In this document: positions 1 through 64,000 of the stretch, piece after piece
Position numbering within the stretch: position 1 is the stretch's first letter
How the letters are laid out: each line of letters starts with the position of its first letter
Assembly (NCBI GenBank): GCA_905612315.1
Contig: CAJQSL010000020.1
Span: forward strand, 2,341 to 66,340
DNA length: 64,000 bases
From: an uncultured Francisellaceae bacterium
Lineage (GTDB): Bacteria; Pseudomonadota; Gammaproteobacteria; Francisellales; CACEW01
Reading direction: 5' to 3'
Position numbers and translations under genes: made by a program
Notes under the pieces: model-generated
What the model was told of the DNA's origin: nothing
Seen by the model: the letters and a program-made list of their open reading frames with translations, nothing else
The model's database searches: none

Positions 1-596
1 GCTGGTGCTGAATACGGAGCAATTGCTTTTACTGATACATAAGCTGTACCTTTTTTTGCAAATCCAAGCTTATTAGCGGCAGCATAGGATAAGTCTATTA
101 ATCTGTTATTAACAAATGGCCCTCGATCATTTACTTTTACGATTATGCTTTTATGATTCTTTAAGTTAGTTACTCTGACATATGTTGGTAACGGGAGAGT
201 TCTATGAGCTGCTGTTAAAGCATATATATCATATGTTTCTTTAGAAGATGTTGATTTTTTGTGAAACTGAGTGCCATACCAAGAGGCAATTCCTTTAGCA
301 TAATATCCTTTAGCAGATGTTTTGGGGATATAAACTTTATCATCTATTAAATAGGGGTCATTGCCGTATTCTGATTGTTTCTGTGCAACAAGTTTAAGGG
401 GTTTGACTCTTCTTGGGTTAAATCCATTTGGGGGTGGGCCATCATCATCGGTTTTATGAATGACAGCGTGATTATAACTTGAACTCATTCTTCCAGAAGG
501 TATGGCCGAGCTGCAGCTAGGTAATAAAATATTAGAAATTAACGGTATAGCTAAAAATATAAGCATATATTTTATGTAAGTTATTTTTTCACGCAT
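1..596 (-). CDS. rlpA: RlpA-family septal lytic transglycosylase lipoprotein (N-terminal part; C-terminus runs off the window start)
   Basis: Hand translation of the minus strand from ATG at 596-594 gives MREKITYIKYMLIFLAIPLISNILLPSC (lipobox), then the DPBB core GIASWYGTQFHKKSTSSKETYDIYALTAAHRTLPLPTYVRVTNLKNHKSIIVKVNDRGPFVNNRLIDLSYAAANKLGF. Missing from the ORF track because it is open at the window edge. Confidence 0.8.
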   Translation of the reverse strand, partial: MREKITYIKYMLIFLAIPLISNILLPSCSSAIPSGRMSSSYNHAVIHKTDDDGPPPNGFNPRRVKPLKLVAQKQSEYGNDPYLIDDKVYIPKTSAKGYYAKGIASWYGTQFHKKSTSSKETYDIYALTAAHRTLPLPTYVRVTNLKNHKSIIVKVNDRGPFVNNRLIDLSYAAANKLGFAKKGTAYVSVKAIAPYSAP

Positions 597-603
597 GTTT
601 TAA

Positions 604-1098
604 TTATTCTTGCTCTTTTATAACTAATCTATGAATTATTGCTAATGTTATCTTGGTTAAGATAACTGATGTGGCAAATAAATACAAACCGTATTCTACT
701 CTCATGCTTCCTAATCCAGATAATTTTATTGCAACTATTGTTATAGCAATTACAAAAACATCTAACATTGACCAATTGCCAACAACTTCAATTCTGAACA
801 GCCATTTTTTAATTTTGTTATCATCTTTTGTTAGGAACCATATTAGAGTCAGTAGCGTAAGCTTTATTAAAGGGAAAAACACAGAAAAAAGTGTGACTAT
901 CACAGCGAGGGCTATTTGTTTTTGTTGATATAAAATATGTATAGAGCTTAGCAAACTGATGGTTTGATTAAATATGAAAAACTTATCTAAAGTTAGAAAT
1001 GGTGTGAAAATACCGAATAAGTAAAGCAGCACATCCGCTATTACCATTAAACTTATTAGTATTGTAAATTTTTTGTGCCGAAGAAATAATGGATTCAT
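604..1098 (-). CDS. PqiA-family (paraquat-inducible protein A-like) small integral membrane protein
   Basis: 164 aa with four hydrophobic segments and the PqiA-like stretch GNWSMLDVFVIAITIVAIKL. Confidence 0.55.
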   Translation of the reverse strand: MNPLFLRHKKFTILISLMVIADVLLYLFGIFTPFLTLDKFFIFNQTISLLSSIHILYQQKQIALAVIVTLFSVFFPLIKLTLLTLIWFLTKDDNKIKKWLFRIEVVGNWSMLDVFVIAITIVAIKLSGLGSMRVEYGLYLFATSVILTKITLAIIHRLVIKEQE

Positions 1099-1147
1099 AT
1101 CTGTAGCTACCTATGTTTAATATCAATTATAGTTAATATTAAAAAAA

Positions 1148-1615
1148 TTAGCGATGATAAGGGTGATTTTGTGTCAAACTCCAGCACCGATAAATTTGCT
1201 CAGCTATTACTACTCTTACAACTGGGTGAGCATAAGTAAGTTTAGATAAAGACCATGTCTCATTAGCTTTTTGCTTTAAATCTATGCTTAAGCCATCAGG
1301 GCCGCCTATTATAAAGCTAATATTAGAATAACTTAGTTTTATATCTTCAATTTTTTTGGTCATTTGTTCAGTAGATAATAATTTGCCGGTGGCATCTAGA
1401 GCAATAATATAAGAATTATTTGATACAGCTTTTAATAGAGTATCAGATTCTTGTTTAATTATATTTGGTATATTTGATGATTTAGATCTCTTTATAATTG
1501 GCAAAGATTTAAATTTTAATACATAGTTGCTAGGTAGGCGTGCTTGATATGTTTTGCAGGCTTCATCTACCCAAGATGGCATATTTTGGCCAATAGCAAT
1601 AATTTCAATTTGCAT
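1148..1615 (-). CDS. rlmH: 23S rRNA (pseudouridine1915-N3)-methyltransferase RlmH (SPOUT)
   Basis: 155 aa. Starts MQIEIIAIGQNMPSWV and ends with the typical YRCWSLTQNHPYHR. Lies next to rsfS as in E. coli. Confidence 0.9.
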   Translation of the reverse strand: MQIEIIAIGQNMPSWVDEACKTYQARLPSNYVLKFKSLPIIKRSKSSNIPNIIKQESDTLLKAVSNNSYIIALDATGKLLSTEQMTKKIEDIKLSYSNISFIIGGPDGLSIDLKQKANETWSLSKLTYAHPVVRVVIAEQIYRCWSLTQNHPYHR

Positions 1616-1617
1616 TT

Positions 1618-2040
1618 TTATCTATTTTCTGATGCTTTTTCTAAAGCTATTTGCCAAAGTTTTTCTAGAGCATAATATTGGCGTTTTTCTTTTTGCATTA
1701 CATGTACTATGGTATCTTCAAGGTCTATTAGAATCCATTCTGATTGCGGGTCAGATTCAAAACCTAGGATGGTAACCTTATTTTTTTTGGCTTGTACTCT
1801 TATATTTTCTGCTATAGCCCTGCAGTGAGTAGATGAGTTTCCAGTTATGATTAAAACATAATCTGAAAGAGCGGATAAGTTTTTAACATCTAATAATAAT
1901 AAATTTTCACCTTTTAGGTTTTGGGCTTCTTCCAAAGCTAATTTGGCTGATTTTTGTTTTATTTTACCTAAAGCTTGTGTATCAGTTAGGTCTATTGCAT
2001 TTGTTTCTAGAATATTTGTTTGTTCAGTTGTGTGTGCCAT
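1618..2040 (-). CDS. rsfS: Ribosomal silencing factor RsfS
   Basis: 140 aa. RsfS/YbeB pattern LLLLDVKNLSALSDYVLIITGNSSTHCRAIAENI ... WILIDLEDTIVHVMQKEKRQYYALEKLW. Conserved position upstream of rlmH. Confidence 0.85.
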   Translation of the reverse strand: MAHTTEQTNILETNAIDLTDTQALGKIKQKSAKLALEEAQNLKGENLLLLDVKNLSALSDYVLIITGNSSTHCRAIAENIRVQAKKNKVTILGFESDPQSEWILIDLEDTIVHVMQKEKRQYYALEKLWQIALEKASENR

Positions 2041-2156
2041 TTAATACTTTCCTGTAAAAATTATTTATAACTATATGGTGTGGATTATATCATGATATTA
2101 GCTGGAATTCATGAGGATTTGATTTTTAAAATATAGTGATTTTTATAAATAAATCT

Positions 2157-3218
2157 TTATCTGATATTCTTGATTTTAGCATTATTTAGATAGCTTTCAT
2201 CCATTCCTGCTATTGCCAAGATATAATTTTCTAAAGCACTCCAGCCATCAATAAAAAGTAAGTCATCAGCACCTTTGGTTGTAAGTTCTATTTCATAAGC
2301 ATAACGAATTAGGCGTAAGCATTTTGGATAATCTAATCTATTGATAGCTGCATAAATAATCTTTTGACGCTTTGGCCAGATCTGGTGCTTTTGATATAAG
2401 CTTTCTATCTTACTGGTTTTAAGGCCTTGATGAATTTGGCATAGTACTCTTAAAGATTTTATCGCACTCCAGATTATAAAATGAGCTTCCGTTTTTAGTG
2501 CTTTTAAGTTAACAAATATTTTTTTAGTTTTTTGTAAATTTCCTGCCAAAGCATTATCTATCAAATCAAAAACATTATGCTGATTTTGATTATGGCTAAT
2601 AGGGTTAATATCAGCTTGAGTAATGTGTGTTTTATCTTGGCAAGATAGTTTTTTGAGAAGTTGGTCAGTGGCAAATAAGTTATTTTCAGTAGATTCTAAA
2701 ATAGATTTTATTGCTGATGAATCTAAAGTTAGATTATATCTTTTAGCCTGATTTTGAATCCAGGTAGGCATGTTGTGAGCTTGGGGCGGCCAAATTGCAA
2801 CAGTAATTCCTGTTTTATTAATAGCATCAAAATAAGTGCTTTTTTGTTGAGCTTTAGTAAGCTTTTTATAAGTGATTATTAAGATTTTATTTGTATCTGG
2901 ATTTTTTGCATATTGAATAATTAAATTTGCTATTTTATCATTCGGAAACTGAGATAGGCTAAATATTAAACATTGTTTGTCAGAAAATAATGAGCTTGAA
3001 ATAAGGTGATTTTGAATTGGCTCTATTGAGGCTTGTTGATCTATGTTTTGTCTGATTATTTCAGTGTATCCTTGCTTTTGAGATATCTTTAAAATTTGAT
3101 CAGTGTATTGCTTAATAATAAAGTTTTCATCGCCATATAAAAAATATATTGGTGCAAGTTTGGGGTTTCCATCGTTTTGCTGCAGGGTATTTGCAAGTTT
3201 ATATTCAGTAAGTTGCAT
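2157..3218 (-). CDS. holA: DNA polymerase III delta subunit
   Basis: 353 aa. N-terminal LAPIYFLYGDENFII pattern typical of HolA. Conserved leuS-lptE-holA order. Confidence 0.75.
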   Translation of the reverse strand: MQLTEYKLANTLQQNDGNPKLAPIYFLYGDENFIIKQYTDQILKISQKQGYTEIIRQNIDQQASIEPIQNHLISSSLFSDKQCLIFSLSQFPNDKIANLIIQYAKNPDTNKILIITYKKLTKAQQKSTYFDAINKTGITVAIWPPQAHNMPTWIQNQAKRYNLTLDSSAIKSILESTENNLFATDQLLKKLSCQDKTHITQADINPISHNQNQHNVFDLIDNALAGNLQKTKKIFVNLKALKTEAHFIIWSAIKSLRVLCQIHQGLKTSKIESLYQKHQIWPKRQKIIYAAINRLDYPKCLRLIRYAYEIELTTKGADDLLFIDGWSALENYILAIAGMDESYLNNAKIKNIR

Positions 3219-3233
3219 TTTTTATTAACTTGT

Positions 3234-3770
3234 TTATTGGCTAATTTCGATTAAGCTTTTGACAATCTGATTAGCCAAATTAGGATAAGCCGTTTGACGA
3301 ATTTGTGCTATTTTCGATTCTGAGCTTAAAGCAAGTGAAGCGTTAGATTGGTAGCTGTCCTGGTAGATAAAGGTTCGGGTTACCTCAGATTGAAGGTCAG
3401 ATTTTTTGTTATCACTAGATAATGGTACGAAAGTGACCGTTACTTGGTATGTGTCTGTATAAGTTCCAGCCAAAGAATTTCCTGAGAGGGCGCTGATCCT
3501 TTGTTTGTTTTCTACAGGTCCTACTAAGACAAAAAATTTGGTTTTATAATCTTTTTGTTCTTGTTGGTGGATATTATTATCTTTTAACGTTAATATTAAA
3601 ATTTCTGTAAGTCTAGAGTTAGGCTGGTCAGATTCAAGCTGGATATGTATTGGGTGTTTGGCTGGAATTGCTCTTATAAGATGAAATCCACAGCCTGACA
3701 AAAAGCATGTAAATATAACTAAAGTCAAAAATCTAAATATTTTTTTGTTTGATCTTGAAAGCGATGTCAT
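3234..3770 (-). CDS. lptE: LPS-assembly lipoprotein LptE
   Basis: 178 aa. Signal peptide with lipobox FLSGC. Sits directly between leuS and holA. Confidence 0.65.
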   Translation of the reverse strand: MTSLSRSNKKIFRFLTLVIFTCFLSGCGFHLIRAIPAKHPIHIQLESDQPNSRLTEILILTLKDNNIHQQEQKDYKTKFFVLVGPVENKQRISALSGNSLAGTYTDTYQVTVTFVPLSSDNKKSDLQSEVTRTFIYQDSYQSNASLALSSESKIAQIRQTAYPNLANQIVKSLIEISQ

Positions 3771-3793
3771 TTATTAGAGCCTATATTCAAAAA

Positions 3794-6268
3794 TTAATTA
3801 GCCACAATGTTAAGTAAACGATTCGGAACATAAATAATCTTGCGAATCGTTTTGTCATTAGTTTGAACCTTGACACTTGGAATTTCAAGTGCCAATTTCT
3901 CAATATCATCTTTGTGCGTATTCGGAGTTGCTGATAACTCAGCTCTTTTCTTACCATTAACTTGAATTATTATATTAACATTTTGTTCCGAGAGTAATTT
4001 GGCATCAACTTTTGGCCAGTTTGCGCATAAAATATCATCTCCGTATTTAAGATCTTGCCATAAGATATGACAAATATGCGGCGTAAAAGGAGATAGTATT
4101 AATAATAGAATTTTTAAACCATGATAAATGCAAGTTTGATCTTTAGATTCTTTTAATATATTGAATAATTTCATAGCAGCTGAAATAACAGTATTAAATT
4201 GCTGTTTTTCCATATCAAAAGTTGCTTGTTGCAGTATTTTTTGAATTTGAGAATAATCTTTGTTTTTTGGAGCTTCACAAGATTTATTTTGTAAAATATT
4301 CTCTTTGTGCTCCATCGAAAAAGCCCAGATTTTCTTTAAAAACTTAAAAGATCCATCAACGCCGGAATCAGACCATTCTAAAGATTGCTCCGGAGGAGCT
4401 GCAAATAAAATAAATAATCTAGCGGTGTCCGCGCCATATTTTTCTATTAATGCTTTTGGGTCCACCGTATTGCCTTTAGATTTAGACATTTTGACTCCAT
4501 CCTTTAGAACCATTCCTTGAGAAAGTAGCGCACTAAAGGGCTCATCAGATTTAACTGGGCCAAAATCTCGTAATAATTTATGGAAGAATCTTGCATATAA
4601 AAGATGCATTACCGCATGCTCAATTCCACCTACGTATTGATCAACCGGGCACCAGTGATTTACTCGATCATCCAGCATTGATTGATGCTGATCAAAGCAG
4701 CAGTAGCGAGCATAATACCAAGATGATTCAAAGAATGTATCTAAAGTATCACTGTCTCGAGTGGCTCCCTGACCACACTTTGGACAAGAAGTTTCATAAA
4801 AAGAGTCTGGTGCTTTTAATGTGCCACTTTCTTGGTCAAATAATGGAGTCTCTGGAAGCATAACTGGAAGCTGCTCTTCTGGTACAGGTACAACTCCACA
4901 AGATGAGCAATTTATCATTGGTACTGGCGTACCCCAGTAGCGCTGTCTAGATACACCCCAGTCACGTAATCTATAATTAGTTGTTTGTTTAGCGATATTT
5001 AAATTTACTAATTCTTGAGAGATTTTTTCTTTAGCTTCTTGATTCTTTAAGTGATTAAAATTTGCTGAATTTATTAGAGCACCATCGCCAGTGTAGGCAG
5101 TAGTGTCGATATCTATTGAGTTAATATCTTTGTTATCAATAACTTGAGTAATTGGTAAATTATATTTTTTTGCAAAGTCATGGTCTCTAGCATCATGAGC
5201 TGGGACGCTCATAACAGCACCAGTTCCATAAGTTACTAACACAAAATTAGCAATCCAAATAGGCATCTTTTCTTTATTAAGCGGGTTCTCAACATATAAG
5301 CCTGTGAATAAGCCTTTTTTCTCTTGGGTCTCTAGAGTCGATTCTTGGGTGCCAGCTTTTTTGCACTCTTGAATAAAATCATTAATTTTTAGGTTATCTT
5401 TGGCTAGAGTTTTAGCTAGTTCATGGTCTGGACTTATGCAAAGATAAGTTGCGCCAAAAATTGTATCTGGGCGTGTTGTAAATACTCTAATTTTAGATAT
5501 ATCACTAACATTTTGAGACAAATTGAAATCTATTTCTAAGCCATTAGATTTTCCAATCCAATTTTTTTGCATTGTTTTAACTTGCTCAGGCCAGCTTTTA
5601 AGATGCTCTGAGTCTATTCCTTCTAATAGTTGATCCGCATAATCTGTTATTTTTAAAAACCATTGTGGTATTTTGCGCTTTTCAACTACAGCGCCGGATC
5701 TCCAACCTTTACCATCTATTACTTGTTCATTGGCTAAAACAGTTTTATCGATAGGGTCCCAGTTTACTTCAGATTCTTTTCTATAAACTAAATTATTTTC
5801 ATATAGTTTAATAAAGAAGGCTTGCTCCCACTTATAATAAGTTGGGTCACAAGTGCTTATTTCTCTTTGCCAATCATATCCAAGGCCGAGTTGTCTAAAC
5901 TGCTCGCGCATTTGGTGAATATTTTGAATAGTCCATTCTTTTGGTGGGATTTCATGTTTCACTGCGGCATTTTCAGCTGGAAGCCCGAATGCATCCCAGC
6001 CCATAGGTTGCATGACAGTTTTGCCTAATAATCTTTGGTATCTAGAAATGGCATCACCAATTGAGTAATTTCTAACATGCCCCATGTGTAAATTTCCGCT
6101 TGGGTAAGGCAGCATTGATAGGCAATAAAACTTATCTTTTGGGGGTGTTTTTAAATCAATAGGGGTTTCAAAGCATTTGAAATCATGCCAATATTTTTGC
6201 GCCTGTTGCTCTATTTTATTTGGGTTATATTGATTTAATTCTTGGTTTGGTATTGAGTCTGCGTCCAT
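3794..6268 (-). CDS. leuS: Leucine--tRNA ligase
   Basis: 824 aa. Class I motifs PYPSGNLHMGH (HIGH) and VKMSKSKGN (KMSKS). Confidence 0.97.
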   Translation of the reverse strand: MDADSIPNQELNQYNPNKIEQQAQKYWHDFKCFETPIDLKTPPKDKFYCLSMLPYPSGNLHMGHVRNYSIGDAISRYQRLLGKTVMQPMGWDAFGLPAENAAVKHEIPPKEWTIQNIHQMREQFRQLGLGYDWQREISTCDPTYYKWEQAFFIKLYENNLVYRKESEVNWDPIDKTVLANEQVIDGKGWRSGAVVEKRKIPQWFLKITDYADQLLEGIDSEHLKSWPEQVKTMQKNWIGKSNGLEIDFNLSQNVSDISKIRVFTTRPDTIFGATYLCISPDHELAKTLAKDNLKINDFIQECKKAGTQESTLETQEKKGLFTGLYVENPLNKEKMPIWIANFVLVTYGTGAVMSVPAHDARDHDFAKKYNLPITQVIDNKDINSIDIDTTAYTGDGALINSANFNHLKNQEAKEKISQELVNLNIAKQTTNYRLRDWGVSRQRYWGTPVPMINCSSCGVVPVPEEQLPVMLPETPLFDQESGTLKAPDSFYETSCPKCGQGATRDSDTLDTFFESSWYYARYCCFDQHQSMLDDRVNHWCPVDQYVGGIEHAVMHLLYARFFHKLLRDFGPVKSDEPFSALLSQGMVLKDGVKMSKSKGNTVDPKALIEKYGADTARLFILFAAPPEQSLEWSDSGVDGSFKFLKKIWAFSMEHKENILQNKSCEAPKNKDYSQIQKILQQATFDMEKQQFNTVISAAMKLFNILKESKDQTCIYHGLKILLLILSPFTPHICHILWQDLKYGDDILCANWPKVDAKLLSEQNVNIIIQVNGKKRAELSATPNTHKDDIEKLALEIPSVKVQTNDKTIRKIIYVPNRLLNIVAN

Positions 6269-6452
6269 TTTATTGCTATGCCTTTTTATTTTCTAATAAA
6301 TTATTATTTAGTTTTATCTAAAAAATTGTAAAAAAGTATACCAGATGATTTGTTGGGAGACAAAATGTTCTTGTCTTACATAAATTTACTTATTTTAATG
6401 TGAGTGTGTGTTAGTTAAAGTAAATAATAAAACAAAAACTTATTATCTTCTA

Positions 6453-6481
6453 TTGACCTCCTCCCATTTATTCTATATGAT
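6453..6481 (+). promoter_or_regulatory. Candidate sigma70 promoter of the tRNA-tuf operon
   Basis: TTGACC (6453-6458), a 17-nt spacer, then TATGAT (6476-6481). An A/T-rich UP-like tract lies upstream and a GC-containing discriminator (tcgc) downstream. It sits 14 nt before tRNA-Tyr. Confidence 0.5.
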
Positions 6482-6494
6482 TCGCTTATTTGTG

Positions 6495-6579
6495 GGAGGG
6501 GTTCCCGAGCGGTCAAAGGGAGCAGACTGTAAATCTGCCGGCTCAGCCTTCGTAGGTTCGAATCCTACCCCCTCCACCA
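6495..6579 (+). tRNA. tRNA-Tyr (anticodon GTA), long variable arm, encoded CCA
   Basis: Acceptor stem GGAGGGG/CCCCTCC. Anticodon loop cuGUAaa. T-arm GTAGGTTCGAATCCTAC. Very close to E. coli tyrU. Confidence 0.93.
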
Positions 6580-6609
6580 TTTAACGCAAAAAAGAGAGAC
6601 AATGAAAAT

Positions 6610-6683
6610 GCGGGTGTAGTTCAACGGTAGAACTCCGGCCTTCCAAGCCGATGGTGTGGGTTCGATTCCCATCACCCGCTCCA
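6610..6683 (+). tRNA. tRNA-Gly (anticodon TCC)
   Basis: Acceptor stem GCGGGTG/CACCCGC. Anticodon loop cuUCCaa. T-loop GGTTCGATTCC. Encoded CCA. Confidence 0.92.
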
Positions 6684-6709
6684 GTAATGATGCGTAGGCG
6701 AAGAAGTTC

Positions 6710-6784
<75 letters not shown>

Positions 6785-6881
6785 GGCTTGTTGAGTTGAG
6801 ATAGTTATGAGAAAAGAGTTGAATTGAATTGAATTGAACTAAACTTAAATATAGGTAACCATTAAATTAAGGGGATTAATA

Positions 6882-8072
6882 ATGGCTAAGGAAAAATTTG
6901 AACGCACCAAACCTCACATTAACGTGGGTACAATTGGTCACGTGGATCACGGTAAAACCACTTTGACTGCGGCAATTACGAAAGTAATGGCTGAATTACG
7001 AGGCGGCGAAGCTAAAGGTTATGCGGATATTGATAATGCTCCAGAAGAGCGTGAGCGTGGTATTACTATCGCAACTGCTCACGTTGAATATGAATCTGAG
7101 AAGCGCCACTATGCGCATGTGGATTGTCCAGGACATGCTGACTATGTTAAAAACATGATTACTGGTGCTGCACAGATGGATGGAGCTATCCTTGTTTGTT
7201 CTGCTGCTGATGGCCCAATGCCACAAACTCGTGAGCACATTTTGTTAGCGCGTCAGGTAGGTGTGCCTCATATTATTGTTTTCTTAAACAAGGCAGATAT
7301 GGTTGATGATGCTGAGTTGGTTGAATTAGTTGAAATGGAAGTTCGTGAGTTATTAGATTATTACGAGTTCCCAGGTGATGATACTCCAATTATCATTGGT
7401 TCTGCTCTTAAAGCTTTAGAAGGAGACACTTCTGATGTCGGTGTTCCATCTGTTGTTAAGCTTGTTGAGGCAATGGACGAATACTTCCCAGAACCTAAGC
7501 GTGATATTGACAAGCCATTCTTGCTTCCAATTGAGGATGTGTTCTCTATTTCTGGGCGTGGTACTGTTGTTACTGGGCGTGTTGAAAGAGGTATCGTTAA
7601 AGTTGGTGAGACAGTTGAGATTGTAGGTATAAAAGATACGCAAGAAACTACTGTTACTGGTGTGGAAATGTTCCGTAAGTTACTAGATGAAGGTCGTGCT
7701 GGTGATAATGTTGGCGTTCTTCTTCGTGGCACTAAGCGTGAAGAGGTTGAGCGTGGTCAGGTTCTTGCTCATAAAGGTAGCATCAATCCTCATACTAGCT
7801 TTGAAGCTGAAGTTTATATTCTTTCTAAAGAAGAAGGTGGTAGGCATACTCCATTCTTTAAGGGATATCGTCCTCAGTTTTATTTTAGAACAACTGACGT
7901 TACGGGTAATGTGATTCTTCCTGAGGGCGTTGAGATGGTTATGCCTGGTGATAACATTAAGTTCACAGTTGAGTTGATTTCATCAATCGCTATGGATGAT
8001 GGTGTTAGGTTTGCTATCCGTGAAGGTGGTAGAACTGTAGGTGCCGGCGTTGTATCTAAAATCTTGAAATAA
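6882..8072 (+). CDS. tuf: Elongation factor Tu
   Basis: 396 aa. Starts [28 protein letters not shown], with DCPGHADY and NKADMV GTPase motifs. Confidence 0.99.
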
Positions 8073-8078
8073 GATTAG

Positions 8079-8154
8079 AGGCCAGTGGCTCAATTGGTAG
8101 AGCAGCGGTCTCCAAAACCGCAGGTTGGGGGTTCGAGTCCCTCCTGGCCTGCCA
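8079..8154 (+). tRNA. tRNA-Trp (anticodon CCA)
   Basis: Acceptor stem AGGCCAG/CTGGCCT. Anticodon loop cuCCAaa. T-loop GGTTCGAGTCC. Usual position between tuf and secE. Confidence 0.93.
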
Positions 8155-8166
8155 TATGAAAATATT

Positions 8167-8206
8167 AAAACGGAGGTTTTTTTTATTCCTCCGTTTTGTC
8201 TTTTTT
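8167..8206 (+). terminator. Rho-independent terminator after tuf/tRNA-Trp
   Basis: Perfect 10-bp stem AAAACGGAGG (8167-8176) / CCTCCGTTTT (8188-8197), followed by GTCTTTTTT. Confidence 0.8.
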
Positions 8207-8307
8207 GTAGGGCGTGGTTTTTTGGTTTGGTGGTTTGTAGTTATCTGGCTATTTATGTGCTAGTATTTGGCTGCTTATTTTGTTGATAGTGGTATTTGGA
8301 GTAAGTT

Positions 8308-8763
8308 TTGGCGAAGAGTAGGGTTAAGAAGGTGTCCTCAAAGGGGGCCGGAAAATTGGCAGTTAATGAGCGTGGTGCTGGCAGGTCTGATAAGACTGGA
8401 GGCTCTGATAGTTCAGGGTCTGGTTTTTTTAGTAGTGTAAAGTGGATGTTGGTTTTGATTTTAGGTGTTCTAGCTGTTTTAGGGAACTTGCACTATAACT
8501 ATTATCCTTTTCCTGAAAGGTTGGTGGTTCTAATAGTAATTGGTTTGGTGATGTTTGGCTTGGCATTAAGCACTGAGTCGGGTAGAATGTTTGGCCGGTT
8601 CGTGATGGATGCACGTGCAGAGATGCGCAAAGTTGTTTGGCCATCCAGGCAGGAAATGACACAAATGACAGTAATTGTTATCATTGTCGTTGCTTTGACT
8701 GCGCTTATTTTGTGGGCAGTTGATGGGTTGTTTGCGTATGTTATAAAGAGTTTAATTATGTAG
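8308..8763 (+). CDS. secE: Preprotein translocase subunit SecE (three TM segments, Gly/Ser/Lys-rich N-terminal extension)
   Basis: 151 aa with a TTG start. Three hydrophobic helices. C-terminal VVWPSRQEMTQMTVIVIIVVALTALILW is typical of SecE. Sits directly upstream of nusG. Confidence 0.85.
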   Translation: MAKSRVKKVSSKGAGKLAVNERGAGRSDKTGGSDSSGSGFFSSVKWMLVLILGVLAVLGNLHYNYYPFPERLVVLIVIGLVMFGLALSTESGRMFGRFVMDARAEMRKVVWPSRQEMTQMTVIVIIVVALTALILWAVDGLFAYVIKSLIM

Positions 8764-8778
8764 TTTAAGGTTTTTTAC

Positions 8779-9318
8779 ATGCAGTGGTATGTTGTTAAAG
8801 TCCGAACAGCCTTTGAAAAAAAGGTTAAAGCACAGCTTGAAGAGTTAATCGAACTAAAAGGATTGAAAGATCAGTTCGGGCGTGTGTTGGTGCCAACCGA
8901 AGATATGGTGGTTGCACGTGGCGAGAAAAAAAAGCGTTATAAGATTGAAAGTCGTATTTTTCCAGGGTATGTGTTTGTTGAAATGTCGATGGATGAGCGA
9001 GCATGGCATTTGGTTAGAAGCGTAACTTATGTTCAAGGTTTTATTGGAGGAACTAAAGATAAGCCGACTCCAATCTCTGAAGCTGAGGTGCAAGAAATCT
9101 TAGATCGTATGGAACAAAGTCATGATAGGCCTAAACCTAAAACTGTATTTGAGGTGGGTGAAGTTGTTAGAATTACCGATGGCCCATTTGTTGATTTTAC
9201 CGGTACGGTTGAAGATATTAATTATGAGAAGAGCAGGTTGCGAGTTAGTGTTTCTATTTTTGGTAGATCAACGCCGGTTGAGTTGAATTTTGGTCAAGTT
9301 GAAAAGGAAGTGGTTTAG
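8779..9318 (+). CDS. nusG: Transcription termination/antitermination factor NusG
   Basis: 179 aa. Starts MQWYVVKVRTAFEKKV and carries the KOW region GEVVRITDGPFVDFTGTVEDINYEKSRLRVSVSIFGRSTPVEL. Confidence 0.96.
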   Translation: MQWYVVKVRTAFEKKVKAQLEELIELKGLKDQFGRVLVPTEDMVVARGEKKKRYKIESRIFPGYVFVEMSMDERAWHLVRSVTYVQGFIGGTKDKPTPISEAEVQEILDRMEQSHDRPKPKTVFEVGEVVRITDGPFVDFTGTVEDINYEKSRLRVSVSIFGRSTPVELNFGQVEKEVV

Positions 9319-9424
9319 TATTTTTTGATTTAATTTTTTTGTAAGTTTTAGTTTAAAACTTAATTTAAAGTAAAGGGTAGTATATATAATGCGTTGACCC
9401 GCTAATAAATAGGAGATAAAGAAA

Positions 9425-9883
9425 ATGGCAAAGCAAGTACAGGCTTTTATTAAACTGCAGATACCTGCAGGTAAAGCTAACCCAAGTCCGCCGGTTGGCC
9501 CTGCGTTGGGTCAGCATGGCGTGCAGATTATGGATTTTTGTAAAGCATTTAATGTTGAAACGCAAAAAATGCAACCAGGTGATCCAGTTCCAGTTATTAT
9601 AACTGTATATAAAGATAGAAGTTTCACTTTTGTAGTTAAGACTCCACCGGCTTCTTTTTTAATTAAAAAAGCGTTAGGTCTTAAATCAGGTAGCTCGGTT
9701 CCTAATAAGGATAAGGTTGGTAAGATTACTCTTGCTCAGCTAGAAGATATAGTTAAAACTAAAGAGCCTGATCTAACTGCTGGTAGCCTGAAAGCTGCAA
9801 TGAGAACAATTGCTGGAACCGCTCGAAGTATGGGTGTAGATGCTCCAGAAGAAATTTATCAAGATGATCAGGGAGGGGAGTAA
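9425..9883 (+). CDS. rplK: 50S ribosomal protein L11
   Basis: 152 aa. Contains [34 protein letters not shown]. Confidence 0.96.
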
Positions 9884-9884
9884 A

Positions 9885-10574
9885 ATGGCTATGGGTACTA
9901 GATTTAAAGAGAACAAACTTAAAGTAACAAAATCAGTTTATGCTTTTGAAGAGGGTGTTAGGCTGGTTAAAGATTTGGCAAACGCTAAGTTTCCTGAGTC
10001 CCTAGAGGTTCATATTAATTTGGGCATAGAGTCTAAAAGATCTGATCAAAACGTTAGGGGTGCATGTAATCTTCCTCATGGAACTGGTAAAACGGTTAAA
10101 GTTGCTGTTTTCACACAAGGTGATAAAGCTGAAGAGGCAAGAGCTGCTGGTGCAGACTATGTCGGTTTTGAAGATTTGGCTGAGAAAGTTAAAAAAGGCG
10201 ATTTTGATGCTGATGTGGTAATCGCCTCGCCCGATGCTATGAGAGTGGTTGGTCAGTTGGGTCAGATATTAGGCCCCAAAGGGCTAATGCCAAATCCTAA
10301 AGTTGGCACTGTTACTCCAAACGTTGCTGAGGCGGTTAAAAATGCCAAGACTGGACAGGTAAGATTTAGAAATGATAAAGATGGTATTATTCATTGTGCT
10401 GTTGGTAAAGTAACATTTGATGTAAAGCACCTTTGTGAGAATATTGAAGCTTTAATTCTAGAGCTTAACAAGCTTAAGCCATCTAGTGCTAAGGGAGCTT
10501 TTATTGAAAAGATTTCTATATGTTCTACTATGGGTCCAGGAATAATGCTGGACCTTAGTACAGTAAGTGTGTAG
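9885..10574 (+). CDS. rplA: 50S ribosomal protein L1
   Basis: In frame with track ORF 9840..10574. I prefer the ATG at 9885 because GGAGGGGAG sits 5-13 nt upstream and the rplK stop is at 9881-9883. This gives 229 aa, a normal L1 length. Contains [14 protein letters not shown]. Confidence 0.93.
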
Positions 10575-11004
10575 AATGTGGCACATTTTGAATGAATAGG
10601 TTTAAAAGATTTGATTGACATTGTTTTTTAAGGTTCAAAGTCTTTAAATAACAATGCATCGTCAAAGACCGTAGGTGCTTGAAAGAGCTTAATAAGTTTA
10701 TATTTTTTAATATTAATTGGCCTACGCAGATGGTGAAAGCTGTTTGATTTTATTTTGCCAAATTTTTTGGCTGGGTTTAGTTAAATTTGTTAACATTATC
10801 TAAAGCGGATTGTTGATAATTGTGCTTATTTAAGCATAAATTAGAGATAAAGATTGGATTTGGGATTGTTTGTTAGTCTGGTGTTTGTATTTGACTTGCT
10901 GGCTGTTTTTGGTTGATTTTTATCTTTAGTTTTCTGTTTAAGTGGTTATGGTTTTCAGTAATCTTTGTAAATATGTATTGAGCAATTAAAAAAGGAAACA
11001 ACTT
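10575..11004 (+). promoter_or_regulatory. Long untranslated rplJ leader (expected site of L10/L12 autoregulation)
   Basis: 430-nt non-coding gap between rplA and rplJ, matching the long regulatory leader known in other proteobacteria. No structure was modelled here. Confidence 0.4.
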
Positions 11005-11532
11005 ATGGCTATAACTCGTGAACAAAAAATCAAGATTGTTAACGAATTGAATGGGGTTGCTCAATCTGCTTTATCAGCTGTTACTGCAGATTACTGTGGT
11101 TTATCAGTTGCTCAGATGAACTCTTTGCGGGCGAAAGCTCGCGCTAAGAATGTTTATCTGCGTGTCGTACGAAATACTCTAGTTAAACGTGCTGTTGAAA
11201 ACACTGATTTTGTTTGTTTAACACAAACATTTTCAGGTCCTATCCTATTGGCTTTTTCGAAAGATGAGCCTGGTGCTGCAGCTAGATTGCTTCGTGATTT
11301 TAAAAAAGAAAATGACCAGCTTGAGGTTAAGTCACTTGCCATTTCAGGTGAGTTGCTTCCAGCGTCAGATCTTAATAAACTTGCGAAGATACCTACGTAT
11401 GACGAAGCAATTGCTACACTGATGAGTGTATTGAAAGCGCCTGTAACTCAGCTAGTGAGAACTATTCGTGAGCCTGGGGCTCAAATGGTTCGAGTCTTTG
11501 CTGCAGTTCGTGATGAAAAGAAGCAAACTTAA
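11005..11532 (+). CDS. rplJ: 50S ribosomal protein L10
   Basis: 175 aa. Starts MAITREQKIKIVNELNGVAQSALSAVTADYCGLSVAQMNSLRAKAR. Confidence 0.95.
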   Translation: MAITREQKIKIVNELNGVAQSALSAVTADYCGLSVAQMNSLRAKARAKNVYLRVVRNTLVKRAVENTDFVCLTQTFSGPILLAFSKDEPGAAARLLRDFKKENDQLEVKSLAISGELLPASDLNKLAKIPTYDEAIATLMSVLKAPVTQLVRTIREPGAQMVRVFAAVRDEKKQT

Positions 11533-11574
11533 TTTGTTTTTAAATATTTATATTTTAATTTAGGAGATAAAATA

Positions 11575-11958
11575 ATGGCAGATACAAAACAACAAGTCCT
11601 TGATCTTGTTTCAGATATGAGTGTTATGGATGTGTGTGAATTGGTTACGATGATGGAAGATAAATTTGGTGTTTCAGCTGCAGCTGCAGTTGCCGTAGCC
11701 CCAGCCGGCGATGGTGCTGATGGCGCTGGTGAGGCTGCTGCAGAGCAAACTGAATTTGATGTTGTGCTAACGGAAATTGGCGGCAACAAAATTGCAGTTA
11801 TTAAAGCAGTTAGAGCCATCACGGGTCTTGGTTTAAAAGAAGCTAAAGGTGCAGTTGATGGCGCGCCATCAACTATTAAGCAGGCAGTTGCTAAAGAAGA
11901 AGCTGAAGGCATGAAAAAACAGCTTGAAGAAGCAGGTGCAAAAGCAGAGCTTAAATAA
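11575..11958 (+). CDS. rplL: 50S ribosomal protein L7/L12
   Basis: 127 aa. Ala-rich hinge, then [27 protein letters not shown]. Confidence 0.97.
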
Positions 11959-11981
11959 CTGGCTTTGTTATAAAAAATATT

Positions 11982-12030
11982 AGCAACAAGGAGAATTGTT
12001 AGTTCAATTTGCCTTGTTGCTTTGTTTGTA
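11982..12030 (+). terminator. Hairpin attenuator/terminator between rplL and rpoB
   Basis: 10-bp stem AGCAACAAGG (11982-11991) / CCTTGTTGCT (12012-12021), followed by a T-rich tract TTGTTTGTATTT. A partial terminator is known at this position in E. coli. Confidence 0.6.
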
Positions 12031-12087
12031 TTTGGTATAAATTGATATTAAGTATATTAAACTAGTGTTAATACTGAAGGGAATATT

Positions 12088-15000
12088 ATGGCAGAATTAC
12101 TTCCTCGTTTGAAAGACAAAACCAGATTAGAGTTTGGTCGTATGCATGACATGATGGACTTGCCTGATCTGTTAAAGATACAAAAAGATTCATATACTTT
12201 ATTTGCAAATCTTGATCAATTGTCTGGCTCTACTGATGATAAAGATTTTCCAAAAAATGGTTTAGAAGCTGTTTTTTCATCTGTGTTTCCCATAACCAGT
12301 GCATCAGGAAGCGCGCAATTGCAATATGTTTCTTATCAGTTGATTCCGCCGGTGTTTGATATAAACGAGTGTAGGGTACGAGGGATTACTTATTCGGCCA
12401 CCTTAAGATCTAGGATTAGGTTGGTTGTTTATGATAAGACTGATAAAGCTGATAAAGCTGCTGGCACAGATAAAACTGTAAAGGATATTAAAGAGCAGGA
12501 TGTTTATCTTGGTGAGATTCCTTTAATGACAGAGCATGGTTCTTTTGTTATTAATGGTACTCAAAGAGTTGTGGTGTCTCAGTTGCACCGTTCTCCTGGG
12601 GTGTTTTTCGATGATGATAAGGGTAAAACTCATTCTTCTGGAAAACTGCTTTATAAAGCTGGAATTATTCCTGATAGAGGCTCATGGTTAGATTTTGAGT
12701 TTGATGTGAAAGATATCATGTATGCTCGAATTGATAGAAGAAGAAAGCTTCATATCACTATTATTTTGAAGGCGTTAGGTTTAAGTTCTGCTGAAATTTT
12801 AAAAGAGTATTTTGATTTTGCTAAAATTAAGCTTGGCAAAGGCGGTTTTATATACAAGTGTGACTTAGATATGTTGATGGGAACATCTTTTTATTTTGAA
12901 ATTAAAGATTCTTCCGGGAAAGTTGTTATTGAGGCAGGAAGGCGGATTAATAAAAGAAATCTAAAGCAGATAAAGCAAGCCGGTATAAAAGAAATTGTGA
13001 TAGATGATGAGTTTTTATTAAATAAAGTTACTGCAGAAGATATCTTAGACCCAGAAAGTAAAGACAAGAGTGGAAAGGGTGATAAGAAAGTATTGTTTGC
13101 TGCTAATACAGAGATCACGCAGGAAGTATTGGATGCGCTTAAAGAAAAGAAAATATCGGTATTTAATATCCTAATCACTAACGAATTAGATAAAGGTTCT
13201 TATATTTCAGATACTTTAAGATTAGATAGCGCTCTTTCAAAAATGGAAGCCTTAATAGAGATCTACAGGATGATGCGTCCAGGTGAGCCGCCAACTGAGG
13301 AATCAGCTGAGACTATGTTTGAAGGTTTGTTTTTTAAATCCGATAAATATGATTTGTCTGCTGTTGGACGAATGAAATTAAATAGACGTCTTAGATATAC
13401 AGATGATGTTAAAGATTTAGTCTTAAGAAAAGAAGATATTCTTAATGTAATTAGAGAGTTAGTTAGTATAAGAAATGGTTATGGTGATGTTGATGATATC
13501 GATAACTTAGGCAACAGGCGTGTTCGTTGTGTTGGCGAAATGGTTGAGAAACAATTTAGAATGGGATTGTTTAGAGTTGAGAGGTCAGCGAAAGAGCGTT
13601 TGAGTTTGGTTGATCGCGAGCCTTTGATGCCGCAAGACTTATTAAATGCAAAACCAATTACAGCTACTTTGAAAGAGTTCTTCGGCTCTAGTCAGTTGTC
13701 ACAGTTTATGGATCAAAATAACCCATTATCCGAAGTTACTCATAAGCGTAGAGTATCTGCATTAGGTCCTGGTGGCTTAACTAGGGAGCGGGCTAGTTTT
13801 GAAGTCCGAGATGTGCACCCTACCCACTATGGTCGAGTGTGTCCTATTGAGACTCCTGAGGGGCCAAATATTGGTTTGATTAACTCGTTAGCAAGTTTTG
13901 CTAGAGTTAATAGTTATGGATTTTTAGAAGCGCCTTATCGTAAGGTTGAAAATGGAGTTGCGACTGATCAAATCCATTATCTTTCAGCTATGGAAGAGGC
14001 TGAGTACGTTATTGCGCAAGCAAGTGCCAAGTTGGATAAAAACAATAAGCTTATTGATAAACTTATTCCTTCTCGTGCAAAAAGTGAAACAATTTATGTA
14101 GGGTCTAAGAGTGTAGATTATATGGATATTTCTGCAAGACAGATGGTTTCTATTGCTGCATCTTTAGTGCCATTTTTGGAGCATGATGATGCAAACCGTG
14201 CTTTGATGGGGGCTAATATGCAACGCCAAGCTGTTCCTGTTGTACGCTCTGATCGTCCACTAGTTGGTACTGGTATTGAAAAAATAGTTGCCAGAGACTC
14301 AGGGACTTGTGTTGTTGCAAAACACGATGGCGTAGTTGAAGCAGTTGATGCTACTCGCATAATTTTACGTGTGGATAGCAAAAGTGTACCCAAGACTAAA
14401 GGTGGGGAGCAACCTGTATCAATTGATACTTATACCCTAGAAAAATTTGCTAGATCTAATCACACTACTTGCTTAAATCAAAAGCCTATTGTGTCAAAGG
14501 GAGATAAAGTGCGCAAAGGCGATGTGTTAGCTGATGGCTCCAGTTCAGATAGAGGTGAGTTGGCTTTAGGTCAGAACTTATTGGTAGCCTTTATGCCATG
14601 GCGTGGGCAAAACTTTGAGGATTCAATTTTAATTTCAGAGAGAGTTGTGCAGGAAGATAGATTTACCTCTATGCATATAGAAGAGTTTACCTGCGTTGCT
14701 AGAGATACAAAGCTTGGGCCTGAAGAAATTACAGCAGATATTCCAAATGTTAGTGAGAGTGCACTATCTAAGCTTGATGAGTCAGGAATTGTTTATTTGG
14801 GTGCTCAGGTATCGGAATCAGATATATTGGTTGCCAAAATTACTCCCAAGGGTGAGACGCAGCTTTCACCGGAAGAAAAACTTCTTCGTGCTATTTTTGG
14901 TGAAAAAGCATCGGATGTTAAAGATAGCTCTTTACGTATGCCATCGAGCATGAGCGGAACTGTTATCGATGTTCATGTGTTCTCTCGCGATGGTTCGGAA

Positions 15001-16242
15001 AGAGATGAAAGATCCGTACAGATTAAAACAGACCAAATAGAAAGATACAAAAATAATTTGGATGATGAGCTTAATATTTATAAAAATGTGTTACTTGGCA
15101 AGTTATCTAAGGGGCTTTGTTCTTGTAAAATTGCCAAGAAAGTAGGTAACTATGATAAAGGTGAGCCTATTACTGTTGAGCTTTTAGAAAAATTAGCTGT
15201 TAAGTATATGTTAGATTTAACAGTTAGTGATAAAAAAGTAATGGATGAGTTAAAAACATTACAGCTTCAGCTCAAAGATTATGAGCAGGATTGTCAAAAC
15301 AGATACCAGTATTATCATGACAAAATGATGAAAGGCGATGATTTATCACCTGGAGTAATTAAGATTGTTAAAGTATCTGTTGCGGTTAAGCGTAGGTTGC
15401 AACCGGGTGACAAGATGGCGGGACGACATGGTAATAAAGGTGTTATCTCTAGAGTTATGCCTGTTGAGGATATGCCTTATATGGCAGATGGAACCACTGC
15501 AGATGTTGTTCTTAATCCATTGGGCGTGCCTTCTCGTATGAATGTGGGGCAGATTTTAGAAACTCATTTAGGGTGGGCTGCTAAAGGTTTAGGTGCGAAA
15601 GTTTCTCAAATGTTAGATGCTTCTGTAAAATCTGCAGATTTAAGATCAATGCTCGATGCTATTTATAATAAGCATATGGATAAAAAAGTTGATTTTGCAG
15701 CATATTCAGATAAAGAGGTCGCATCTTTTGCTGAAGGTATTCGTGACGGTGTTCCAATTGCGACTCCAGTTTTTGATGGGGCTCGTGAGTCTCAAATTAA
15801 AGAGTTATTGAAGTTAGCTGATTTGTCAGAGTCTGGTCAAGTGACTTTGTACGATGGTCGTACAGGAGAAGTGTTTCAAAGACCAGTTACCGTGGGTTAT
15901 ATGTACATGTTGAAATTGAACCACCTTGTTGATGATAAAATGCATGCTAGATCAACTGGCTCTTATAGTTTAGTTACGCAGCAGCCATTGGGAGGTAAGG
16001 CCCAATTTGGTGGACAGCGTTTTGGTGAGATGGAAGTCTGGGCTCTAGAGGCATATGGTGCCGCATATACATTGCAAGAGGTTCTTACCGTGAAGTCGGA
16101 TGATATTCAAGGTAGAACACGCATGTATAAGAATATTGTTGATGGTGATTTTCGTATGGAGGCTAATATTCCAGAATCCTTTAAAGTATTGATGAAAGAA
16201 ATTCAGGCTTTGGGTATTAATATTGAACTTGAAAATGACTAA
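12088..16242 (+). CDS. rpoB: DNA-directed RNA polymerase beta subunit
   Basis: 1384 aa. Contains [30 protein letters not shown] (rifampicin region) and the conserved C-terminus. Confidence 0.99.
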
Positions 16243-16248
16243 ATACTT

Positions 16249-16281
16249 TTAGTTTTGTTTTTAGTTTTGTTTTTAGTTTTG
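16249..16281. repeat. Short tandem repeat (TTAGTTTTGTTT x 2.75) in the rpoB-rpoC spacer
   Basis: Read directly: ttagttttgttt ttagttttgttt ttagttttg. Confidence 0.9.
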
Positions 16282-16309
16282 GGTAGATTTTTTAGATAGG
16301 AGAAATCAG

Positions 16310-19300
16310 TTGAAAGACTTATTACAGGTTATTAGACGCACTGCTAAACATGGTTTTGATCGAATTAAAATTGGGCTTGCAAGTCCAGACTTAATTCGTA
16401 GCTGGTCTCATGGTGAAGTTAGGAAGCCTGAGACAGTAAACTATCGTACATTAAGGCCAGAGCGTGATGGTTTATTTTGTGCTAAAACTTTTGGACCTAT
16501 TAAAGATTTCGAATGCTTGTGTGGAAAATATAAACGCCTTAAGCACAGGGGCGTTATTTGTGAAAAATGTGGAGTAGAGGTTACTGAAACGAAAGTTAGA
16601 CGTACAAGAATGGGGCATATCGATCTTGCTTCTCCGGTTGCGCATATTTGGTTTTTAAAGTCTTTACCTTCTCGTATTGGTTTAATGTTGAATATGACTT
16701 TGCGTGATATTGAGAGGGTGCTTTATTTTGAATCTTATGTGGTTACAGATCCCGGTATGACGCCTTTGAGTCGTGGCCAGCTTTTTAGGGAAGAAGACTA
16801 CCTGGATGCCCTAGAGCAATATGGAGATGATTTTGAAGCCCAAATGGGTGCTGAAGCCATTAAGAAATTATTGGAGTCGGTTGAGTTGCAGTCTGAGATT
16901 GATAACATTCGCGAAGAGCTGCCAGTTACGACATCTGAAGCCAAATCTAAAAAATTATCTAAAAGGTTAAAATTATTAGAGTCTTTTAAAGATTCTGGCA
17001 ATAAACCAGGGTGGATGATTATTACAGTGTTGCCTGTATTACCACCTGATTTAAGACCGTTAGTTCCATTAGATGGCGGAAGGTTTGCAACTAGTGATTT
17101 AAATGATTTATACAGAAGAGTTATTAACAGAAATAATAGGCTTAAAAGATTACTTGAGTTAAATGCTCCTGATATTATCGTAAGAAATGAAAAACGAATG
17201 TTGCAAGAAGCAGTAGATGCTTTACTAGATAATGGTAGACGCGGAAGAGTTGTAACTGGCACAAATAAGCGTCCATTGAAATCTCTTGCCGATATGATTA
17301 AAGGTAAACAAGGGCGTTTTCGTCAGAATTTATTAGGTAAGCGAGTAGATTATTCTGGTAGGTCGGTAATTACAGTTGGCCCATCTTTGAAATTACACCA
17401 GTGTGGCTTGCCCAAGAAAATGGCATTAGAATTATTTAAGCCATTTATTTTTAGTAAGCTTGAGTTTGCAGGACATGCAACCACTATTAAGGCTGCCAAG
17501 AAGATGGTTGAGCGTGAAGAGTTAGTTGTATGGGATATTTTAGATGAAGTGATTCGTGAGCATCCTGTCTTATTAAACCGTGCGCCAACTTTGCACCGAC
17601 TTGGTATTCAGGCATTTGAGCCTGTTTTAATTGAGGGTAAAGCTATTCAGTTGCATCCTTTGGTTTGTGTGGCTTATAACGCTGACTTTGATGGAGACCA
17701 AATGGCGGTACACGTACCATTGACTATTGAGGCCCAGCTAGAAGCAAGGGCTTTAATGATGTCAACAAATAATATTTTACATCCAGCAAATGGTGAGCCG
17801 GTTATTTGTCCAACGCAGGATATAGTCCTTGGTCTATATTATATGTCACGAGAGCGTCTAGGAGAAAAGGGTGAAGGCAGCTATTTTGCAGATGTTAATG
17901 AGGTTGATAGAGCTTATTTGCAGGGTGTGGTTTCTTTACAAACCAAGATTAAAGTTAGGATTACAGAAAAGATTTATGATGCTTCAGGTAATTTACATGA
18001 AAAAACTGATTTAGTTGATACAACTATTGGTAGGGCCTTATTATCTAGAATTTTGCCAGAAGGAATGCCTTTTAGTCTTATAAATAAAGTTATGACTAAA
18101 AAAGTTTTAGCGCAAGTTATTGATTATTGTTATCGCCAGTTGGGTATCAAAGCCACTTGTATTTTTGCAGATCAACTTATGTATACGGGTTTTGAGTACT
18201 CTACACAATCTGGCATTTCAATTGGTATTAATGACTTGATTATTCCTGATGCTAAAAAAGGTATTATAGCTAAAGCTGAGTCTGAGATAACAGAAATTGC
18301 AGAGCAGTTTGCATCTGGTTTAGTAACAGAGGGTGAACGTTATAATAAAGCGATTGATATTTGGTCTCGAGCTAATGATCAAATTTCACAAGCGATGATG
18401 AAGGCAATTTCAGAAGAAGAAGTTGAACTACCAGATGGTAAAAAAGTTAAGCAAGAGTCATTTAATGCTGTTCACATGATGGCAGATTCTGGTGCTAGGG
18501 GTTCAGCAGCACAAATAAGACAGTTAGCTGGTATGCGTGGTTTGATGGCAAAGCCAGATGGTAGTATTATTGAGACCCCTATTATTGCTAATTTCCGTGA
18601 AGGCTTAAATGTACTTCAGTATTTTATTTCAACGCATGGTGCGCGTAAAGGTCTCGCTGATACAGCTCTTAAAACTGCTAACTCAGGTTACTTGACTAGA
18701 AGATTAGTCGATGTTTCGCAAGATATGGTAATTATCGAAGAAGATTGTGGTACGTCAGAATGCTTGCAAGTTCGTTCTGTTATTGAAGGCGGCGATGTAG
18801 TAGTTACTCTTAAAGAACGTATTTTAGGTAGGGTATTGGCTAAAGATGTACTTAGGCCAAATACCAGAGGTGAAGTCATTGCGCCAGCTGGGACCTTACT
18901 GGATGAGACTTGGGTTGAAACTTTAGATCAAGAAAGTATCGATGAAGTTTTTGTGCGATCAGCTATTACTTGTGATACAAAGCGTGGAGTTTGTTCTAAG
19001 TGTTATGGTCGAGATTTGGCTAGAGGACATCTAGTAAACCGAGGTGAGGCGGTTGGTGTTATTGCTGCACAGTCAATTGGTGAGCCTGGTACGCAGTTAA
19101 CCATGAGAACGTTCCATATTGGTGGTGCTGCATCGAGGGCAACAACTGAGAATAATGTTTCTGTTAAAACAAAAGGTGTTATTAAATTAGATAACATGAA
19201 AACTGTTTTAAACAGCAAGAAGAAGTTAGTGGTGGTTTCTAGATCCGCTGAGATGGCAGTTTCTGATGAGTTTGGTCGTGAAAGAGAGCGTTATAAAGTT

Positions 19301-20602
19301 CCTTATGGGGCAGAGCTTCCAGTTTCAGATGGAGCTGAAGTTAATCCAGGGGATATAGTTGCTAATTGGGATCCGCATACCCAGCCAATTATTACTGAAG
19401 TAAGTGGTAGGGTTAAATATATAGACTTAGTTGAGGGTGTAAGTATACATGTTCAAACTGATGAACTAACTGGTTTGAGTAGTAAAGTAGTTACGCATGT
19501 TGCGCAAACTCGTAAGAAAAAGGATGCACTTAAGCCTATGATTAAGCTTGTCGATGACAAAGGTAAGGATGTTTATTTCTCAAACAGTAAGGTTCCAGCA
19601 GCTTACTTTTTGCCAGCAAATGCTATTATAGCTATTGATGATGGTCAAAAAGTATCAGTTGGTGATTTTATTGCTAGAGTTCCTCTTGAAGGATCAAAGA
19701 CAAAAGATATTACAGGTGGCTTGCCTAGGGTTGCTGATTTATTCGAAGCTCGTAAGCCTAAAGAGCATGCGATTATGGCTGAAATTTCAGGCATGGTTAG
19801 CTTTGGTAAAGAGACTAAGGGTAAACGACGTTTAGTATTAACACCCACTGATGGCGAAGCTGTTGAGACCATGATTCCTAAATGGCGTCATATAAACGTA
19901 TTTGAAGGTGAGCAAGTTCAACAGGGTGATATTGTCTCCGATGGTCCGATGAACCCGCATGATATTTTGAGACTAAAAAGTGTTAGCGCATTAGCTAATT
20001 ATTTAGTTAATGAGATTCAAGAGGTTTATAGACTTCAAGGTGTTAGAATTAATGATAAACATATTGAAGTTATTATTCGTCAGATGATTCGTAAGATTGA
20101 AGTTCAAAATCCTGGAGACAGCGAAGTATTAATCAAAGGTGAAATGGTGGAAAGAGCTCAGTTTTTTGGTGAAGTAGCGCGTTTAAAAGCTGAGAAGAAA
20201 GTTGAGCCTTTGGGTATTCCAATTCTATTAGGTATAACAAAAGCATCATTGTCTACTGACTCATTTATTTCAGCTGCATCTTTCCAAGAAACTACTCGAG
20301 TATTAACTGAGGCAGCGGTATCTGGTAAGACTGATGGTATGTTTGGTTTGAAAGAAAATGTTACAGTTGGTAGATTAATACCAGCAGGAACAGGCTTAGC
20401 TTACCATGATCTTCGTAAGGGTAGTGAAGCAAGTGCGGCCGCTGAATCTATGGGGCCAACAGCAGCAGAAGTTGAAAGCGCACTAAGTGAGGCTTTGAGT
20501 AAGCAGATGGGTGATGAGCCTGAGGTTGCTGAAGAGGCTTCAAAAGATGAGCCCGTGAAAGTTGAGCCCTCTTCCGATGATAATAAAGCTAAAGAAGACT
20601 AA
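16310..20602 (+). CDS. rpoC: DNA-directed RNA polymerase beta-prime subunit (acidic C-terminal tail)
   Basis: 1430 aa. TTG start preceded by AGGAG. Contains the catalytic motif NADFDGDQM. Confidence 0.99.
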
Positions 20603-20648
20603 AGATTTTATCTAAATTGTTTTTTTGCTTAATATTTAATTAATAATT

Positions 20649-20690
20649 AAAGCCGATATTTTTTATGAGATATCGGCTTTTCTATTCTTC
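20649..20690 (+). terminator. Rho-independent terminator after rpoC
   Basis: Stem AAAGCCGATA (20649-20658) / TATCGGCTTT (20671-20680), followed by a T-rich tail. Confidence 0.6.
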
Positions 20691-20889
20691 TGGGAGCTAC
20701 GTTAAAAATATTCTAAAATCACAATAGGCATTTAGTTTATAAAAAATATCTTTAAAAATAATAGAGTTAACCCCTATCTCTTTGGGCTAAGGTTGGGGTG
20801 GGTGGATCCAAACTGCTATTGTTTTTATTTAAACTAGCATTTATCTAGAAATAAATTAAAATAAGACTACATAATTTTAATGATTTTTT

Positions 20890-21598
20890 TTGGGAGTGCT
20901 GTTGTCAACAGATGATATTGGTTATTCTGATGCTGTCGATGTCTCGAGTTCTTTTGCAGATGATAGCTCAAATTATGAATGTGAGAATTACTTTTCTAAT
21001 TATAATAACCCTAGATATTATAAACTTGTAAAATTTTTTGAAGATTATGTTGCTTCAGCTTTGATTTTAATATTAGTTGCTCCGTTGATGTTATTAATAG
21101 CCATATTAATAAAGCTTACATCTAAGGGGCCTGTTTTTTATAGACAAACTAGAGTGACAATAGCTGGAAAAACTTTTTTAATGCTAAAATTTAGGTCGAT
21201 GCCTGTTAATATAGAAAATAAATCAGGAGCTGTATGGTCGCAAAAATCTGATGATCGAGCTACTATTATTGGAAAGGTTTTAAGAAGAACCAGTTTAGAT
21301 GAGTTGCCTCAGTTTATTAATGTTCTTAAAGGGGAGATGTCTTTAATAGGTCCGAGGCCGGAGAGACCGGTTTTTGTAAAAAAATTTAAAAGTGAGATAA
21401 ATGGTTATTCTGACAGGCATGCAGTAAAAAACAGGAATTACTGGTTGGGCTCAGGTCCAGGGCTGGCGTGGAAGTACTGATCTACAGTCTCGAATAAATT
21501 GTGACTTATACTATATAAGAAACTGGTCTCCAATTTTAGATGTAAAAATAATAATAATTACTTTCTTAAAAGGGTTTATTCACAAAAATGCATACTAA
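20890..21598 (+). pseudogene. Initiating phosphoglycosyl transferase (bacterial sugar transferase, PglC/WbaP C-terminal type), interrupted by a +1 frameshift in an A6 run
   Basis: The track ORF (196 aa) has LKFRSM, DELPQFINVLKGEMSLIGPRPERP and RHAVK, then goes out of frame. Reading one nucleotide later from 21431 gives TGITGWAQVQGWRGSTDLQSRINCDLYYIRNWSPILDVKIIIITFLKGFIHKNAY, with a stop at 21596-21598. That is the canonical C-terminus of this family. Confidence 0.8.
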
Positions 21599-21801
21599 GT
21601 ATTTGTTTTTTTATATATTCAAGTAAAGTAGCATAATTGAAGTTTAAGGTTGACCAATTAGCCGAGGTGCCCAAATAATTTATTTAGATCTTGTTTCAAT
21701 TGTTTCTTTATGTTAGCTTAGGCTTTGCATCTTATTGCTGTTTATTGTCGCGGCCTTGTCGATGATATTACTATAAAACTAATACTTATTGGGAGAGGTA
21801 A

Positions 21802-22644
21802 TTGGCAAACTCAAATCAAGTTAGTTCCGGGCATAAATCAAATACAAACTTTTTCACATTAACAGACTTGTTTAGTGCTCTTATCAGAAGGAAGTTTTTG
21901 TTCCTATGTGTTTTTGTGGTTTTTCTTGTGCTTTCTTTTGTGATAATAATTTTGTCTCCTAGACGTGCCATTTATTTTGCTGTATATACACCAACTAAGG
22001 TATTAGGTCTCGATAGTAAAACGTATCCTATGGCAAGTTTTTTGCAAACTAAAATGAATGCTTTTGTACCTAGAGATAGCAAGTCGGGTGTTTTAAGAAT
22101 AGAGAAGACAGCCATTAACTATAATGTGAATAATAATAATCTAATACTAGAAATTACTGACAGGCAAGATAATAAAGCTAAGGTTAGTAAACTTGTAAAT
22201 GAGGTTGTTTTTAGCTATTTCAATCAATATGAAAAAGAAAAAATTGCTGATATAATTCGTGAGTCAAAGTTTGGAATTATGCAATTAGAGCATCAGTCTA
22301 AAGAAATTAAAGACATTGAAGATGGGTATTTGTCAAGACCGGAAAAAGAAGAGGTTATTATGTTAAAGGGTAGTGACTCGTTATATATGCGAGATCTGGC
22401 TATTCAAGATAAACTTATAGTAAAATTGAATGAAAGTCTTGCTAAAATATCTGACTTAAAAAATGTTATATCCCAAAAGCCCATTGCTTCTAGTTTAGTT
22501 ATAAAGTCTTTTGTAAGTAGGTTTCATTTGTTCTTAAAATTAATTGTTGGTTTTTTGCTAAGCTTTTCACTGGCATTTTTTGTGGTTATATGTCTTGATA
22601 GGTTCTTCGCAGATCCAACACTAAGCAGATCCAACACTAAATGA
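21802..22644 (+). CDS. Wzz-like polysaccharide co-polymerase / chain-length determinant (by topology)
   Basis: 280 aa. TTG start after GGGAGAGG. One TM near each end and a charged, coiled-coil-like periplasmic middle. The call rests on topology and context only. Confidence 0.45.
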   Translation: MANSNQVSSGHKSNTNFFTLTDLFSALIRRKFLFLCVFVVFLVLSFVIIILSPRRAIYFAVYTPTKVLGLDSKTYPMASFLQTKMNAFVPRDSKSGVLRIEKTAINYNVNNNNLILEITDRQDNKAKVSKLVNEVVFSYFNQYEKEKIADIIRESKFGIMQLEHQSKEIKDIEDGYLSRPEKEEVIMLKGSDSLYMRDLAIQDKLIVKLNESLAKISDLKNVISQKPIASSLVIKSFVSRFHLFLKLIVGFLLSFSLAFFVVICLDRFFADPTLSRSNTK

Positions 22645-22759
22645 TAATAACTAAAAATGATATTTGATGCATTGGTAATGTAGATAATAATTATGTGGCT
22701 TTGCAGTTTTCTACAGTGATAAAGCTTGGTTTTGTTTAAGTTGACTATTGGAAGGCTGA

Positions 22760-23941
22760 ATGATTTTAGAAATAGATAATAATAGGTTAAAAAGGGGGAA
22801 GGGTATGGAATATATATTTGCGGATTATTTGATTAAATCTGATAACATAGATGAGGCGTCAATGGCGCTAGTTGTAGGACAGTCTATAGGCAATCCTTAT
22901 AAGCGATCTAATTATGAAACGGCAGAAATATTAAAAAGATACTATGCTACTGTTACTAGCATAGAGCAGAGCGGAGATGCCTATTTAGTAAAAACCAAAT
23001 TTCCTGTTGATTTATTTACTCCTGGCTCCTTTACTCATCTTGTAACGGTGCTTATGGGTGGTCAGATGGACATTGATATTATCAAATCATGTCGCTTGGT
23101 AAGGGTTGATCTTCCTGAGAAGTTTTCACGTTCTTTTCCTGGACCTAAATATGGCATAGAAGGCATTAGGCATCTTATCAAGGCCTATAACCGGCCACTG
23201 ATCGGGGGTATTGTCAAACCCAAGACTGGTCTAAGTTTGAGTGTTCTGTGTGAAATTGTTGAAAAAATGGTTTCAGGAGGAATAGATTTTATTAAAGAAG
23301 ATGAAATTCTTGGTGAAATACAAGGAGCCTGTGTCAAAGAAAGAATTAAGGCTGTGGCAAGTGTTTTAAAGGGTACAAATGTCATATTTGCTCCTGCAAT
23401 TAATGTGCCAATAAATCAGTATCAAGATATTGCTGAAGTACTTAATGCTTATGATAATATTTATGGATATCACTTAAATGTATGGGCTGGACTTGATGCC
23501 TTTCAATATCTATCTGCTCTTGCAAAAAAAGTATCATTCTATCAAAAGTCCGGTGATGGAGTTATTACTAGGGGAAGGTATTCAATATCTTTTGATGTCT
23601 GGTGTAGATTTGCTCGACTTGCTGGTGCAGATATGATTCATGTTGGTATGTTAGGAGGGTATTTGGATGAGCCGCAAGATGTGCTGCAAAGACGAATTGA
23701 TGCATTGCAAAACCCTTTTTATGGCCATAAGGGGACGATTCCTAGTTTTAGTTGTGGGGCCACTCCAGAGCATGTTCCTATGCTTCAAAAAATATTTGGA
23801 AATGATATTATGATTTCAGCTGGAGGATCTATCCATTCTCATAAAGATGGTAGTCTGGCGGGGGTTAGAGAGTTTCGTCAAATGGCTGATGCATGTGCAA
23901 CGACCATGTCTGAAAAAGGGTTAGAGCATGCAGAAGTATAA
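22760..23941 (+). CDS. RuBisCO-like protein (form IV RuBisCO large-subunit homologue)
   Basis: Motifs GGIVKPKTGLS and GGIDFIKEDE. LAGADMIHVGMLGGYLD and SAGGSIHSHKDG align to the RuBisCO active-site segments. An alternative start ATG at 22805 follows AAAGGGGGAAGGG. Confidence 0.85.
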   Translation: MILEIDNNRLKRGKGMEYIFADYLIKSDNIDEASMALVVGQSIGNPYKRSNYETAEILKRYYATVTSIEQSGDAYLVKTKFPVDLFTPGSFTHLVTVLMGGQMDIDIIKSCRLVRVDLPEKFSRSFPGPKYGIEGIRHLIKAYNRPLIGGIVKPKTGLSLSVLCEIVEKMVSGGIDFIKEDEILGEIQGACVKERIKAVASVLKGTNVIFAPAINVPINQYQDIAEVLNAYDNIYGYHLNVWAGLDAFQYLSALAKKVSFYQKSGDGVITRGRYSISFDVWCRFARLAGADMIHVGMLGGYLDEPQDVLQRRIDALQNPFYGHKGTIPSFSCGATPEHVPMLQKIFGNDIMISAGGSIHSHKDGSLAGVREFRQMADACATTMSEKGLEHAEV

Positions 23942-24254
23942 TATTAATAACTATAAGGAAGGATGGTTTATTGGTTGCTTTGAGCCATCTATTTTTAAAA
24001 CTAAAGATTTTGAAGTCGCTCTTAAAGTTCATCGTAAAGGCGAGCATATAGCTAAGCATCGCCATTTATTAGCAGTTGAAATGAACTTATGTATTTCAGG
24101 TGAGATGCATGTTAATGGTTGTGATATAAAAAAAGGCGATATTTTTGTGTTTGATAAAGGGGAAGCATGTGATGTTAATGTGATATCCGATGAGGTTCAA
24201 GTTATATGTGTTAAGTCACCATCAATTCCATCGGATAAAGAAATATGCGAATAG
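23928..24254 (+). CDS. Metal-binding cupin-domain protein
   Basis: 108 aa. Exact cupin motif 1, G-X5-H-X-H-X4-E-X6-G, in KGEHIAKHRHLLAVEMNLCISG. The start overlaps the RLP stop by 14 nt. Confidence 0.7.
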   Translation: MQKYNINNYKEGWFIGCFEPSIFKTKDFEVALKVHRKGEHIAKHRHLLAVEMNLCISGEMHVNGCDIKKGDIFVFDKGEACDVNVISDEVQVICVKSPSIPSDKEICE

Positions 24255-24982
24255 TAGTAATGCCTATGGCTGGATCTGGAAGTCGTTTTAGTAATCTCCA
24301 TCCAGACAAAAAATTAATGCCTATACCTCCTAATAATGATCCTATGTTTATCCATGCTATAAAGAATATTGGATTTGAATTTGATAAGATAGTTTTGTTG
24401 CCACAAAAAGCGAATCAAATAAATTCTGTATTGAATGACTTTAAGGAAATAAAAAAAAAATCAGTAGTTATTGAAACTAACAAGCTTACCAGGGGGCCGC
24501 TTGATACAGTTATGTATGCAAGGCAGTTTTTAGAAGAAAATCCACATGCACAGTTGCTTATTTGTAATTGTGATCAGGTTTTATCCTGGCCGGGTGATTG
24601 GGCACTGGAGTGGTTTCGAGATAGAAATGCTGTGGGAGGCATTCCTACTGTAGAAAGATATAGTGAAAGACACTCTTATGCAAAAATAGACGAAAATTAT
24701 GCATGTAAAATTATTGCGGTAAAAGAAAAGCAGAAGATATCAAATCGAGCCACTATTGGCTTATACTGGTTTCAAACTACATTCGGTTTTTTAAAAGCGG
24801 CAGATACTGTTTTTGATAAAAGAGATACGGCCCCCAATGGAGAGTATTATGTTTCGCATGTCTATAATTATTTGAAAGGACTGATTCTTGAGTATCCTTT
24901 GTGTGAGTTTTGGTCATTAGGAGAGCCGGAAAATTATCTAAATTATATTTCGAAAAATTATATGATAGGAATGGAGGGGTAG
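24245..24982 (+). CDS. Nucleotidyltransferase (sugar/alcohol-phosphate nucleotidylyltransferase fold)
   Basis: 245 aa. N-terminal MRIVVMPMAGSGSRF (the GxGxR signature of NTP-transferases). The start overlaps the cupin stop. Confidence 0.65.
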   Translation: MRIVVMPMAGSGSRFSNLHPDKKLMPIPPNNDPMFIHAIKNIGFEFDKIVLLPQKANQINSVLNDFKEIKKKSVVIETNKLTRGPLDTVMYARQFLEENPHAQLLICNCDQVLSWPGDWALEWFRDRNAVGGIPTVERYSERHSYAKIDENYACKIIAVKEKQKISNRATIGLYWFQTTFGFLKAADTVFDKRDTAPNGEYYVSHVYNYLKGLILEYPLCEFWSLGEPENYLNYISKNYMIGMEG

Positions 24983-27118
24983 TTGATAATGAAGTCTAGT
25001 TTTAAATCAAAGTCTATGCAGTTTTTTTTGCTTTCATTTGTGGTTTTACTGTTTAATGTTGTAATTTATAGCCCATCATTACGCTTTGATGTTACTAATG
25101 AAATGCCTTGGAGGCAAACAGATTCTCAGGCGGAGATTACCGCTTACGCTAAAAATACTACTAGGTTTTACTTGCCAACTGTTAATGCCTCGCTTAAAGA
25201 ATGGGGTCCGGGAGTTATAGAAATTGTTTTTCCTATTTATCAATTTGTTACTGGTAAAATGGTTCCACTTCTAACACCTTTAATAAAAAACAATTTGCAT
25301 TCAGATGTTAAAGGGCCAATTAAGCTTCCTTATGGTATGCATTTTAAAAAATATACTGAAAGTAAGATATTAAAAGGTGATAAAGTTATATATACCCTTA
25401 AGTTTACTCTAGCTCCATCATGGGAATATAAGCTTGCCACTTTGTTTCATAATAATATATCTCAATATTTGCATTTATATTTGGTTTCTAATAAAACCAG
25501 CATGGATAAAAAATGCATTTCATTGGAAGTTAATGGCAATGCTAGCGCAGATACGCCAAGAGAATATTGTTATTCTAATAATGTTATACCTGTTACTTAT
25601 ATTCCTATCTTGCCTGGAGAGAATACTTTTAAGTTTATTTTTAGTAAGAGTATGGCCCCAGGGAATTTAGAGTCGGCAATTAGTTTGTTCCCAACTTCTA
25701 AATACGCAAGTCCCATGTTATTTGTCGGGCGTTTGCTTAATATGTTTGCAGTTGTAGCTATTTCATTAATAATAGCTGTTACGTTTTTCCCTTCGTTAAA
25801 GTATAGATATGCATGTGCCATAGCAATTTCAGCTATACCTGCATTTGGATTTTTTGAAACCTTTATTCATGAAGAAATACAAGCATTTTTATTTGTGTCT
25901 ATTTTTCTTTGGGTTGTTTTTAAAAAGAACTTGAGTCTGAGGTGGTTAGTCTTTGCATCTGTATCTCTTTCAATAGCGGTAGCAATAAGGCCTTACTATA
26001 TTTTGTATAGTTTGATGCTTATTGCATTTATGTTTCGTCAGGATGGTTTTAATATGCTGAAAAAAGCTTCATATTATTTGGCGGGCATATTAATAATAAC
26101 CCCTGCTATATTATGGTATTCCTGGACACAGCACCTTGTTAGGAATGGCGCGGATACTATTGGTATTTTTTCAGGGCGTGTATTTTTGAGTTCTTTGCTT
26201 GATTCTGCGAAGTGGCATGCCTTTTTGGGATTTTTCACGAAGTTCCATTTCGGATTGCCAGTATTCTTTCTTTTTATAATTACAATAGTTGTTTATTTAT
26301 GCTTGCGCTTTAGTAAGAAAATAACATCAAATTTTAATTTTGATGTTTTTCTCGGAGTTGGCTTTATAATTAGTTTAATTTCTCTGCCTTTGATTTTTGA
26401 TTCAGCGTCAATACATAATTATTATTCATTTCCTATTACATCTTATTTTTCAATTGCTTCTATTATATGTTTTTATGAAATATATAAAAATATAGATAAA
26501 AAGCCATACTTGAATAAAAAAAATGAACTATTAAGATTTTCATTTAAAAATATTTTATTTCTTTCTTTTTTCTCTGTGATTATAGTGTCTGGAGTAGCTC
26601 ATACCTATGTTAGATTTTACAAAAATGAGAGAACAGTTTACGACCCGTTGGATTATGTATTATTGGGGGGAGTACCTGGAGAGATATTTTCAAGTAGTGA
26701 TAAAATTGTTTTATTAGGATCAGGTGGGCCGCAAGATTATGGCATGACTAATCGTAATGGAAGAAGAGATGCTGGATTTTATTCTGGATATCACTTCCAA
26801 TCTGTTTCAGAGATTAAAGAGGTGTTAAAAAATGAAAGAAAATATTCAGTAGATACATTAACAACATTTAATAATGATATTCAGCAATTCAAAATTAAAG
26901 ATGAGGATATGAAAAGTTTAACATATTATCTAAACACTTATTATGGACCCATTTCATCATATGCTGGCATTGGTAGTTGTAAGGCAGCTTTGCATAGAAC
27001 TAAAACTTGGGATTTATATACAAAGTTTATATACGAGCTGGCAAAAAATACAAAGGGAAGTGTTGTGTATAAGTATCTAGTAAGCACCCCTTGTTTATTT
27101 ATAAAGTTTCCAAAGTAA
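24983..27118 (+). CDS. Polytopic GT-C-type glycosyltransferase-like membrane protein (copy 1)
   Basis: 711 aa. N-terminal TM, a large hydrophilic insert, about 10 further TMs and a soluble C-terminal domain. Its position next to GT2 + GtrA fits a three-component (GtrABC/ArnCT-like) periplasmic glycosylation system. The real start may be the ATG at 24989. Confidence 0.55.
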   Translation: MIMKSSFKSKSMQFFLLSFVVLLFNVVIYSPSLRFDVTNEMPWRQTDSQAEITAYAKNTTRFYLPTVNASLKEWGPGVIEIVFPIYQFVTGKMVPLLTPLIKNNLHSDVKGPIKLPYGMHFKKYTESKILKGDKVIYTLKFTLAPSWEYKLATLFHNNISQYLHLYLVSNKTSMDKKCISLEVNGNASADTPREYCYSNNVIPVTYIPILPGENTFKFIFSKSMAPGNLESAISLFPTSKYASPMLFVGRLLNMFAVVAISLIIAVTFFPSLKYRYACAIAISAIPAFGFFETFIHEEIQAFLFVSIFLWVVFKKNLSLRWLVFASVSLSIAVAIRPYYILYSLMLIAFMFRQDGFNMLKKASYYLAGILIITPAILWYSWTQHLVRNGADTIGIFSGRVFLSSLLDSAKWHAFLGFFTKFHFGLPVFFLFIITIVVYLCLRFSKKITSNFNFDVFLGVGFIISLISLPLIFDSASIHNYYSFPITSYFSIASIICFYEIYKNIDKKPYLNKKNELLRFSFKNILFLSFFSVIIVSGVAHTYVRFYKNERTVYDPLDYVLLGGVPGEIFSSSDKIVLLGSGGPQDYGMTNRNGRRDAGFYSGYHFQSVSEIKEVLKNERKYSVDTLTTFNNDIQQFKIKDEDMKSLTYYLNTYYGPISSYAGIGSCKAALHRTKTWDLYTKFIYELAKNTKGSVVYKYLVSTPCLFIKFPK

Positions 27119-27142
27119 CAAATTGTTTTTATGGTTTAAATT

Positions 27143-28000
27143 ATGAAAGATATAGGTGTAGATAGTCTGCTTTCTTGTGAAGTTGCCAAAGCCTGTGATG
27201 ACTACTTGTCTTTACTAAATGTTTCTATAGATACTATAAATATTAAAAGTCTTGATAAAGATTCTTTAATAAAGAATTATTCGTTAATTAGCAAAAAAGA
27301 GCTGACTCTTATATCAGTTTTTTATAACGAGCAGTCTAATGTCATGCCTTTTTATTTAGAATGCAGGCGACTAAATAGAATTTTTAATATTAAAAACTTT
27401 ATTTTTGTACAAAATGGATCAACTGATAATACAGAAAAACTATTGGACAAACTAAGTGAGTTGGATTCCCGGGTTAAAATAGTAACTATAGAAAATAATC
27501 AAGGATATGGTTATGGATTTAAACAGGGCCTTGCGGCGAGTAAAACTGACTTAGTATTATTAAATCACTCAGATTGCCAATTCGATGCGTATGCTTATTT
27601 TACTCAGCACTTTCCTTTAGTTATGAGTTTTGATCCAGAGGTTGATTTGCTTATTCCTGTAAGAAGGGGGCGTACATTTTATCCAAAGATTCGTAGCATT
27701 GCCCTTAGGTGTCTAGCTTCTATAATACTCAGGCAGGCTGTTGTAGAATTTAATGGCCAACCAAAAATATTTTTGAAAAGCAAAATTAAAAATCTAGATT
27801 TATTGCCAAATGACTTTTGTTTTGATGCTGCCGTAATTCATCAGCTTTTAAAGCAGTATAAACGTAGGTTCTTTCTTGATTCTGTTGAATTGCCAAGGTT
27901 TGATGGTGTTTCTTCATGGTCCAGGCTGCTGTCAGGTCAAGTTAAGTTAACTTGGAGTTATATTTTTGGCATTTTAAAGCTTAAAAGATGTAGGTTTTAG
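27143..28000 (+). CDS. GT2-family glycosyltransferase, polyprenyl-phosphate sugar synthase-like (copy 1)
   Basis: 285 aa. Contains LTLISVFYNEQSNV ... FVQNGSTDNT ... NQGYGYGFKQGL ... LLNHSDCQFD (GT-A fold with a DxD-like motif). Confidence 0.7.
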   Translation: MKDIGVDSLLSCEVAKACDDYLSLLNVSIDTINIKSLDKDSLIKNYSLISKKELTLISVFYNEQSNVMPFYLECRRLNRIFNIKNFIFVQNGSTDNTEKLLDKLSELDSRVKIVTIENNQGYGYGFKQGLAASKTDLVLLNHSDCQFDAYAYFTQHFPLVMSFDPEVDLLIPVRRGRTFYPKIRSIALRCLASIILRQAVVEFNGQPKIFLKSKIKNLDLLPNDFCFDAAVIHQLLKQYKRRFFLDSVELPRFDGVSSWSRLLSGQVKLTWSYIFGILKLKRCRF

Positions 28001-28017
28001 TTGAGAGTTTTTTTATT

Positions 28018-28479
28018 ATGATAATTATAGCTCATAGAGGTAATATTAATGGTATAAATAGTACCAATCATAATGTGGCTAAAATTTGGGATGCAATTGA
28101 AGATGGATTTTATGTAGAACTAGATCTTTGGTGTATTAAAAACAATTATTATCTAGGGCATGACAAACCTGAGGTACAAATTCAGCTGACAGATTTTGAT
28201 CACCCTCAAGTTTTTTTTCACCTTAAGAATCTTTTTCTACCAAAGTTAAAATTTGCAGATGCTTTTGCTATTAATAATGATGATTATGTGTTTACGCTGC
28301 GTGATAAATTATGGTGCAATTATAAAGTGGGGTATTCGAATGATTCTATCATATGTGCTCCTGAGCTTGTTGGATCTACCGATAATTTGGATGATTTCAT
28401 AAATGGTCATCGGGGAGCGTTTGGTATATGTACAGATTATGGCATGAAAGTAAGAAATATTCTTAGTAGCCTAGTATGA
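28018..28479 (+). CDS. Short glycerophosphodiester phosphodiesterase (GDPD)-like protein (copy 1)
   Basis: 153 aa. Has IAHRGN, VELDLW and LGHDKP, matching the GDPD catalytic HR..E.D..HD pattern. It is much shorter than a full GDPD barrel. Confidence 0.5.
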   Translation: MIIIAHRGNINGINSTNHNVAKIWDAIEDGFYVELDLWCIKNNYYLGHDKPEVQIQLTDFDHPQVFFHLKNLFLPKLKFADAFAINNDDYVFTLRDKLWCNYKVGYSNDSIICAPELVGSTDNLDDFINGHRGAFGICTDYGMKVRNILSSLV

Positions 28480-28874
28480 TATTATATAAGCAATATAAAT
28501 CTATATTTTTTCAGTTATGTCGTTTTGGAATTGTTGGCGTAAGTGCAGTAATTATAAATTTATTAATTGTGATTTTTATTGTAGAGACATTTGATTGGCC
28601 GCCATTATTGGCAAATATTATTGGATTTATTGTTGCTTGTCAGGTTGCTTTCTTGGGTCATAATTTATGGACTTTTAAAATGGATACCGACGCAAGTAAC
28701 TCTTGGTTGAAGTTTGTGATGGTTGCGACTTTTAGTTTGGGTTTAACTCAATTATTGTTTTTTATTTTACTGCAAGTTTTCGCTTTATATTATGTTTTTG
28801 CTTTAATTCTGACTCAAATGCTAGTTCCTATTGTGACATTTTTATTGAGTAAATACTGGGCTTTTAGGCATTGA
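28476..28874 (+). CDS. GtrA-family small membrane protein (lipid-linked sugar translocation) (copy 1)
   Basis: 132 aa with four TMs. N-terminal FQLCRFGIVGVSAVIINLLI and C-terminal KYWAFR are typical of the GtrA family. Overlaps the preceding stop by 4 nt. Confidence 0.75.
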   Translation: MILYKQYKSIFFQLCRFGIVGVSAVIINLLIVIFIVETFDWPPLLANIIGFIVACQVAFLGHNLWTFKMDTDASNSWLKFVMVATFSLGLTQLLFFILLQVFALYYVFALILTQMLVPIVTFLLSKYWAFRH

Positions 28875-28937
28875 TTTAGGTGCTGGATTTTGCCTTGGGT
28901 TAGTGTTATTGTTTAAATCTTATTTTAGTGAGTGTAG

Positions 28938-29255
<318 letters not shown>

Positions 29256-29354
29256 TATGATCTATGTCTGTTTGTTAAATATATGGGTTACAAAGGCAGT
29301 AAAAAAAAGTAAAACCTATTTTTCATAAGAGTGCTTTAAGTTTTAAAAAATAAT

Positions 29355-31274
29355 GTGGGGGTTATTGTGAATATTATAATGCCAATTAATGGTATTGGTA
29401 GTCGTTTTGTTAATGAGTCATACCTGACCCCTAAGTCACTTATAAAGATTTTGGGAAAGCCGATGATAGTTCGTGTAATTGAGTCTCTTTCCTTAACGCA
29501 AAGTGATTTGATTACTATAATTTATCGCAGTTCATTAGATGAAATGGGTTTTTGCGATTTATTGAAGCATTATTTTGGCGAGTTTAATTTTAATTTCATT
29601 CCCATTTGCCATGATACTAAAGGTGCGGCTGATACTGTTTTGCGGGGAATTGCAAGTTTATCCTTAGGTGCTTTAGATGTTCCACAACTTATTCTCGATT
29701 GTGATACTATTTATCATGGAGACATTATTCATGAGTATAAAAAGTATCAAGATAATAGGATATTTTACTTTCATGATTTAGAAGGTGAACCAATCTATTC
29801 ATATATAGAAGTTGATGAAAATTTTTATGTACGAAATATAGCGGAAAAGAGGAAGATATCACATTATGCTAGTGTGGGTTGCTATGGTTTTAAAAATGGT
29901 TTATTGTTGCGGAAATATTGTGAGAAAGCCATTAGTTCACTAAACAGTGGAAATGAGCGTTACATCTCCGATGTTTATGGGTCAATGCTAAGGGATGGCA
30001 TATCAGTTGGTGCGAGTCAATATGAGAAATTTAGCTGTGTTGGAACACCTCTTCAGTTAAAATATTTTTCATCATTGCCAGATAATAGTGATAGAGTATT
30101 ACGTTTTTGTTTTGATATTGATAATACGCTAGTTACCTATCCTGCGGTTAGAGGAGACTACTCAACTGTACGTCCTATACCTGAAGTAATTTCATTTTTG
30201 AAAATAGTTAAGTCTCTAGGACACTACATAATTCTTTACACCGCTCGCCGAATGAAAACACACAATGGGAATGTTAAAGCTGTTATAGAAGATATAAAGG
30301 AAGTAACTCTTGCAACACTTTCAAAATTCGAGATTCCCTTCGATGAAATTAATTTTGGCAAGCCGTACGCAGATTTTTATATTGATGATTTAGCGATCGA
30401 CCCTAAAAAGTGCCTTGAAAAGCAAACAGGATTTTATGACCTGGATATTATGCCAAGAGACTACCATACATTGAATGTTATCGATGGGTGGTATAAAAAA
30501 TCAGGTAATATTCAAGGTGAATTGTTTTGGTATAATTCAGTTCCCAAACAACTTAGTATATTTTTGCCAGATCATAGGTCAATAAATGACGAAGAGCTAT
30601 TAACGAAAAAAGTTGAGGGGCTATCTTTCACTCACTTATTTATTAACAATGCCCTTAAGTCTGATTACTTGGAGAAGTTGTTAAATGCTCTTGATATAAT
30701 ACATTCATATCCCATTTCTGAAAAACTTGACAACCAAAATCTAATTTATTTGAATTATGCCAAAAAGCTTAAAGAAAGGTTCGATGGCTATTCATATAGT
30801 AGATTTGAAAGGAGTCAAGAGGTCTATGATTTCTTGTTATCATCATTAGTTTCCTATTCTGATCAGAATTTGGGGGTTTTAGGAATAATTCATGGTGATC
30901 CTGTTTTCACCAACTGTTTTCTCACAACCAATGGTAAAATTAAGTTTATTGATCCTCGTGGAGAGTTGGGACATGAAAAGTCAATTTATGGTGATATATT
31001 TTATGATCTGTCAAAAGTATATCAGTCATTGGTTGGTTATGACTTTATAGTGATGGGAAAAGTATTAGATTTTAAAGCTATACAATCTCTAAAGTCTTTT
31101 TTTGAAAATTACGTTGAGGATAGGTGGGGAAGGCATAGGATGTCACACATAAAAATAATTACAGCCGCTAATCTTTTTTCTCTTATTCCTCTTCATAATA
31201 ACGATAAGTGTAAGTTTTATTATGATTTAATAGGTGAGATAAATCTTGATCTATCTAAGGAGGTAATATTTTGA
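29355..31274 (+). CDS. Trifunctional fusion: nucleotidyltransferase - HAD phosphatase - APH/choline-kinase-like kinase
   Basis: 639 aa. N-terminus MPINGIGSRF resembles the 245-aa nucleotidyltransferase. The middle has HAD motifs FCFDIDNTLV, ILYTARR and GKPYADFYIDDLAI. The C-terminus has the kinase Brenner-type motif IIHGDPVFTNCF and FIDPRG. The likely start is the GTG at 29367 or the ATG at 29379. Confidence 0.65.
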   Translation: MGVIVNIIMPINGIGSRFVNESYLTPKSLIKILGKPMIVRVIESLSLTQSDLITIIYRSSLDEMGFCDLLKHYFGEFNFNFIPICHDTKGAADTVLRGIASLSLGALDVPQLILDCDTIYHGDIIHEYKKYQDNRIFYFHDLEGEPIYSYIEVDENFYVRNIAEKRKISHYASVGCYGFKNGLLLRKYCEKAISSLNSGNERYISDVYGSMLRDGISVGASQYEKFSCVGTPLQLKYFSSLPDNSDRVLRFCFDIDNTLVTYPAVRGDYSTVRPIPEVISFLKIVKSLGHYIILYTARRMKTHNGNVKAVIEDIKEVTLATLSKFEIPFDEINFGKPYADFYIDDLAIDPKKCLEKQTGFYDLDIMPRDYHTLNVIDGWYKKSGNIQGELFWYNSVPKQLSIFLPDHRSINDEELLTKKVEGLSFTHLFINNALKSDYLEKLLNALDIIHSYPISEKLDNQNLIYLNYAKKLKERFDGYSYSRFERSQEVYDFLLSSLVSYSDQNLGVLGIIHGDPVFTNCFLTTNGKIKFIDPRGELGHEKSIYGDIFYDLSKVYQSLVGYDFIVMGKVLDFKAIQSLKSFFENYVEDRWGRHRMSHIKIITAANLFSLIPLHNNDKCKFYYDLIGEINLDLSKEVIF

Positions 31275-31348
31275 GTCAAGGACTAGTTTTACATTTGACT
31301 TATTAAGAGTTATGTTGGAAAAATTATATAATAGGAATAGAGGGTTAG

Positions 31349-33484
31349 TTGATAGTGAAGTCTAGTTTTAAATCAAAGTCTATGCAGTTTTTTTTGCTTT
31401 CATTTGTGGTTTTACTGTTTAATGTTGTAATTTATAGCCCATCATTACGCTTTGATGTTACTAATGAAATGCCTTGGAGGCAAACAGATTCTCAGGCGGA
31501 GATTACCGCTTACGCTAAAAATACTACTAGGTTTTACTTGCCAACTGTTAATGCCTCGCTTAAAGAATGGGGTCCGGGAGTTATAGAAATTGTTTTTCCT
31601 ATTTATCAATTTGTTACTGGTAAAATGGTTCCACTTCTAACACCTTTAATAAAAAACAATTTGCATTCAGATGTTAAAGGGCCAATTAAGCTTCCTTATG
31701 GTATGCATTTTAAAAAATATACTGAAAGTAAGATATTAAAAGGTGATAAAGTTATATATACCCTTAAGTTTACTCTAGCTCCATCATGGGAATATAAGCT
31801 TGCCACTTTGTTTCATAATAATATATCTCAATATTTGCATTTATATTTGGTTTCTAATAAAACCAGCATGGATAAAAAATGCATTTCATTGGAAGTTAAT
31901 GGCAATGCTAGCGCAGATACGCCAAGAGAATATTGTTATTCTAATAATGTTATACCTGTTACTTATATTCCTATCTTGCCTGGAGAGAATACTTTTAAGT
32001 TTATTTTTAGTAAGAGTATGGCCCCAGGGAATTTAGAGTCGGCAATTAGTTTGTTCCCAACTTCTAAATACGCAAGTCCCATGTTATTTGTCGGGCGTTT
32101 GCTTAATATGTTTGCAGTTGTAGCTATTTCATTAATAATAGCTGTTACGTTTTTCCCTTCGTTAAAGTATAGATATGCATGTGCCATAGCAATTTCAGCT
32201 ATACCTGCATTTGGATTTTTTGAAACCTTTATTCATGAAGAAATACAAGCATTTTTATTTGTGTCTATTTTTCTTTGGGTTGTTTTTAAAAAGAACTTGA
32301 GTCTGAGGTGGTTAGTCTTTGCATCTGTATCTCTTTCAATAGCGGTAGCAATAAGGCCTTACTATATTTTGTATAGTTTGATGCTTATTGCATTTATGTT
32401 TCGTCAGGATGGTTTTAATATGCTGAAAAAAGCTTCATATTATTTGGCGGGCATATTAATAATAACCCCTGCTATATTATGGTATTCCTGGACACAGCAC
32501 CTTGTTAGGAATGGCGCGGATACTATTGGTATTTTTTCAGGGCGTGTATTTTTGAGTTCTTTGCTTGATTCTGCGAAGTGGCATGCCTTTTTGGGATTTT
32601 TCACGAAGTTCCATTTCGGATTGCCAGTATTCTTTCTTTTTATAATTACAATAGTTGTTTATTTATGCTTGCGCTTTAGTAAGAAAATAACATCAAATTT
32701 TAATTTTGATGTTTTTCTCGGAGTTGGCTTTATAATTAGTTTAATTTCTCTGCCTTTGATTTTTGATTCAGCGTCAATACATAATTATTATTCATTTCCT
32801 ATTACATCTTATTTTTCAATTGCTTCTATTATATGTTTTTATGAAATATATAAAAATATAGATAAAAAGCCATACTTGAATAAAAAAAATGAACTATTAA
32901 GATTTTCATTTAAAAATATTTTATTTCTTTCTTTTTTCTCTGTGATTATAGTGTCTGGAGTAGCTCATACCTATGTTAGATTTTACAAAAATGAGAGAAC
33001 AGTTTACGACCCGTTGGATTATGTATTATTGGGGGGAGTACCTGGAGAGATATTTTCAAGTAGTGATAAAATTGTTTTATTAGGATCAGGTGGGCCGCAA
33101 GATTATGGCATGACTAATCGTAATGGAAGAAGAGATGCTGGATTTTATTCTGGATATCACTTCCAATCTGTTTCAGAGATTAAAGAGGTGTTAAAAAATG
33201 AAAGAAAATATTCAGTAGATACATTAACAACATTTAATAATGATATTCAGCAATTCAAAATTAAAGATGAGGATATGAAAAGTTTAACATATTATCTAAA
33301 CACTTATTATGGACCCATTTCATCATATGCTGGCATTGGTAGTTGTAAGGCAGCTTTGCATAGAACTAAAACTTGGGATTTATATACAAAGTTTATATAC
33401 GAGCTGGCAAAAAATACAAAGGGAAGTGTTGTGTATAAGTATCTAGTAAGCACCCCTTGTTTATTTATAAAGTTTCCAAAGTAA
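31349..33484 (+). CDS. Polytopic GT-C-type glycosyltransferase-like membrane protein (copy 2)
   Basis: Translation identical to 24983..27118 except residue 3 (V instead of M). Confidence 0.55.
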   Translation: MIVKSSFKSKSMQFFLLSFVVLLFNVVIYSPSLRFDVTNEMPWRQTDSQAEITAYAKNTTRFYLPTVNASLKEWGPGVIEIVFPIYQFVTGKMVPLLTPLIKNNLHSDVKGPIKLPYGMHFKKYTESKILKGDKVIYTLKFTLAPSWEYKLATLFHNNISQYLHLYLVSNKTSMDKKCISLEVNGNASADTPREYCYSNNVIPVTYIPILPGENTFKFIFSKSMAPGNLESAISLFPTSKYASPMLFVGRLLNMFAVVAISLIIAVTFFPSLKYRYACAIAISAIPAFGFFETFIHEEIQAFLFVSIFLWVVFKKNLSLRWLVFASVSLSIAVAIRPYYILYSLMLIAFMFRQDGFNMLKKASYYLAGILIITPAILWYSWTQHLVRNGADTIGIFSGRVFLSSLLDSAKWHAFLGFFTKFHFGLPVFFLFIITIVVYLCLRFSKKITSNFNFDVFLGVGFIISLISLPLIFDSASIHNYYSFPITSYFSIASIICFYEIYKNIDKKPYLNKKNELLRFSFKNILFLSFFSVIIVSGVAHTYVRFYKNERTVYDPLDYVLLGGVPGEIFSSSDKIVLLGSGGPQDYGMTNRNGRRDAGFYSGYHFQSVSEIKEVLKNERKYSVDTLTTFNNDIQQFKIKDEDMKSLTYYLNTYYGPISSYAGIGSCKAALHRTKTWDLYTKFIYELAKNTKGSVVYKYLVSTPCLFIKFPK

Positions 33485-33508
33485 CAAATTGTTTTTATGG
33501 TTTAAATT

Positions 33509-34366
33509 ATGAAAGATATAGGTGTAGATAGTCTGCTTTCTTGTGAAGTTGCCAAAGCCTGTGATGACTACTTGTCTTTACTAAATGTTTCTATAGATAC
33601 TATAAATATTAAAAGTCTTGATAAAGATTCTTTAATAAAGAATTATTCGTTAATTAGCAAAAAAGAGCTGACTCTTATATCAGTTTTTTATAACGAGCAG
33701 TCTAATGTCATGCCTTTTTATTTAGAATGCAGGCGACTAAATAGAATTTTTAATATTAAAAACTTTATTTTTGTACAAAATGGATCAACTGATAATACAG
33801 AAAAACTATTGGACAAACTAAGTGAGTTGGATTCCCGGGTTAAAATAGTAACTATAGAAAATAATCAAGGATATGGTTATGGATTTAAACAGGGCCTTGC
33901 GGCGAGTAAAACTGACTTAGTATTATTAAATCACTCAGATTGCCAATTCGATGCGTATGCTTATTTTACTCAGCACTTTCCTTTAGTTATGAGTTTTGAT
34001 CCAGAGGTTGATTTGCTTATTCCTGTAAGAAGGGGGCGTACATTTTATCCAAAGATTCGTAGCATTGCCCTTAGGTGTCTAGCTTCTATAATACTCAGGC
34101 AGGCTGTTGTAGAATTTAATGGCCAACCAAAAATATTTTTGAAAAGCAAAATTAAAAATCTAGATTTATTGCCAAATGACTTTTGTTTTGATGCTGCCGT
34201 AATTCATCAGCTTTTAAAGCAGTATAAACGTAGGTTCTTTCTTGATTCTGTTGAATTGCCAAGGTTTGATGGTGTTTCTTCATGGTCCAGGCTGCTGTCA
34301 GGTCAAGTTAAGTTAACTTGGAGTTATATTTTTGGCATTTTAAAGCTTAAAAGATGTAGGTTTTAG
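33509..34366 (+). CDS. GT2-family glycosyltransferase (copy 2)
   Basis: Translation identical to 27143..28000. Confidence 0.7.
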   Translation: MKDIGVDSLLSCEVAKACDDYLSLLNVSIDTINIKSLDKDSLIKNYSLISKKELTLISVFYNEQSNVMPFYLECRRLNRIFNIKNFIFVQNGSTDNTEKLLDKLSELDSRVKIVTIENNQGYGYGFKQGLAASKTDLVLLNHSDCQFDAYAYFTQHFPLVMSFDPEVDLLIPVRRGRTFYPKIRSIALRCLASIILRQAVVEFNGQPKIFLKSKIKNLDLLPNDFCFDAAVIHQLLKQYKRRFFLDSVELPRFDGVSSWSRLLSGQVKLTWSYIFGILKLKRCRF

Positions 34367-34383
34367 TTGAGAGTTTTTTTATT

Positions 34384-34845
34384 ATGATAATTATAGCTCA
34401 TAGAGGTAATATTAATGGTATAAATAGTACCAATCATAATGTGGCTAAAATTTGGGATGCAATTGAAGATGGATTTTATGTAGAACTAGATCTTTGGTGT
34501 ATTAAAAACAATTATTATCTAGGGCATGACAAACCTGAGGTACAAATTCAGCTGACAGATTTTGATCACCCTCAAGTTTTTTTTCACCTTAAGAATCTTT
34601 TTCTACCAAAGTTAAAATTTGCAGATGCTTTTGCTATTAATAATGATGATTATGTGTTTACGCTGCGTGATAAATTATGGTGCAATTATAAAGTGGGGTA
34701 TTCGAATGATTCTATCATATGTGCTCCTGAGCTTGTTGGATCTACCGATAATTTGGATGATTTCATAAATGGTCATCGGGGAGCGTTTGGTATATGTACA
34801 GATTATGGCATGAAAGTAAGAAATATTCTTAGTAGCCTAGTATGA
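34384..34845 (+). CDS. Short GDPD-like protein (copy 2)
   Basis: Translation identical to 28018..28479. Confidence 0.5.
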   Translation: MIIIAHRGNINGINSTNHNVAKIWDAIEDGFYVELDLWCIKNNYYLGHDKPEVQIQLTDFDHPQVFFHLKNLFLPKLKFADAFAINNDDYVFTLRDKLWCNYKVGYSNDSIICAPELVGSTDNLDDFINGHRGAFGICTDYGMKVRNILSSLV

Positions 34846-35240
34846 TATTATATAAGCAATATAAATCTATATTTTTTCAGTTATGTCGTTTTGGAATTGT
34901 TGGCGTAAGTGCAGTAATTATAAATTTATTAATTGTGATTTTTATTGTAGAGACATTTGATTGGCCGCCATTATTGGCAAATATTATTGGATTTATTGTT
35001 GCTTGTCAGGTTGCTTTCTTGGGTCATAATTTATGGACTTTTAAAATGGATACCGACGCAAGTAACTCTTGGTTGAAGTTTGTGATGGTTGCGACTTTTA
35101 GTTTGGGTTTAACTCAATTATTGTTTTTTATTTTACTGCAAGTTTTCGCTTTATATTATGTTTTTGCTTTAATTCTGACTCAAATGCTAGTTCCTATTGT
35201 GACATTTTTATTGAGTAAATACTGGGCTTTTAGGCATTGA
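34842..35240 (+). CDS. GtrA-family membrane protein (copy 2)
   Basis: Translation identical to 28476..28874. Confidence 0.75.
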   Translation: MILYKQYKSIFFQLCRFGIVGVSAVIINLLIVIFIVETFDWPPLLANIIGFIVACQVAFLGHNLWTFKMDTDASNSWLKFVMVATFSLGLTQLLFFILLQVFALYYVFALILTQMLVPIVTFLLSKYWAFRH

Positions 35241-35303
35241 TTTAGGTGCTGGATTTTGCCTTGGGTTAGTGTTATTGTTTAAATCTTATTTTAGTGAGTG
35301 TAG

Positions 35304-36407
<1,104 letters not shown>

Positions 36408-36409
36408 TT

Positions 36410-37597
36410 ATGACAGATTTTATTCCGTATGGAACCCAGTGTATAGATGATAGTGATATTGAATATGTAATAAAAGCATTAAAATCAAATTGGCTAACTC
36501 AAGGCCCAGCTATTAAGTCGTTTGAGTATGAAATATCAAAATATTGTGGTGTCAAACATGCGATTGCGGTATGTAATGCCACAGCGGCGTTGCATTTGTG
36601 TTGCCTGGCTCTAGATGTAGGTGAAGGAGATTTGGTCTGGACTTCTCCAATCACATTTGTATCTTCAGCATATTGTGCCATATGTTGTGGGGCTAAAGTT
36701 GATTTTGTAGATATAGATTCTAAAACTTATAATATGTCGGTAGAGGCTCTGGAAGATAAATTAATTCAAGCTCGTAAACAAAATAAATTACCTAAAGTAG
36801 TTATTCCTGTTCATTTCGCTGGTCAATCTTGTGACATGAAAAAAATCAAAGAACTATCTATAGAGTATGGATTTAAAATTATTGAAGATGCCTCCCATGC
36901 AATTGGTGGCGAATATTTAAATAATAAAATAGGAAGTTGTCAATATTCTGATTTAAGTGTTTTTAGTTTTCATCCAGTTAAAATTATTACTACTGGTGAA
37001 GGCGGCATGATCACAACTAATGATGATAAATTGGCTGAAAAAATAGCTATGCTGCGTACTCACGGTATAACCAGAGATCCTAATTTAATGACAAATTCAA
37101 AAGATCAGGTTCAAAACAATGGGGCTTGGTATTATGAGCAGTTAGATTTGGGTTTTAATTATAGAATTACCGATATTCAATGCGCTTTAGGTTTATCGCA
37201 ATTTAAAAAATTGGATAAATTTATATCAATGCGCCATGACATTGCTAAAAAATATAATAATAGTTTTCTAGATTTAGATATTGTTACTCCGTATCAAAGT
37301 CCAGATGCATATTCGGCTTTACATTTATACCCGATACAAGTTGCAGATGCCAGTGAAAGAAAAGAAGTATTTGAGTTTTTAAGAGAAAATAATATTGGTG
37401 TAAATGTGCATTATATTCCTGTTTATTGGCAACCGTATTATCAAAAGTTGGGCTTTAAAGTAGGGCTTTGTCCTGATGCTGAAAAATATTATGCCAGATC
37501 TATAAGTTTACCTATGTACCCAAAGTTAATTAATAAGCAAATAGAGTATGTTGTTGAAAAAATTAAAGAAGCGACTATTTCTTATAGTTTTAGTTAA
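36410..37597 (+). CDS. pseC: UDP-4-amino-4,6-dideoxy-N-acetyl-beta-L-altrosamine transaminase (DegT/DnrJ/EryC1 family)
   Basis: 395 aa. Starts IPYGTQCIDDSDIEYVIKALKSNWLTQGP, with SFHPVKIITTGEGG (PLP lysine). Adjacent to pseB. Confidence 0.8.
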   Translation: MTDFIPYGTQCIDDSDIEYVIKALKSNWLTQGPAIKSFEYEISKYCGVKHAIAVCNATAALHLCCLALDVGEGDLVWTSPITFVSSAYCAICCGAKVDFVDIDSKTYNMSVEALEDKLIQARKQNKLPKVVIPVHFAGQSCDMKKIKELSIEYGFKIIEDASHAIGGEYLNNKIGSCQYSDLSVFSFHPVKIITTGEGGMITTNDDKLAEKIAMLRTHGITRDPNLMTNSKDQVQNNGAWYYEQLDLGFNYRITDIQCALGLSQFKKLDKFISMRHDIAKKYNNSFLDLDIVTPYQSPDAYSALHLYPIQVADASERKEVFEFLRENNIGVNVHYIPVYWQPYYQKLGFKVGLCPDAEKYYARSISLPMYPKLINKQIEYVVEKIKEATISYSFS

Positions 37598-37612
37598 AGT
37601 TAAAAGAGAATT

Positions 37613-38143
37613 ATGCTAAAAAAATATATATCTTCAAACAAAAAAATATATTTGAGAGAGATCTTAGATATAGATGTCACGCAAAAGTATGTAGATTGGC
37701 TTAATGATAAAGAAATAAATCAATATTTGGAAGCTAGGTTTATTAAGCACTCTTTAGATACAGCTAAACAATATATTAAAGCTATGTATGAATCTTCTGA
37801 CAATAAAATTTTTGGTATTTTTGATAATGATACTAATCAGCATATTGGAAATATTAAACTAGGAGGTGTTGATTTTTTTCATCGTCGGGCACATTTAGGC
37901 ATTATGATCGGGGATAAAAATTATTGGGGTCAAGGAATTGCTACTGAGGCTATTAAAATTATTTCTAGAATTGCTAAAAATGAACTTAATCTAAATAAGT
38001 TGTATGCTGGGGCTTATTCTGTAAATTTAGGCAGCATTAATGCTTTTGTTAAGGCGGGTTGGGAGCAAGAGGGTGTTCAAAAAAAATATAGCAAATTAAA
38101 TGAGTTGTTTGTAGATAACATTATTATGGGGAAAACTCTGTGA
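37613..38143 (+). CDS. GNAT-family N-acetyltransferase (candidate PseH)
   Basis: 176 aa. GNAT motif A region YWGQGIATEAIKIISRIA. Located inside the pse cluster. Confidence 0.6.
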   Translation: MLKKYISSNKKIYLREILDIDVTQKYVDWLNDKEINQYLEARFIKHSLDTAKQYIKAMYESSDNKIFGIFDNDTNQHIGNIKLGGVDFFHRRAHLGIMIGDKNYWGQGIATEAIKIISRIAKNELNLNKLYAGAYSVNLGSINAFVKAGWEQEGVQKKYSKLNELFVDNIIMGKTL

Positions 38144-39024
38144 CTATAGTTTTAGGGTCAGCCCAATTTGGACTAAATTATGGGGTCACAAACTCTTCGG
38201 GAAAAGTATCATTAGAGAAGGTTTGTGGTATTTTAGATCTGGCTTATCAAAATAATATTGAGACAATAGATACGTCTACTCAATATGGAAACTCTGAAAA
38301 AATAATAGGCCTGGCTAGTCAAAAGATTAATAAAAAATTTAATATAGTTACCAAAACTAGATCATTTGCAAATACAAGTATTAAACAAACATTAAATTAT
38401 TTAGATTCAGATTTTGAAAATTCTATTAATAACTTAAAAGATAATAATATAAAGGCATTATTATTTCATAACAGCCATGATTTGCTAGAAAATAGAGCAG
38501 ATCATTTATATAAATCAGCTTTAAATTTAAAAAGTAATAATTCTCAATTAAAAATAGGTGTAAGTGTTTATTCTCCAAATGAGTTATTAACTATTATGGA
38601 TAGATACCCAATTGAGATTGTGCAATTTCCTTTAAATATTTTTGACCAAAGGTTTATTCCATTATTAGATATATTAAAAAATAAAAATATTGAGATTCAT
38701 ACTAGAAGCGCATTTTTGCAAGGAATTTTATTGCAAGATATTGAGAATAATGCATTGCCAGATTTTTTTAGTAAATTTATAAATTATTTTAATAGATATA
38801 GACAAAATATTTCTAAATCTGGGTGCACTAAATTGCGAGCTTGTATTGATTTCGCTAAGAATTATAGTAATAACTTAGTTTTGGGAGTTTTAGATTGTCA
38901 GCAGCTGCAAGAAATTATCTCAATTTATAACCAAGATGATAGCCAAGAGGGCTTAAGTGATTTATTTAAAGAGTTTACTAAAATGCCTTTAGCCTTAATT
39001 GATCCAAGGGGGTGGCCGCAATGA
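38140..39024 (+). CDS. Aldo/keto reductase family oxidoreductase
   Basis: 294 aa. Contains LGSAQFGLNYGV, IDTSTQYGNSE and the spacing typical of the AKR barrel. Confidence 0.6.
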   Translation: MTIVLGSAQFGLNYGVTNSSGKVSLEKVCGILDLAYQNNIETIDTSTQYGNSEKIIGLASQKINKKFNIVTKTRSFANTSIKQTLNYLDSDFENSINNLKDNNIKALLFHNSHDLLENRADHLYKSALNLKSNNSQLKIGVSVYSPNELLTIMDRYPIEIVQFPLNIFDQRFIPLLDILKNKNIEIHTRSAFLQGILLQDIENNALPDFFSKFINYFNRYRQNISKSGCTKLRACIDFAKNYSNNLVLGVLDCQQLQEIISIYNQDDSQEGLSDLFKEFTKMPLALIDPRGWPQ

Positions 39025-39800
39025 TATTAGCTATACTTCAAGCTCGTTTCAATTCGACTAGATTACCAGGAAAGGTTTTAAAAAAAGTTAGAGCCAAAAC
39101 ATTATTAGAAATTCAAGTTTCTAGGCTTAATAAGTCTCATTATATTGACAAACTAGTTATTGCAACGAGTGAAGATATTTTAGATGATGCTATTGCAAAT
39201 ATGTGTTTTGATAATAATATTGAGTGCTTTAGGGGTAGTCTAGATGATGTTTTAGATAGATATTATCAATGCGCCAAGCAATATAACCCTACGCATGTTG
39301 TTAGGGTTACTGGTGATTGTCCTATTATAGATACTGAGGTTGTTGATCAGGTAATTAAGTCTCATTTAGATTCGCAAGCTGACTATACTTCTAATGCTTT
39401 AAAGCCTACATTTCCTGATGGCTTAGATATAGAAATTATGCAATATAATGTTCTATGCGAGATCTGGAGAAAATCGACTTTATTTTCCGAAAAAGAGCAT
39501 GTAACTCAGTATATTTATAATAATAAAAATTGCTTTAAATTAAATAGCTATACAAATAAAACAGATTACTCTGGGTTGAGGTGGACTGTAGATAACCCTG
39601 AAGATTTTAAAGTTGTGAGTTATATAATAGAAGAGCTATATTTTGAGAATCCTGATTTTAGTTGGAAAGAAGTATTGAGGCTATATGATAGCGAAAAACA
39701 TAAAAACATACTTAGCGAGAATATGGATTTTAAACGTAACAGCGGCATGCAAAGTTCAATTTTAAAAGATTTAGAGTTTAGTGAAAAGGTTGGTAATTAG
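39012..39800 (+). CDS. Cytidylyltransferase of the SpsF/acylneuraminate cytidylyltransferase family (candidate CMP-pseudaminate synthase PseF)
   Basis: 262 aa. Starts ILAILQARFNSTRLPGKVLKKV, then VVRVTGDCPIID. Confidence 0.65.
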   Translation: MAAMILAILQARFNSTRLPGKVLKKVRAKTLLEIQVSRLNKSHYIDKLVIATSEDILDDAIANMCFDNNIECFRGSLDDVLDRYYQCAKQYNPTHVVRVTGDCPIIDTEVVDQVIKSHLDSQADYTSNALKPTFPDGLDIEIMQYNVLCEIWRKSTLFSEKEHVTQYIYNNKNCFKLNSYTNKTDYSGLRWTVDNPEDFKVVSYIIEELYFENPDFSWKEVLRLYDSEKHKNILSENMDFKRNSGMQSSILKDLEFSEKVGN

Positions 39801-41105
39801 GTGAATATTATTAGTAATAGATATCAAAAATCTGAAGCTTTATTAAAGAGTGCTTTAGAGGTTATACCTTTGGGCAGTCAAACTTTTAGTAAGAGCTATA
39901 CTCAGTTTCCGCATGGAGTTTCTCCTTATTTTATTGATAGAGGGAAAGGGGCTTATGTTTGGGATGTTGATGGAAATAAATATTTAGATTTGGTTAATGG
40001 CTTAGCATCTGTATCTTTAGGGTACTGCGATGAACAAGTAGATAATGCTGTAAAAAAACAGATAGACAAAGGAGTTACTTTTTCTTTAGCAACAGAGTTA
40101 GAGCAAAAATTGGCCAGAAAATTAATTGAGCATATTCCAAGCGCACAAATGGTTCGTTTTGGTAAAAATGGCACTGATGCTACAAGTGGCGCTATTAGAG
40201 TTGCTAGGGCAGTTACTGGTAAGGATCATGTTTTGGTGTGTGGCTATCATGGCTGGCAAGATTGGTACATTGGGTCTACTACTAAAAATTTAGGTGTACC
40301 TGAGGCTACTAAGGAGTTAGCGCATCACTTTAAATATAATAATTTAGATAGCTTAGATGAGTTATTAAATAAATATAAAGATAATGTTGCTGCTGTTATT
40401 ATGGAACCGATGAACGTTGAGTTTCCTAAAGATAATTTTTTAGAAAATTGTAAAAAACTTGCGCATGATAATAACGCTTTGTTTATTTTTGATGAAACTG
40501 TAACTGGGTTTAGGTTTTCACTTGGGGGCGCGCAGAAACATTTTGGAGTCACTCCAGATTTAGCAACTTTTGGAAAAGGTATGGGTAATGGCTATCCAAT
40601 TAGTGCATTAGTTGGCAAAAAAGAATATATGCAAATAATGGAAGATGTGTTTCTTTCATCTACTTTTGGCGGTGAGTCGGTTTCTATTGCAGCTTCATTA
40701 GCAGTAATAAAAAAATTAGAGCAAACCAATGGCATTACACATATTCATAATATAGGAGAGCAAATTATAGAAAAAACCAAAAAGCTTATTGCTGCATATA
40801 ATTTGGATGATATTATTTCTGTACACGGACATCCTTGCTGGTCATTTTTAGTTATTAAAGATTATGCAAATTATTCTTCATGGGATATTAAAACTTTATT
40901 TATGCAGGAGTGTTTGCAGCGTGGGTTATTAACATTTTGTACGCATAATATTAGTTATGCCTATAGTCAAAATGAGGTTGATTATATTGAAAATATTTAT
41001 AGTGATGTTTTTCCTATTATAAAAAGTGCTATTGATAATAATAAACTTTACGATAGTTTATTGTGTGAGCCATTAAAGCAATTATTCAAGGTTCGTGAAA
41101 TATGA
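39801..41105 (+). CDS. Class III PLP aminotransferase (glutamate-1-semialdehyde 2,1-aminomutase-like)
   Basis: 434 aa with a GTG start. Contains FGKNGTDATSGAIRVARAVTG, IFDETVTGFRFSLGGAQ and TFGKGMGNGYP (PLP lysine). Confidence 0.75.
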   Translation: MNIISNRYQKSEALLKSALEVIPLGSQTFSKSYTQFPHGVSPYFIDRGKGAYVWDVDGNKYLDLVNGLASVSLGYCDEQVDNAVKKQIDKGVTFSLATELEQKLARKLIEHIPSAQMVRFGKNGTDATSGAIRVARAVTGKDHVLVCGYHGWQDWYIGSTTKNLGVPEATKELAHHFKYNNLDSLDELLNKYKDNVAAVIMEPMNVEFPKDNFLENCKKLAHDNNALFIFDETVTGFRFSLGGAQKHFGVTPDLATFGKGMGNGYPISALVGKKEYMQIMEDVFLSSTFGGESVSIAASLAVIKKLEQTNGITHIHNIGEQIIEKTKKLIAAYNLDDIISVHGHPCWSFLVIKDYANYSSWDIKTLFMQECLQRGLLTFCTHNISYAYSQNEVDYIENIYSDVFPIIKSAIDNNKLYDSLLCEPLKQLFKVREI

Positions 41106-42205
41106 GTATGAATATAATTATTCGTACTGATGCATCAAATATGATTGGCACTGGTCATGTTATGCGCTGTTTAACACTAGCTGAAAAATTAACTCAGAAT
41201 TATCAGGCAAAAATAACTTTTATATGTAGAGACTTACCAGGAAATTTATCAGAAGTTATAAAATTTAAAGGTTTCGGATTTAAGTTGTTAGCATTTTCGC
41301 CAGAGAATAAAGGACAATATTCCAAAACTCCTCCCAATGATGATTATGATAAATGGTTAGGAGTTAGATTAGAAGATGATGCCAAAGAAACTTTAGAAAA
41401 TGTTTTAGAATTTAATGAGAAAATAGATTTATTGATTATTGATCATTATGCATTAGATATTAAGTGGGAAAAAGTATTAAGATCAAAAGTTGAAAAAATA
41501 ATGGTTATAGATGATTTGGCTAATAGAAAGCATGATTGTGATATCATTTTAGATCATAATTTTTATTTAAATTTCGAATCCAGATACGATAAGTTAGTGC
41601 CACAAAGTTGTAAAAAGTTATTGGGATCAAAGCATGCTTTGATAAACTCCAAATTAAAACAAGTTAAAGAAAATAGGTCCCGAGCCGGCAAGGGGAATAA
41701 ACTTAATAAGGTGGAAACTGTTTTAGTATTTTTAGGCGGTGCAGATCCTAAAAACTTTACAGCTTTAGCTTTGGAACAGGCATTAAATTCTGAGCAGTTA
41801 AAAGATTGTATATTTAATGTTGTTTTAGGTAAAAATAACCCACATAAATTAGCACTAAAACAAAAATATGCGAAATATGATAATGTAGTATTTCATGTAC
41901 AGCCGAGTTATTATTACGGGTTATTAGCAAGGGCGGATTTGGCCATAGGTGCTGGTGGAGTATCCCAGCTTGAGAGGTGTTATGTTCAGTTGCCATCGAT
42001 TGTTATCCCTGCTGCTGATAATCAAAGAGAACTTGTAGAAAAGTTTGTAAGGGAAAAGTATATAATTAGTTCAAATAAACTCTTGCATCCAGTGGTCTTT
42101 GAAGTGGGAACTTGCTTGCGCTTTTTGGAGGTTGAGTTACTTCACTGCTATTCTATTTTTTCATCTAATAGGTGTCATAAAAATATTTCTATAAATTTGG
42201 AATAA
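41102..42205 (+). CDS. pseG: UDP-2,4-diacetamido-2,4,6-trideoxy-beta-L-altropyranose hydrolase
   Basis: 367 aa. Starts IIIRTDASNMIGTGHVMRCLTLAEKL, typical of PseG, with a GT-B-like fold and the GAGGVSQLERCYVQLP region. Confidence 0.7.
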   Translation: MSMNIIIRTDASNMIGTGHVMRCLTLAEKLTQNYQAKITFICRDLPGNLSEVIKFKGFGFKLLAFSPENKGQYSKTPPNDDYDKWLGVRLEDDAKETLENVLEFNEKIDLLIIDHYALDIKWEKVLRSKVEKIMVIDDLANRKHDCDIILDHNFYLNFESRYDKLVPQSCKKLLGSKHALINSKLKQVKENRSRAGKGNKLNKVETVLVFLGGADPKNFTALALEQALNSEQLKDCIFNVVLGKNNPHKLALKQKYAKYDNVVFHVQPSYYYGLLARADLAIGAGGVSQLERCYVQLPSIVIPAADNQRELVEKFVREKYIISSNKLLHPVVFEVGTCLRFLEVELLHCYSIFSSNRCHKNISINLE

Positions 42206-42234
42206 CTTTTTGCAACAGGACCATTATGTGTTAA

Positions 42235-43014
42235 TTAGGTATATGGATTCTTTTCAAGAAGTGCGTATTTATTATTTTTTAACATATCCATACCTGTATC
42301 AAATACGCCATTTATTTCGCAAACACAAACTGGTAATTTATCATCTATCATCATTGTCCTCATGCATCCATTTTTTATTGATTGATAATACAATGCTAAG
42401 TTATCAGTTCTTATATCCAAGTCATAATTTCTAACATTATATAAAAATGTATCTTCGATTCTCTTATCTTCATTAATTATCGCACCGGGAAATTTTTTTA
42501 TATATCTATAATCGACTTTAAAATACTGCTCTAGATAATGTAAAAATGTGGAAGGAGGACTGCCTGGATTTACAATAGGAAGATTTAAAAATAACCCTTT
42601 AGCTCTCATTTTTAATAATCTATCGAATATACTATCCTTACCAAATGCATCTGTAGAGATATTGTTTGTGATATCTTTGGCATGCTTGCCAATTGCAACA
42701 AAAGAAAAAATAGGGTGCAAAGATCTAAAGCTATCTTTATGATTAAGCATAAAGTTTGAGAAATAACCAACTACTGACATGGTTTTCTTAGAATCAAAAA
42801 TACCGGTTTGACAGAAGCTATAGGTAAAGCTAGGAACGATTAGTGTCCCATCTCTTCCAATGACACTGAAAATTGATTCCAATATATTGCTACAATGCTG
42901 CTTTAACTTTATATTATTATCACGGCATATGTCGGTATCTACATGCATTAAAACGACATCGTTTTTTTTAATTCCTAGTTCTGTGATTGCACTAATAATT
43001 TTCTTAATAATCAT
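42235..43014 (-). CDS. AAC(3)/YokD-family N-acyltransferase
   Basis: 259 aa. Contains ELGIKKNDVVLMHVDTD ... GTLIVPSFTYSF, as in the aminoglycoside 3-N-acetyltransferase family. Confidence 0.65.
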   Translation of the reverse strand: MIIKKIISAITELGIKKNDVVLMHVDTDICRDNNIKLKQHCSNILESIFSVIGRDGTLIVPSFTYSFCQTGIFDSKKTMSVVGYFSNFMLNHKDSFRSLHPIFSFVAIGKHAKDITNNISTDAFGKDSIFDRLLKMRAKGLFLNLPIVNPGSPPSTFLHYLEQYFKVDYRYIKKFPGAIINEDKRIEDTFLYNVRNYDLDIRTDNLALYYQSIKNGCMRTMMIDDKLPVCVCEINGVFDTGMDMLKNNKYALLEKNPYT

Positions 43015-43070
43015 TTTGTATAAACTCCATTAAGTTACAATAATAACTGATAAAACTAAAAGTAAGCTTG

Positions 43071-45491
43071 TTAAGCATAACACCATCGAATTAATTTTTC
43101 AGTTGGAAAACTATCATCCCAAGGGAGAGTAAAGTCAGCCATATGTCCAATTGGAGCAATTCGCGATACTCCTTTTTGTAAAAATAATTTTGCTATTTTA
43201 TCCCTTCTAAAACTTTTCAATTCTAATCCCACAACTTGATTGTCTGAAGATAGTAGATCTGCTATTTGCGATAAATCTTCTATTTCATGGACAAATATAG
43301 TTCTTCCATATACGGGATCATTTAATTTTACTTCTTTATCAAAGAATATTGTCCATTTCATATTGGTTGATGTAATAATGTTCTGAATTTTTTTATTTTG
43401 ATAAGCGCATAATCTTGCTGATTTGATTTTGTCAAAAGCATTAAAATCCTTTTGGTTACCAATAATTTGTATTGATATTTCTTCCATTCTGTTTTTTAAA
43501 AGAGACAAAAATGTTTCCGTAGATATTTTAGCTCCTTTCTCAATAAAAACATTATGAGAAGATGCGCATGCTTTCTGGTCAAAAATTGAACAATCAATAG
43601 CAATTGACCTTGCTATTCTATTTACTTTTCTTTCCAGTTCCATAGACTCTCTACCAATTGCACTCAACGATAACTTTGGTCCAAAGACTATATCTTCAGC
43701 ATTATATTTTTTAGGAAAATTAACAATTGATTCTACAGCTTCTTTTCCGCCCCAAGCTACTCTTACATCAGATATTTTTGATAAAGATTTATTATTTTCA
43801 GAATTTCTATCAACATATAATAAACAAATAGCATCAGTAATGTCTTTGCCTTTAATCTTCTTACCATTTAAAGTTTTTACATCAATCTCTGATATTATAT
43901 TTAACATTTTTTGCAAAACAGCCAAAGAATTTTTAGATATTTTTATAATATTGGCATTTTTACAGATAATTGAAATTAGAATAGATATGATTCCAAGCGT
44001 TGGAACATTACCAGCAACCCAGTGAGTTACAATCCCTCTTGGTAAGGCGATTAACTTTTTGTTATATTCAGTATTAAAAATAAATTCGTCTAGATGATGT
44101 TTTGAACCTCTCAAAGATAGATTAAGGTTTTGCTCAAAACTTCCTGATAGGATCCAATTTATGATAAAATCCATTCCCGCATATTTATATTCTATTAAAT
44201 CTGAATCAGCGCTCCAGATTTTTGCGGCCTTTTTAAATATACCGATAATTTCATCTGTTGATAATTTTGCTAATTTTTGTTGAGCAGTGTTTAGTTGAAG
44301 TTCAATTAGTTGCCAATTATCTATATGAGTGAATGTTTTTTTACTTTCAAAATAGTACAAAATTGCTTGTTCTTTATTTTCAATGAAGCTATTTTTTTCT
44401 AAAATTTTTGTAGCAATAACATCTCCACAACCTCTAATTTCTGCAGATTTTGCCCTGCCGATAACTTTAAAATAAGTACCTTTTCTACCGCATTTACAAT
44501 CGTCATTGCCTGTAATTTGTATTAAATCATCAGTGATGAGGGAAAACCCAGTATATGACCTAGGAACAAGGGATAAAAATTGTCCAACTCCAGTTTGGCC
44601 ATCTGGTAGAATATCATAGGAGTAAGGATTTCTAACTATTAAATGTGCGTGGTCTGGCACATGTTTAAATCCATATCTACATTCTGGATAAATAGTTCCC
44701 ATCTGCTCGGTAAAACCATAAATATCTATTATATTTTCTGGTTTTAGTTTAAAAACTTCACAAGTATCTTCTATAAATTTTTCCCTACTAACCTGCTGAT
44801 CAGCAAGTTTTTTCCATCCGCCTATATGAATTAGATAACTGTTTTCTGGAAGCGTTAAAGTAATATTGTTTTGTTTACAAAACTTAATTAAATATATATA
44901 AACCAGAAAGGTGAAACCGCATAATATTAATGGGTTTTTATTTTCACTGATTATGTCTTTAATTTTTTGAATATTTGCTTTATAAGAATTATCGCTATTT
45001 TCTAAAATAAAATCTGACTTAGTGGCAAAATTGGTAAAACCACCAATTGCGCCATGTCTCGCGCTGATATCAAAAGAATTAGTTTGCGGCGGAACATCAC
45101 ATATTAAAAAATGTCTTCTTTCTTTTCCAATAAAATTGGAAAGACTTGCTATCAAAGAGAATACTTGTCTTTTTGAGGTTTCGTTATCAATGTTAATGAC
45201 AGATGGCACTCCTGAGGTCGAGGAGGAAAGTAAAGATCTATGAATTTTTTTTGAACTAGTAAAACTTTTACCATTTTCTTTGAAGTATTGTACCGGAAGG
45301 AAGGGTGCTTTATCTAGAGAAGTAAAAAAATCTTGGTTTTGATATTCATTATCGATAATTTTTTTATATAAACTATTATTTTGGTAGTGATATAAGTGCT
45401 CTTCTTTAATATATGGCAATAATAACTCTTTTTTTTCTGATAATTTCAGAGTAAATGCTGAGGATTTTATATATTCAATTACTGGTTTCAT
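43071..45491 (-). CDS. Fusion of LuxE-like acyl-protein synthetase (N-terminal) and LuxC-like acyl-CoA/acyl-protein reductase (C-terminal)
   Basis: 806 aa. The N-terminal half has the LuxE-type LLPYIKEEHLYHYQNNSLYKKI. The C-terminal half has the LuxC signatures THWVAGNVPTLGIISILISIICKNANIIKISKNS and a candidate catalytic Cys in FDQKACASSHNVF. Confidence 0.65.
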   Translation of the reverse strand: MKPVIEYIKSSAFTLKLSEKKELLLPYIKEEHLYHYQNNSLYKKIIDNEYQNQDFFTSLDKAPFLPVQYFKENGKSFTSSKKIHRSLLSSSTSGVPSVINIDNETSKRQVFSLIASLSNFIGKERRHFLICDVPPQTNSFDISARHGAIGGFTNFATKSDFILENSDNSYKANIQKIKDIISENKNPLILCGFTFLVYIYLIKFCKQNNITLTLPENSYLIHIGGWKKLADQQVSREKFIEDTCEVFKLKPENIIDIYGFTEQMGTIYPECRYGFKHVPDHAHLIVRNPYSYDILPDGQTGVGQFLSLVPRSYTGFSLITDDLIQITGNDDCKCGRKGTYFKVIGRAKSAEIRGCGDVIATKILEKNSFIENKEQAILYYFESKKTFTHIDNWQLIELQLNTAQQKLAKLSTDEIIGIFKKAAKIWSADSDLIEYKYAGMDFIINWILSGSFEQNLNLSLRGSKHHLDEFIFNTEYNKKLIALPRGIVTHWVAGNVPTLGIISILISIICKNANIIKISKNSLAVLQKMLNIISEIDVKTLNGKKIKGKDITDAICLLYVDRNSENNKSLSKISDVRVAWGGKEAVESIVNFPKKYNAEDIVFGPKLSLSAIGRESMELERKVNRIARSIAIDCSIFDQKACASSHNVFIEKGAKISTETFLSLLKNRMEEISIQIIGNQKDFNAFDKIKSARLCAYQNKKIQNIITSTNMKWTIFFDKEVKLNDPVYGRTIFVHEIEDLSQIADLLSSDNQVVGLELKSFRRDKIAKLFLQKGVSRIAPIGHMADFTLPWDDSFPTEKLIRWCYA

Positions 45492-45492
45492 G

Positions 45493-46626
45493 TTAATAAG
45501 CTGCTTTAAGAATTTTCATAAAATCATCAGTGGTTAAGTCTTCAGGAAAGAATCGTGATAAGGTATCATTTTGTGCCAAATAAGCATATTTGGGGAAATC
45601 ATTAACATTTAGTTGTGTAAAACCTGATATTTTGTTTTTAATACCAATTGCTGGCAAAATTTCTTCATAAATTTCTGAAATAATATAGTCCAAATTTTTA
45701 TAACCTATTTTTAAAGCAAGGTCATTATACTTTTCTTTCAAGTTAGAATTTTTTTTGCTATGAGTTTTAATCACCTCGGGCAATAAAAGTCCAGTAGCCA
45801 CGCCATGAGGTATTGATGGAATATTATGAGCTAAAGCATGAGCGGGGCCAACAACATTTATATTTTGGACAATGCCAGCAAAATAAGCTCCAATTAGGGC
45901 CGGGTTTGCATAATCTTTATGGTTATTTTTTAGTTTTTGAAAAGCATTTAACAAATTTTGCAAAGCATGACAAACTAAATTGCCAGCCATGATGTTTTGC
46001 ATTTTACTTACGTAACCCTCTAGGCAATGAGATAGAGCATCCAGCATAGATGGAATTAGAATCTTTAGCGGTATGTTTTGTAATAAATTTGCATCTAAAA
46101 TTGCCAGGTCAGGTAAAAAATCGTGTGTAACAACAGGTATTTTCTTCAGTCCATCCTCACTTGTAATAATGGCACTAGAACTTGTCTCACTTCCTGTGCC
46201 GGCAGTAGTTGGTACCGCAACAAATCTAGCTTTTTTACGAAGGGGCGGCAAAGAAAATGGTATACTTAAGCGCTCATTATCAAAATTAGGATTTTCATAT
46301 AATGCCCAAGCTATTTTTGCTCCATCAATTACTGAGCCTCCTCCAATTGCAACAATCCAGTCTGGATTAAAATCTAGCAATTGACCAACACTTTCTTTAA
46401 TCTTTGATAGTTTCGGCTCTCCATGCCATTTCGGATTGAAGACTTTGCATTCAAATCTTTTTTTATTAGCAGTAATTTTGCTAATAGTTTCATATTCATC
46501 GCAACTTCTTTTAGTTGCAAAAATAGCAATTTTTCTGGCGGGTATTCTGGCGAGATAGGATAATCCTCCTTCTTGACATAAGGTTTGTTTGGCAGATATC
46601 AAAGTTGAGGTTGATAAATTTAACAT
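45493..46626 (-). CDS. Iron-containing alcohol dehydrogenase
   Basis: 377 aa. Has GGGSVIDGAK, TTAGTGSETS and His-rich metal-site regions (LSHCLEGY, AHALAHN). Confidence 0.8.
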   Translation of the reverse strand: MLNLSTSTLISAKQTLCQEGGLSYLARIPARKIAIFATKRSCDEYETISKITANKKRFECKVFNPKWHGEPKLSKIKESVGQLLDFNPDWIVAIGGGSVIDGAKIAWALYENPNFDNERLSIPFSLPPLRKKARFVAVPTTAGTGSETSSSAIITSEDGLKKIPVVTHDFLPDLAILDANLLQNIPLKILIPSMLDALSHCLEGYVSKMQNIMAGNLVCHALQNLLNAFQKLKNNHKDYANPALIGAYFAGIVQNINVVGPAHALAHNIPSIPHGVATGLLLPEVIKTHSKKNSNLKEKYNDLALKIGYKNLDYIISEIYEEILPAIGIKNKISGFTQLNVNDFPKYAYLAQNDTLSRFFPEDLTTDDFMKILKAAY

Positions 46627-48083
46627 TATATTCCTTGGATTATTTTCTTTACTTCAGAAGTTAGTGTTTTCCCAGTTTCTGATCTGGGAATGAAGTTAGC
46701 AAACATTATTTTTTTAGGGATGGCAAAATTTTCTAGATATTTTCTCAGTTCATTGATGATGAAATTCTCAGAAACGTTTTCTTGTCTTACAATCAAAGCC
46801 ATAGGAGCCTCTCCTAGAATTTTATCTTCTAAAGATATTACAGCAGTATCTATAATACCTTTAACTTTTAATAATGCAGCCTTTATTTCTTCAGAGGAAA
46901 TTTTTAAACCGCCAATATTAATTAGATCTTTTTTTCTACCATTAATAAATAAATACCCTGCTTTATCTATATATCCCAAATCGCCAGTTTTGAAATAATC
47001 ATTTTCAATATTGTTTGCTTTTTCATTCCAATATCCTGCAAATAGGTGATTACCACCTATACATATTTCACCATCAATAATTTTAACTTTGACATCTTGT
47101 GAGGTTGGTTTCCCAACGGATTTATAATATTCTTTTTTTTGGTCAGATAGAGTGATAAAAAATGAACGAGATGCTTCAGTTAGGCCATAATAAAACATTA
47201 TTCTAAGACCAGGGCAGTTGGTAATTAAGTCTTTAGTTATCTCTTCCGGTAGTTTTTCTGTATTAATAACAATATAATCTAGTTTACGGAGGGTGGAAAT
47301 TGTTTTATTTCTAAATCTTTCATTTAAAAGGATTTTGAGCATTGACGGGGTAAGTGCTGTGGCGTTGTAATTTTTATTAAAAGCTGCAAAAAATTTTTTT
47401 AAAGATTTAATTCCATCCGTAATATATACAGTGCCTCCACCTGAATGGGTACAATAAACATGACCTAGACCAAAATTATGATATATGGGTAAAGGGATAA
47501 CTTCTTTGTTATTTTGTGTGTAACCAATATAATTTTTAATATTATTCAATGCCTGGTTGACACAAGCGTGAGTTAATTTTACCCCTTTAGGTTTCCCAGT
47601 AGAGCCAGTAGTAAACATTATAGCAACCAGCTCCTGGGGATTAATATTAAATTCTTTTCTGGCTATAAATTTTTGACTAAATGGCGACAGAATATGAGCT
47701 AACTCATTATATTTACTAATTTTAATAATTTCTAAGTTTATAACTTTATCTAGATCTTTATCCGTGAAAAGTATTTTTGCCTTTAACTCACTTGAAAAAT
47801 ATATTGCTCTGTCTTGTTTTAAATCATTAGAAATTGGAACTGAAATGGCTCCTAAAAGAATAGTTGCATAGTGCAATACAATTTGTTGTGCAGAGTTTCC
47901 AAGGGCATTAATAATAATATCTTGTTTTTTTATTCCTTTATATGACAAAAATTGGGTTGCTGCATATACAATGTTTGCTAGTTTATCATAAGTAAAACTT
48001 TCTTCTTTATCTTGTAGAGCAATATTCTGGGCGCAACCCTCATTCAAGGCTTTTTTGAATATAGTAGCAATGAAGTTGTTCAT
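46626..48083 (-). CDS. AMP-dependent synthetase/ligase (adenylate-forming enzyme)
   Basis: 485 aa. Has the MFTTGSTGKPKGVKLTH AMP-binding motif, YGLTE, TGDLGYID and GRKKDLINIGG. Confidence 0.85.
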   Translation of the reverse strand: MNNFIATIFKKALNEGCAQNIALQDKEESFTYDKLANIVYAATQFLSYKGIKKQDIIINALGNSAQQIVLHYATILLGAISVPISNDLKQDRAIYFSSELKAKILFTDKDLDKVINLEIIKISKYNELAHILSPFSQKFIARKEFNINPQELVAIMFTTGSTGKPKGVKLTHACVNQALNNIKNYIGYTQNNKEVIPLPIYHNFGLGHVYCTHSGGGTVYITDGIKSLKKFFAAFNKNYNATALTPSMLKILLNERFRNKTISTLRKLDYIVINTEKLPEEITKDLITNCPGLRIMFYYGLTEASRSFFITLSDQKKEYYKSVGKPTSQDVKVKIIDGEICIGGNHLFAGYWNEKANNIENDYFKTGDLGYIDKAGYLFINGRKKDLINIGGLKISSEEIKAALLKVKGIIDTAVISLEDKILGEAPMALIVRQENVSENFIINELRKYLENFAIPKKIMFANFIPRSETGKTLTSEVKKIIQGI

Positions 48084-48304
48084 GCTTTCTCTTTTAGGAT
48101 TTCAACTATGTCACCAAATGTTTCCATTTCTAAAACTTCATCTATATCTAACCTAACCTCAAAATCTTTTTCTAAGGCAAGGATCAAGTTTTGATGTGCT
48201 AAAGAGTCCCACTCTGGGATATCACCTGGACCTAAGTCTTCTGTTATAATAGATGGGTTGATTTTTAAAGATTCTGCAATTGTTTTTTTTATTTTTTCTT
48301 TCAT
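48080..48304 (-). CDS. Acyl carrier protein
   Basis: 74 aa. Has the DSL phosphopantetheine attachment context (IPEWDSLAHQNLILALE). The stop overlaps the ligase start (ATGA). Confidence 0.8.
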   Translation of the reverse strand: MKEKIKKTIAESLKINPSIITEDLGPGDIPEWDSLAHQNLILALEKDFEVRLDIDEVLEMETFGDIVEILKEKA

Positions 48305-48560
48305 GATTTAAAATTAATTCCGATTTTTTAGTATTCAATAATTTTAACGTTCAGCCAATCAAATAACAAGTTATAGATCGATTCTGTCAAACCAAATTAA
48401 AAATGAGGAGCGTCAAGCTTTTTTGGAGAAAAAATTTGAGCACACTTTAGTATTAATAATTTTGAATACTATTTTTTACAAGTCTTTAGTTTAAATTTGT
48501 ATGCCTTGAGTATGATAATTTTTATTATTACAATACCTTTTTCTTCATGGTAAGATCAGC

Positions 48561-49637
48561 GTGAGCGAATTAATATTAGATAAAATGGCGGTAAATATGA
48601 AGATACTAGATGTTTCTAAAATTAATAAACCTTTTATCATTGCTGAAATGTCAGGCAATCATAATCAGTCTTTAGATAGAGCATTAAAAATTGTAGAAGA
48701 GGCGGCAAAAGCTGGTGCCGATGCGATAAAATTGCAAACTTATACCGCTGACACCATGACTTTAAATATTGATAAAGATGAATTTAAAGTAACAGATAAA
48801 GATAGCTTATGGTATGGCAGGCATTTATATGAGCTGTACGAAGAAGCTCATACTCCTTGGGAGTGGCACAAACCTATTTTTGATAAAGCCAAAGAGTTAG
48901 GTATTATGGCTTTTAGTACTCCTTTTGATCATACAGCGGTAGATTTTCTAGAAGACTTAAATGTACCATTTTATAAAATAGCATCGTTTGAGAATACTGA
49001 TGTTAATTTAATTCGTAAAGTTGCAAGCACTGGTAAGCCAGTTATTATATCTACTGGTATGGCTAGTTTAGAAGATCTGCAATTAATGGTAAATACTATT
49101 AGAGATGCGGGTTGTGAAAACTTTGTAATGTTAAAATGCACTAGTGCATATCCTGCCTCTGCGTTAGATGCAAATATAAGAACAATTCCACATATGTCCC
49201 AAATGTTTGATTGTCCTGTTGGGATATCAGATCATACAATGGGTATTGGAGTACCAATTGCAGCTGTAGCTTTAGGAGCTATGGTAATTGAAAAGCATTT
49301 CTGTTTATCTCGTGCAGAAGGTGGGGTTGATTCTGCTTTTTCTTTAGAGCCACATGAACTTAAATTATTAGTTGAAGAGACAAACAGAGCCTATCAAGCG
49401 CTTGGGAAAGTAAAATATCAAACATCAGCTATCGAAGAAAAAAGCAAGCAGCATAGACGTTCTATTTATTTTGTAAAAGATATGAAAGCTGGGGATATGA
49501 TTACTGAGAACTGCCTAAGATGTATTCGGCCTGGATTCGGATTGCCTCCTAAATATTGGGATAAGCTGATTAACTCTCTAGTTAAAGTAGATGTTTCATT
49601 AGGAACTCCGGCATCCTTAAATTTAGTTCTCGAGTGA
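48561..49637 (+). CDS. pseI: Pseudaminic acid synthase
   Basis: 358 aa. Contains FIIAEMSGNHNQSLDRALKIVEEAAKAGADAIKLQTYTADTMT and a C-terminal SAF domain. Close in pattern to Campylobacter PseI. The start is uncertain (GTG at 48561 or a nearby ATG). Confidence 0.8.
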   Translation: MSELILDKMAVNMKILDVSKINKPFIIAEMSGNHNQSLDRALKIVEEAAKAGADAIKLQTYTADTMTLNIDKDEFKVTDKDSLWYGRHLYELYEEAHTPWEWHKPIFDKAKELGIMAFSTPFDHTAVDFLEDLNVPFYKIASFENTDVNLIRKVASTGKPVIISTGMASLEDLQLMVNTIRDAGCENFVMLKCTSAYPASALDANIRTIPHMSQMFDCPVGISDHTMGIGVPIAAVALGAMVIEKHFCLSRAEGGVDSAFSLEPHELKLLVEETNRAYQALGKVKYQTSAIEEKSKQHRRSIYFVKDMKAGDMITENCLRCIRPGFGLPPKYWDKLINSLVKVDVSLGTPASLNLVLE

Positions 49638-49647
49638 GAGCAGATCT

Positions 49648-50886
49648 ATGAGTCAAGTAAAAAAAGGTATATTACTGCTTTTTTTGGCACTATCTACTGT
49701 GGGAAATATACCTTTGCACGGCGGAACTACCCAGCTAAATCAACTCGTTTTGGCAATTTTTATTTTTTTAAGTTTATTTTTGGTTAAACGTTATCCTAGT
49801 AAATTTTTGGTGTTTTTTTTATTTACTTTGAGTTTGATTTTAGTTGGGTCACTAAAAGGTATCGGTAATATATGGCTTTTGGGAGACCTATCTAAATTGT
49901 TGTTATTATTGGGGGCTATGGCCGCATTTGTTGTGGTCTTAGATGATATGGAAAGTTTTTACTTTTTTGTTAAATATGCTTCAATTTTATTTATTTTGAC
50001 TATTGTTTTTGGTTTTTTGATGAATCCTCATTTAAGTATTGCAGAGCATAGGTTAGTTAATCTTAATATTTCTGGGGGTGGTGGGCCTTTGGGTTGGGCT
50101 GCTGCTGTTTTGTTTTCACTATATGGAGTAGTAGTTAACTATATTAAAGAAAAAAGAAAAGTTAAAAACTTGTTATTATTTGCGCTAACTTTAATTATAT
50201 TTGCCTCTTTATCTAGAAATGCCATATTGTTTTATATTATATATTTGATTTTTATGCGTAGAAAAGATTTATGGTATATTGCCTTATTAAGTTGTATCTT
50301 TTCCGTTTTATTATTTTTATGCCTTATATTATTTAAGTTTGTTCCATTTTCTGTGGTGACAGCTAATGCTTATCGTTTTGTGCCCTCTGGGATGTCAGAG
50401 ATGTTAGGTTTGCCGCATATTGATTGGCCGTTGTCTGGTAGAAGCCTTATTTGGAGTGGTTTTATTTTAAAATATATAGAAAGTAATTTTACAACTTTAA
50501 TTTTTGGTTATGGAATTGGCTCAGTATCTATTCATATTCCTGCTGCTGATTATTTTTCACGGGATCCACATAATTTTTTTATATCTATTCTGATGACATT
50601 TGGTTTGTTAGGTTTAGTATCCAGTGTTTTATTTTGGAGTTGTTCTTTGTATTATTTTAAAGCATTAAAAAATAGGGAAAGCTTTAGCGTGTTAGTCGCT
50701 TTGCTTTTTGGCCTTATGTTTAATAGTATTTGGCGTTTTTCAAGTATTATATGGTTAAATGCACTTTTATTTATATTTCCATATTTGTGGTTGTCTGTGA
50801 AAAAAGAATTTTATGGATCTTCTAATATGCAAGATTCTATAGTTGCTCCAAGATTATCTATGGATATGAAGGATGATAATTCATGA
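49648..50886 (+). CDS. wzy: O-antigen polymerase/ligase-family membrane protein (Wzy-like)
   Basis: 412 aa, about 10-12 TMs with a larger loop before the last helices. Polysaccharide-locus context with wzx. Confidence 0.55.
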   Translation: MSQVKKGILLLFLALSTVGNIPLHGGTTQLNQLVLAIFIFLSLFLVKRYPSKFLVFFLFTLSLILVGSLKGIGNIWLLGDLSKLLLLLGAMAAFVVVLDDMESFYFFVKYASILFILTIVFGFLMNPHLSIAEHRLVNLNISGGGGPLGWAAAVLFSLYGVVVNYIKEKRKVKNLLLFALTLIIFASLSRNAILFYIIYLIFMRRKDLWYIALLSCIFSVLLFLCLILFKFVPFSVVTANAYRFVPSGMSEMLGLPHIDWPLSGRSLIWSGFILKYIESNFTTLIFGYGIGSVSIHIPAADYFSRDPHNFFISILMTFGLLGLVSSVLFWSCSLYYFKALKNRESFSVLVALLFGLMFNSIWRFSSIIWLNALLFIFPYLWLSVKKEFYGSSNMQDSIVAPRLSMDMKDDNS

Positions 50887-51941
50887 GGGTTTTACATTTA
50901 TTTTTAGTTAGCTCACCTCTGCAGACAATTACAGTATCTAATATACTTAAGCAATATTTAGGTAAACCTGATGAGGATATTTGTCTGTTTTGTGAGGGCG
51001 ACAGGTTAAAATCGCAAGTTGATGAATCTTTGTGGACTAAGGTTATCTATGGTAATGATACTAGGCCTTCAATTAATAAAGCAAAGAAGAGTATTAGGAC
51101 TAATTTAAATCTTTTAAAGCCTTTAGTTGATTCATATGAAAAGATTATTTTATATGTAGGTGATCTTTATTGGTTATTTAATAATACAATGTTTTCTATG
51201 TTGAAAAACAGAAAACTTAAGTATTTTAAGTGTAATTTGTTTGATGAGGGTTTGGTTTTATATAGACATGATAAAGAGAAGTATATAAATTTAAAAAAAC
51301 AGTTTGTAAAGTTTATCTGGCAAAGGTTACATGGTTTTTCGGCAAGTTTATTATGGAGGGATCCTATACAAATCCCATGTTGGATTAACCGTATTTATTG
51401 TTATCACCCGGGGTTATTAAAAGCTCCAGATTGGGTTGAGGTTAAAGATCTAGATGTTAATTATATTTCAGATTATTTGGAGGAGCAAAGAAGCTCTTTG
51501 CCTGAATTGCCTGTTATAGGGGAACGAACATTATTATATTTATCACAACCTTATTATCGTGTTATGCCCTTAGATAAATGGAAGCAAGTTATAACATCGC
51601 TTAAAAACTATGCCAGAACTTTAGGTGTTAAGGATATTTATGTAAAACCGCATGATGGGGATACTAGGGAGTGGATTAATTATTTGCTTGAAGAGGGTGG
51701 TTTTAAATTATTTACTAAAGTGCGCTCAGGTGTGGCAATTGAATTGCTTGCTTCAGAATTATCGTTTGACTATGTGGTAAGCACGGGTAGTTCGGCCTTA
51801 TTTAATTTAAAGTTATTCGGTTATAATGGTAAGGTTATTTCTTACGGGCTTGAAAAATCAGCAATAAGCCGTAAGATTAAAAAATTACATGAGGCATCAT
51901 TTAGAATATATAAACACGTTGGAGTGGAGACTGTTGACTAA
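50883..51941 (+). CDS. GT52-like (sialyltransferase-family) glycosyltransferase, candidate pseudaminyltransferase
   Basis: 352 aa. Segments resemble Neisseria Lst-type GT52: CNLFDEGLVLY (compare FDDGTGNL), LLYLSQPYY, IYVKPHDGD (compare YVAPHPRQ) and VVSTGSSALFNL. Recalled from memory, not searched. Confidence 0.4.
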   Translation: MRVLHLFLVSSPLQTITVSNILKQYLGKPDEDICLFCEGDRLKSQVDESLWTKVIYGNDTRPSINKAKKSIRTNLNLLKPLVDSYEKIILYVGDLYWLFNNTMFSMLKNRKLKYFKCNLFDEGLVLYRHDKEKYINLKKQFVKFIWQRLHGFSASLLWRDPIQIPCWINRIYCYHPGLLKAPDWVEVKDLDVNYISDYLEEQRSSLPELPVIGERTLLYLSQPYYRVMPLDKWKQVITSLKNYARTLGVKDIYVKPHDGDTREWINYLLEEGGFKLFTKVRSGVAIELLASELSFDYVVSTGSSALFNLKLFGYNGKVISYGLEKSAISRKIKKLHEASFRIYKHVGVETVD

Positions 51942-52488
51942 AAAGATATTAGATATTGGTTGTGGTAATAATAAAACTCCAGGGGCTATTGGTGTTGATT
52001 TTGTAAATTTGCCTGGTGTCGATATAGTGTGTGATTTGAATAAAGACTGGCCAATTGAGGATAGTGGCTATGATCAAATTATATTTAGACATAGTATGAA
52101 TCACTTTAATGATATCTACCATATTATGAAACAAGCACACCGGGTACTAAAAAAGGGCGGTTTAATGGAGGTGGTAGCTCCTCATTTTTCGAGTGATAAT
52201 ATTTTTACAGACCCTACAGTAAAATTTTTTATAGGGTATCGATCTTTTGACTATTTTTGTGACAATGTTTCTAGTAAGTATCATTATTATTCAGATGCTC
52301 GTTTTATCTTAAATAAACGTAAAATCTTTTTATACAAGTCTGATTGTAATACGATTAAGCAAAAAATATTTAGCTCTTTTATATGGCCTTTCGATGCAAT
52401 TATAAATTCGGCGCCGAGGATTTATGAGAAGTTTTTTTGTTTTATTTTTCGAGCAAACGAAATCGTATTTGAGTTAAAAGTGAAATGA
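51889..52488 (+). CDS. Class I SAM-dependent methyltransferase
   Basis: Motif I KILDIGCGNN, then a GGLMEV post-II region. The true start is probably a TTG at about 51919-51931, because 51889 overlaps the upstream gene by 53 nt. Confidence 0.7.
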   Translation: MRHHLEYINTLEWRLLTKKILDIGCGNNKTPGAIGVDFVNLPGVDIVCDLNKDWPIEDSGYDQIIFRHSMNHFNDIYHIMKQAHRVLKKGGLMEVVAPHFSSDNIFTDPTVKFFIGYRSFDYFCDNVSSKYHYYSDARFILNKRKIFLYKSDCNTIKQKIFSSFIWPFDAIINSAPRIYEKFFCFIFRANEIVFELKVK

Positions 52489-53780
52489 TAAGGCGTCTAC
52501 TTAATTCAGATATGTTTAAAAATAGGCATTATATTCAAGGCCTTGCATTTCAAAAAGGTATGCCTTTTGTTATTATCCCGTTAATTATTTGGGCATTTGG
52601 AATTAATCATTATACTGAATATGTTTTAATTTATTCAGTTGTGCAGATAGCGGCTTTATTCCAGTCCTTGGGTTCGCACGCATCCTTTATCGTTTTTTGG
52701 TACCATGAAGAAGATAAGCAAAAGTATCTAGCGCAACAGATTTATTTGCTTGTTGCATTGAGTTTGATTATAAGCGTGCCTGTTGCTTTTATTATTTATA
52801 TGGCTAGTTTTTTTATGGCCAATATTCATTTTGGAATAGAATCTGTTCTCACAATATTGACGTATTCGTTTTGTTATAATTTATCTATGCTAGGTGTTTC
52901 ATTAATGCGTTCTCAGCTACAATCTAGGGCTTATTTTTGGATAACTTTATTGGCTGGGATTTTGTTAATCTCTCTTTTGTTTTTATCGAGATTTTTATCA
53001 GACAGGCTTGCTTTAAGTTTTTATTCTAGTTTGAATTGCCTTATTTATATTAATATATTGGTTTTGTTAATACAGGCATTGTTATTTATTTATGTTTCAA
53101 AAGAGAAGTTTTCTATCTCTTTGTTTTCACTCTCGTATTTTAATTCACTAGATTTATCAAGGTTTTCTAAACAAATCTTGCCCTATTGTATACCGGTTAT
53201 GCTATATACGTTGCTAACTTTATCAGTTTTTACTATAGATAAAATTATTATCAGATTTTTTTATTCACAGAGTATTTATAATCAATATATATTGGATTAT
53301 CAATTCGCTTTTGTCGTTAATATTTTTTCTATTATTATAGGGATGTATAATTTGCCTATATTTTGTCAGTTAATCAAAGCTTGTGATATGTTAGGTTTAA
53401 AGAAAAATATATTATCTAATTATGCTCTAGCCATTTTTGGATCTATTTTTATTTCTATAGGGATTTATATTTATGCTTTTTTAGTTAATATTGATCTTAG
53501 TTATGGCTATTGGGTTTTGTCTGGAGCATTTCTTGTTACAAATATATTTTCAATTAATGTAAGTTTGATGGAGGCATTCAGGAAGGCTAATAAATTAGCT
53601 TTTTTAACTTTGATACCAACTATTGGCTTTTTTGTATGCTTTGTTTTTTTTGCCAAGCTTAACAGAATAGAAGTTAACTATTTTTTATTTATGGTTTATT
53701 ATGTTATTCTGTCGGCTCTATCGTGGGCATATTTATCTAAATATAACCTTTTTAGAATATTAACAATTATAAAAAACTAA
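52485..53780 (+). CDS. wzx: Wzx-type oligosaccharide flippase (MOP superfamily)
   Basis: 431 aa, about 12 TMs. N-terminal pattern typical of polysaccharide biosynthesis protein flippases. Confidence 0.65.
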   Translation: MIRRLLNSDMFKNRHYIQGLAFQKGMPFVIIPLIIWAFGINHYTEYVLIYSVVQIAALFQSLGSHASFIVFWYHEEDKQKYLAQQIYLLVALSLIISVPVAFIIYMASFFMANIHFGIESVLTILTYSFCYNLSMLGVSLMRSQLQSRAYFWITLLAGILLISLLFLSRFLSDRLALSFYSSLNCLIYINILVLLIQALLFIYVSKEKFSISLFSLSYFNSLDLSRFSKQILPYCIPVMLYTLLTLSVFTIDKIIIRFFYSQSIYNQYILDYQFAFVVNIFSIIIGMYNLPIFCQLIKACDMLGLKKNILSNYALAIFGSIFISIGIYIYAFLVNIDLSYGYWVLSGAFLVTNIFSINVSLMEAFRKANKLAFLTLIPTIGFFVCFVFFAKLNRIEVNYFLFMVYYVILSALSWAYLSKYNLFRILTIIKN

Positions 53781-53930
53781 TTAAATGAAAAAGAAAAAAA
53801 TAGCAATAGTGTATGACTGCCCATATCCATTTTATCATGGAGGTGGGGAGAAGAGGCTCTACGAGGTAGCCAAAAGGTTAGCAGCTTCCAATTGGGAAGT
53901 TCACTGGTATGCCCTAAAGTTTTGGTCAGG
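53555..53930. repeat. Direct repeat copy 1 (376 bp) spanning the wzx 3' end and GT4 5' end
   Basis: Aligned by eye to 61122..61498, with 5 substitutions and one 1-nt indel. Confidence 0.95.
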
Positions 53931-53934
53931 CTGA
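53785..53934 (+). pseudogene. Truncated 5' fragment (49 codons) of the GT4 glycosyltransferase gene
   Basis: MKKKKIAIVYDCPYPFYHGGGEKRLYEVAKRLAASNWEVHWYALKFW equals the N-terminus of the intact gene at 61353. Homology stops at 53930, then a stop codon follows. Confidence 0.9.
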
Positions 53935-54088
53935 TATAAATGCCGCATGTAATATTAAGCAATGTTTAGATGACAAAGAAATAACTCGTTATATGTCTTA
54001 TTTTAAGGTTAAACAAATATTGCTTGATAGGCTTCATGCTTCGGAGGAGTTACTTGTTTTAAATAGGGGCCGCCCCTCCAAGACTCTA
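53930..54088 (+). mobile_element. Remnant of the 3' end of an IS200/IS605-type tnpB (RuvC-III motif only)
   Basis: The frame starting at the junction reads ADINAACNIKQ..., resembling the conserved D-x-NAA-x-NI motif near the TnpB/Cas12 C-terminus, with a stop about 50 codons later. A GGGGCCGCCCC palindrome lies at 54065-54075. Only a short motif is left, so this is weak. Confidence 0.4.
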
Positions 54089-54337
54089 GTTACGTGCCAG
54101 TAATGGATATTAACAGAGAGCGGAATTACTTAAAAATAATGATGTTATAAGATGGTATGTGATTTTTTTGAACGGTTTATCAATATAAGTGGGACACAAC
54201 CAGGAGAGGAAAATGACACCAGTATCTAAACTTTATTTTGTTAGTTGTTTGGTTTTTAATAAAATTTGACGGTGGTTTTTTGTTGGGTGTTAAATAATTA
54301 CGTTAATTTTAATGTTGTGATTGCAGAGGAGAAAAAT

Positions 54338-55540
54338 ATGTTTGAGATTAATACTTGTGAAGTTTGTGAAAATAAAAAATTAGATAGTGTTTTTAATTTG
54401 GGCAAGTTGCCCCTTAATGAATGTCTGGTTCCGATTGGTACAAATCATATTTGTGAGAAGTATCCTATCGAGATTTTATTTTGTAAAACATGCAAGACTG
54501 CTCACCAGAAGTATCAAGTACCTAAACAGGATTTATTTCAGAAAAGTTATAAGTACAGAGCAAGAATGACAGGTAGTGTGCTAAAAGGAATGTCAAATTT
54601 AGTTGAATCGTGTGAACATCGCTATGGAAACTTGAGTGATAAGCTTGTATTGGATATAGGGTGTAATGATGGTAGTTTATTGAACTTTTTTGAGAAAAAA
54701 GGGTGTAGGACAATTGGGGTTGAGCCTACAGACGCTGCACTTGATTCTAAACATAAAATTATTAATTCTTATTTCGATGACAGCTCTACATCTTTAATTT
54801 TAGAAAAAGTTGGGCAACCAGACATTATAACGTTTACTAATGTATTTGCTCACATTGAAGACCTGAACGAGATGCTGATTAATTTAAAAAGATTGATTGG
54901 GCCAAATACAAAACTAGTAATAGAAAATCATTATTTGGGAGCCGTGTTGGAAAGCGGGCAATTTGATACATTTTATCATGAGCACCCTAGAACATACTCT
55001 AAAGAAAGTTTTGAAGTCATTGCATCAAAACTTGGTTTGTATCTTACAGATTTTGAGTTTGTTAGTAGATACGGTGGTAATATTCGTGTATTTATTAGTT
55101 CAGAAAAGTCAATAAATAAGAAGAGTATTGATGAAAGTAATTTTTATGAACAATTTAAGATGATGTCCGCCGATATCAATGAATGGAAAAAAGAAACGCG
55201 ACAGTTCTTTTTAAATATGGTTGCAATTAATGGTAAATTAAGAGCTAAAGCATTCCCTGGTAGGGCAGCTATTCTAATAAACATTTTGGGGCTAAATGAA
55301 AAACATATATCTGCAGTATATGAAATTAAAGGTTCAATTAAGGTTGGATATTATGTTCCAGGCACTAGAATTCCCATTTTACCTGAAGCAGATTTATATG
55401 CTGAGGAAAACTTATCTAAACCAATCTTGAATTTGGCATGGCATTTGCCTACTGAGGTGCGCGCTAATCTAGCAAAAAATGGTTATACCGGTGAGATTAT
55501 AGATATAAAAACAGCTAATTTTTCTGAGGAGGAGTGTTGA
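54338..55540 (+). CDS. SAM-dependent sugar C-methyltransferase-like protein (Zn-ribbon N-terminus, TylCIII-type architecture)
   Basis: ATG at 54338 preceded by AGAGGAG. N-terminal CEVCENKKL...CKTCKTAHQ zinc-ribbon, then methyltransferase motif I VLDIGCNDGSLL and a C-terminal domain. The track start at 54266 was rejected. Confidence 0.6.
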   Translation: MFEINTCEVCENKKLDSVFNLGKLPLNECLVPIGTNHICEKYPIEILFCKTCKTAHQKYQVPKQDLFQKSYKYRARMTGSVLKGMSNLVESCEHRYGNLSDKLVLDIGCNDGSLLNFFEKKGCRTIGVEPTDAALDSKHKIINSYFDDSSTSLILEKVGQPDIITFTNVFAHIEDLNEMLINLKRLIGPNTKLVIENHYLGAVLESGQFDTFYHEHPRTYSKESFEVIASKLGLYLTDFEFVSRYGGNIRVFISSEKSINKKSIDESNFYEQFKMMSADINEWKKETRQFFLNMVAINGKLRAKAFPGRAAILINILGLNEKHISAVYEIKGSIKVGYYVPGTRIPILPEADLYAEENLSKPILNLAWHLPTEVRANLAKNGYTGEIIDIKTANFSEEEC

Positions 55541-55643
55541 GTGAATTATTTTTATTTGTTGGTTTTTCAGATGATTATTATGATGAGAAAGATTATATAA
55601 GGGATTATGGTGAGTTTATTAAAATAAGGAGAGATAAATAATT

Positions 55644-56228
55644 ATGCAGCAATCAAAAAATTTATACCTCAGGTTAGTTAAGGAATCTGATGCTAACTTT
55701 ATATTGTCATTAAGGTTAAATAAGAACCTTAATTCTTATTTAACCCCGGTTAATGATAATGTGGATGAGCAAATTAAGTGGATTAAAAAATACAAATTAA
55801 AAGAGTTAGAGGGTTTAGAATATTATTTTATTATTATGGACAAAACCCTAGGTGCGATTGGTTTAGTAAGAATTTATGATATAGATTACGCTCAAAAGGC
55901 TTTTACCTGGGGAAGTTGGGTTTTAAAAGAAGATAGACCGAAATATGCGGCCATAGAGAGTGCCATGCTTTCTTATGAGTTTGCTTTTAATGAACTGGGT
56001 TTATTCATAGCCAATTTTAATGTTATGAAGGAAAACGGTAGGGCAATAAATTTCTATAAACATTTTGGTGCTAATTATTTGTTCTCAGATGATATTAATC
56101 ATTATTTTGAGTTGACAAAAAAAACATACCTTTCATTGAAGTATAACAAATACTATAAGTTTTTATTAAATTGTATTGACAACAATCAGAATAATGCATT
56201 GGAGGTTTTAAAAGAGTATTATGATTAA
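55644..56228 (+). CDS. GNAT-family N-acetyltransferase
   Basis: 194 aa. Starts [20 protein letters not shown], with a GNAT core. Immediately upstream of a DegT aminotransferase (overlapping by 8 nt). Confidence 0.6.
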
Positions 56229-57327
56229 ATTTCTAGATTTAAGCAAATCTTACATAGAGTTACAGTCTCAATTTGATGATGCTTATCGAAGGGTGATGAA
56301 TTCAGGTTGGTACCTCTTGGGCGATGAGTTGAAGTGTTTTGAAAGTGAGTTTGCGACGTATTGCGGAACAGATTATTGTGTGGGTGTTGGAAATGGTCTT
56401 GAATCTTTAGAATTGCTGTTGAGAGCTTATAATATCGGAGAAGGTGACGAAGTCATTGTTCCCTCAAATACTTATATTGCGACTTGGTTAGCAGTTAGTG
56501 CTGTTGGGGCAACGGTAGTGCCTGTGGAGCCTGATATGCGAACTTATAATATAAACCCAAACTTGATTGAGGCTGCCATTACAAATAAGACCAAAGCTAT
56601 TATACCTGTCCATTTATACGGACAGTCTTGTGATATGGATCCTATTATGAATATTGCAAAGAAGTACAGTTTAGTAGTTATTGAAGATGCCGCACAAGCG
56701 CATGGAGCTCTTTATAAAAATCGCAAGGTTGGTTCTTTAGGACATTCTGCTGGCTTTAGCTTTTACCCTGGAAAAAATCTTGGTGCATTTGGTGATGCTG
56801 GTGGCATTACAACTAATGATAAGAATATCGCGGATAGAGTACGTGCTCTAAGAAACTATGGATCTGAAAAAAAGTATTATAATCAGGAAAAAGGCATGAA
56901 TTCGAGGTTGGATGAATTGCAAGCATCTTTTTTAAGAGTGAAATTATCTATGCTTGATGTATGGAATCAACGTCGTCAAGAAATAGCTAATCAATATATA
57001 AAGAGCTTATCTGGCGTCTCAGGTATTATTCTTCCCACAGTATTAGAAAGGGCTGCTCCAGTTTGGCATTTGTTTGTGATTCGAACATTTTCTCGTGGCA
57101 GGCTACAAGATTATTTAAAAAATAGCGGTATTCAGACCTTAATTCATTACCCAATACCGCCACATAAGCAGCAAGCTTATAGTGAAATGCACCATTTAAC
57201 TTATCTTAAGTCCGAAGAGCTCCATCAATCTATCCTTAGTTTGCCTATGGGGCCCCATTTGTGTGAAACAGACATAGGTAAGGTTACAGATGTTATCTTG
57301 GAGGCGGAAACTTTACAATACCTATAA
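56221..57327 (+). CDS. DegT/DnrJ/EryC1-family NDP-4-keto(or 3-keto)-6-deoxyhexose aminotransferase
   Basis: 368 aa. Contains [42 protein letters not shown] and [15 protein letters not shown] (PLP lysine). Confidence 0.8.
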
Positions 57328-57448
57328 GGAAAACAAGGTCGTTTTTCTAAAGTTTTTCAAAAGTCATGTTAACTTTTTAGTTTTGATTAATTAATCTAGA
57401 TGACATATGATCGTTATATTAAAAAAACCCCACTTTTGGCGCTATATT

Positions 57449-58378
57449 ATGAAAAAAATATCAGTAATAACTCCAGTATATTTTAATTCGGAGTCTTTAT
57501 TATTGCATATTGAAGCTATTAAGGAGCAAAGGGATATATTATTGCGTGATTTAAATGTCGAACTTGAATTAATTTATGTAAACGATGGATCGGGTGATGA
57601 TTCTCTTAAAATACTAAGGGTAATTAAAGAAAAGTATCCAGCTTGGGTGATGGTGGTTAGCTTTACACGTAACTTTGGTTCATTGCGAGCAATTAAGGCT
57701 GGGTTTAGTTATGCTTCGGGTGATTGTGTCACCTGTTTAAGTGCTGATCTACAAGATCCTGCATGCTTATTGCCTAAAATGGTTAAATTGTGGCTTCAGG
57801 GGAGTAATTACGTGATTTGCGAGAGGCAAGGTAGAAATGATCCTCTAATTAGCAAGTTTTTTTCAAAGTTGTTTTATTTTTTAACACGTCGAATGATTCT
57901 TTCGTCATATCCTAAAGGTGGTTTCGATGTTTTTCTTCTTGGGAAGAAATATTTACATTACATAACAAATTCTGGGAGAAACTTTAATATAATTTTATTG
58001 AGTTACTGGTTAGGGATAAAGCCCAAAAAAATTAATTATACTCGATTAGAAAGAAAACATGGAAAATCTAGATGGACTTTTCGTAAGAAAATTAGGTTAA
58101 TGATAGATGCATTTTTAGGATTTTCAACTGTTCCAATTAGAGCAGCTTCTTTATTGGGAATTATAACTTCAGTTGGAAGTTTTTTTTATGGTTTTTATTC
58201 ATTTATTGTGACTTTAATAAAGGGAGTTTCTGTTCCAGGATATGCTAGCACGATTTGTTTGATGAGTTTTTTACTTGGCTTGGTTATTTTTATGTTGGGT
58301 ATAATTGGTGAATATTTGGCTCGAATTTATGATGAGGTAGGTAATAAGCCTGATTATATAGTTGAGGATGTATTTTGA
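57449..58378 (+). CDS. GT2-family polyprenyl-phosphate glycosyltransferase (GtrB/ArnC-like, two C-terminal TMs)
   Basis: The ATG at 57449 gives MKKISVITPVYFNSESL. Also has VNDGSGDDS and LSADLQDP (DxD-type), plus two C-terminal TM helices as in GtrB/ArnC. Confidence 0.75.
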   Translation: MKKISVITPVYFNSESLLLHIEAIKEQRDILLRDLNVELELIYVNDGSGDDSLKILRVIKEKYPAWVMVVSFTRNFGSLRAIKAGFSYASGDCVTCLSADLQDPACLLPKMVKLWLQGSNYVICERQGRNDPLISKFFSKLFYFLTRRMILSSYPKGGFDVFLLGKKYLHYITNSGRNFNIILLSYWLGIKPKKINYTRLERKHGKSRWTFRKKIRLMIDAFLGFSTVPIRAASLLGIITSVGSFFYGFYSFIVTLIKGVSVPGYASTICLMSFLLGLVIFMLGIIGEYLARIYDEVGNKPDYIVEDVF

Positions 58379-58770
58379 TGGGACTAAACAAGCAGTTTAT
58401 TTTGTTTTTTATTGCGGGTATTATTAATACGCTGACAACTTATCTAGTTTATATCTTTCTTTTAAGCATTATTCCATACACTTATGCTTACAGTATAACA
58501 TTTGGATTTGGCATAATTATTTCTTATTGTTTGCAGGTGATTTTTGTTTTTAAGGTTGAGTTTTCTTTTTTCAAAATGTTATCATTTCCTTTAGTTTACG
58601 TTCCCCAGTATTTTTTGGGGTTGGGTGTTTTATACATTTGTGTAAAGGTTTATTTATTTGAGCCTTGGATTTCAGGTGTTATAGTTATTATTGTAACTCT
58701 TCCTATAACTTTTATTTTGAGTCGTTTTGTCTTGAGTAACAAAGGCTTTAGAGGCAGGTCTAGATGTTGA
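58375..58770 (+). CDS. GtrA-family membrane protein
   Basis: 131 aa with four TMs. Overlaps the GT2 stop by 4 nt. Confidence 0.7.
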   Translation: MMGLNKQFILFFIAGIINTLTTYLVYIFLLSIIPYTYAYSITFGFGIIISYCLQVIFVFKVEFSFFKMLSFPLVYVPQYFLGLGVLYICVKVYLFEPWISGVIVIIVTLPITFILSRFVLSNKGFRGRSRC

Positions 58771-58794
58771 TTTTGATATGGTGGGTATACGTTA

Positions 58795-59346
58795 GTGGTT
58801 AGGAAAATAGGTGGGGTTTTGATATTACTCGTGCTCATTATTATTGCAATTATTAATTTTGTGGCGGATTTTAGCTTGCTCAACGGAGAGCGTAAAGCAT
58901 TACTAATTGATAGTTCAACCGTGAAAAATCATATTTGCCAGCCTACAAGTGTGGAAGTGATTTGTATTCGCAGGCGTTTCTTGGATAATTTATTCAAACT
59001 TGCTAAACAACCGTTATCTGTAAAGAAGCATTCATTTATCTTTATTCCTGGTAGTGCCGGTGCCTTTTGGCAGTTTGCAGGTAAAGATAACTGTCGAGCA
59101 GCTGGTAATGTTGTTCCTGCTGTCACCGGTATCGCGATGATTTATGGACTTCCATCCTACCGCGTCTGCCCTTATTCATCATTATATGTGGACTATTTTA
59201 CGAAAGACGTTAGTGATTTTAGAAAGAAACTATTTGATTATCAAAATAGACGTAGTGTTTGTAAAAAAGCTTTGCAATATGGTGTGCAAAAAGTTTTTGC
59301 ATTTACAGATTTGGGGAGGTACAAGGTATGGCAGTGCAAGAAATAG
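58795..59346 (+). CDS. Hypothetical membrane-anchored, Cys-containing exported protein
   Basis: 183 aa. GTG start, N-terminal TM (GGVLILLVLIIIAIINFV), and a soluble part with 8 Cys. I recognised no family. Confidence 0.35.
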   Translation: MVRKIGGVLILLVLIIIAIINFVADFSLLNGERKALLIDSSTVKNHICQPTSVEVICIRRRFLDNLFKLAKQPLSVKKHSFIFIPGSAGAFWQFAGKDNCRAAGNVVPAVTGIAMIYGLPSYRVCPYSSLYVDYFTKDVSDFRKKLFDYQNRRSVCKKALQYGVQKVFAFTDLGRYKVWQCKK

Positions 59347-60878
59347 ACCGTATTATATGGAGCGATTGTGCCGTTGGTTTGTTCAGTTGGCTATTAAGTG
59401 TTGGATTTAGCGTTATTTATATCATTTTTTTTCAAATCGACTTTTACTTGTTCACACAGGTGGCTTTTGGGTTGAGCTTATCTGCATTAGTTTTGGTTCT
59501 ACCAAGCTTGCTTTCAATTTTGCTTAGCTTCAAGCTGGGGTCGAGTTTTTTGTTAATATGTGATCATTTGATTTCTTTGTTTTTTTTGCTATTTCTGGCC
59601 ATGATAGGTTTTTATTTGCCAGAAATTGCAGGGCATGTAGTGGTAGGTGTTGTTTGTTTGTTTTCTCTTTTAAGCATATTTTATGCTTTCTTTTTGTATT
59701 TAAAGTATCCTAAAGTTATAGCTAGTGTATTATTGATATTATTTATAGTTGTTCTAGTTATTGTTATACCGCGGGCGGCTATTATTTCGACATCATCGTT
59801 TCCTAATGCTGTAGATGGTTTGTTTTCTCAACGAGGGGTTACCAACGATTATTTTTTTTACAGTGGTATTTTATCTATGCTAAAAACGCATGGTATTGTT
59901 TCTGATGGATTACTGGGCCTACAGACGATGAAAATTTATTGGGGGAGCGAATGGGTTAGCGCTGGTTTTTCTAACTGGCTGCATTTAAACAGTATGAATG
60001 CTATTGTTTGGAGTTTCACCGTTTTATTTATTCCTTTCTTTATTAAACAGGCACTTTTGCTTGGTCTGAGAATAAATCAGTATGTTAAAAAAGATGGTGT
60101 ACAACAACTGGGTTATACCAGCTTATTGGTTTTGGTATTATTACTAACTTTGTTGCTCTCTAATTATTCAATAAGAGCGGGAGTTTGGCAGTCAATTGTC
60201 TCTCAAGCAACCTTTACACTATCAACAGGTATTGTTTTGGTTTTTGTGGGTGTTTTGTTTTACTTAATGGATGAGAGTGCCGTTTTAGAGACTCAGTCTA
60301 GAGCAGTTCGTTTAGGCATTATCGTTTTAGTACTACCGTTGTTGATGTTGTTAATTGGTTGGACAAAAACCAGTAACTTATTGATTGTAGGTTTATTGTA
60401 CGGATTTATTTGGCTACGTTTTGGACTGTTTCGTTGCCGGGAGTATAACTTATCATTATTTTTGTCGGTTATGGTGACTTTGCTAGTCAATTATCAGTTT
60501 AAACCAACATTATATGGTGCTGCAGGTATGCAAATAGATTGGTTTAACTTTTTTAAGCAGTATGTTCCAAATATACCCCTTTATTTATTAAGTAACTTTG
60601 CATTGCTGTGGCTTTATTTATGGCTCAGAATTTTAGGTGCAGGTTCTAAGTTATTGTCTTTTAAGAGTTGGCGCCAGGGTCTGTTTTTTGATTTGGAGCT
60701 TTGCTTTGTTTTGGCTTTTGTGTGTGTTTTTTTGACTAGCTTGTGGAAAATTGGTGGAGGTTCAGCGGGATATTTTATTGAGGTCTTTCGGGTGTCAACT
60801 TTATTTTTTTCTTTGTTTGCTGTTTATCAATTGTTATATTCAAATTATGACTCATTTATTGGTAATAGGCATCAATAA
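59328..60878 (+). CDS. Polytopic membrane protein, candidate GT-C/GtrC-type transferase of the second three-component module
   Basis: 516 aa and more than 12 TMs. Position after GT2 + GtrA. No motif-level confirmation. Confidence 0.4.
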   Translation: MAVQEIDRIIWSDCAVGLFSWLLSVGFSVIYIIFFQIDFYLFTQVAFGLSLSALVLVLPSLLSILLSFKLGSSFLLICDHLISLFFLLFLAMIGFYLPEIAGHVVVGVVCLFSLLSIFYAFFLYLKYPKVIASVLLILFIVVLVIVIPRAAIISTSSFPNAVDGLFSQRGVTNDYFFYSGILSMLKTHGIVSDGLLGLQTMKIYWGSEWVSAGFSNWLHLNSMNAIVWSFTVLFIPFFIKQALLLGLRINQYVKKDGVQQLGYTSLLVLVLLLTLLLSNYSIRAGVWQSIVSQATFTLSTGIVLVFVGVLFYLMDESAVLETQSRAVRLGIIVLVLPLLMLLIGWTKTSNLLIVGLLYGFIWLRFGLFRCREYNLSLFLSVMVTLLVNYQFKPTLYGAAGMQIDWFNFFKQYVPNIPLYLLSNFALLWLYLWLRILGAGSKLLSFKSWRQGLFFDLELCFVLAFVCVFLTSLWKIGGGSAGYFIEVFRVSTLFFSLFAVYQLLYSNYDSFIGNRHQ

Positions 60879-60921
60879 GTAAAAAATGCGTCTTATACAT
60901 TACGACGTGAGCTCTATATAA

Positions 60922-61116
60922 CTAGCCCATAATTTTTGCTATTTGTTTAGCATTAAAATTTAATGATGGTTTCTTGTTTTTTAGTGAATATGCTACCAAT
61001 CCTGAAACTAAATTAACCATAAAATTTATAACATTTCTAAGTCTAGAGTGTTCTTTTGGAAAATGTGTTTTTGCTAAGATAAGAATCATCCTGTAGAGAA
61101 TGATTTTATATCTGAT
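60922..61116 (-). mobile_element. C-terminal remnant of an IS982-like (IS4/IS5-superfamily DDE) transposase
   Basis: The minus-strand frame reads ...AKTHFPKEHSRLRNVINFMVNLVSGLVAYSLKNKKPSLNF.... This resembles the conserved EHSRHRS-x-NF-x-NL-xx-GL-x-AY...KKPSL transposase C-terminus, recalled from memory. No N-terminal part is present. Confidence 0.5.
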
Positions 61117-61121
61117 TCAGG

Positions 61122-61348
61122 TAATGTTAAGTTTGATGGAGGCATTCAGAAAGGCTAATAAATTAGCTTTTTTAACTTTGATACCAACTATTGGCTTTTT
61201 TGTATGCTTTGTTTTTTTTGCCAAGCTTAACAGAATAGAAGTTAACTATTTTTTATTTATGGTTTATTATGTTATTCTGTCGGCTCTATCGTGGGCATAT
61301 TTATCTAAATATAACCTTTTTAGAATATTAACAATTATAAAAAACTAA
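61122..61348 (+). pseudogene. Orphan 3' fragment of wzx (last ~75 codons)
   Basis: SLMEAFRKANKLAFLTLIPTIGFFVCFVFFAKLNRIEVNYFLFMVYYVILSALSWAYLSKYNLFRILTIIKN is identical to the C-terminus of the intact wzx at 52485..53780. Confidence 0.9.
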
Positions 61349-61498
61349 TTAAATGAAAAAGAAAAAAATAGCAATAGTGTATGACTGCCCATATCCATTT
61401 TATCATGGAGGTGGGGAGAAGAGACTCTACGAGGTAGCCAAAAGGTTAGCAGCTTCCAATTGGGAAGTTCACTGGTATGCATTAAAGTTTTGGCCAGG
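61122..61498. repeat. Direct repeat copy 2 (377 bp)
   Basis: See 53555..53930. Confidence 0.95.
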
Positions 61499-62519
61499 AG
61501 AAAAACATATAATACATGATAATATTCATTATCATGCCATAGGAAAACAAAAGCCACTTTACAAAAGTTCTGGCAAACGATCAATGTTTGAAGCATTATA
61601 TTTTTCAATGTGTATTTTTAAAAAATTAGATTGGTATAAGTTTGACATCATTCACATTGGACAATGGCCTTATCTCCCCATTTTTATTATTAAATTTCTA
61701 AGTTTATTATCACCGAAGAGTAAGATATCAGTTGACTGGTGGGAGGTTTGGGGTAAGAGCTGGCGTAAGCAGGTTAAAAAGATAGGGTTTATCGGGCAAT
61801 TTATTGAAAGAGTAGCGCCCAAAATTACAAACGGTATAATTTCTATTAGTGAGAAAGGGCATGAACAATTAATTGGTATAGGCGCTAATAGCGAAAAAAT
61901 GCGTCTTATACATAATGGGATTGATTATAAATTTATTAATTCAATTGAAGCATCTAGTAGGGATATGTATGATATAGCCTATCTTGGTAGATTAAAAAAT
62001 CATAAAAATGTTGACCATATTTTACATGCGACCAAATTTATTAAAGATAGTGGGTTATTAATTCGTGTGTTAATTATTGGTGATGGTCCAGAGTATGATA
62101 ATCTTAGGGAGCTTGCTAACGAATTAGATATTAATGATAACATTGATTTTTTGGGGCAGATAAAATCAGATGAAAAAGCCTTTAGTTTACTTAAATCTGC
62201 GAAGATATTTATACATCCTTCGGTAAAAGAAGGTGGTGGTAGTATTACTTTATTAGAGGCTAATGCATGTGGGTTACCGGTCATTGCTTATGCTACTGAT
62301 TATGGTATTGCCAATGATTTAATTAATGAAGGTAATAATGGAGTGTGGGTCGAAAAAGTTGACTCTAGAGCTTTATCTATAAAAATAAAAGAAGTACTGG
62401 AGAATAAACCTTTGTTAGAACACATGAAAAAAAACTCTGTTATATTTTCTAAGAAATTTGACTGGGATGAGTTGATAAAGCAATATGATAGTTATTTTTA
62501 TAAGTTAGTTAATACTTGA
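61353..62519 (+). CDS. GT4-family (GT-B, Glycos_transf_1) glycosyltransferase
   Basis: 388 aa. Contains GGGEKRLYEVAKRL, and the EGGGSITLLEANACGLPVIA region (E-x7-E type motif). Confidence 0.8.
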   Translation: MKKKKIAIVYDCPYPFYHGGGEKRLYEVAKRLAASNWEVHWYALKFWPGEKHIIHDNIHYHAIGKQKPLYKSSGKRSMFEALYFSMCIFKKLDWYKFDIIHIGQWPYLPIFIIKFLSLLSPKSKISVDWWEVWGKSWRKQVKKIGFIGQFIERVAPKITNGIISISEKGHEQLIGIGANSEKMRLIHNGIDYKFINSIEASSRDMYDIAYLGRLKNHKNVDHILHATKFIKDSGLLIRVLIIGDGPEYDNLRELANELDINDNIDFLGQIKSDEKAFSLLKSAKIFIHPSVKEGGGSITLLEANACGLPVIAYATDYGIANDLINEGNNGVWVEKVDSRALSIKIKEVLENKPLLEHMKKNSVIFSKKFDWDELIKQYDSYFYKLVNT

Positions 62520-62530
62520 GGGGTGTTTTT

Positions 62531-62965
62531 ATGATTGAAAAAATAGAAGCAAATAATATTCAAATAGCACAGATTATAAGAAAAAGTTTTGGTGGAGAGG
62601 GTACTAAATTTGCAACTTCATCAGATAACGCACTACAAGTTGGGGTTATATGTAGAAAAACTGGAGAAGAAATTGCGGCACATAGGCATCTAGATGTAAG
62701 TTTGTCTCATCAGGGGCCGCGCCAAGAATTTCTTTATGTAGTCAAAGGCGAGGTGACTGTTAAATTCTTTGACAATAATTCCAAAGAAATCGGGTCTAGA
62801 GTCTTATATGCAGGGGATTCTTTGATACAATTTTCTGGCGGCCATCAGTTTTTGTTTAATGATGATACTAAGTTAATTGAAGTTAAGCAGGGTCCTTATA
62901 CTGACATAGGAGAAGATAAAGCTTTTATACAAAAACAAAGTCAAGTAGAAGAGATGGTTTTATGA
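62531..62965 (+). CDS. Cupin-domain protein (second copy of the GE-x-IA-x-HRH type)
   Basis: ATG at 62531 preceded by GAGGGG. TGEEIAAHRHL resembles KGEHIAKHRHL of the cupin at 23928. The stop overlaps the start of a DegT aminotransferase. Confidence 0.6.
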   Translation: MIEKIEANNIQIAQIIRKSFGGEGTKFATSSDNALQVGVICRKTGEEIAAHRHLDVSLSHQGPRQEFLYVVKGEVTVKFFDNNSKEIGSRVLYAGDSLIQFSGGHQFLFNDDTKLIEVKQGPYTDIGEDKAFIQKQSQVEEMVL

Positions 62966-64000
62966 TTCCAGTTAACACGCCACATATCGCAGAGAAAGAG
63001 AAGCAATATGTTAATCAATGTTTAGATACGGGTTGGATCTCATCTGCTGGTCATTTTGTAGATGAATTTGAGAAGCAGTTTGCAAATTATTGTGATTGTA
63101 AGTTTGGAGTGACGACTACAAACGGAACTTCAGCTATTCATTTGGCGTTAAAGAGTTTGGATATTGGCCCAGGAGATGAGGTTTTAGTCCCAGCTTTTAC
63201 CATGGCAGGCTCTGTTTACCCTATCGTTCAGTGTGGGGCTAAACCGGTATTTGTTGATAGTGAAATGGACACCTATAATATTGATTTCCAGGATTCTCTA
63301 TCTAAAATAACTCCTAAAACAAAGGCAATTATTGTTGTGCATATATACGGGCATTCGGTTGATATGGATCCTTTTATTGAGCTTTGTCGTGAAAAAAACA
63401 TATATTTAATAGAGGATGCAGCTGAGGCTCATGGCGCACTTTATAAAGGTAGAAAAGCAGGAAGTATGGGTGATGTAGCTTGTTTTAGTTTTTTTGCGAA
63501 TAAAATCATTACAACAGGTGAAGGCGGAATGATCGTATCAAATAACGAACAGTTAATTAACAAGGCAAAGCGATTAAAAAATTTAGCGCATTCAAACGTT
63601 AGATTTATTCATGATTTACCTGAAGCATATAATTATCGAATGACCAATATGCAAGCTGCTATAGGATTAGCTCAGCTAGAGAGGGTAGAGGTTATAATTG
63701 ATAGAAAGATTTATAATGCTAATTTATATAATGAATTACTTGCAGATATTCCTTATCTTAAAACACCTACGAAAAAGCCTTGGGCAAAAAATGTTTATTG
63801 GATGTATGCTGTGCTTTTACAAGCTGATTCAAAATTTGATAAAGCCGATTTAATGTTAAAATTAAAAGAAAAGGGGATAGAAACGCGTTCATTTTTTTAT
63901 CCATTGGATAAATCTCCAGCATTTAAACAATACGTGCAGAATCAAAATCCTTGCAAAAATGCGGATGAACTGGGGAGTAGAGGCTTTTATTTGCCATCTG
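62962..64000 (+). CDS. DegT/DnrJ/EryC1-family aminotransferase (partial, runs off the window end)
   Basis: Hand translation from ATG 62962 gives MIPVNTPHIAEKEKQYVNQCLDTGWISSAGHFVDEFEKQFANYCDCKFGVTTTNGTSAIHLALKSL... and later FSFFANKIITTGEGGMI (PLP lysine). Open at the window edge, so absent from the ORF track. Confidence 0.8.
   Translation, partial: MIPVNTPHIAEKEKQYVNQCLDTGWISSAGHFVDEFEKQFANYCDCKFGVTTTNGTSAIHLALKSLDIGPGDEVLVPAFTMAGSVYPIVQCGAKPVFVDSEMDTYNIDFQDSLSKITPKTKAIIVVHIYGHSVDMDPFIELCREKNIYLIEDAAEAHGALYKGRKAGSMGDVACFSFFANKIITTGEGGMIVSNNEQLINKAKRLKNLAHSNVRFIHDLPEAYNYRMTNMQAAIGLAQLERVEVIIDRKIYNANLYNELLADIPYLKTPTKKPWAKNVYWMYAVLLQADSKFDKADLMLKLKEKGIETRSFFYPLDKSPAFKQYVQNQNPCKNADELGSRGFYLPS

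Follow-up and report, generated by a model that had tools for sequence, protein, structure and literature searches.

The window, by which we mean the whole stretch of 64,000 nucleotides that was analyzed, encodes a RuBisCO-like protein (RLP) from a clade that, in phages as in many phyla, has genes for nucleotide sugars and glycans as its defining context. Our best explanation, with a probability of about 0.68, is that the RLP, a nucleotidyltransferase (NT), a small cupin and a minimal GDPD-fold protein (mini-GDPD) make up a cassette that would build an NDP-sugar for a glycan, the RLP itself being a member of the Rubisco superfamily that, as judged from its sequence, is competent for catalysis but not for carboxylation. 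The fold of the protein, the residues kept and lost, the separateness of the clade, the gene order and the conserved synteny are what the analysis shows.

Fold, active site and clade of the RLP

The RLP gene occupies positions 22760-23941 of the + strand and encodes 393 residues from the ATG at 22760 to a TAA stop. The true start is probably the ATG at 22805 (Met16), giving 378 residues, because homologues are 375-377 residues long and align from Met16, because residues 1-12 have pLDDT values below 50 in the AF2 model and because a strong SD (AGGGGGAAGGG) lies upstream of ATG 22805. The protein is a full-length homologue of the RuBisCO large subunit, with an N-terminal α/β domain and a C-terminal (β/α)8 barrel; it matches Pfam RuBisCO_large (PF00016) at 8.4e-32 (111 bits against a cutoff of 30.1) and RuBisCO_large_N (PF02788) at 5e-6, above the gathering score, its best PDB sequence match is the form III Rubisco 2cwx (5e-40), and the AF2 model (pLDDT 92.8) superimposes on 2cwx with a TM score of 0.89 and an rmsd of 1.8 Å.

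HMMER alignments place K153, K155, K179, D181 and E182 of the RLP at RuBisCO positions K175, K177, K201, D203 and E204, and H294, S331, G333 and G355/G356 at H327, S379, G381 and G403/G404, with loop-6 K334 replaced by Y301. The earlier note, which had listed K175/K177, K201/D203/E204 and H327 as kept and K334 as exchanged for Tyr, is upheld by these alignments. Other changes, again in RuBisCO numbering, are H294 to Q262, R295 to K263, H298 to D266 and G380 to C332 and, toward the N-terminal side, E60 to Q41, T65 to N45, W66 to P46 and N123 to G101; these eight losses are missing from that list. Across 57 members of a family whose sequences are 35-70% identical, K175, K177, K201, D203, E204, H327, S379, G381 and G403/404 are invariant, and so are the replacements of K334 by Y, E60 by Q, N123 by G, H294 by Q, R295 by K and H298 by D. 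The signature motifs of the family are GQSIGNP, GGQxDID, IVKPKTG, DFIKEDE, YQKSGD, HxGMxGGY and PSFSCG, of which the family-specific YQKSGD, GGY and SFSCG elements are also invariant, which argues for a distinct catalytic site under selection.

With E60, N123, H294, R295, H298 and K334 gone the protein is therefore an RLP and not a carboxylase, a view first taken from the loss of K334 and the lack of small-subunit or cbb genes and now reinforced by the further catalytic residues lost. Genes for a small subunit, cbb or prk functions, or the AMP-pathway proteins deoA and e2b2 are absent among the ORFs annotated at 20.9-62.5 kb, and none of these partners occurs among the clustered neighbors of 42 cellular and 80 viral loci. 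The catalytic set of bona fide RuBisCO (forms I-III) is incomplete and the NCBIfam form III model, with a cutoff of 497, gives a score of 167; loss of carboxylation residues combined with retention of the enolization core of K175, K201, D203 and E204, with carbamylation of K179 predicted, corresponds to a form IV RLP in the broad sense. The retained metal, carbamate and C1-phosphate sites would serve enolization.

The earlier note had left room for membership in one of the RLP clades with an established role in salvage or catabolism, and the protein falls outside all of these, every NCBIfam equivalog scoring far below its cutoff (MtnW, 150/409 and 114/514 bits; OiaX, 128/700 bits). Identification as MtnW (RLP IV-YkrW) was rejected on these scores and on the lack of mtn genes nearby, and identification as OiaX, the 3-oxo-isoapionate-4-P decarboxylase, on its score and on the position of OiaX-like RLPs (390-477 bits), which lie outside the family and form an outgroup against which it is monophyletic. 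Solved structures deposited as RLPs (4nas, 2oek and 3nwr) match at about 1e-29 to 1e-31, weaker than form III Rubisco, with TM scores of the AF2 model to 2oek and 4nas of 0.82-0.85. The MtnW/YkrW DK-MTP-1-P enolase shares the fold and the K175/K201/D203/E204 equivalents and enolizes next to a C1 phosphate, whereas the window RLP is without mtn neighbors and its loop-5, loop-6 and loop-7 motifs differ.

Members of the clade are found in Legionella, α-proteobacteria, SAR11 (many genomes), Actinobacteria, Spirochaetota, CPR, including a Beckwithbacteria MAG (L029), and DPANN, and at least 322 IMG/VR viral contigs encode a relative. In an NJ tree the window RLP groups with chromosomal Legionella and α-proteobacterial genes, outside the viral clades. 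Judging from taxon content, the clade probably corresponds to the 'Form IV-like' phage/Beckwithbacteria group of Jaffe et al. 2019 (PMC6389311), and some unassigned RuBisCO-homologue groups of the GOS survey (PMC1821046) possibly belong to it as well; both were noticed earlier without a function. The Jaffe clade likewise consists of highly divergent RLPs branching outside the classical RLP clades, carried by Myoviridae-like and large phage scaffolds and by Beckwithbacteria, and was described with neither function nor conserved gene partners, 'leaving possible functionality unclear' (PMC6389311). What is new here relative to that work is the NT/cupin/mini-GDPD cassette, its glycan context and the wide cellular distribution.

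Partners of the RLP

The NT (positions 24245-24982, + strand, 245 aa) is a 4evw-like member of the aldose-1-phosphate NT superfamily. It matches Pfam NTP_transferase (PF00483) with 31.7 bits against a cutoff of 21.2, and its family profile retrieves PDB entry 4evw at 2e-35, followed by GDP-Man pyrophosphorylases, GlmU, RmlA and HddC. The G-x-G-x-R motif is invariant in the family (P7, G10, G12, R14), and motif and score together predict a sugar-1-phosphate nucleotidyltransferase. That the RLP might be joined to nucleotide-sugar and glycan genes had been proposed from the window, and the link extends well beyond it, with an NT homologue within 2.5 kb of the RLP in 39 of 42 cellular loci (Legionella, Azospirillum, Elusimicrobia, Turneriella, Nonomuraea, SAR11, Verrucomicrobia, Bacteroidota, CPR and DPANN) and in 77 of 80 viral loci, these being the best 80 of at least 322 contigs. 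None of 38 OiaX-like RLP loci has an NT neighbor (39/42 versus 0/38, Fisher 1e-19, the loci not being independent), and clustered neighborhoods of the RLP family contain no mtn or oia genes. Glycosyltransferases adjoining the cassette are of the GT2, GT61, WavE/DUF7796 and GT17 types, GT2 homologues being found next to it in Nonomuraea, Turneriella, SAR11 and one further locus (L042). In four Legionella/Tatlockia genomes and related MAGs, LicD-family phosphotransferases lie divergently upstream of the RLP-NT pair; enzymes of this family normally use CDP-alcohol or CDP-polyol donors, not glycosyl donors.

The second gene of the set encodes a small monocupin of 108 aa (23928-24254, + strand) with the metal motif H44-x-H46...E51 and an invariant H35. 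As a single sequence it scores below the Pfam Cupin_2 cutoff (0.0024, 18 bits against 27.2), but H44-x-H46-x4-E51-x6-G58 is conserved in the family alignment (A4, 60% mean column identity) and the profile matches cupins, among them a chain of 113 aa that was deposited as 'mannose-6-phosphate isomerase', so that the original cupin call, weak in Pfam, holds at the superfamily level. The cupin accompanies the RLP in 11 of 42 cellular loci and, within 2.5 kb, in 53 of 80 viral loci (best 80 of at least 322).

The mini-GDPD (28018-28479, + strand, 153 aa), assigned by profile and fold, has no Pfam GDPD match. Its profile (A2) does match the GDPDs 3i10 (1.6e-5) and 7e0v, and the best Foldseek matches of its AF2 model (pLDDT 94.6) are the GDPDs 1v8e/1vd6, with a probability of 0.99, so that what had been termed 'GDPD-like' is borne out by both. 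The catalytic set of H6, R7, E34, D36, H48 and D49 is kept, along with K70, D88, E116 and D140; the HR...ExD...HD motif and the barrel strands are present and most helices are deleted (153 versus ~240 aa, TMq to GDPDs 0.56). It occurs with the RLP in 19 of 42 cellular loci and, among the best 80 of at least 322 viral loci, in 61 within 2.5 kb and 74 over the whole fetched locus, and in one protein (P0065) it is fused N-terminally to an RLP. It also turns up next to HAD-NT fusions where no RLP is present, and so goes with the NT family and not with the RLP specifically. Neither cupin nor mini-GDPD adjoins the RLP in Legionella and most DPANN loci, and the minimal chemistry may therefore vary by lineage.

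A precedent for teamwork between an RLP and a small cupin comes from R. rubrum, where the RLP is a 5-methylthio-D-ribulose-1-phosphate 1,3-isomerase, isomerizing a C1-phosphorylated ketopentose by enolization, and passes its product to a cupin MTXu-5-P methylsulfurylase of the MTA-isoprenoid shunt (PMC6302742). The R. rubrum pathway serves salvage, leads to DXP and includes neither a nucleotidyltransferase nor glycosyltransferases; the window RLP is close to no characterized RLP and the window cupin bears no specific relation to the methylsulfurylase, none being among the PDB chains retrieved by the cupin profile.

Most viral RLP loci carry the full four-gene cassette, usually in the order NT>cupin>RLP>miniGDPD, with neighbors that include a DnaB-like helicase and phage-only PHROGs, and the partner families themselves are phage PHROGs lacking an assigned function. 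Cyanomyophage islands (S-SM2, S-CAM9, SynMITS9220M01, Bellamy and others) share with the window the mini-GDPD and NT families, in some cases the cupin, and also contain DUF7796-like 'capsular polysaccharide biosynthesis' proteins; unlike the window they have no RLP, having instead RpiB (fused to the NT), SIS isomerases, kinases, HAD phosphatases and a protein annotated as class II aldolase/adducin family, and their annotations name no product. In SynMITS9220M01 the same NT is fused to RpiB (1o1x, 4e-29) and followed by a cupin 43% identical to that of the window, a DUF7796-like protein and a mini-GDPD, and in S-SM2 SIS isomerases and the annotated class II aldolase/adducin-family protein surround the mini-GDPD. 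The RpiB fusion may be a clue to displacement of the RLP; it is an arrangement in one genome, which is no proof of equal function.

The surrounding glycan locus

A terminator-like hairpin after rpoC (20649-20680, + strand; 14-bp stem and T-rich tail) is the start boundary of the glycan locus. Immediately 5' of the RLP lies a weak candidate for a Wzz-like chain-length determinant (21802-22644, + strand; Pfam Wzz 5.5e-4, below cutoff). Gene packing is exactly as the earlier note gave it: the cupin ATG at 23928 lies 14 nt inside the end of the RLP gene (stop 23941), the NT ATG at 24245 precedes the cupin stop at 24254 (a 10-nt overlap) and the next gene starts at 24983, abutting the NT stop at 24982. 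From 22760 to 29000 there are no terminator-like sites on the + strand. This packing is operon-like, with the RLP gene at its head, and would suit co-transcription with the genes that follow.

Downstream of the NT is a gene for a polytopic membrane protein of 711 aa (24983-27118, + strand) with ~10 TM segments and a large first loop by hydropathy. It has no Pfam, NCBIfam or PDB match and only 13 relatives among 1.84e9 representatives, but Pfam PMT_2 is found on distant relatives (E 5e-8 to 5e-4, query residues 246-512); the GT-C assignment made earlier is thus weakly supported, through these relatives, and the protein might at best be called a putative GT-C transferase. The two genes flanking the mini-GDPD gene were named correctly from the start. 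The first encodes a GT2 glycosyltransferase (27143-28000, + strand, 285 aa; Pfam Glycos_transf_2 1.5e-14) with weak NCBIfam matches to PgaC, PgfS and TuaG, a candidate GtrB-like polyprenyl-phosphate glycosyl synthase, and the second a small membrane protein of the GtrA family (28476-28874, + strand, 132 aa; Pfam GtrA_DPMS_TM 1.9e-23), a putative flippase for a lipid-linked sugar, whose gene shares its first 4 nt with the end of the mini-GDPD gene. Of the GtrABC-type components, GtrA and a GT2 are present, and the GT-C member is a candidate via distant PMT_2-bearing relatives only. As in the GtrA/GtrB/Gtr(type) and ArnC/ArnE-F/ArnT systems, a GT2, a small membrane protein of the GtrA family and a large polytopic membrane protein share one operon, within an O-antigen/capsule locus and downstream of donor nucleotide-sugar genes. 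The window differs in that its donor genes are the RLP, cupin, NT and mini-GDPD instead of known pathways, in that its 711-aa protein is almost an orphan, linked only distantly to PMT_2-type GT-C proteins, and in that the transferase set is wholly duplicated.

This duplication is a 4.3-kb direct repeat. Copy 1 (24940-29235) comprises the GT-C-like gene, GT2, mini-GDPD, GtrA and the first ~255 nt of pseB, and copy 2 (31306-35601) continues into an intact pseB (35346-36407); the copies are offset by 6366 nt, 100% identical over 24990-29034, and differ by 9 mismatches near the ends. The two identical sets could be an assembly artefact. Between them lies a second sugar-activation module, a trifunctional protein of 639 aa (29355-31274, + strand) that joins a 4evw-like NT, a HAD phosphatase of the EcbF/BcbF type and an APH-like kinase (PDB 4evw, 1xpj and 9iqw; APH 0.0089), and homologues of its NT and HAD parts adjoin the RLP module in another locus (L089). 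The pseudaminic-acid genes follow at 35346-42205 on the + strand (NCBIfam, Pfam), namely pseB, pseC, a GNAT, an aldo/keto reductase, a CMP-sugar synthetase-like gene, an aminotransferase and pseG, with pseI at 48561-49637. PseB (555 bits), PseC (540), PseG (269) and PseI (506) are all NCBIfam equivalogs above cutoff, which confirms the pseudaminic-acid locus recognized earlier around the RLP operon; its glycan is presumably the target of decoration.

A candidate route to an activated sugar and its alternatives

We infer function here from synteny and residue conservation alone. In our best explanation the RLP, the 4evw-like NT, the small cupin and the mini-GDPD would convert a phosphorylated keto- or aldo-sugar to an NDP-activated sugar. 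That the cassette makes an NDP-sugar at all is the likeliest of these elements and quite probable. The RLP would probably provide the isomerase/epimerase step, an enediol-type isomerization or epimerization of a pentose or pentulose phosphate with the phosphate next to the reacting carbonyl, a step that RpiB-, SIS- or AraD-type enzymes would seem to fill in the RLP-less phage sugar islands; derivation of the sugar from a pentose is a tentative proposal, a little short of even odds. For delivery in the window we consider a Und-P/GtrA/GT-C route reasonably likely: the GT2 would load the sugar of the NDP-sugar onto undecaprenyl phosphate, GtrA would flip the lipid-linked form, and the 711-aa GT-C-like protein would attach the sugar to the pseudaminic-acid-containing polysaccharide as a side-branch. 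The notion of a rearranged sugar-phosphate-derived substituent, raised earlier, is kept as a hypothesis. A weak point is that no obvious step of the cassette takes a C1-phospho-ketose or a 5-phosphate to an anomeric phosphate, unless the RLP, the mini-GDPD or a host mutase does so, and LicD as a conserved Legionella neighbor counts against a glycosyl donor.

That same LicD neighbor is the starting point of an alternative in which the product of the cassette is a phospho-sugar or phospho-polyol, CDP/NDP-linked through a non-anomeric phosphate (e.g. an NDP-5-pentulose) much as in CDP-ribitol or CDP-6-fructose, and is then handed on as a phosphodiester substituent. The RLP would here behave as the R. 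rubrum 1,3-isomerase does and supply the NT with a ketose-5-P made from a ketose-1-P; the C1-phosphate site of the RLP, expected for a ketose-1-P substrate, is kept, the product of the known isomerase is a 5-phospho-ketopentose, with a cupin as the partner enzyme (PMC6302742), and phosphodiesters are substrates of GDPD-fold enzymes. We nevertheless regard this as unlikely. By profile the NT most resembles aldose-1-P NTs (GDP-Man pyrophosphorylase, GlmU, RmlA, HddC) and is only marginally like IspD-type polyol-phosphate cytidylyltransferases, with LicC absent among the matches, the neighbors outside Legionella are Leloir-type glycosyltransferases and in the window the GT2/GtrA/GT-C-like set, and the LicD linkage could stem from shared ancestry of close Legionella species.

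The remaining readings are less probable still. The abundance of viral contigs with the RLP, mostly with the whole cassette, its phage-type neighbors and the membership of partner families in phage PHROGs would suit a phage purpose (DNA hypermodification, virion glycosylation or a lysogenic-conversion-like surface remodeling), of which the window holds a captured, maybe vestigial copy, and gtrABC-type modification sets are classically carried by phages. We consider this improbable for the window, given that its RLP clusters with chromosomal and not viral genes, that the GC content of the module equals that of its surroundings, that no integrase or phage genes occur among the annotated ORFs (about 20.9-62.5 kb) and that its genes, all intact, lie closely packed within an O-antigen/capsule locus; moreover, it concerns use and not chemistry and is compatible with the NDP-sugar explanation. 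A salvage or catabolic enzyme (methionine salvage, the 5-deoxyribose/MTA shunt, apiose or sugar-acid catabolism) beside glycan genes by chance is very improbable: all characterized RLP functions are of this kind (PMC6389311; PMC6302742) and the RLP-cupin pair recalls the MTA-isoprenoid shunt, but MtnW and OiaX scores are 3-5 times under cutoff, mtn, oia and methylsulfurylase links are lacking in the clustered neighborhoods and retrieved PDB chains noted above, and adjacency to the NT is near-universal across distant phyla and phages while absent from OiaX-like loci. Hardly credible, finally, is an inert Rubisco-fold scaffold or regulator, or else a bona fide form III-like carboxylase. Form III Rubiscos are the closest solved structures by sequence and fold and many active-site residues are replaced; yet K334, E60, N123 and H294 are replaced in every family member, which speaks against a carboxylase, and the metal/carbamate triad, K175/K177, H327, the P1 glycine loops and the clade-specific polar motifs are invariant despite the divergence of the family, which speaks against an inert scaffold.

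Across bacteria, archaea and hundreds of phage contigs the RLP clade is almost always tied to the same sugar-activating enzyme, and this points to an undescribed route to an activated sugar.

Active site and relatives of the RuBisCO-like protein

Both RuBisCO large-subunit domains are detected (Pfam) in the RuBisCO-like protein (RLP) encoded on the + strand at 22760-23941, for which no exact sequence match is on record and whose closest solved relative in sequence is the form III RuBisCO of Pyrococcus horikoshii (5e-40); an AF2 model of the protein (pLDDT 92.8) superimposes on that enzyme with a TM score of 0.89. Translation likely begins at Met16 (ATG at 22805). HMMER alignments and a 57-sequence family alignment establish, in RuBisCO numbering, that K175, K177, K201, D203, E204, H327, S379, G381, G403 and G404 are retained, and the metal, carbamate, general-base and C1-phosphate elements for RuBisCO-fold enolization are, as judged from these alignments, intact. 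Substitutions are seen elsewhere: K334→Tyr, H294-R295-x-x-H298→Q-K-S-G-D, G380→Cys, E60→Gln, T65/W66→Asn/Pro and N123→Gly. The substituted residues are invariant as well across the 57 sequences, and the pattern appears to be that of a distinct, selected active site and not of decay. The protein is predicted not to be a carboxylase; a bona fide carboxylase was set aside on the basis of the replacements at K334, E60, N123 and H294 and of a score of 167 bits against the NCBIfam form III model, for which the cutoff is 497. Membership in the curated RLP families MtnW (150 and 114 bits to two NCBIfam models with cutoffs of 409 and 514) and OiaX (128 bits against a cutoff of 700) was likewise ruled out.

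A GTDB scan with one genome for each species returned 396 relatives, and the best 80 of these, which we analyzed, split sharply into 42 family loci at 33-71% identity that carry the family motifs and 38 OiaX-like loci at 27-30%, with scores of 390-477 bits in the 8 of the latter that were tested. The family is monophyletic against its OiaX-like relatives in a neighbor-joining tree, where the window RLP groups with proteins of Legionella drozanskii, L. nautarum, L. maceachernii and Tatlockia (∼70% identity), followed by an alpha-proteobacterial MAG and then by Elusimicrobia, Turneriella and Nonomuraea. Further carriers include many Pelagibacteraceae, Verrucomicrobia, a Crocinitomicaceae MAG, CPR bacteria (Beckwithbacteria, Saccharibacteria) and DPANN archaea.

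A putative nucleotide-sugar cassette in cells and phages

The window RLP belongs to a large clade, rich in phage members, whose hallmark is its gene context, a putative nucleotide-sugar cassette consisting in full of the RLP, a cupin, a nucleotidyltransferase (NT) and a minimal GDPD-fold protein (mini-GDPD). When the window proteins were used in tblastn searches within 2.5 kb of the RLP, an NT homologue was found at 39 of 42 family loci, a mini-GDPD at 19 and a cupin at 11, as compared to none of the three at any of the 38 OiaX-like loci. The difference in NT linkage corresponds to a Fisher value of 1e-19, calculated over loci that are phylogenetically non-independent yet come from many phyla, and two of the three NT-less family loci lie on short or truncated contigs. 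All four genes occur together in Azospirillum, Elusimicrobia, Nonomuraea, CPR and others, and glycosyltransferases adjoin them: GT2 in Nonomuraea and Turneriella, GT61 in SAR11 and at the fetched locus L089, and WavE/DUF7796-like, GT17 and GT2 proteins elsewhere. A metagenomic relative of 550 aa (P0065, JGI) is a natural fusion in which a mini-GDPD lies N-terminal to a family RLP.

Jaffe et al. described ∼80 'Form IV-like' RLPs on phage scaffolds, and a further two in Beckwithbacteria, that fell outside all other RLPs and whose function was unclear (PMC6389311). Scanning IMG/VR with our family alignment, we find that at least 322 viral contigs encode an RLP relative. Among the best 80 of these an NT lies within 2.5 kb of the RLP in 77 cases, a mini-GDPD in 61 and a cupin in 53, the mini-GDPD count rising to 74 of 80 when the whole fetched locus is clustered. 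The usual viral order is NT>cupin>RLP>mini-GDPD, frequently accompanied by DUF7796/WavE-like proteins, SDR epimerases, sugar O-methyltransferase-like proteins and PMM, and the neighbors are phage genes (a DnaB-like helicase, phage-only PHROGs). The NT, cupin and mini-GDPD match PHROGs that have no assigned function (34507, 3980 and 24762, the last of these being the cupin). The RLP itself matches no PHROG and gave no tblastn match in 50,697 cultured phage records; on the viral side it is carried by uncultivated contigs only. The earlier note had proposed a role for the RLP in nucleotide-sugar or glycan synthesis from this one locus; that reading is supported and also broadened by an RLP-NT linkage that is near-universal across cells and phages.

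The window locus and its duplicated transferase genes

The window opens with a tuf-secE-nusG-rplKAJL-rpoBC block, in which the assignment of rpoB (12088-16242) and rpoC (16310-20602) draws solely on their size and order and on the ORF list, followed by a terminator-like hairpin with a 14-bp stem (20649-20680) and a long polysaccharide locus. At the start of the latter lies a gene for an initiating sugar transferase (20890-∼21600), and between that gene and the RLP lies an ORF with weak similarity to Wzz. The transferase gene, of the Bac_transf (initiating phosphoglycosyl transferase) type, is frameshifted near 21425, its conserved C-terminal KTGITGWAQV...NWS... resuming in another frame, and reflects either a pseudogene or a sequencing error. 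From the RLP through GtrA seven + strand genes run tightly head to tail: the RLP is overlapped by 14 nt by the cupin (23928-24254), which is overlapped by 10 nt by the NT (24245-24982); a 711-aa membrane protein (24983-27118) abuts the NT and is followed by a GT2 (27143-28000), the 153-aa mini-GDPD (28018-28479) and GtrA (28476-28874), the last two overlapping by 4 nt. ORF calls thus reproduce the coordinates and overlaps noted earlier from the sequence. No terminator-like site is found on the + strand in 22760-29000; a promoter scan was uninformative, with 88 sites against 78 ± 10 expected. Downstream, pseB, pseC, pseG and pseI each score above the NCBIfam equivalog cutoff, which bears out the assignment of the region to pseudaminic acid (Pse), and these are joined by a CMP-sugar synthetase-like gene, a polysialyltransferase-like gene and more glycosyltransferases.

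The profile of the NT family matches best the uncharacterized Vibrio cholerae protein 4evw (2e-35), then GDP-mannose pyrophosphorylases, GlmU, RmlA and HddC, with only marginal similarity to IspD; the protein therefore looks like an aldose-1-phosphate NT. The 153-aa protein is, by profile and model, predicted to be a GDPD stripped to ∼150 residues. Its profile matches GDPDs across HR...ExD...HD, and an AF2 model (pLDDT 94.6) finds the GDPD 1v8e/1vd6 as best match (probability 0.99, TMq 0.56) with most helices absent; Pfam returned only noise for 14 mini-GDPD sequences. Mini-GDPDs also adjoin HAD-NT fusions in loci devoid of an RLP, on which grounds an RLP-specific partnership was rejected, and occur in 17 cultured Synechococcus myophage records, in most of which they are annotated as 'hypothetical'. 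A mini-GDPD gene is also present on a 375-kb contig (L090, GCA_902731535.1), by appearance the MAG of a giant virus or jumbo phage; HAD-NT, SIS, GHMP kinase, transaldolase, methyltransferase, Thg1 and SET-domain genes share the large sugar island in which it lies, and no RLP is present. The cupin retains motif 1 (HxH...E) and resembles small monocupins, one deposited as a 'mannose-6-phosphate isomerase'; equivalence to the MTXu-5-P methylsulfurylase of R. rubrum was rejected, specific similarity being absent. The 711-aa protein, with ∼10 transmembrane segments and a first loop of 200 aa, has no matches in Pfam, NCBIfam or the PDB, no word-index homologues and no significant BLASTP similarity to the PMT_2 protein of the Turneriella locus. 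It is a near-orphan, with 13 relatives (E≤1e-3) among 1.84 billion representatives in an exhaustive HMMER search, the distant ones carrying PMT_2, and assignment as a GT-C transferase is plausible but weak.

A 4.3 kb direct repeat places the GT-C-like gene, GT2, mini-GDPD, GtrA and the pseB 5' end at both 24,940-29,235 and 31,306-35,601 (offset 6366 nt, 100% identical over 24990-29034). Its left boundary falls within the last ∼40 nt of the NT gene, and copy 1 ends in a truncated pseB 5' fragment of 91 aa (28980-29255). Between the copies a 639-aa fusion (29355-31274) combines a 4evw-like NT, an EcbF/BcbF-type HAD phosphatase (PDB 1xpj, 9iqw) and a weak APH-like kinase domain, an architecture that points to a second, alternative sugar-activation module. 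An identical transferase set follows both the RLP-cupin-NT block and the 639-aa gene, so that the donors are not distinguishable by their transferases. The two modules may supply one donor or interchangeable ones, the duplication or recombination may be very recent, or the repeat may be an assembly artefact. Both module types are also carried at L089, where separate NT and HAD homologues adjoin the RLP cassette.

Other genes in the window are of note. Four genes on the - strand (42235-48083), between pseG and pseI, encode a LuxE-LuxC fusion (acyl-protein synthetase/reductase, 806 aa), an Fe-alcohol dehydrogenase, an AMP-binding enzyme and an aminoglycoside-3-N-acetyltransferase-like protein, and may modify the nonulosonic acid by an unusual form of N-acyl tailoring. 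An alpha-2,8-polysialyltransferase-like protein (50883-51941, 2.3e-16) suggests a nonulosonic-acid homopolymer or oligomer. Finally, a DegT aminotransferase (56221-57327), a GT2 (57407-58378), a 131-aa ORF (58375-58770), a 183-aa ORF and a 516-aa protein lacking a family match (59328-60878) make up a possible second Arn/Gtr-like set at 55644-60878.

Possible role of the RLP in sugar activation

Clues to the role of the RLP come from related islands that lack it. In cyanophage SynMITS9220M01 (L171) the same NT family is fused to an RpiB ribose-5-phosphate isomerase (4e-29 to 1o1x) and is followed by a cupin 43% identical to that of the window, a DUF7796-like protein, a mini-GDPD, a GHMP kinase and another NT. 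The fusion gene is annotated as a 'phosphatase' (151631-152788 of the record), and the cupin ORF is annotated only in part. The mini-GDPD of S-SM2 is surrounded by SIS isomerases, an annotated class II aldolase/adducin-family protein, a carbohydrate kinase and an NT; the class II aldolase/adducin family includes the AraD epimerase. On family grounds these isomerases, and possibly an epimerase, would act on pentose or heptose phosphates, and since they stand beside NT, cupin and mini-GDPD at the place of the RLP we read the arrangement as non-orthologous displacement. The RLP would then supply an enediol-type isomerase/epimerase step, its substrate most likely being a pentulose or pentose phosphate with the phosphate next to the carbonyl. 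A biochemical precedent is the R. rubrum RLP, a 1,3-isomerase that has a cupin as its partner (PMC6302742).

We infer that the RLP isomerizes or epimerizes a sugar phosphate and that the cassette makes an NDP-sugar, perhaps pentose-derived. A bolder reading, to which we assign a probability of roughly 40%, is that RLP, cupin, mini-GDPD and NT make an undescribed activated sugar for surface-glycan decoration and that T4-like phages have carried this pathway between bacteria, CPR and DPANN. Candidate products are a rare pentofuranose or an NDP-ketopentose with its anomeric phosphate derived from a C1-phospho-ketose. In the window, GT2 would transfer the sugar to undecaprenyl phosphate (Und-P), from which it would pass via GtrA and the GT-C-like protein to a Pse-containing polymer; in phages it is possibly destined for host envelopes, virions or DNA. 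The chemistry itself is a matter of speculation: the RLP might epimerize R15P/RuBP or convert a ketose-1-P to an aldose-1-P through its invariant C332/D266 pair (numbering of this RLP), and the mini-GDPD might perform a 1→2 phosphoryl shift yielding an NDP-ketose. In a less probable rival that we keep alive, a non-anomeric NDP-phospho-sugar would serve as the donor and be transferred as a phosphodiester. It is favored by the Legionella RLP, whose conserved neighbor is a divergent LicD gene; LicD as a general consumer was set aside, as it is found in Legionella only. The Legionella/Tatlockia loci (L001-L009) have an RLP-NT pair without adjacent cupin and mini-GDPD and keep the divergent LicD phosphotransferase, and in one of these genomes a SidE_PDE-like effector gene follows the pair.

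To our knowledge all characterized RuBisCO-like proteins function in salvage or catabolism, and a full-text literature search, whose coverage is incomplete such that earlier work is possible, found no paper that connects an RLP with the synthesis of glycans or nucleotide sugars. The long-standing question of RLP function becomes directly accessible to experiment in culturable organisms, as the family is carried by three Legionella type strains, Azospirillum oleiclasticum and Nonomuraea rosea. Two partner families without assigned function, the minimal GDPD of 150 aa and the 4evw-like NT, are also highlighted. If true, the proposal would give the RuBisCO superfamily its first biosynthetic (anabolic, glycan-directed) role beyond carbon fixation and salvage, and a nucleotide-sugar/glycan RLP clade would add a functional class to this much-studied superfamily. 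The 'Form IV-like' clade of phages and CPR, and probably the SAR11/GOS RLPs as well, would thereby gain a function that can be tested, on a question that dates from 2007-2019. Marine and freshwater phages, SAR11, DPANN and CPR carry the cassette in abundance, and its product may therefore be a widespread, unrecognized component of microbial surfaces that affects phage-host recognition.

Follow-up and report, generated by a model that had tools for sequence, protein, structure and literature searches.

Positions 22,760 to 31,274 of the window (the whole 64,000-nucleotide stretch analysed here) encode, all on the + strand, a RuBisCO-like protein (RLP), a cupin, two nucleotidyltransferase domains, a HAD phosphatase domain and an APH-like kinase domain. 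The first-pass annotation had named these superfamilies, and Pfam, NCBIfam, profile and AF2/Foldseek searches bear out each of them. The RLP gene (22760-23941; a 393-aa ORF with Pfam and NCBIfam matches) is matched by Pfam RuBisCO_large (8e-32) and by the N-terminal domain. As its homologues begin at Met16, translation probably starts at 22805 rather than 22760. A PDB search returned the form III enzyme 2cwx as the top match (5e-40), with MtnW (2oek) at 1.5e-30. On sequence grounds the protein founds a distinct RLP clade, whose alignment contains the invariant motifs GQSIGNP, GGQMDID, VKPK, FIKEDE, YQKSGD and IHVGMxGGY. Relatives were found at 41 genome loci and on 367 IMG/VR contigs, with no match among GenBank phage records.

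Residue comparison shows that the RLP retains the Mg2+/carbamyl-lysine residues of enolisation; K153, K155, K179, D181, E182, H294, S331, G333 and G355-G356 are kept. The carboxylase Lys334 is replaced by Tyr301, which is invariant, and His294/Arg295/His298 give way to Gln262/Lys263/Asp266.

The RLP gene is followed by those of a small single-domain cupin (108 aa; 23928-24254) and of a 245-aa nucleotidyltransferase, NTP245 (24245-24982; PF00483). A single-sequence search with the cupin stayed under the Pfam threshold (Cupin_2, E=0.0024), and the family profile finds solved cupins at E=3e-5. The cupin fold proposed in the first-pass annotation is thus confirmed. The metal binding claimed with it is plausible: of the canonical ligands, the family keeps only His44 and Glu51 without exception, His35 is almost always present, and position 46 is His or Gln. 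The family comprises 576 representatives, and 26 of the 150 best are fused to an NTP245-type nucleotidyltransferase. The top PDB match of NTP245 itself is 4evw (8e-7).

Downstream lies a block of membrane and transfer genes. It begins with a 711-aa polytopic membrane protein (24983-27118), in which hydropathy indicates an N-terminal transmembrane helix, a loop of ~200 aa, a transmembrane cluster at residues 242-542 and a C-terminal domain of ~170 aa. It has no Pfam, NCBIfam or PDB match, so its GT-C label comes from context only. Its position beside a GT2 glycosyltransferase and GtrA suggests that it is a candidate periplasmic transferase with a GtrC-like role. The GT2 protein (285 aa; 27143-28000; PF00535, 1.5e-14) has a weak NCBIfam match to PgfS and no predicted transmembrane helix by hydropathy; it is a candidate polyprenyl-phosphate sugar synthase with a GtrB-like role. 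Next comes p153 (153 aa; 28018-28479), a mini-GDPD-superfamily, phosphodiesterase-like protein. Its family profile finds PDB 3i10, a GDPD, at E=8e-6, and H6, R7, N9, E34, D36, H48, D49, H68 and K70 are invariant in the family. The block ends with a small GtrA-family membrane protein (28476-28874; PF04138, 1.9e-23) with at least three hydrophobic segments by hydropathy and a proposed flippase-type role. The lipid-linked transfer apparatus of the first-pass annotation is therefore present in its GtrA, GT2 and polytopic components. In such a system, GT2 would load a sugar onto undecaprenyl phosphate, GtrA would flip the lipid-linked sugar, and the 711-aa protein would hand the sugar over to the polymer on the periplasmic side.

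This block is present twice, flanking the gene of a 639-aa protein. The first copy of a 4.3 kb direct repeat (24946-29239) takes in the final 37 bp of NTP245 and extends to roughly codon 87 of pseB, and the second (31311-35605) runs into an intact pseB. In blastn the copies align over 4295 bp at 99.74% identity, with 10 mismatches and one gap, all near the two edges. The second copy encodes the 711-aa protein (31349-33484), GT2 (33509-34366), p153 (34384-34845) and GtrA (34842-35240). Since 24946-29239 recurs at 31311-35605, about half of the interval is one repeat copy; the unique segment between the copies (29240-31310) is the site of the 639-aa protein gene. At the end of copy 1, a truncated 5' pseB fragment (28980-29255, +; a 91-aa ORF) translates into the first ~87 residues of full PseB save three. 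The intact gene (35346-36407, +; PF02719, 2.6e-104) encodes a PseB-type UDP-GlcNAc 4,6-dehydratase and opens the nonulosonic-acid biosynthesis genes, being followed by a DegT aminotransferase, a GNAT protein, a CMP-transferase, NeuB and a polysialyltransferase-like gene; the decoration modules precede it. The RLP genes, the 639-aa protein gene and the transfer block are insertions at the front end of a pseudaminic-acid-type O-antigen/capsule locus in an uncultured, Legionellales-like bacterium.

The 639-aa protein (29355-31274) has three domains. Residues 5-240 (29367-30074) form the second PF00483 domain of the interval, 27% identical to NTP245. Residues 246-352 (30090-30410) are a HAD phosphatase domain (TIGR01689 'capsule biosynthesis phosphatase', 5e-17; PDB 1xpj, 1e-12) with its DxDxT motif at residues 254-258. 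Residues ~385-639 (~30507-31271) adopt an APH/choline-kinase fold (AF2 pLDDT 92), carry HGDxxxxN at residues 513-520 and match choline/ethanolamine kinases, LicA, APH and NahK in Foldseek with probability 1.0. There are about 2000 full-length homologues, and the HAD-kinase part has matches in 307 GenBank phage records. The kinase domain is closest to nucleotidyltransferase-kinase fusions from phages and giant viruses, among them RB69 ORF052c, with choline/ethanolamine kinases and LicA coming next. Structural neighbours of the protein in Foldseek include an Indivirus 635-aa orthologue (TM 0.92), RB69 ORF052c (TM 0.68) and further phage transferase-kinase fusions.

As summarised in PMC13326640, the AfhE/AfhF system reported for phage HY126 converts arabinose-5-phosphate through the 1,5-bisphosphate and the 1-phosphate to UDP-arabinofuranose. 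Sequence comparison establishes the 639-aa protein as a homologue of these enzymes, a relative fused into one polypeptide. Pairwise identity to phage mobillu is 28% for the kinase (E=2e-17) and 31% for the HAD domain (E=2e-13); the N-terminal domain has no significant BLAST similarity to that of phage AfhE. By analogy, the kinase domain would phosphorylate C1 of a sugar-5-phosphate, the HAD domain would strip the 5-phosphate, and the N-terminal domain would yield the NDP-sugar. The product is most likely UDP-D-arabinofuranose made from arabinose-5-phosphate, which Gram-negative bacteria already make for Kdo. T4-like phage matches adjoin arabinose-5-phosphate isomerase genes; the window has no such gene, so the sugar handled here may not be arabinose.

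The RLP and its neighbours form a different module. We compared 124 RLP loci, 44 of them cellular and 80 on IMG/VR contigs fetched from the 367 that match. NTP245-type nucleotidyltransferases are the constant partner, adjoining the RLP in 117 of the 124 loci and in 77 of the 80 putative viral contigs. Carriers of the pair include Legionella drozanskii, L. nautarum, L. maceachernii, a Tatlockia MAG, Azospirillum, Nonomuraea, Turneriella, Elusimicrobia, Pelagibacteraceae and DPANN archaea; across the 124 loci the RLP is found in Legionella, SAR11, DPANN archaea, actinobacteria and putative viral IMG/VR contigs. The cupin adjoins the RLP in 66/124 loci and p153 in 85/124. A phosphodiester-type enzyme (p153, full-length GDPD or LicD) is found in 100 of the 124, with LicD in five and GDPD without p153 in ten. 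The enzyme is LicD in Legionella species, full-length GDPD in SAR11 and DPANN archaea, and p153 in this window. LicD never occurs together with p153 or GDPD (0 of 124). Legionella loci have just LicD, RLP and transferase, so there are settings in which neither the cupin nor p153 is needed. Here p153, the fourth member, is encoded 4 kb downstream of the other three. Fusions of p153 with RLP (P0065), cupin with p153 (P0286) and transferase with cupin mark the four proteins as tied parts.

All 117 RLP-nucleotidyltransferase loci have glycan-gene surroundings, with NDP-sugar dehydratases and epimerases, methyltransferases, GT2, GT61, CMP-transferases and DegT aminotransferases. The earlier proposal that a RuBisCO-like enzyme was recruited to make an activated surface-glycan unit is supported by these neighbourhoods, the adjoining transferase and the fusions. 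Conservation in more than 100 loci places the association of RLP, cupin and nucleotidyltransferase beyond chance. RLP, an optional cupin, the 245-aa nucleotidyltransferase and a phosphodiester-handling enzyme are thus a conserved, previously undescribed cassette, on which our literature search found no paper.

How might this cassette work? We infer that the RLP would enolise and then isomerise or epimerise a phosphorylated keto-sugar from central metabolism, with ribulose-5-phosphate, xylulose-5-phosphate or a pentulose bisphosphate as candidate substrates. The cupin might adjust the product as an aldose-ketose isomerase or epimerase, for which the cupin domain of type II PMI-GMP enzymes is a model. 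The nucleotidyltransferase would activate this phosphorylated product as an NDP- or CDP-linked donor, and LicD, GDPD or p153 would install the activated unit. Because LicD can fill the place of p153 or GDPD, the end product is most likely a phosphodiester-linked substituent. p153, encoded within the transfer block, may be the enzyme that adds the unit made by the cassette. Alternatively, p153 might work at an early step, with a cyclic phosphate as one conceivable substrate, and leave installation to another enzyme. In this window the neighbouring GT2 and GtrA point to glycosyl transfer instead of phospho-transfer, and the two transfer modes are hard to fit to one donor.

The first-pass annotation had likened the listed domains to the Bacillus MtnK/MtnW/MtnX/MtnD set. 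This analogy does not hold: the four superfamilies belong to two independently occurring modules rather than to one methionine-salvage-like pathway. Of the proposed co-occurrence, the RLP, cupin and nucleotidyltransferase part recurs widely; the RLP and HAD-kinase pairing was seen in this window only, the kinase domain being found at no other RLP locus (0/44 cellular, 0/80 viral). By family scores, residues and structural neighbours, none of the domains groups with an Mtn family. The RLP reaches 114 bits where the MtnW cut-off is 513.6, and 150 where it is 409, both far too low, and has Gln in place of the catalytic Lys98 of MtnW; the cupin has no acireductone-dioxygenase match; the HAD domain belongs to the TIGR01689/1xpj family rather than to MtnX; and MtnK is absent from the 50 best kinase matches. 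The annotation had named two kinds of counter-evidence together: one from glycan composition, and one from sequence, namely domains that group with unrelated subfamilies such as a capsule phosphatase or LicA. The HAD and kinase domains do group in this way. A loose mechanistic echo of MtnK remains: it shares the APH fold with AfhE-type kinases, and both phosphorylate a 5-substituted pentofuranose at C1.

On balance, we are modestly inclined to read the interval as two modules for nucleotide activation, separate from each other, plus a lipid-linked transfer block, with the roles proposed above. The RuBisCO-like enzyme sits in a surface-glycan cassette that recurs across bacteria, tiny archaea and contigs of putative viral origin.

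Every gene between 20.9 and 42.2 kb lies on the plus strand, downstream of rpoB/rpoC (12088-20602). Nine of them occupy 22760-31274. The first encodes the RuBisCO-like protein (RLP; 22760-23941, 393 aa; Pfam RuBisCO_large, 8e-32) and is followed by genes for a cupin (108 aa), the nucleotidyltransferase NTP245 (24245-24982, 245 aa), a 711-aa membrane protein, a GT2 glycosyltransferase, p153 (28018-28479, a 153-aa mini-GDPD-like protein with no Pfam match), a GtrA-family protein, a 91-aa 5' fragment of pseB and, finally, a 639-aa protein (29355-31274). The domain content read from this stretch in the first-pass annotation holds up. RLP, cupin, HAD phosphatase and APH-like kinase domains are all identified by family, profile, PDB or predicted-fold matches, and there are indeed two nucleotidyltransferase domains, NTP245 and the N-terminus of the 639-aa protein. 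MtnA/MtnB-type enzymes are lacking, as it had said: family-model searches found neither an mtn gene nor a SIS-type isomerase anywhere in the 64-kb window.

The surroundings are those of a surface-glycan locus with some irregularities. The gene for the initiating polyprenyl-phosphate sugar transferase (Bac_transf), at 20890-21700, carries a frameshift near 21440, beyond which the conserved C-terminal motif GITGWAQV...NWS..LD.KI is read in the +1 frame; either the gene is a pseudogene or the shift is a sequencing error. Further downstream is a nonulosonic-acid locus of the pseudaminic-acid type with PseB, a DegT aminotransferase, a GNAT, a CMP-transferase, NeuB, a polysialyltransferase-like and a Wzy-like protein. 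Inside it, 42235-48083 (minus strand) encodes a LuxE-LuxC fusion (806 aa), an Fe-alcohol dehydrogenase, an AMP-binding enzyme and an aminoglycoside-3-N-acetyltransferase-like protein, which may be the source of an unusual N-acyl group for the nonulosonic sugar. EF-Tu (6882-8069) and L7/L12 are the sole members of their 90%-identity clusters among 15 billion proteins, and the source organism appears to belong to a poorly sampled lineage. The RLP and NTP245 of the window are nearest to Legionella and Tatlockia proteins (62-71%).

The RLP and the 639-aa gene are separated by a large direct repeat, in which 24946-29239 recurs at 31311-35605 over 4295 bp with 99.74% identity. Each copy, found upstream of the nonulosonic-acid locus, carries the 711-aa membrane protein, the GT2, p153 and the GtrA-family protein. 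Copy 1 terminates in the truncated pseB and copy 2 opens with the final 37 bp of NTP245; together they bracket the 639-aa gene, which sits in the unique 2.07-kb segment (29240-31310) between them. Either the duplication is genuine and a gene was inserted, or the repeat arose as an artefact of assembly. In the latter case, two strain variants would have been merged into a repeat-unique-repeat arrangement, and the linkage between the 639-aa gene and the RLP would be unreal. The interior of the repeat (~4 kb) is 100% identical between the copies, as expected from a collapsed or re-used assembly path. Moreover, the sequence comes from a single 70.8-kb contig of an uncultured organism, for whose EF-Tu no relative reaches 90% identity, and at most 19% of the words of the junction region 28800-31400 are present in any public sequencing run. 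However, the copies differ by 10 mismatches and one gap near both edges, mostly in the pseB fragment and at the left end, and the truncated pseB joins the unique sequence at one defined point. This pattern is consistent with a true duplication, the interior of which was homogenised by gene conversion, and we consider a merged assembly unlikely, if still a serious possibility.

The RLP itself is part of a widespread gene cassette. Its nearest relatives (~70% identity) come from Legionella drozanskii, L. nautarum, L. maceachernii and a Tatlockia MAG, and relatives at 33-50% are found in Azospirillum, Nonomuraea, Turneriella, Elusimicrobia, Verrucomicrobia, Bacteroidota, many Pelagibacteraceae and DPANN archaea. 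A scan of IMG/VR returned RLP relatives on 367 contigs, 80 of which were fetched (L052-L131), including two labelled giant-virus MAGs. The neighbourhoods within 6 kb on either side of the RLP contain only a few helicase and SSB matches, and we refer to these contigs as putatively viral. The RLP has no match among 50,697 GenBank phage records.

Partner genes were counted by tblastn with the window proteins against 124 non-redundant RLP loci (44 cellular, 80 from IMG/VR). An NTP245-type transferase is found beside the RLP in 117 of the 124, p153 in 85 and the cupin in 66. Ten loci have a full-length GDPD without p153, and five, all Legionella-type, have LicD, which never shares a locus with p153 or GDPD (0/124). 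A single class of phosphodiester-type enzyme (p153, GDPD or LicD), or p153 together with GDPD, is present in 100 of the loci. The commonest viral order, seen in most of the 80 fetched contigs, is transferase-cupin-RLP-p153 within islands of glycan genes, and the Legionella form of the cassette consists of exactly LicD, RLP and transferase. Typical neighbours are NDP-sugar dehydratases/epimerases, methyltransferases, GT2, GT61, CMP-transferases and aminotransferases. Gene fusions connect the same partners. Metagenomic proteins join p153 to the RLP (P0065, 550 aa), the cupin to p153 (P0286, 261 aa) and the cupin to an FkbM methyltransferase (P0280, 314 aa), while 26 of the best 150 cupin-family representatives are fusions with an NTP245-type transferase. 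Because of these locus counts, fusions and glycan contexts, the cassette is not a random association: the pairing goes well beyond coincidence, and p153, whose gene lies 4 kb away from that of the RLP in this window, is part of the cassette.

The cassette comes in several variants. In the Pelagibacteraceae (SAR11) loci L004, L015 and L017-L022, p153 and the RLP are separated by a second, divergent transferase-like gene of 245 aa, and the opposite strand carries a full-length GDPD-like gene, giving a six-gene variant in a hypervariable glycan region. Many transferase-cupin fusions measure 420-520 aa and contain an unexplained middle segment of ~90 aa; a HAD domain was considered for this segment and ruled out. 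A 150-aa neighbour in Legionella was likewise ruled out as a hidden p153 homologue (hhalign probability 0.2; secretion-signal-like N-terminus). The full-text literature searched, which did not extend to key subscription papers, yielded no link between an RLP and glycan synthesis. Within that scope the cassette appears to be undescribed, and its RLP clade could prove equivalent to Tabita's 'IV-GOS'.

What reaction might the RLP catalyse? It retains RuBisCO Lys175, Lys177, Lys201, Asp203, Glu204, His327, Ser379 and the P1-site glycines. At the position of loop-6 Lys334 it has Tyr301, which is invariant in the clade; Gln stands at both the Glu60 and Asn123 positions, and Gln262, Lys263 and Asp266 take the place of His294, Arg295 and His298. 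With Lys334, His294, Arg295 and His298 changed, the protein lacks the complete catalytic set of carboxylating RuBisCO (forms I-III). Because of this pattern of kept and replaced residues, it looks fit for Mg2+ binding and for enolisation of a phosphorylated keto-sugar, not for carboxylation. The RLP falls below the cut-off of every curated family model, scoring 167 bits against rubisco_III (cut-off 497), 128 against OiaX (700), and 114.4 and 150.4 against the MtnW equivalogs TIGR03332 (513.6) and NF007095 (409). Archaeal form III RuBisCO (141 bits) is a slightly closer match than MtnW (110 bits).

MtnW is the 2,3-diketo-5-methylthiopentyl-1-phosphate enolase of Bacillus and Geobacillus. With MtnW and the RLP 1,3-isomerase of Rhodospirillum rubrum, our protein shares the superfamily, the metal site of carbamyl-Lys, Asp and Glu, the Lys175 equivalent and the loss of the carboxylase Lys334; as with the R. 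rubrum RLP, a small cupin gene is adjacent. However, it has the RuBisCO-type KPK motif that MtnW lacks. Lys98 of MtnW (Geobacillus numbering), at the RuBisCO Asn123 position and the catalytic general base of that enzyme, aligns to Gln102 in the RLP, again invariant in the clade (alignment to 2oek). The gene company differs as well: in place of mtn genes (mtnK, A, B, X, D), none of which is matched in the 64-kb window, this clade has a nucleotidyltransferase and a phosphodiester enzyme as its partners, within glycan loci.

The cupin gives a weak match as a single sequence (E=0.0024), whereas a profile of its family (11 members) matches solved cupins at 3e-5. Its relatives were collected by an exhaustive HMMER search; a word-index search gave just one. 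The invariant residues are His44, Glu51, Lys96, Asp103 and Lys104. Of the ligands of the 3-His-1-Glu site of acireductone dioxygenase (ARD), only His44 and Glu51 are among them, no ARD model in Pfam/NCBIfam matches the cupin even at E up to 10, and the profile retrieves generic cupins only from the PDB. An AF2 model built from a two-sequence alignment was of too low confidence for use (pLDDT 32). The fusions offer a different clue. Since they share the architecture of the type II PMI/GMP enzymes (AlgA, ManC, XanB), a nucleotidyltransferase with a C-terminal cupin, the analogy suggests that the cupin isomerises a sugar phosphate for use by the transferase. By sequence the cupin stands outside that family (~105 aa, no PF01050 match), and its partner set differs in including an RLP and a mini-GDPD.

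p153 is a half-length member of the GDPD superfamily. The catalytic pattern HR...E.D...HD is conserved, with H6, R7, E34, D36 and H48, in GDPD order, invariant across the family, and the profile matches the GDPD structures 3i10 (8e-6) and 7e0v (3e-4). Family members measure 140-165 aa, of which the first ~110 residues align to GDPD, and thus fall short of the full (beta/alpha)8 barrel of ~240 aa. The partner protein in SAR11 and DPANN archaea (254-258 aa) is a standard GDPD (PF03009, 5e-16).

We have a working model for this cassette, which occurs in Legionella, SAR11, DPANN archaea and actinobacteria as well as on hundreds of uncultivated putative viral contigs. With a confidence slightly short of even, we propose that the RLP clade is the committed enzyme of an unrecognised biosynthetic route from a central keto-sugar phosphate to a nucleotide-activated donor, which a LicD/GDPD-type enzyme installs on surface glycans, probably as a phosphodiester-linked substituent of the pentulose/pentose type. 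The RLP would convert a central keto-sugar phosphate to an unusual isomer. The cupin would adjust this product, by analogy with the type II PMI-GMP architecture, and NTP245 would activate it with a nucleotide. p153, GDPD or LicD would then install the activated unit on the glycan; a phosphodiester linkage is likely because a LicD-family phosphotransferase can stand in for p153/GDPD. This logic is reminiscent of TarI/TarJ and Bcs1 (CDP-ribitol) and of LicC, where a nucleotidyltransferase of ~240 aa activates the unit, here presumably derived from a pentulose phosphate. The Legionella version also shares LicD-family installation with the CDP-alcohol systems. In contrast, the unit-forming enzyme would be an RLP with isomerase/enolase chemistry instead of the reductase of CDP-ribitol systems, and most cassettes have a GDPD-type protein where CDP-alcohol systems have LicD.

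A different product is conceivable. The RLP-linked transferases share 27-30% identity with the N-terminal domain of the 639-aa protein; 4evw is the best PDB match of either, and the two are, to judge from sequence, one subfamily. A putative viral cassette (L054:4544-5650) encodes a transferase-HAD fusion whose HAD is homologous to the one in the 639-aa protein (26% identity over 352 aa, E=4e-21), a bridge between the two modules. Both points fit a scheme in which the cassette makes a pentofuranose-1-phosphate from a bisphosphate precursor and thereby replaces the kinase route. Here, p153 would open a cyclic phosphate (e.g. 5-phosphoribosyl-1,2-cyclic phosphate) or act on a PRPP-derived diester, cupin and RLP would interconvert ribose-, ribulose- and xylulose-1,5-bisphosphate via 3-epimerisation, a phosphatase would strip the 5-phosphate, and the transferase would make an NDP-pentofuranose for ordinary glycosyl transfer by the adjacent GT2. 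3-Epimerisation is a known side reaction of RuBisCO, GDPD and PI-PLC enzymes act on cyclic phosphates, and several loci have GT2 genes on the flanks of the cassette. Of the phosphate sites, the RLP retains the P1 glycines and part of P2 (Lys263 for Arg295), but Asp266 in place of His298 disfavours a second phosphate. Furthermore, the Legionella loci dispense with p153, cupin and HAD and keep RLP, transferase and LicD, and the HAD fusion occurs in only one of the 80 viral loci. The chemistry is entirely speculative, and we regard the bisphosphate scheme as a whole as improbable.

The 639-aa protein has the domain order transferase-HAD-kinase. Its HAD domain (residues 246-352) matches TIGR01689, 'capsule biosynthesis phosphatase', at 5e-17 and otherwise generic HAD-III models, has 1xpj (1.3e-12) and 9iqw as PDB neighbours and contains the DxDxT and distal DD motifs; the MtnX equivalog is not matched. 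The C-terminal 275 residues adopt an APH/choline-kinase fold in the predicted structure (pLDDT 92) with the catalytic HGDxxxxN motif, and match Pfam APH weakly (E=0.009). No MtnK model matches this domain, and the 50 best Foldseek matches in the PDB, made up of choline/ethanolamine kinases, LicA, APH and NahK, do not include MtnK. About 2000 full-length homologues exist, often labelled 'capsule biosynthesis phosphatase', and the contexts sampled look phage-like or giant-virus-like. Among the homologues on virus-like contigs (L048-L050), one adjoins eukaryote-type glycosyltransferases GT7, GT11 and GT90 and a collagen-repeat protein; another has Thg1, an RNA ligase and a thymidylate-synthase homologue as neighbours in a phage-like region.

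In GenBank phages, 307 records match the 639-aa protein, mostly T4-like viruses of Escherichia, Shigella, Acinetobacter and Serratia, and the matches fall in two adjacent genes next to an arabinose-5-phosphate isomerase gene. In phage mobillu, the kinase domain aligns with the C-terminal half of a 'GlmU-like' protein (28% identity over 190 aa, E=2e-17; common motif IHGDPxFxN...KFIDPRG), and the HAD domain with a 128-aa 'capsule biosynthesis protein' (31% identity over 105 aa, E=2e-13). The best viral structural neighbour of the kinase model is a 635-aa Indivirus orthologue (TM 0.92), followed by phage transferase-kinase fusions (TM 0.72-0.79) and RB69 ORF052c (TM 0.68), all of which rank above generic choline and aminoglycoside kinases. 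According to the summary of He et al. 2026 and Mahler et al. 2025 in PMC13326640, AfhE of E. coli phage HY126 is an arabinose-5-phosphate 1-kinase and UDP-arabinose pyrophosphorylase, and AfhF is a phosphatase that converts the 1,5-bisphosphate to the 1-phosphate; RB69 gp51 and gp52:53 and DLP3 gp81 and gp82 are listed there as homologues.

The 639-aa protein shows the same folds and predicted activities: a kinase homologous to that of AfhE in one polypeptide with a PF00483 transferase, the kinase being an APH-fold C1 kinase, and a homologous HAD of the 1xpj type. It differs from the two phage proteins in that all three domains are fused, and its N-terminal domain has no similarity to that of AfhE detectable by BLAST. 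Unlike in the phages, no arabinose-5-phosphate isomerase gene is adjacent, and no SIS-domain gene is present in the 64-kb window; a housekeeping KdsD elsewhere in the genome could be the source of substrate. Its product would supply a surface glycan, whereas that of AfhE/AfhF serves DNA hypermodification. On these homologies, we take the 639-aa protein to be a new, fused member of the AfhE/AfhF kind, with the sugar as a prediction: it would convert a sugar-5-phosphate to an NDP-sugar, most plausibly UDP-D-arabinofuranose from arabinose-5-phosphate of the Kdo pathway. Moving the phosphate to C1 before nucleotidylation is the logic also of HddA-GmhB-HddC (GDP-heptose) and MupP-AmgK-MurU (UDP-MurNAc). 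AmgK and NahK, the latter among the structural neighbours, are likewise APH-fold anomeric kinases, whereas the heptose route uses a GHMP kinase; in both systems the substrates are different and the three activities unfused.

The same fold could instead point to choline. The best solved-structure neighbours of the kinase are ethanolamine/choline kinases and pneumococcal LicA (TMq 0.5-0.64), and in Legionella the neighbouring RLP cassette pairs with LicD. The 639-aa protein might thus combine a LicA/LicC-like choline/ethanolamine kinase and cytidylyltransferase and make CDP-choline or CDP-ethanolamine for phosphocholine/phosphoethanolamine decoration. However, the predicted structures of viral AfhE-like transferase-kinases fit better (TMq 0.68-0.92, E down to 6e-26), and in sequence the kinase resembles the phage arabinose-5-phosphate kinase domain. 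The HAD domain belongs to the AfhF/1xpj/TIGR01689 family, and to our knowledge a phosphatase has no role in the choline pathway. LicD, moreover, is not encoded in the 64-kb window. We consider a choline or ethanolamine product decidedly improbable.

These results bear on the idea, raised in the first-pass annotation, that RLP, cupin, HAD and APH-like kinase form one pathway, descended from or convergent with Bacillus MtnW, MtnD, MtnX and MtnK, which would turn a 5-substituted ribose/ribulose phosphate into an activated unit. The four superfamilies do lie within 8.5 kb on one strand, and MtnK and AfhE-type kinases both phosphorylate C1 of a 5-substituted pentofuranose. RLP-plus-cupin pairs are described for the MTA-isoprenoid shunt of Rhodospirillum rubrum in PMC6302742. 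However, the RLP and 639-aa modules are independent. The kinase domain is found in no other RLP locus among the 124, none of which combines a kinase-HAD protein with the RLP, and none of the 307 phage genomes with AfhE/AfhF-like genes has an RLP. The 639-aa gene lies in the unique segment between the repeat copies, which suggests that it was acquired separately. None of the domains groups with its proposed Mtn counterpart by scores, residues or structure search: all Mtn family models were missed or fell far under the cut-off, the catalytic Lys98 of MtnW is Gln in the RLP clade, there is no ARD-type cupin match, and MtnK ranks outside the top 50 structural neighbours. The comparative data thus largely refute this reading, to which we attach very little probability. 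What survives is the broader notion that RLP chemistry was recruited for the making of an activated glycan unit, for which comparative genomics offers strong support; the Mtn analogy fails in its specifics.

A lipid-linked transfer apparatus had also been suggested, and candidate components are encoded. The GtrA-family protein of the repeat matches PF04138 (2e-23), the GT2 has a family-level match and no predicted TM helices, and the 711-aa protein is polytopic by hydropathy. The latter has no Pfam, NCBIfam or PDB sequence match and is, from its position, a candidate transferase. GT2, GtrA and the 711-aa protein resemble a Gtr-type periplasmic decoration system and may act as one. As in the GtrA/GtrB/GtrC systems of Shigella/Salmonella phages and bacteria, GtrA and a GT2 are found with a large polytopic protein near an O-antigen locus. 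Unlike GtrABC, the GT2 is devoid of the C-terminal TM helices typical of GtrB, the large protein belongs to no recognisable family, and the cytoplasmic mini-GDPD p153 is inserted between GT2 and GtrA. A further Gtr-like triad (57407-60878), composed of a GT2 (323 aa), a GtrA-family protein (131 aa) and a 516-aa protein without a family match, is found at the far end of the glycan locus.

The characterised RLPs act in sulphur/methionine salvage or in the catabolism of unusual sugars and sugar acids. What appears to be new here, as predicted from gene content, is an RLP in a biosynthetic, glycan-decorating context. If true, a RuBisCO-like protein would for the first time have an anabolic function in building glycans, and an RLP clade fixed in a nucleotide-sugar-type cassette would extend the superfamily to biosynthesis. 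The cassette recurs very often on uncultivated putative viral contigs and within hypervariable glycan islands of abundant marine bacteria. Because of this distribution, its product is likely to be an unrecognised but ecologically widespread glycan substituent, which would be relevant to phage-host recognition. In the 639-aa protein, the sugar-activation logic recently found for phage DNA arabinosylation would be condensed into one fused protein, which occurs in surface-glycan loci of bacteria and in giant viruses. The question of the RLP cassette is directly testable, because culturable Legionella have a minimal three-gene version. The proposed role would also give an unassigned group of RLPs, including those of SAR11 and DPANN archaea, a testable function.

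What the first reader, a model, noticed from the sequence alone, without database searches (positions are those of the whole stretch)
29355..31274. Single 639-aa polypeptide fusing a nucleotidyltransferase, a HAD phosphatase and an APH/choline-kinase-like kinase
Three domains can be read from the translation:
- The N-terminus MPINGIGSRF is paralogous to the 245-aa nucleotidyltransferase at 24245.
- The middle has all HAD motifs (DIDNT, YTARR, GKP...DD).
- The C-terminus has the protein-kinase-like HGD-x4-N and FIDPRG motifs.

Kinase, phosphatase and nucleotidyltransferase together are the logic of an activated-sugar pathway, as in bisphosphate-intermediate routes such as NDP-heptose. Here the kinase is of the APH type rather than GHMP, and all three activities are fused.

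This gene is the only unique content between the two copies of the 4.3-kb transfer block. It looks like an alternative donor-synthesis head for the same transfer machinery that follows the RLP/cupin/nucleotidyltransferase head.
Basis: partly seen in the sequence, partly recalled or inferred. Interest (0 to 1): 0.7.

Follow-up and report, generated by a model that had tools for sequence, protein, structure and literature searches.

The report
Three-enzyme fusion for sugar-nucleotide synthesis
This bacterial gene joins a sugar kinase, a phosphatase and a nucleotidyltransferase in one protein that probably turns a sugar phosphate into an activated sugar for decorating the cell surface; it is a fused, uncharacterised relative of a phage pathway described in 2026 and is common in giant viruses and large phages.

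Summary
ORF 29355-31274 (+) is intact; its likely start is GTG 29367, giving 635 aa. It has three domains with invariant catalytic motifs: a sugar-1-phosphate nucleotidyltransferase, a small HAD phosphatase and an APH/choline-kinase-fold kinase.

It is not an assembly artefact. At least 120 full-length relatives (43-51% identity) exist, and 284 viral contigs carry one.

The only characterised relatives are phage AfhE (nucleotidyltransferase plus D-arabinose-5-phosphate 1-kinase) and AfhF (HAD phosphatase). Together they make UDP-D-arabinofuranose through a 1,5-bisphosphate. The window's kinase and HAD domains are homologous to them, with the HAD placed between the other two.

The gene is the only content between two copies of a 4.3-kb block that are identical over 4,045 nt. 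The block encodes a divergent GT-C glycosyltransferase, a GT2, a 153-aa protein of unknown function and GtrA, which is a polyprenyl-phosphate-sugar transfer set.

Most likely mechanism: sugar-ω-phosphate → 1,ω-bisphosphate → sugar-1-phosphate → NDP-sugar → lipid-linked sugar → periplasmic transfer. The sugar is unproven. A pentofuranose such as D-Araf is favoured; a hexose or HexNAc is a real rival.

Verdict: a new variant of a known kind, of moderate interest.

The parts
29367..31274 (+). Trifunctional gene (nucleotidyltransferase-HAD-kinase), 635 aa from GTG 29367. The longest ORF starts at GTG 29355; the database gene call starts at ATG 29379.
29367..30074 (+). Sugar-1-phosphate nucleotidyltransferase domain (GxGxR, K19, D107/D109, E156-K157)
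   Evidence: Pfam PF00483 above gathering score; 4evw profile E 2.6e-24; Foldseek
30096..30428 (+). Small capless HAD phosphatase domain (DxD, T, K, DD motifs) of the AfhF / TIGR01689 type
30441..31271 (+). APH/choline-kinase-fold kinase domain (HGDxxxxN, IDPRG), homologous to the C-terminal kinase of AfhE-type phage proteins
24949..29239 (+). Copy 1 of the 4.3-kb transfer block. Identical to copy 2 from 24990 to 29034. Ends inside a 91-aa 5' fragment of a PseB-like gene (28980-29255).
31315..35605 (+). Copy 2 of the transfer block. Runs into the intact PseB-like gene (35346-36407).
24983..27118 (+). 711-aa polytopic membrane protein, a divergent GT-C (PMT_2/ArnT-like) glycosyltransferase. Second copy at 31349-33484.
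   Evidence: No Pfam or PDB hit; only itself in the word-indexed search; 12 remote relatives, 7 of the 10 scanned are PMT_2
27143..28000 (+). 285-aa GT2 glycosyltransferase, candidate polyprenyl-phosphate sugar synthase. Second copy at 33509-34366.
   Evidence: Pfam Glycos_transf_2 E 1.5e-14; longest PDB match is GtrB sll0501, E 1.6e-4
28018..28479 (+). 153-aa soluble protein of unknown function. Second copy at 34384-34845.
   Evidence: No Pfam, NCBIfam or significant PDB match
28476..28874 (+). 132-aa GtrA-family membrane protein, candidate flippase for lipid-linked sugar. Second copy at 34842-35240.
   Evidence: Pfam GtrA_DPMS_TM E 1.9e-23
22760..24982 (+). The other 'head': RuBisCO-like protein (22760-23941), cupin (23928-24254) and a 245-aa nucleotidyltransferase (24245-24982) paralogous to the fusion's N-terminal domain

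Best explanation
The gene encodes one polypeptide that makes an NDP-sugar from a sugar carrying a phosphate at its far end.

**Proposed steps**
1. The C-terminal kinase phosphorylates the anomeric hydroxyl, giving a 1,ω-bisphosphate.
2. The central HAD domain removes the distal phosphate, giving a sugar-1-phosphate.
3. The N-terminal nucleotidyltransferase couples it to an NTP.

This is the chemistry reported for phage AfhE + AfhF: D-arabinose-5-P → Araf-1,5-P2 → Araf-1-P → UDP-D-Araf. Here the HAD is inserted between the two AfhE-like domains.

**Proposed fate of the product**
- The GT2 of the adjacent block would accept the NDP-sugar and make a polyprenyl-phosphate-sugar.
- GtrA would flip it across the membrane.
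- The 711-aa GT-C enzyme would transfer it onto a periplasmic glycan, probably O-antigen or LPS.

**The sugar**
- The favoured sugar is a pentofuranose. D-Araf from arabinose-5-phosphate fits best, because phosphorylating a 5-phosphopentose locks the furanose ring.
- Its identity is the weakest link.

**Shown versus inferred**
- Shown: the three folds, the invariant catalytic motifs, homology of two domains to AfhE/AfhF-type proteins, and the gene arrangement.
- Inferred: the substrate, the order of steps, the nucleotide used, and the coupling to the GT2/GtrA/GT-C block.
For: **The three active sites are conserved**
- Catalytic motifs of all three domains are invariant across 35 homologues sharing 43-51% identity with the window protein.
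- Full-length AlphaFold model: pLDDT 88.8. Kinase-domain model: pLDDT 91.4, with the APH/choline-kinase fold.

**Homology to the characterised phage enzymes**
- Kinase domain against DLP3 gp82 C-terminal domain: 28% identity over 219 aa, E 3e-14. hhalign probability 98.8%, E 1.4e-16.
- HAD against DLP3 gp81: 30% identity, E 4e-14.
- HAD against PDB 9iqw: E 5.2e-9 for the single sequence and 1.7e-13 for the family profile. The 104-residue stretch of 9iqw tested is 100% identical to a protein of E. coli Mosigvirus phages.
- PMC13326640, section 27, equates DLP3 gp81/gp82 and RB69 gp51/gp52:53 with HY126 AfhF/AfhE. It reports their activities, citing He et al. 2026.

**The same three components recur unfused in bacterial surface-glycan loci**
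- Legionella sainthelensi plasmid: 34%, 42% and 28% identity to the nucleotidyltransferase, HAD and kinase domains.
- Phaeobacter and E. coli plasmids, the E. coli O20/O137 cluster and a kps capsule locus.

**The transfer block**
- GtrA Pfam E 1.9e-23.
- GT2 with its longest PDB match to GtrB.
- The 711-aa protein is remotely related to PMT_2 GT-C enzymes.
- The whole cluster is co-directional with no terminator-like signal above chance.
Against: - 28-30% identity is too low to carry substrate specificity over from AfhE/AfhF.
- The nucleotidyltransferase domain shows no significant pairwise match to the AfhE-type N-terminal domain. It is closer to the uncharacterised 4evw.
- No arabinose-5-phosphate isomerase or other SIS gene was found in the 64-kb window or within ±8-10 kb of the fusion in 84 virus-like loci (80 IMG/VR contigs plus L008-L011). 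A5P-using phages always carry one next to these genes.
- Two viral proteins fuse the three domains to a UDP-GlcNAc 2-epimerase. Many viral loci carry RmlB-like dehydratases and DegT aminotransferases. Both point to hexose or HexNAc rather than pentose.
- The GT2 lacks the C-terminal membrane helices of GtrB, and its match to GtrB is weak (E 1.6e-4).
- The GT-C assignment is transitive.
- Nothing was tested biochemically.
Confidence: 0.55

Rival explanations
1. Mutase bypass for a hexose or N-acetylhexosamine. The same three steps act on a common 6-phosphate (Glc6P, Man6P, GlcNAc6P or ManNAc6P) to give the 1-phosphate and then an NDP-hexose or NDP-HexNAc. The product feeds the neighbouring modification enzymes or the GT2.
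For: - Two viral loci encode a four-domain protein with an N-terminal UDP-GlcNAc 2-epimerase (Epimerase_2, E 1.2e-79) in front of the three domains.
- In the viral loci the fusion is often the only sugar-1-phosphate nucleotidyltransferase listed beside dehydratase/epimerase and, in some loci, aminotransferase genes.
- APH-fold anomeric HexNAc kinases exist, and NahK 4ocv is among the fold matches.
- In the window, a pseudaminic-acid-like gene set lies just downstream.
Against: - Bacteria already have phosphoglucomutase and GlmM, so a route that costs one extra ATP is hard to justify in the bacterial capsule and O-antigen loci that carry the unfused module. This is inference.
- The only characterised relatives use a pentose 5-phosphate.
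Confidence: 0.2
2. Salvage-type order without a bisphosphate. The HAD first releases a free sugar (or the substrate is a free sugar or alcohol). The kinase then makes the 1-phosphate (or a phospho-alcohol) and the nucleotidyltransferase activates it, as in AmgK-MurU, NahK or LicA-LicC.
For: - The best fold matches of the kinase are choline/ethanolamine kinases, LicA and APH enzymes.
- Table 1 of PMC13326640 first annotated the phage HAD as 'dephosphorylates Araf5p to Ara' and the kinase as 'phosphorylates Ara to Araf1p'.
Against: [quoted passage not shown]
- LicA/LicC- and AmgK/MurU-type pathways need no phosphatase, yet the HAD is the most conserved domain of the family: 63% mean identity against 38% for the kinase.
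- The partner genes are GT2, GtrA and GT-C, not LicD-type phosphotransferases.
Confidence: 0.12
3. The phosphatase acts after transfer. Kinase and nucleotidyltransferase make an NDP-sugar that still carries its distal phosphate. The HAD then removes that phosphate from the lipid- or glycan-linked product, as the phosphatase does in PRPP-dependent ribofuranosylation (Bcs3 CrpP; the gPRT-PRP enzymes, from my own knowledge).
For: TIGR01689-type HADs occur in capsule loci with TagF-like polymerases. Some ribofuranose-containing capsules are made this way (own knowledge).
Against: - The HAD is covalently placed between two soluble cytosolic domains, and the full-length model folds confidently (pTM 0.80).
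- The phage homologue is reported to act on the free bisphosphate.
Confidence: 0.05
4. Artefact or pseudogene: an assembly or annotation fusion of separate genes, or a decaying remnant left by the duplication.
For: The gene lies at the junction of a perfect 4-kb repeat, next to a truncated PseB-like fragment.
Against: - At least 120 database proteins of 615-640 aa show the same architecture end to end.
- 284 viral contigs carry a relative, and the 80 kept are nearly all full length.
- A full-length structural twin exists in Indivirus (TM 0.86).
- There are no internal stops, and all catalytic residues are intact.
Confidence: 0.01

Closest known systems
Phage AfhE + AfhF (E. coli phage HY126; equivalents RB69 gp52:53 + gp51 and Acinetobacter phage DLP3 gp82 + gp81), the UDP-D-arabinofuranose pathway for arabinosylating 5-hydroxycytosine in DNA (He et al. 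2026, as cited in PMC13326640)
   Same: - The same three activities and folds.
- Kinase and HAD domains are demonstrably homologous.
- The same kinase → phosphatase → nucleotidyltransferase logic through a bisphosphate.
   Different: - Here all three are in one polypeptide, ordered nucleotidyltransferase-HAD-kinase. In the phages it is a nucleotidyltransferase-kinase protein plus a separate HAD.
- The nucleotidyltransferase domain belongs to a different subgroup, closest to 4evw.
- There is no adjacent arabinose-5-phosphate isomerase.
- The setting is a bacterial surface-glycan island with GT2/GtrA/GT-C, not DNA modification with a ThyA homologue and DNA glycosyltransferases.
- Identity is only 28-30%.
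ADP-/GDP-heptose pathways (HldE or HddA kinase, GmhB HAD phosphatase, HldE or HddC nucleotidyltransferase); own knowledge
   Same: The same logic: sugar-7-P → 1,7-bisphosphate → 1-phosphate → NDP-sugar, with a small HAD phosphatase.
   Different: - Different kinase fold (PfkB or GHMP, not APH).
- In HldE, a different nucleotidyltransferase fold.
- No sequence relationship was detected here.
- No GmhA-type isomerase nearby.
AmgK-MurU, NahK and LicA-LicC (APH-fold kinase plus small nucleotidyltransferase); own knowledge and Foldseek
   Same: The same kinase fold (LicA TM about 0.6; NahK among the matches) and the same nucleotidyltransferase superfamily.
   Different: - These pathways start from an unphosphorylated substrate and have no phosphatase.
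- The similarity is at fold level only.
Polyprenyl-phosphate-sugar modification systems: GtrA/GtrB/GtrC, ArnC/ArnT, and mycobacterial decaprenyl-phospho-arabinose with Emb/Aft GT-C enzymes and the GtrA-like Rv3789; own knowledge
   Same: The same set of parts downstream of the fusion: GT2, GtrA-family protein and GT-C membrane glycosyltransferase.
   Different: - The GT-C is nearly an orphan.
- The GT2 lacks GtrB's membrane helices.
- An extra 153-aa protein is present.
- In mycobacteria the lipid-linked Araf comes from PRPP, not from an NDP-sugar.
Uncharacterised structural-genomics proteins 4evw (Vibrio cholerae NDP-sugar pyrophosphorylase) and 1xpj (a 126-aa 'hypothetical protein' HAD)
   Same: They are the closest solved relatives of the nucleotidyltransferase and HAD domains (profile E 2.6e-24 and 1e-22).
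   Different: - They are separate proteins.
- No function is assigned, so they give no information on the substrate.

Membership tests
AfhE/AfhF-type NDP-arabinofuranose pathway | APH-fold kinase homologous to the AfhE C-terminal domain | tested here: met
   BLASTP against DLP3 gp82: 28% identity over 219 aa, E 3e-14. hhalign probability 98.8%. Shared motif IHGDPxFxN...IDPRG...YG..YD.AK....GYD.
AfhE/AfhF-type NDP-arabinofuranose pathway | Small Mg-dependent HAD phosphatase homologous to AfhF | tested here: met
   Against DLP3 gp81: 30% identity, E 4e-14. Against PDB 9iqw, the Mosigvirus phage protein: E 5.2e-9 single sequence, 1.7e-13 profile.
AfhE/AfhF-type NDP-arabinofuranose pathway | Nucleotidyltransferase domain homologous to the AfhE N-terminal domain | tested here: inconclusive
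   Both match Pfam NTP_transferase, but no significant pairwise or profile alignment was reported. RB69 ORF052c is only a fold-level match.
AfhE/AfhF-type NDP-arabinofuranose pathway | Architecture: bifunctional nucleotidyltransferase-kinase protein plus a separate HAD protein | tested here: not met
   A single polypeptide with the HAD between the nucleotidyltransferase and the kinase.
AfhE/AfhF-type NDP-arabinofuranose pathway | Adjacent arabinose-5-phosphate isomerase (SIS domain) | tested here: not met
   tblastn with DLP3 gp83 and a Pelagibacter SIS protein found nothing in the window or in 84 virus-like loci at E < 1e-3. A housekeeping KdsD elsewhere in the genome cannot be excluded.
AfhE/AfhF-type NDP-arabinofuranose pathway | Substrate D-arabinose-5-phosphate, product UDP-D-arabinofuranose | not testable with these tools
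   Needs an enzyme assay.
AfhE/AfhF-type NDP-arabinofuranose pathway | Linked to a 5-hydroxycytosine synthase (ThyA homologue) and DNA arabinosyltransferases | tested here: not met
   The window context is a surface-glycan island. No match to DLP3 gp80, gp79 or gp77.
Sugar-1-phosphate nucleotidyltransferases (Pfam PF00483) | N-terminal GxGxR loop, conserved Lys and acidic residues, Rossmann-like fold | tested here: met
   31.4 bits against a gathering score of 21.2. G5, G7, R9, K19, D107 and D109 are invariant. Foldseek top hits are all NDP-sugar pyrophosphorylases.
HAD superfamily phosphatases (TIGR01689 EcbF/BcbF subgroup) | Four HAD motifs (DxD, T/S, K, DD); score above the curated TIGR01689 cut-off | tested here: inconclusive
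   All four motifs are present and invariant. TIGR01689 gives E 4.7e-17 but only 62 bits against a cut-off of 162. It is a relative of that subfamily, not a member by the curated score.
APH / choline-kinase (eukaryotic-like kinase) fold | Bilobal kinase fold, catalytic HxDxxxxN loop and a metal-binding Asp | tested here: met
   Pfam APH is below threshold: 14.3 bits against 23.2. The model (pLDDT 91.4) matches LicA, choline and ethanolamine kinases, APH(4)-Ia and NahK. H505, D507, N512 and D525 are invariant.
Gtr/Arn-type polyprenyl-phosphate-sugar transfer system (for the flanking block) | GtrA-family protein, GT2 polyprenyl-phosphate glycosyltransferase and GT-C transferase encoded together | tested here: inconclusive
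   GtrA is clear (E 1.9e-23). The GT2 is clear as a family, but its link to GtrB is weak (E 1.6e-4). The GT-C link is only through remote relatives that are PMT_2.

The most novel reading that the evidence does not exclude
The fusion is a one-protein factory for an NDP-pentofuranose (NDP-D-Araf or NDP-D-Ribf). The adjacent GT2, GtrA and GT-C proteins would turn that product into a lipid-linked pentofuranose donor. This would be a route to polyprenyl-phosphate-arabinofuranose or -ribofuranose that needs neither PRPP nor the DprE-type epimerase. The same module, fused or split, would be the missing source of nucleotide-activated furanoses in bacterial O-antigens and capsules. Giant viruses and large phages would have spread it widely as a self-contained sugar-activation cassette.
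Probability: 0.3. Interest if true: 0.75.

Novelty: new variant of a known kind. Interest (0 to 1): 0.55.

Why it matters
- **One assay covers the family.** If the mechanism holds, a large and almost unannotated protein family gets a function. Its members are currently labelled 'capsule biosynthesis phosphatase', 'nucleotidyl transferase domain-containing protein' or 'hypothetical'.
- **Reach.** At least 120 database proteins (each representing a cluster at 90% identity) and 284 viral contigs carry the fused form, including an Indivirus protein. Split versions occur in Legionella, Phaeobacter and E. coli capsule and O-antigen loci.
- **An open question becomes testable.** A 2020 review of E. 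coli O-antigens (PMC7685785) states that a nucleotide-activated ribofuranose has never been demonstrated and that its genes are unknown. This module is a concrete candidate for making such furanose donors.
- **A chemical point.** The kinase/phosphatase pair may be a way to lock a sugar in the furanose form before activation.
- **Limit.** The chemistry itself was described for phages in 2026. This is an extension and a new architecture, not a new principle.

Tried and rejected
**Searches that led nowhere or were wasted**
- The single genome-contig scan, run with the one protein, found only HAD-domain matches in Pelagibacteraceae single-cell genomes. These sit next to GmhA-like SIS genes and are not the fusion.
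- An exact look-up of the window's own protein found no contig on record.
- Cluster look-ups for EF-Tu, RpoB and the NCBI-sourced homologues gave no usable organism name.
- Papers: no paper describes the fused architecture or an RLP-cupin-nucleotidyltransferase set.
- He et al. 2026 and Mahler et al. 2025 are not held.
- The E. coli O137 structure paper could not be read. I could therefore not tie the unfused E. coli module to a known sugar.

**Ideas tested and dropped**
- A K4 fructosylation link (kfoB, kfoD, kfoG of unknown function) was considered but could not be tested.
- The whole-protein Foldseek search was dominated by the nucleotidyltransferase domain, so the kinase domain was modelled and searched separately.
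- I suspected a GDPD-like function for the 153-aa protein from its 'IIAHRGN' start. Pfam, NCBIfam and PDB give no support.
- Promoter and terminator scans around the gene gave nothing above chance.
- Assembly artefact was rejected.
- Membership of the heptose pathway was rejected on fold grounds.
Full report
**1.

The + strand carries an unbroken ORF from 29355 to 31274, 639 codons from GTG.
- The most likely start is the in-frame GTG at 29367. A GGGGG run lies just upstream, and the resulting N-terminus MNIIMPINGIGSRF lines up with the family consensus MNIIIPIGGIGQRF. That gives 635 aa.
- The database copy of this same protein is called from ATG 29379 (631 aa, P0001). Residue numbers below use the 631-aa form.

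Evidence for the three domains:
- **Nucleotidyltransferase.** Pfam finds NTP_transferase at aa 13-212 above its gathering score (E 1.8e-7).
- **HAD.** NCBIfam finds the small HAD family TIGR01689, 'capsule biosynthesis phosphatase', at aa 250-352. E is 4.7e-17, but the score is below the curated cut-off.
- **Kinase.** Pfam APH is only a weak hit (E 0.036).
- **Invariant motifs.** An alignment of 35 homologues sharing 43-51% identity with the window protein shows every expected catalytic residue invariant:
  - nucleotidyltransferase: G5, G7, R9, K19, D107, D109;
  - HAD: D246, D248, T288, K328, D336, D337;
  - kinase: H505, G506, D507, N512, D525.
- **Models.** The AlphaFold model of the whole protein is confident (pLDDT 88.8, pTM 0.80).
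  - Its fold matches are NDP-sugar pyrophosphorylases, with 4evw first.
  - The kinase domain modelled alone (pLDDT 91.4) matches ethanolamine and choline kinases, pneumococcal LicA (TM about 0.6), APH enzymes and the anomeric kinase NahK.

The N-terminal domain is also a paralogue of the 245-aa nucleotidyltransferase at 24245 (27% identity, E 8e-10).

**2. It is not an artefact, and it is not rare**

- The protein search returned 1,978 hits. The best 120 are all 615-640 aa, cover 91-99% of the query, and are mostly unnamed or called 'capsule biosynthesis phosphatase'.
- A scan of IMG/VR found 284 viral contigs with a relative. The 80 kept are nearly all full length. Many are giant-virus MAGs ('GVMAG'), and others are 200-500 kb phage-like contigs.
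- In BFVD the model has an end-to-end twin in Indivirus ILV1: A0A1V0SE67, 635 aa, TM 0.86, 39% identity.
- Contexts of the closest relatives are virus-like:
  - Thg1, RNA ligase, HNH, thymidylate synthase and NUDIX in 110-230 kb contigs.
  - PhoH, PD-(D/E)XK nuclease, very large ORFs and eukaryote-type glycosyltransferase families in marine contigs.
  - T4-type clamp-loader genes in about ten loci.
- No record in the phage collection (GenBank/INPHARED, which includes metagenome-derived entries) carries the fused form. No record covers 80% or more of the query.
- The window's copy is a divergent member: 46% mean identity to the others, against 53% among them. A recent transfer is therefore not indicated.

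**3. What it is related to**

The decisive lead came from the literature.
- Lee et al. (PMC13326640, section 27) describe how RB69 and DLP3 make the arabinose they attach to 5-hydroxycytosine.
- They cite He et al. 2026 (Nat Chem Biol) for experiments on phage HY126:
  - AfhE has an N-terminal pyrophosphorylase domain and a C-terminal kinase domain. It phosphorylates D-arabinose-5-phosphate to the 1,5-bisphosphate.
  - AfhF, a Mg-dependent HAD, removes the 5-phosphate.
  - AfhE then makes UDP-D-arabinofuranose.
- I could not read He et al. directly, so this rests on the citing paper.

Direct comparison with the DLP3 equivalents:
- Kinase against gp82 C-terminal domain: 28% identity over 219 aa, E 3e-14; hhalign probability 98.8%.
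- HAD against gp81: 30% identity, E 4e-14.
- The second-best solved relative of the HAD, 9iqw, is identical over the 104 residues tested to a protein of E. coli Mosigvirus phages, the group that includes RB69.
- tblastn finds the kinase/HAD similarity in 409 phage records.
- The nucleotidyltransferase domain is not detectably similar to the AfhE-type N-terminal domain. It groups with the uncharacterised Vibrio cholerae protein 4evw (profile E 2.6e-24).

So the window protein is best described as an AfhE-like enzyme with an AfhF-like phosphatase inserted between its two domains, and with a nucleotidyltransferase of a different subgroup.

**4. The same module, unfused, in bacteria**

- A Legionella sainthelensi plasmid encodes a kinase (321 aa), a HAD (118 aa) and a nucleotidyltransferase (244 aa) side by side. 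They share 28%, 42% and 34% identity with the three domains and are followed by two WavE-family genes.
- A Phaeobacter inhibens plasmid has HAD, a 465-aa kinase-like protein and a nucleotidyltransferase, next to glf, tagD and a TagF-like polymerase.
- An E. coli plasmid capsule locus has HAD, a 536-aa protein with an APH C-terminal half, a 247-aa nucleotidyltransferase-like protein and a DUF7796 protein.
- DUF7796 is also the most frequent immediate neighbour of the fusion in viral loci: 23 of 84 loci, next to the fusion in 18.
- 124 of 5,426 complete E. coli genomes carry a HAD of this type. Two contexts were examined:
  - It heads the galF-gnd cluster annotated O20/O137, followed by a 529-aa kinase-like protein and a 251-aa nucleotidyltransferase-like protein.
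  - It also occurs in a kps capsule locus.
- The E. coli O-antigen review (PMC7685785) says that a nucleotide-activated ribofuranose has not been demonstrated and that its genes are unknown. It also says the published O20 structure does not fit that gene cluster.
- I could not obtain the O137 structure, so no sugar can be tied to the module outside the phages.

**5. The surroundings in the window**

The window is bacterial. It carries tuf, an rpoB-sized ORF (1,384 aa, in a 90%-identity cluster of other 1,384-aa proteins) and an rpoC-sized ORF upstream (identities by size and order, my own reading). From 20890 on, a co-directional glycan island follows.

Gene order in the island:
- an initiating sugar transferase and a Wzz-like protein;
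- a RuBisCO-like protein, a cupin and the 245-aa nucleotidyltransferase;
- a four-gene block;
- a 91-aa fragment of a PseB-like gene;
- the fusion;
- the same four-gene block again;
- the intact PseB-like gene with a pseudaminic-acid-like set.

The repeat spans 24949-29239 and 31315-35605. It is identical from 24990 to 29034, with a few mismatches at both edges. The fusion is the only gene in the 2,075 nt between the copies.

The block encodes four proteins:
- **A 711-aa polytopic membrane protein.** It has no Pfam or PDB match and only itself in the word-indexed search.
  - A full HMMER scan of 1.84 billion representatives gave 12 remote relatives.
  - Seven of the ten scanned are PMT_2 family GT-C glycosyltransferases, aligned to its membrane core.
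- **A 285-aa GT2.** Its longest PDB match is the polyprenyl-phosphate glucosyltransferase GtrB (E 1.6e-4).
- **A 153-aa protein with no detectable relatives**.
- **A clear GtrA-family protein** (E 1.9e-23).

From my own knowledge of the Gtr, Arn and mycobacterial arabinan systems, this is the parts list of a system that loads a sugar onto polyprenyl phosphate, flips it and transfers it in the periplasm. The two copies are identical, so the two 'heads' must feed the same enzymes. That favours identical or closely similar donors, or a recent recombination that has not yet diverged.

**6. Most likely mechanism, and how sure I am**

I put about 0.55 on this whole chain:
1. A sugar with a distal phosphate is phosphorylated at C1 by the kinase domain.
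2. The HAD removes the distal phosphate.
3. The nucleotidyltransferase activates the sugar-1-phosphate.
4. The product is passed to the GT2/GtrA/GT-C block.

Within that, the sugar is uncertain.

For a pentofuranose (about 0.3-0.35 for D-Araf specifically):
- It is what the only characterised relatives make.
- The kinase/phosphatase pair makes chemical sense as a way to fix the furanose ring. A 5-phosphopentose cannot form a pyranose.
- Lipid-linked Araf and Ribf used by GT-C enzymes have precedent (own knowledge).
- Bacteria that already have mutases for hexoses nevertheless keep the module in their capsule and O-antigen loci.

Against it:
- There is no arabinose-5-phosphate isomerase in the window or near the fusion in 84 virus-like loci.
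- 28-30% identity does not fix specificity.
- Two viral genes fuse the three domains to a UDP-GlcNAc 2-epimerase.
- RmlB-like dehydratases (25 of 84 loci) and DegT aminotransferases (15 of 84) are common neighbours.

Rival readings:
- A hexose or HexNAc 'mutase bypass': about 0.2.
- A salvage-type order without a bisphosphate: about 0.12.
- A phosphatase acting after transfer: about 0.05.

**7. Comparison with what is known, and novelty**

- The chemistry is that of AfhE/AfhF, and by analogy that of the heptose pathways. It is not new in principle.
- New here: the single-chain nucleotidyltransferase-HAD-kinase architecture, which I found described in no paper; its recruitment into a bacterial polyprenyl-phosphate/GT-C glycan-modification locus; and the finding that this fused form is widespread in giant viruses and large uncultivated phages.
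- I file it as a new variant of a known kind, with interest 0.55.

**8. Limits**

- No experiment was possible.
The best hint is that the neighbouring RLP and nucleotidyltransferase are 69% and 63% identical to those of a 'Tatlockia sp.' (Legionellaceae) MAG.
- The activities of AfhE and AfhF are taken from a citing paper.
- The GT-C assignment is transitive.

Noticed in passing
window 22760-24982 (+); loci L104, L105, L106: The RuBisCO-like protein keeps the KPK motif, the carbamate/Mg site (FIKEDE) and the GG phosphate sites, but lacks H294/R295/H298 and K334 (aligned to 2cwx). It is therefore not a carboxylase. Homologues of about 70% identity include one from a 'Tatlockia sp.' MAG. In three Legionellales-like contigs the RLP is always followed by a 245-aa nucleotidyltransferase (63% identical to the window's in L104, the one compared) and preceded by a divergent LicD gene. 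None of those contigs has the cupin or the GT2/GtrA/GT-C block. The RLP-nucleotidyltransferase pair is conserved and its product is unknown.
   Followed up: partly
window 24949-29239 and 31315-35605: The 4.3-kb direct repeat is identical for 4,045 nt, with mismatches only at its edges. Copy 1 ends in a 91-aa 5' fragment of the PseB-like gene, which is intact after copy 2. This looks like a recent recombination or duplication that placed two different 'heads' in front of the same block. Read-level confirmation of the junctions was not possible.
   Followed up: partly
window 24983-27118 (and 31349-33484): The 711-aa membrane protein is close to an orphan. It found only itself among 5.8 billion clustered proteins by the word-indexed search, and 12 remote relatives among 1.84 billion representatives. 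Seven of the ten relatives scanned are PMT_2 GT-C enzymes.
   Followed up: yes
L052 6807-9890; L057 6801-9893 (IMG/VR giant-virus contigs): Four-domain proteins of 1,027 and 1,030 aa: an N-terminal UDP-GlcNAc 2-epimerase domain (Epimerase_2, E 1.2e-79) fused to the nucleotidyltransferase-HAD-kinase unit. This is a Rosetta-stone hint that some family members act in HexNAc metabolism.
   Followed up: partly
L102 (E. coli O20:H12 chromosome, galF-gnd) 7854-10566; L103 (E. coli kps locus) 8186-10858; L101 (E. coli plasmid) 7235-11670: The unfused HAD + kinase-like + nucleotidyltransferase-like module heads the O20/O137 O-antigen gene cluster and occurs in capsule loci with TagF-like polymerases. 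124 of 5,426 complete E. coli genomes carry the HAD. The genes are annotated only as hypothetical, 'GT2', 'APH family' or 'capsule biosynthesis phosphatase'.
   Followed up: partly
viral loci L013-L092; L101 7235-8923: A DUF7796 protein is the commonest immediate neighbour of the fusion in viral loci (23 of 84 loci, adjacent in 18). It also sits next to the unfused module in an E. coli plasmid capsule locus. WavE-family genes follow the module in Legionella. These are candidate partner glycosyltransferases.
   Followed up: no
window 28018-28479 (and 34384-34845): A 153-aa soluble protein lies inside the transfer block between the GT2 and GtrA. It starts MIIIAHRGN, which recalls the HRG motif of glycerophosphodiester phosphodiesterases, but no Pfam, NCBIfam or PDB match supports this.
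   Followed up: partly
window 42235-46626 (-): On the opposite strand at the end of the island lie an 806-aa LuxE-LuxC fusion (acyl-protein synthetase + acyl-CoA reductase), an iron alcohol dehydrogenase and an AAC(3)-like acetyltransferase. This is an unusual fatty-acyl-reducing set inside a glycan locus.
   Followed up: no
L001 9950-10977 and L002-L007 (Pelagibacteraceae single-cell genomes): Stand-alone HADs of the same small family (32-42% identical to the window's HAD domain) occur in all seven loci. In L001 the HAD sits next to a GmhA-like SIS gene and sugar epimerases/dehydratases; SIS-like matches were also found in four of the other six loci. The HAD family is therefore also used in heptose-like contexts.
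   Followed up: partly
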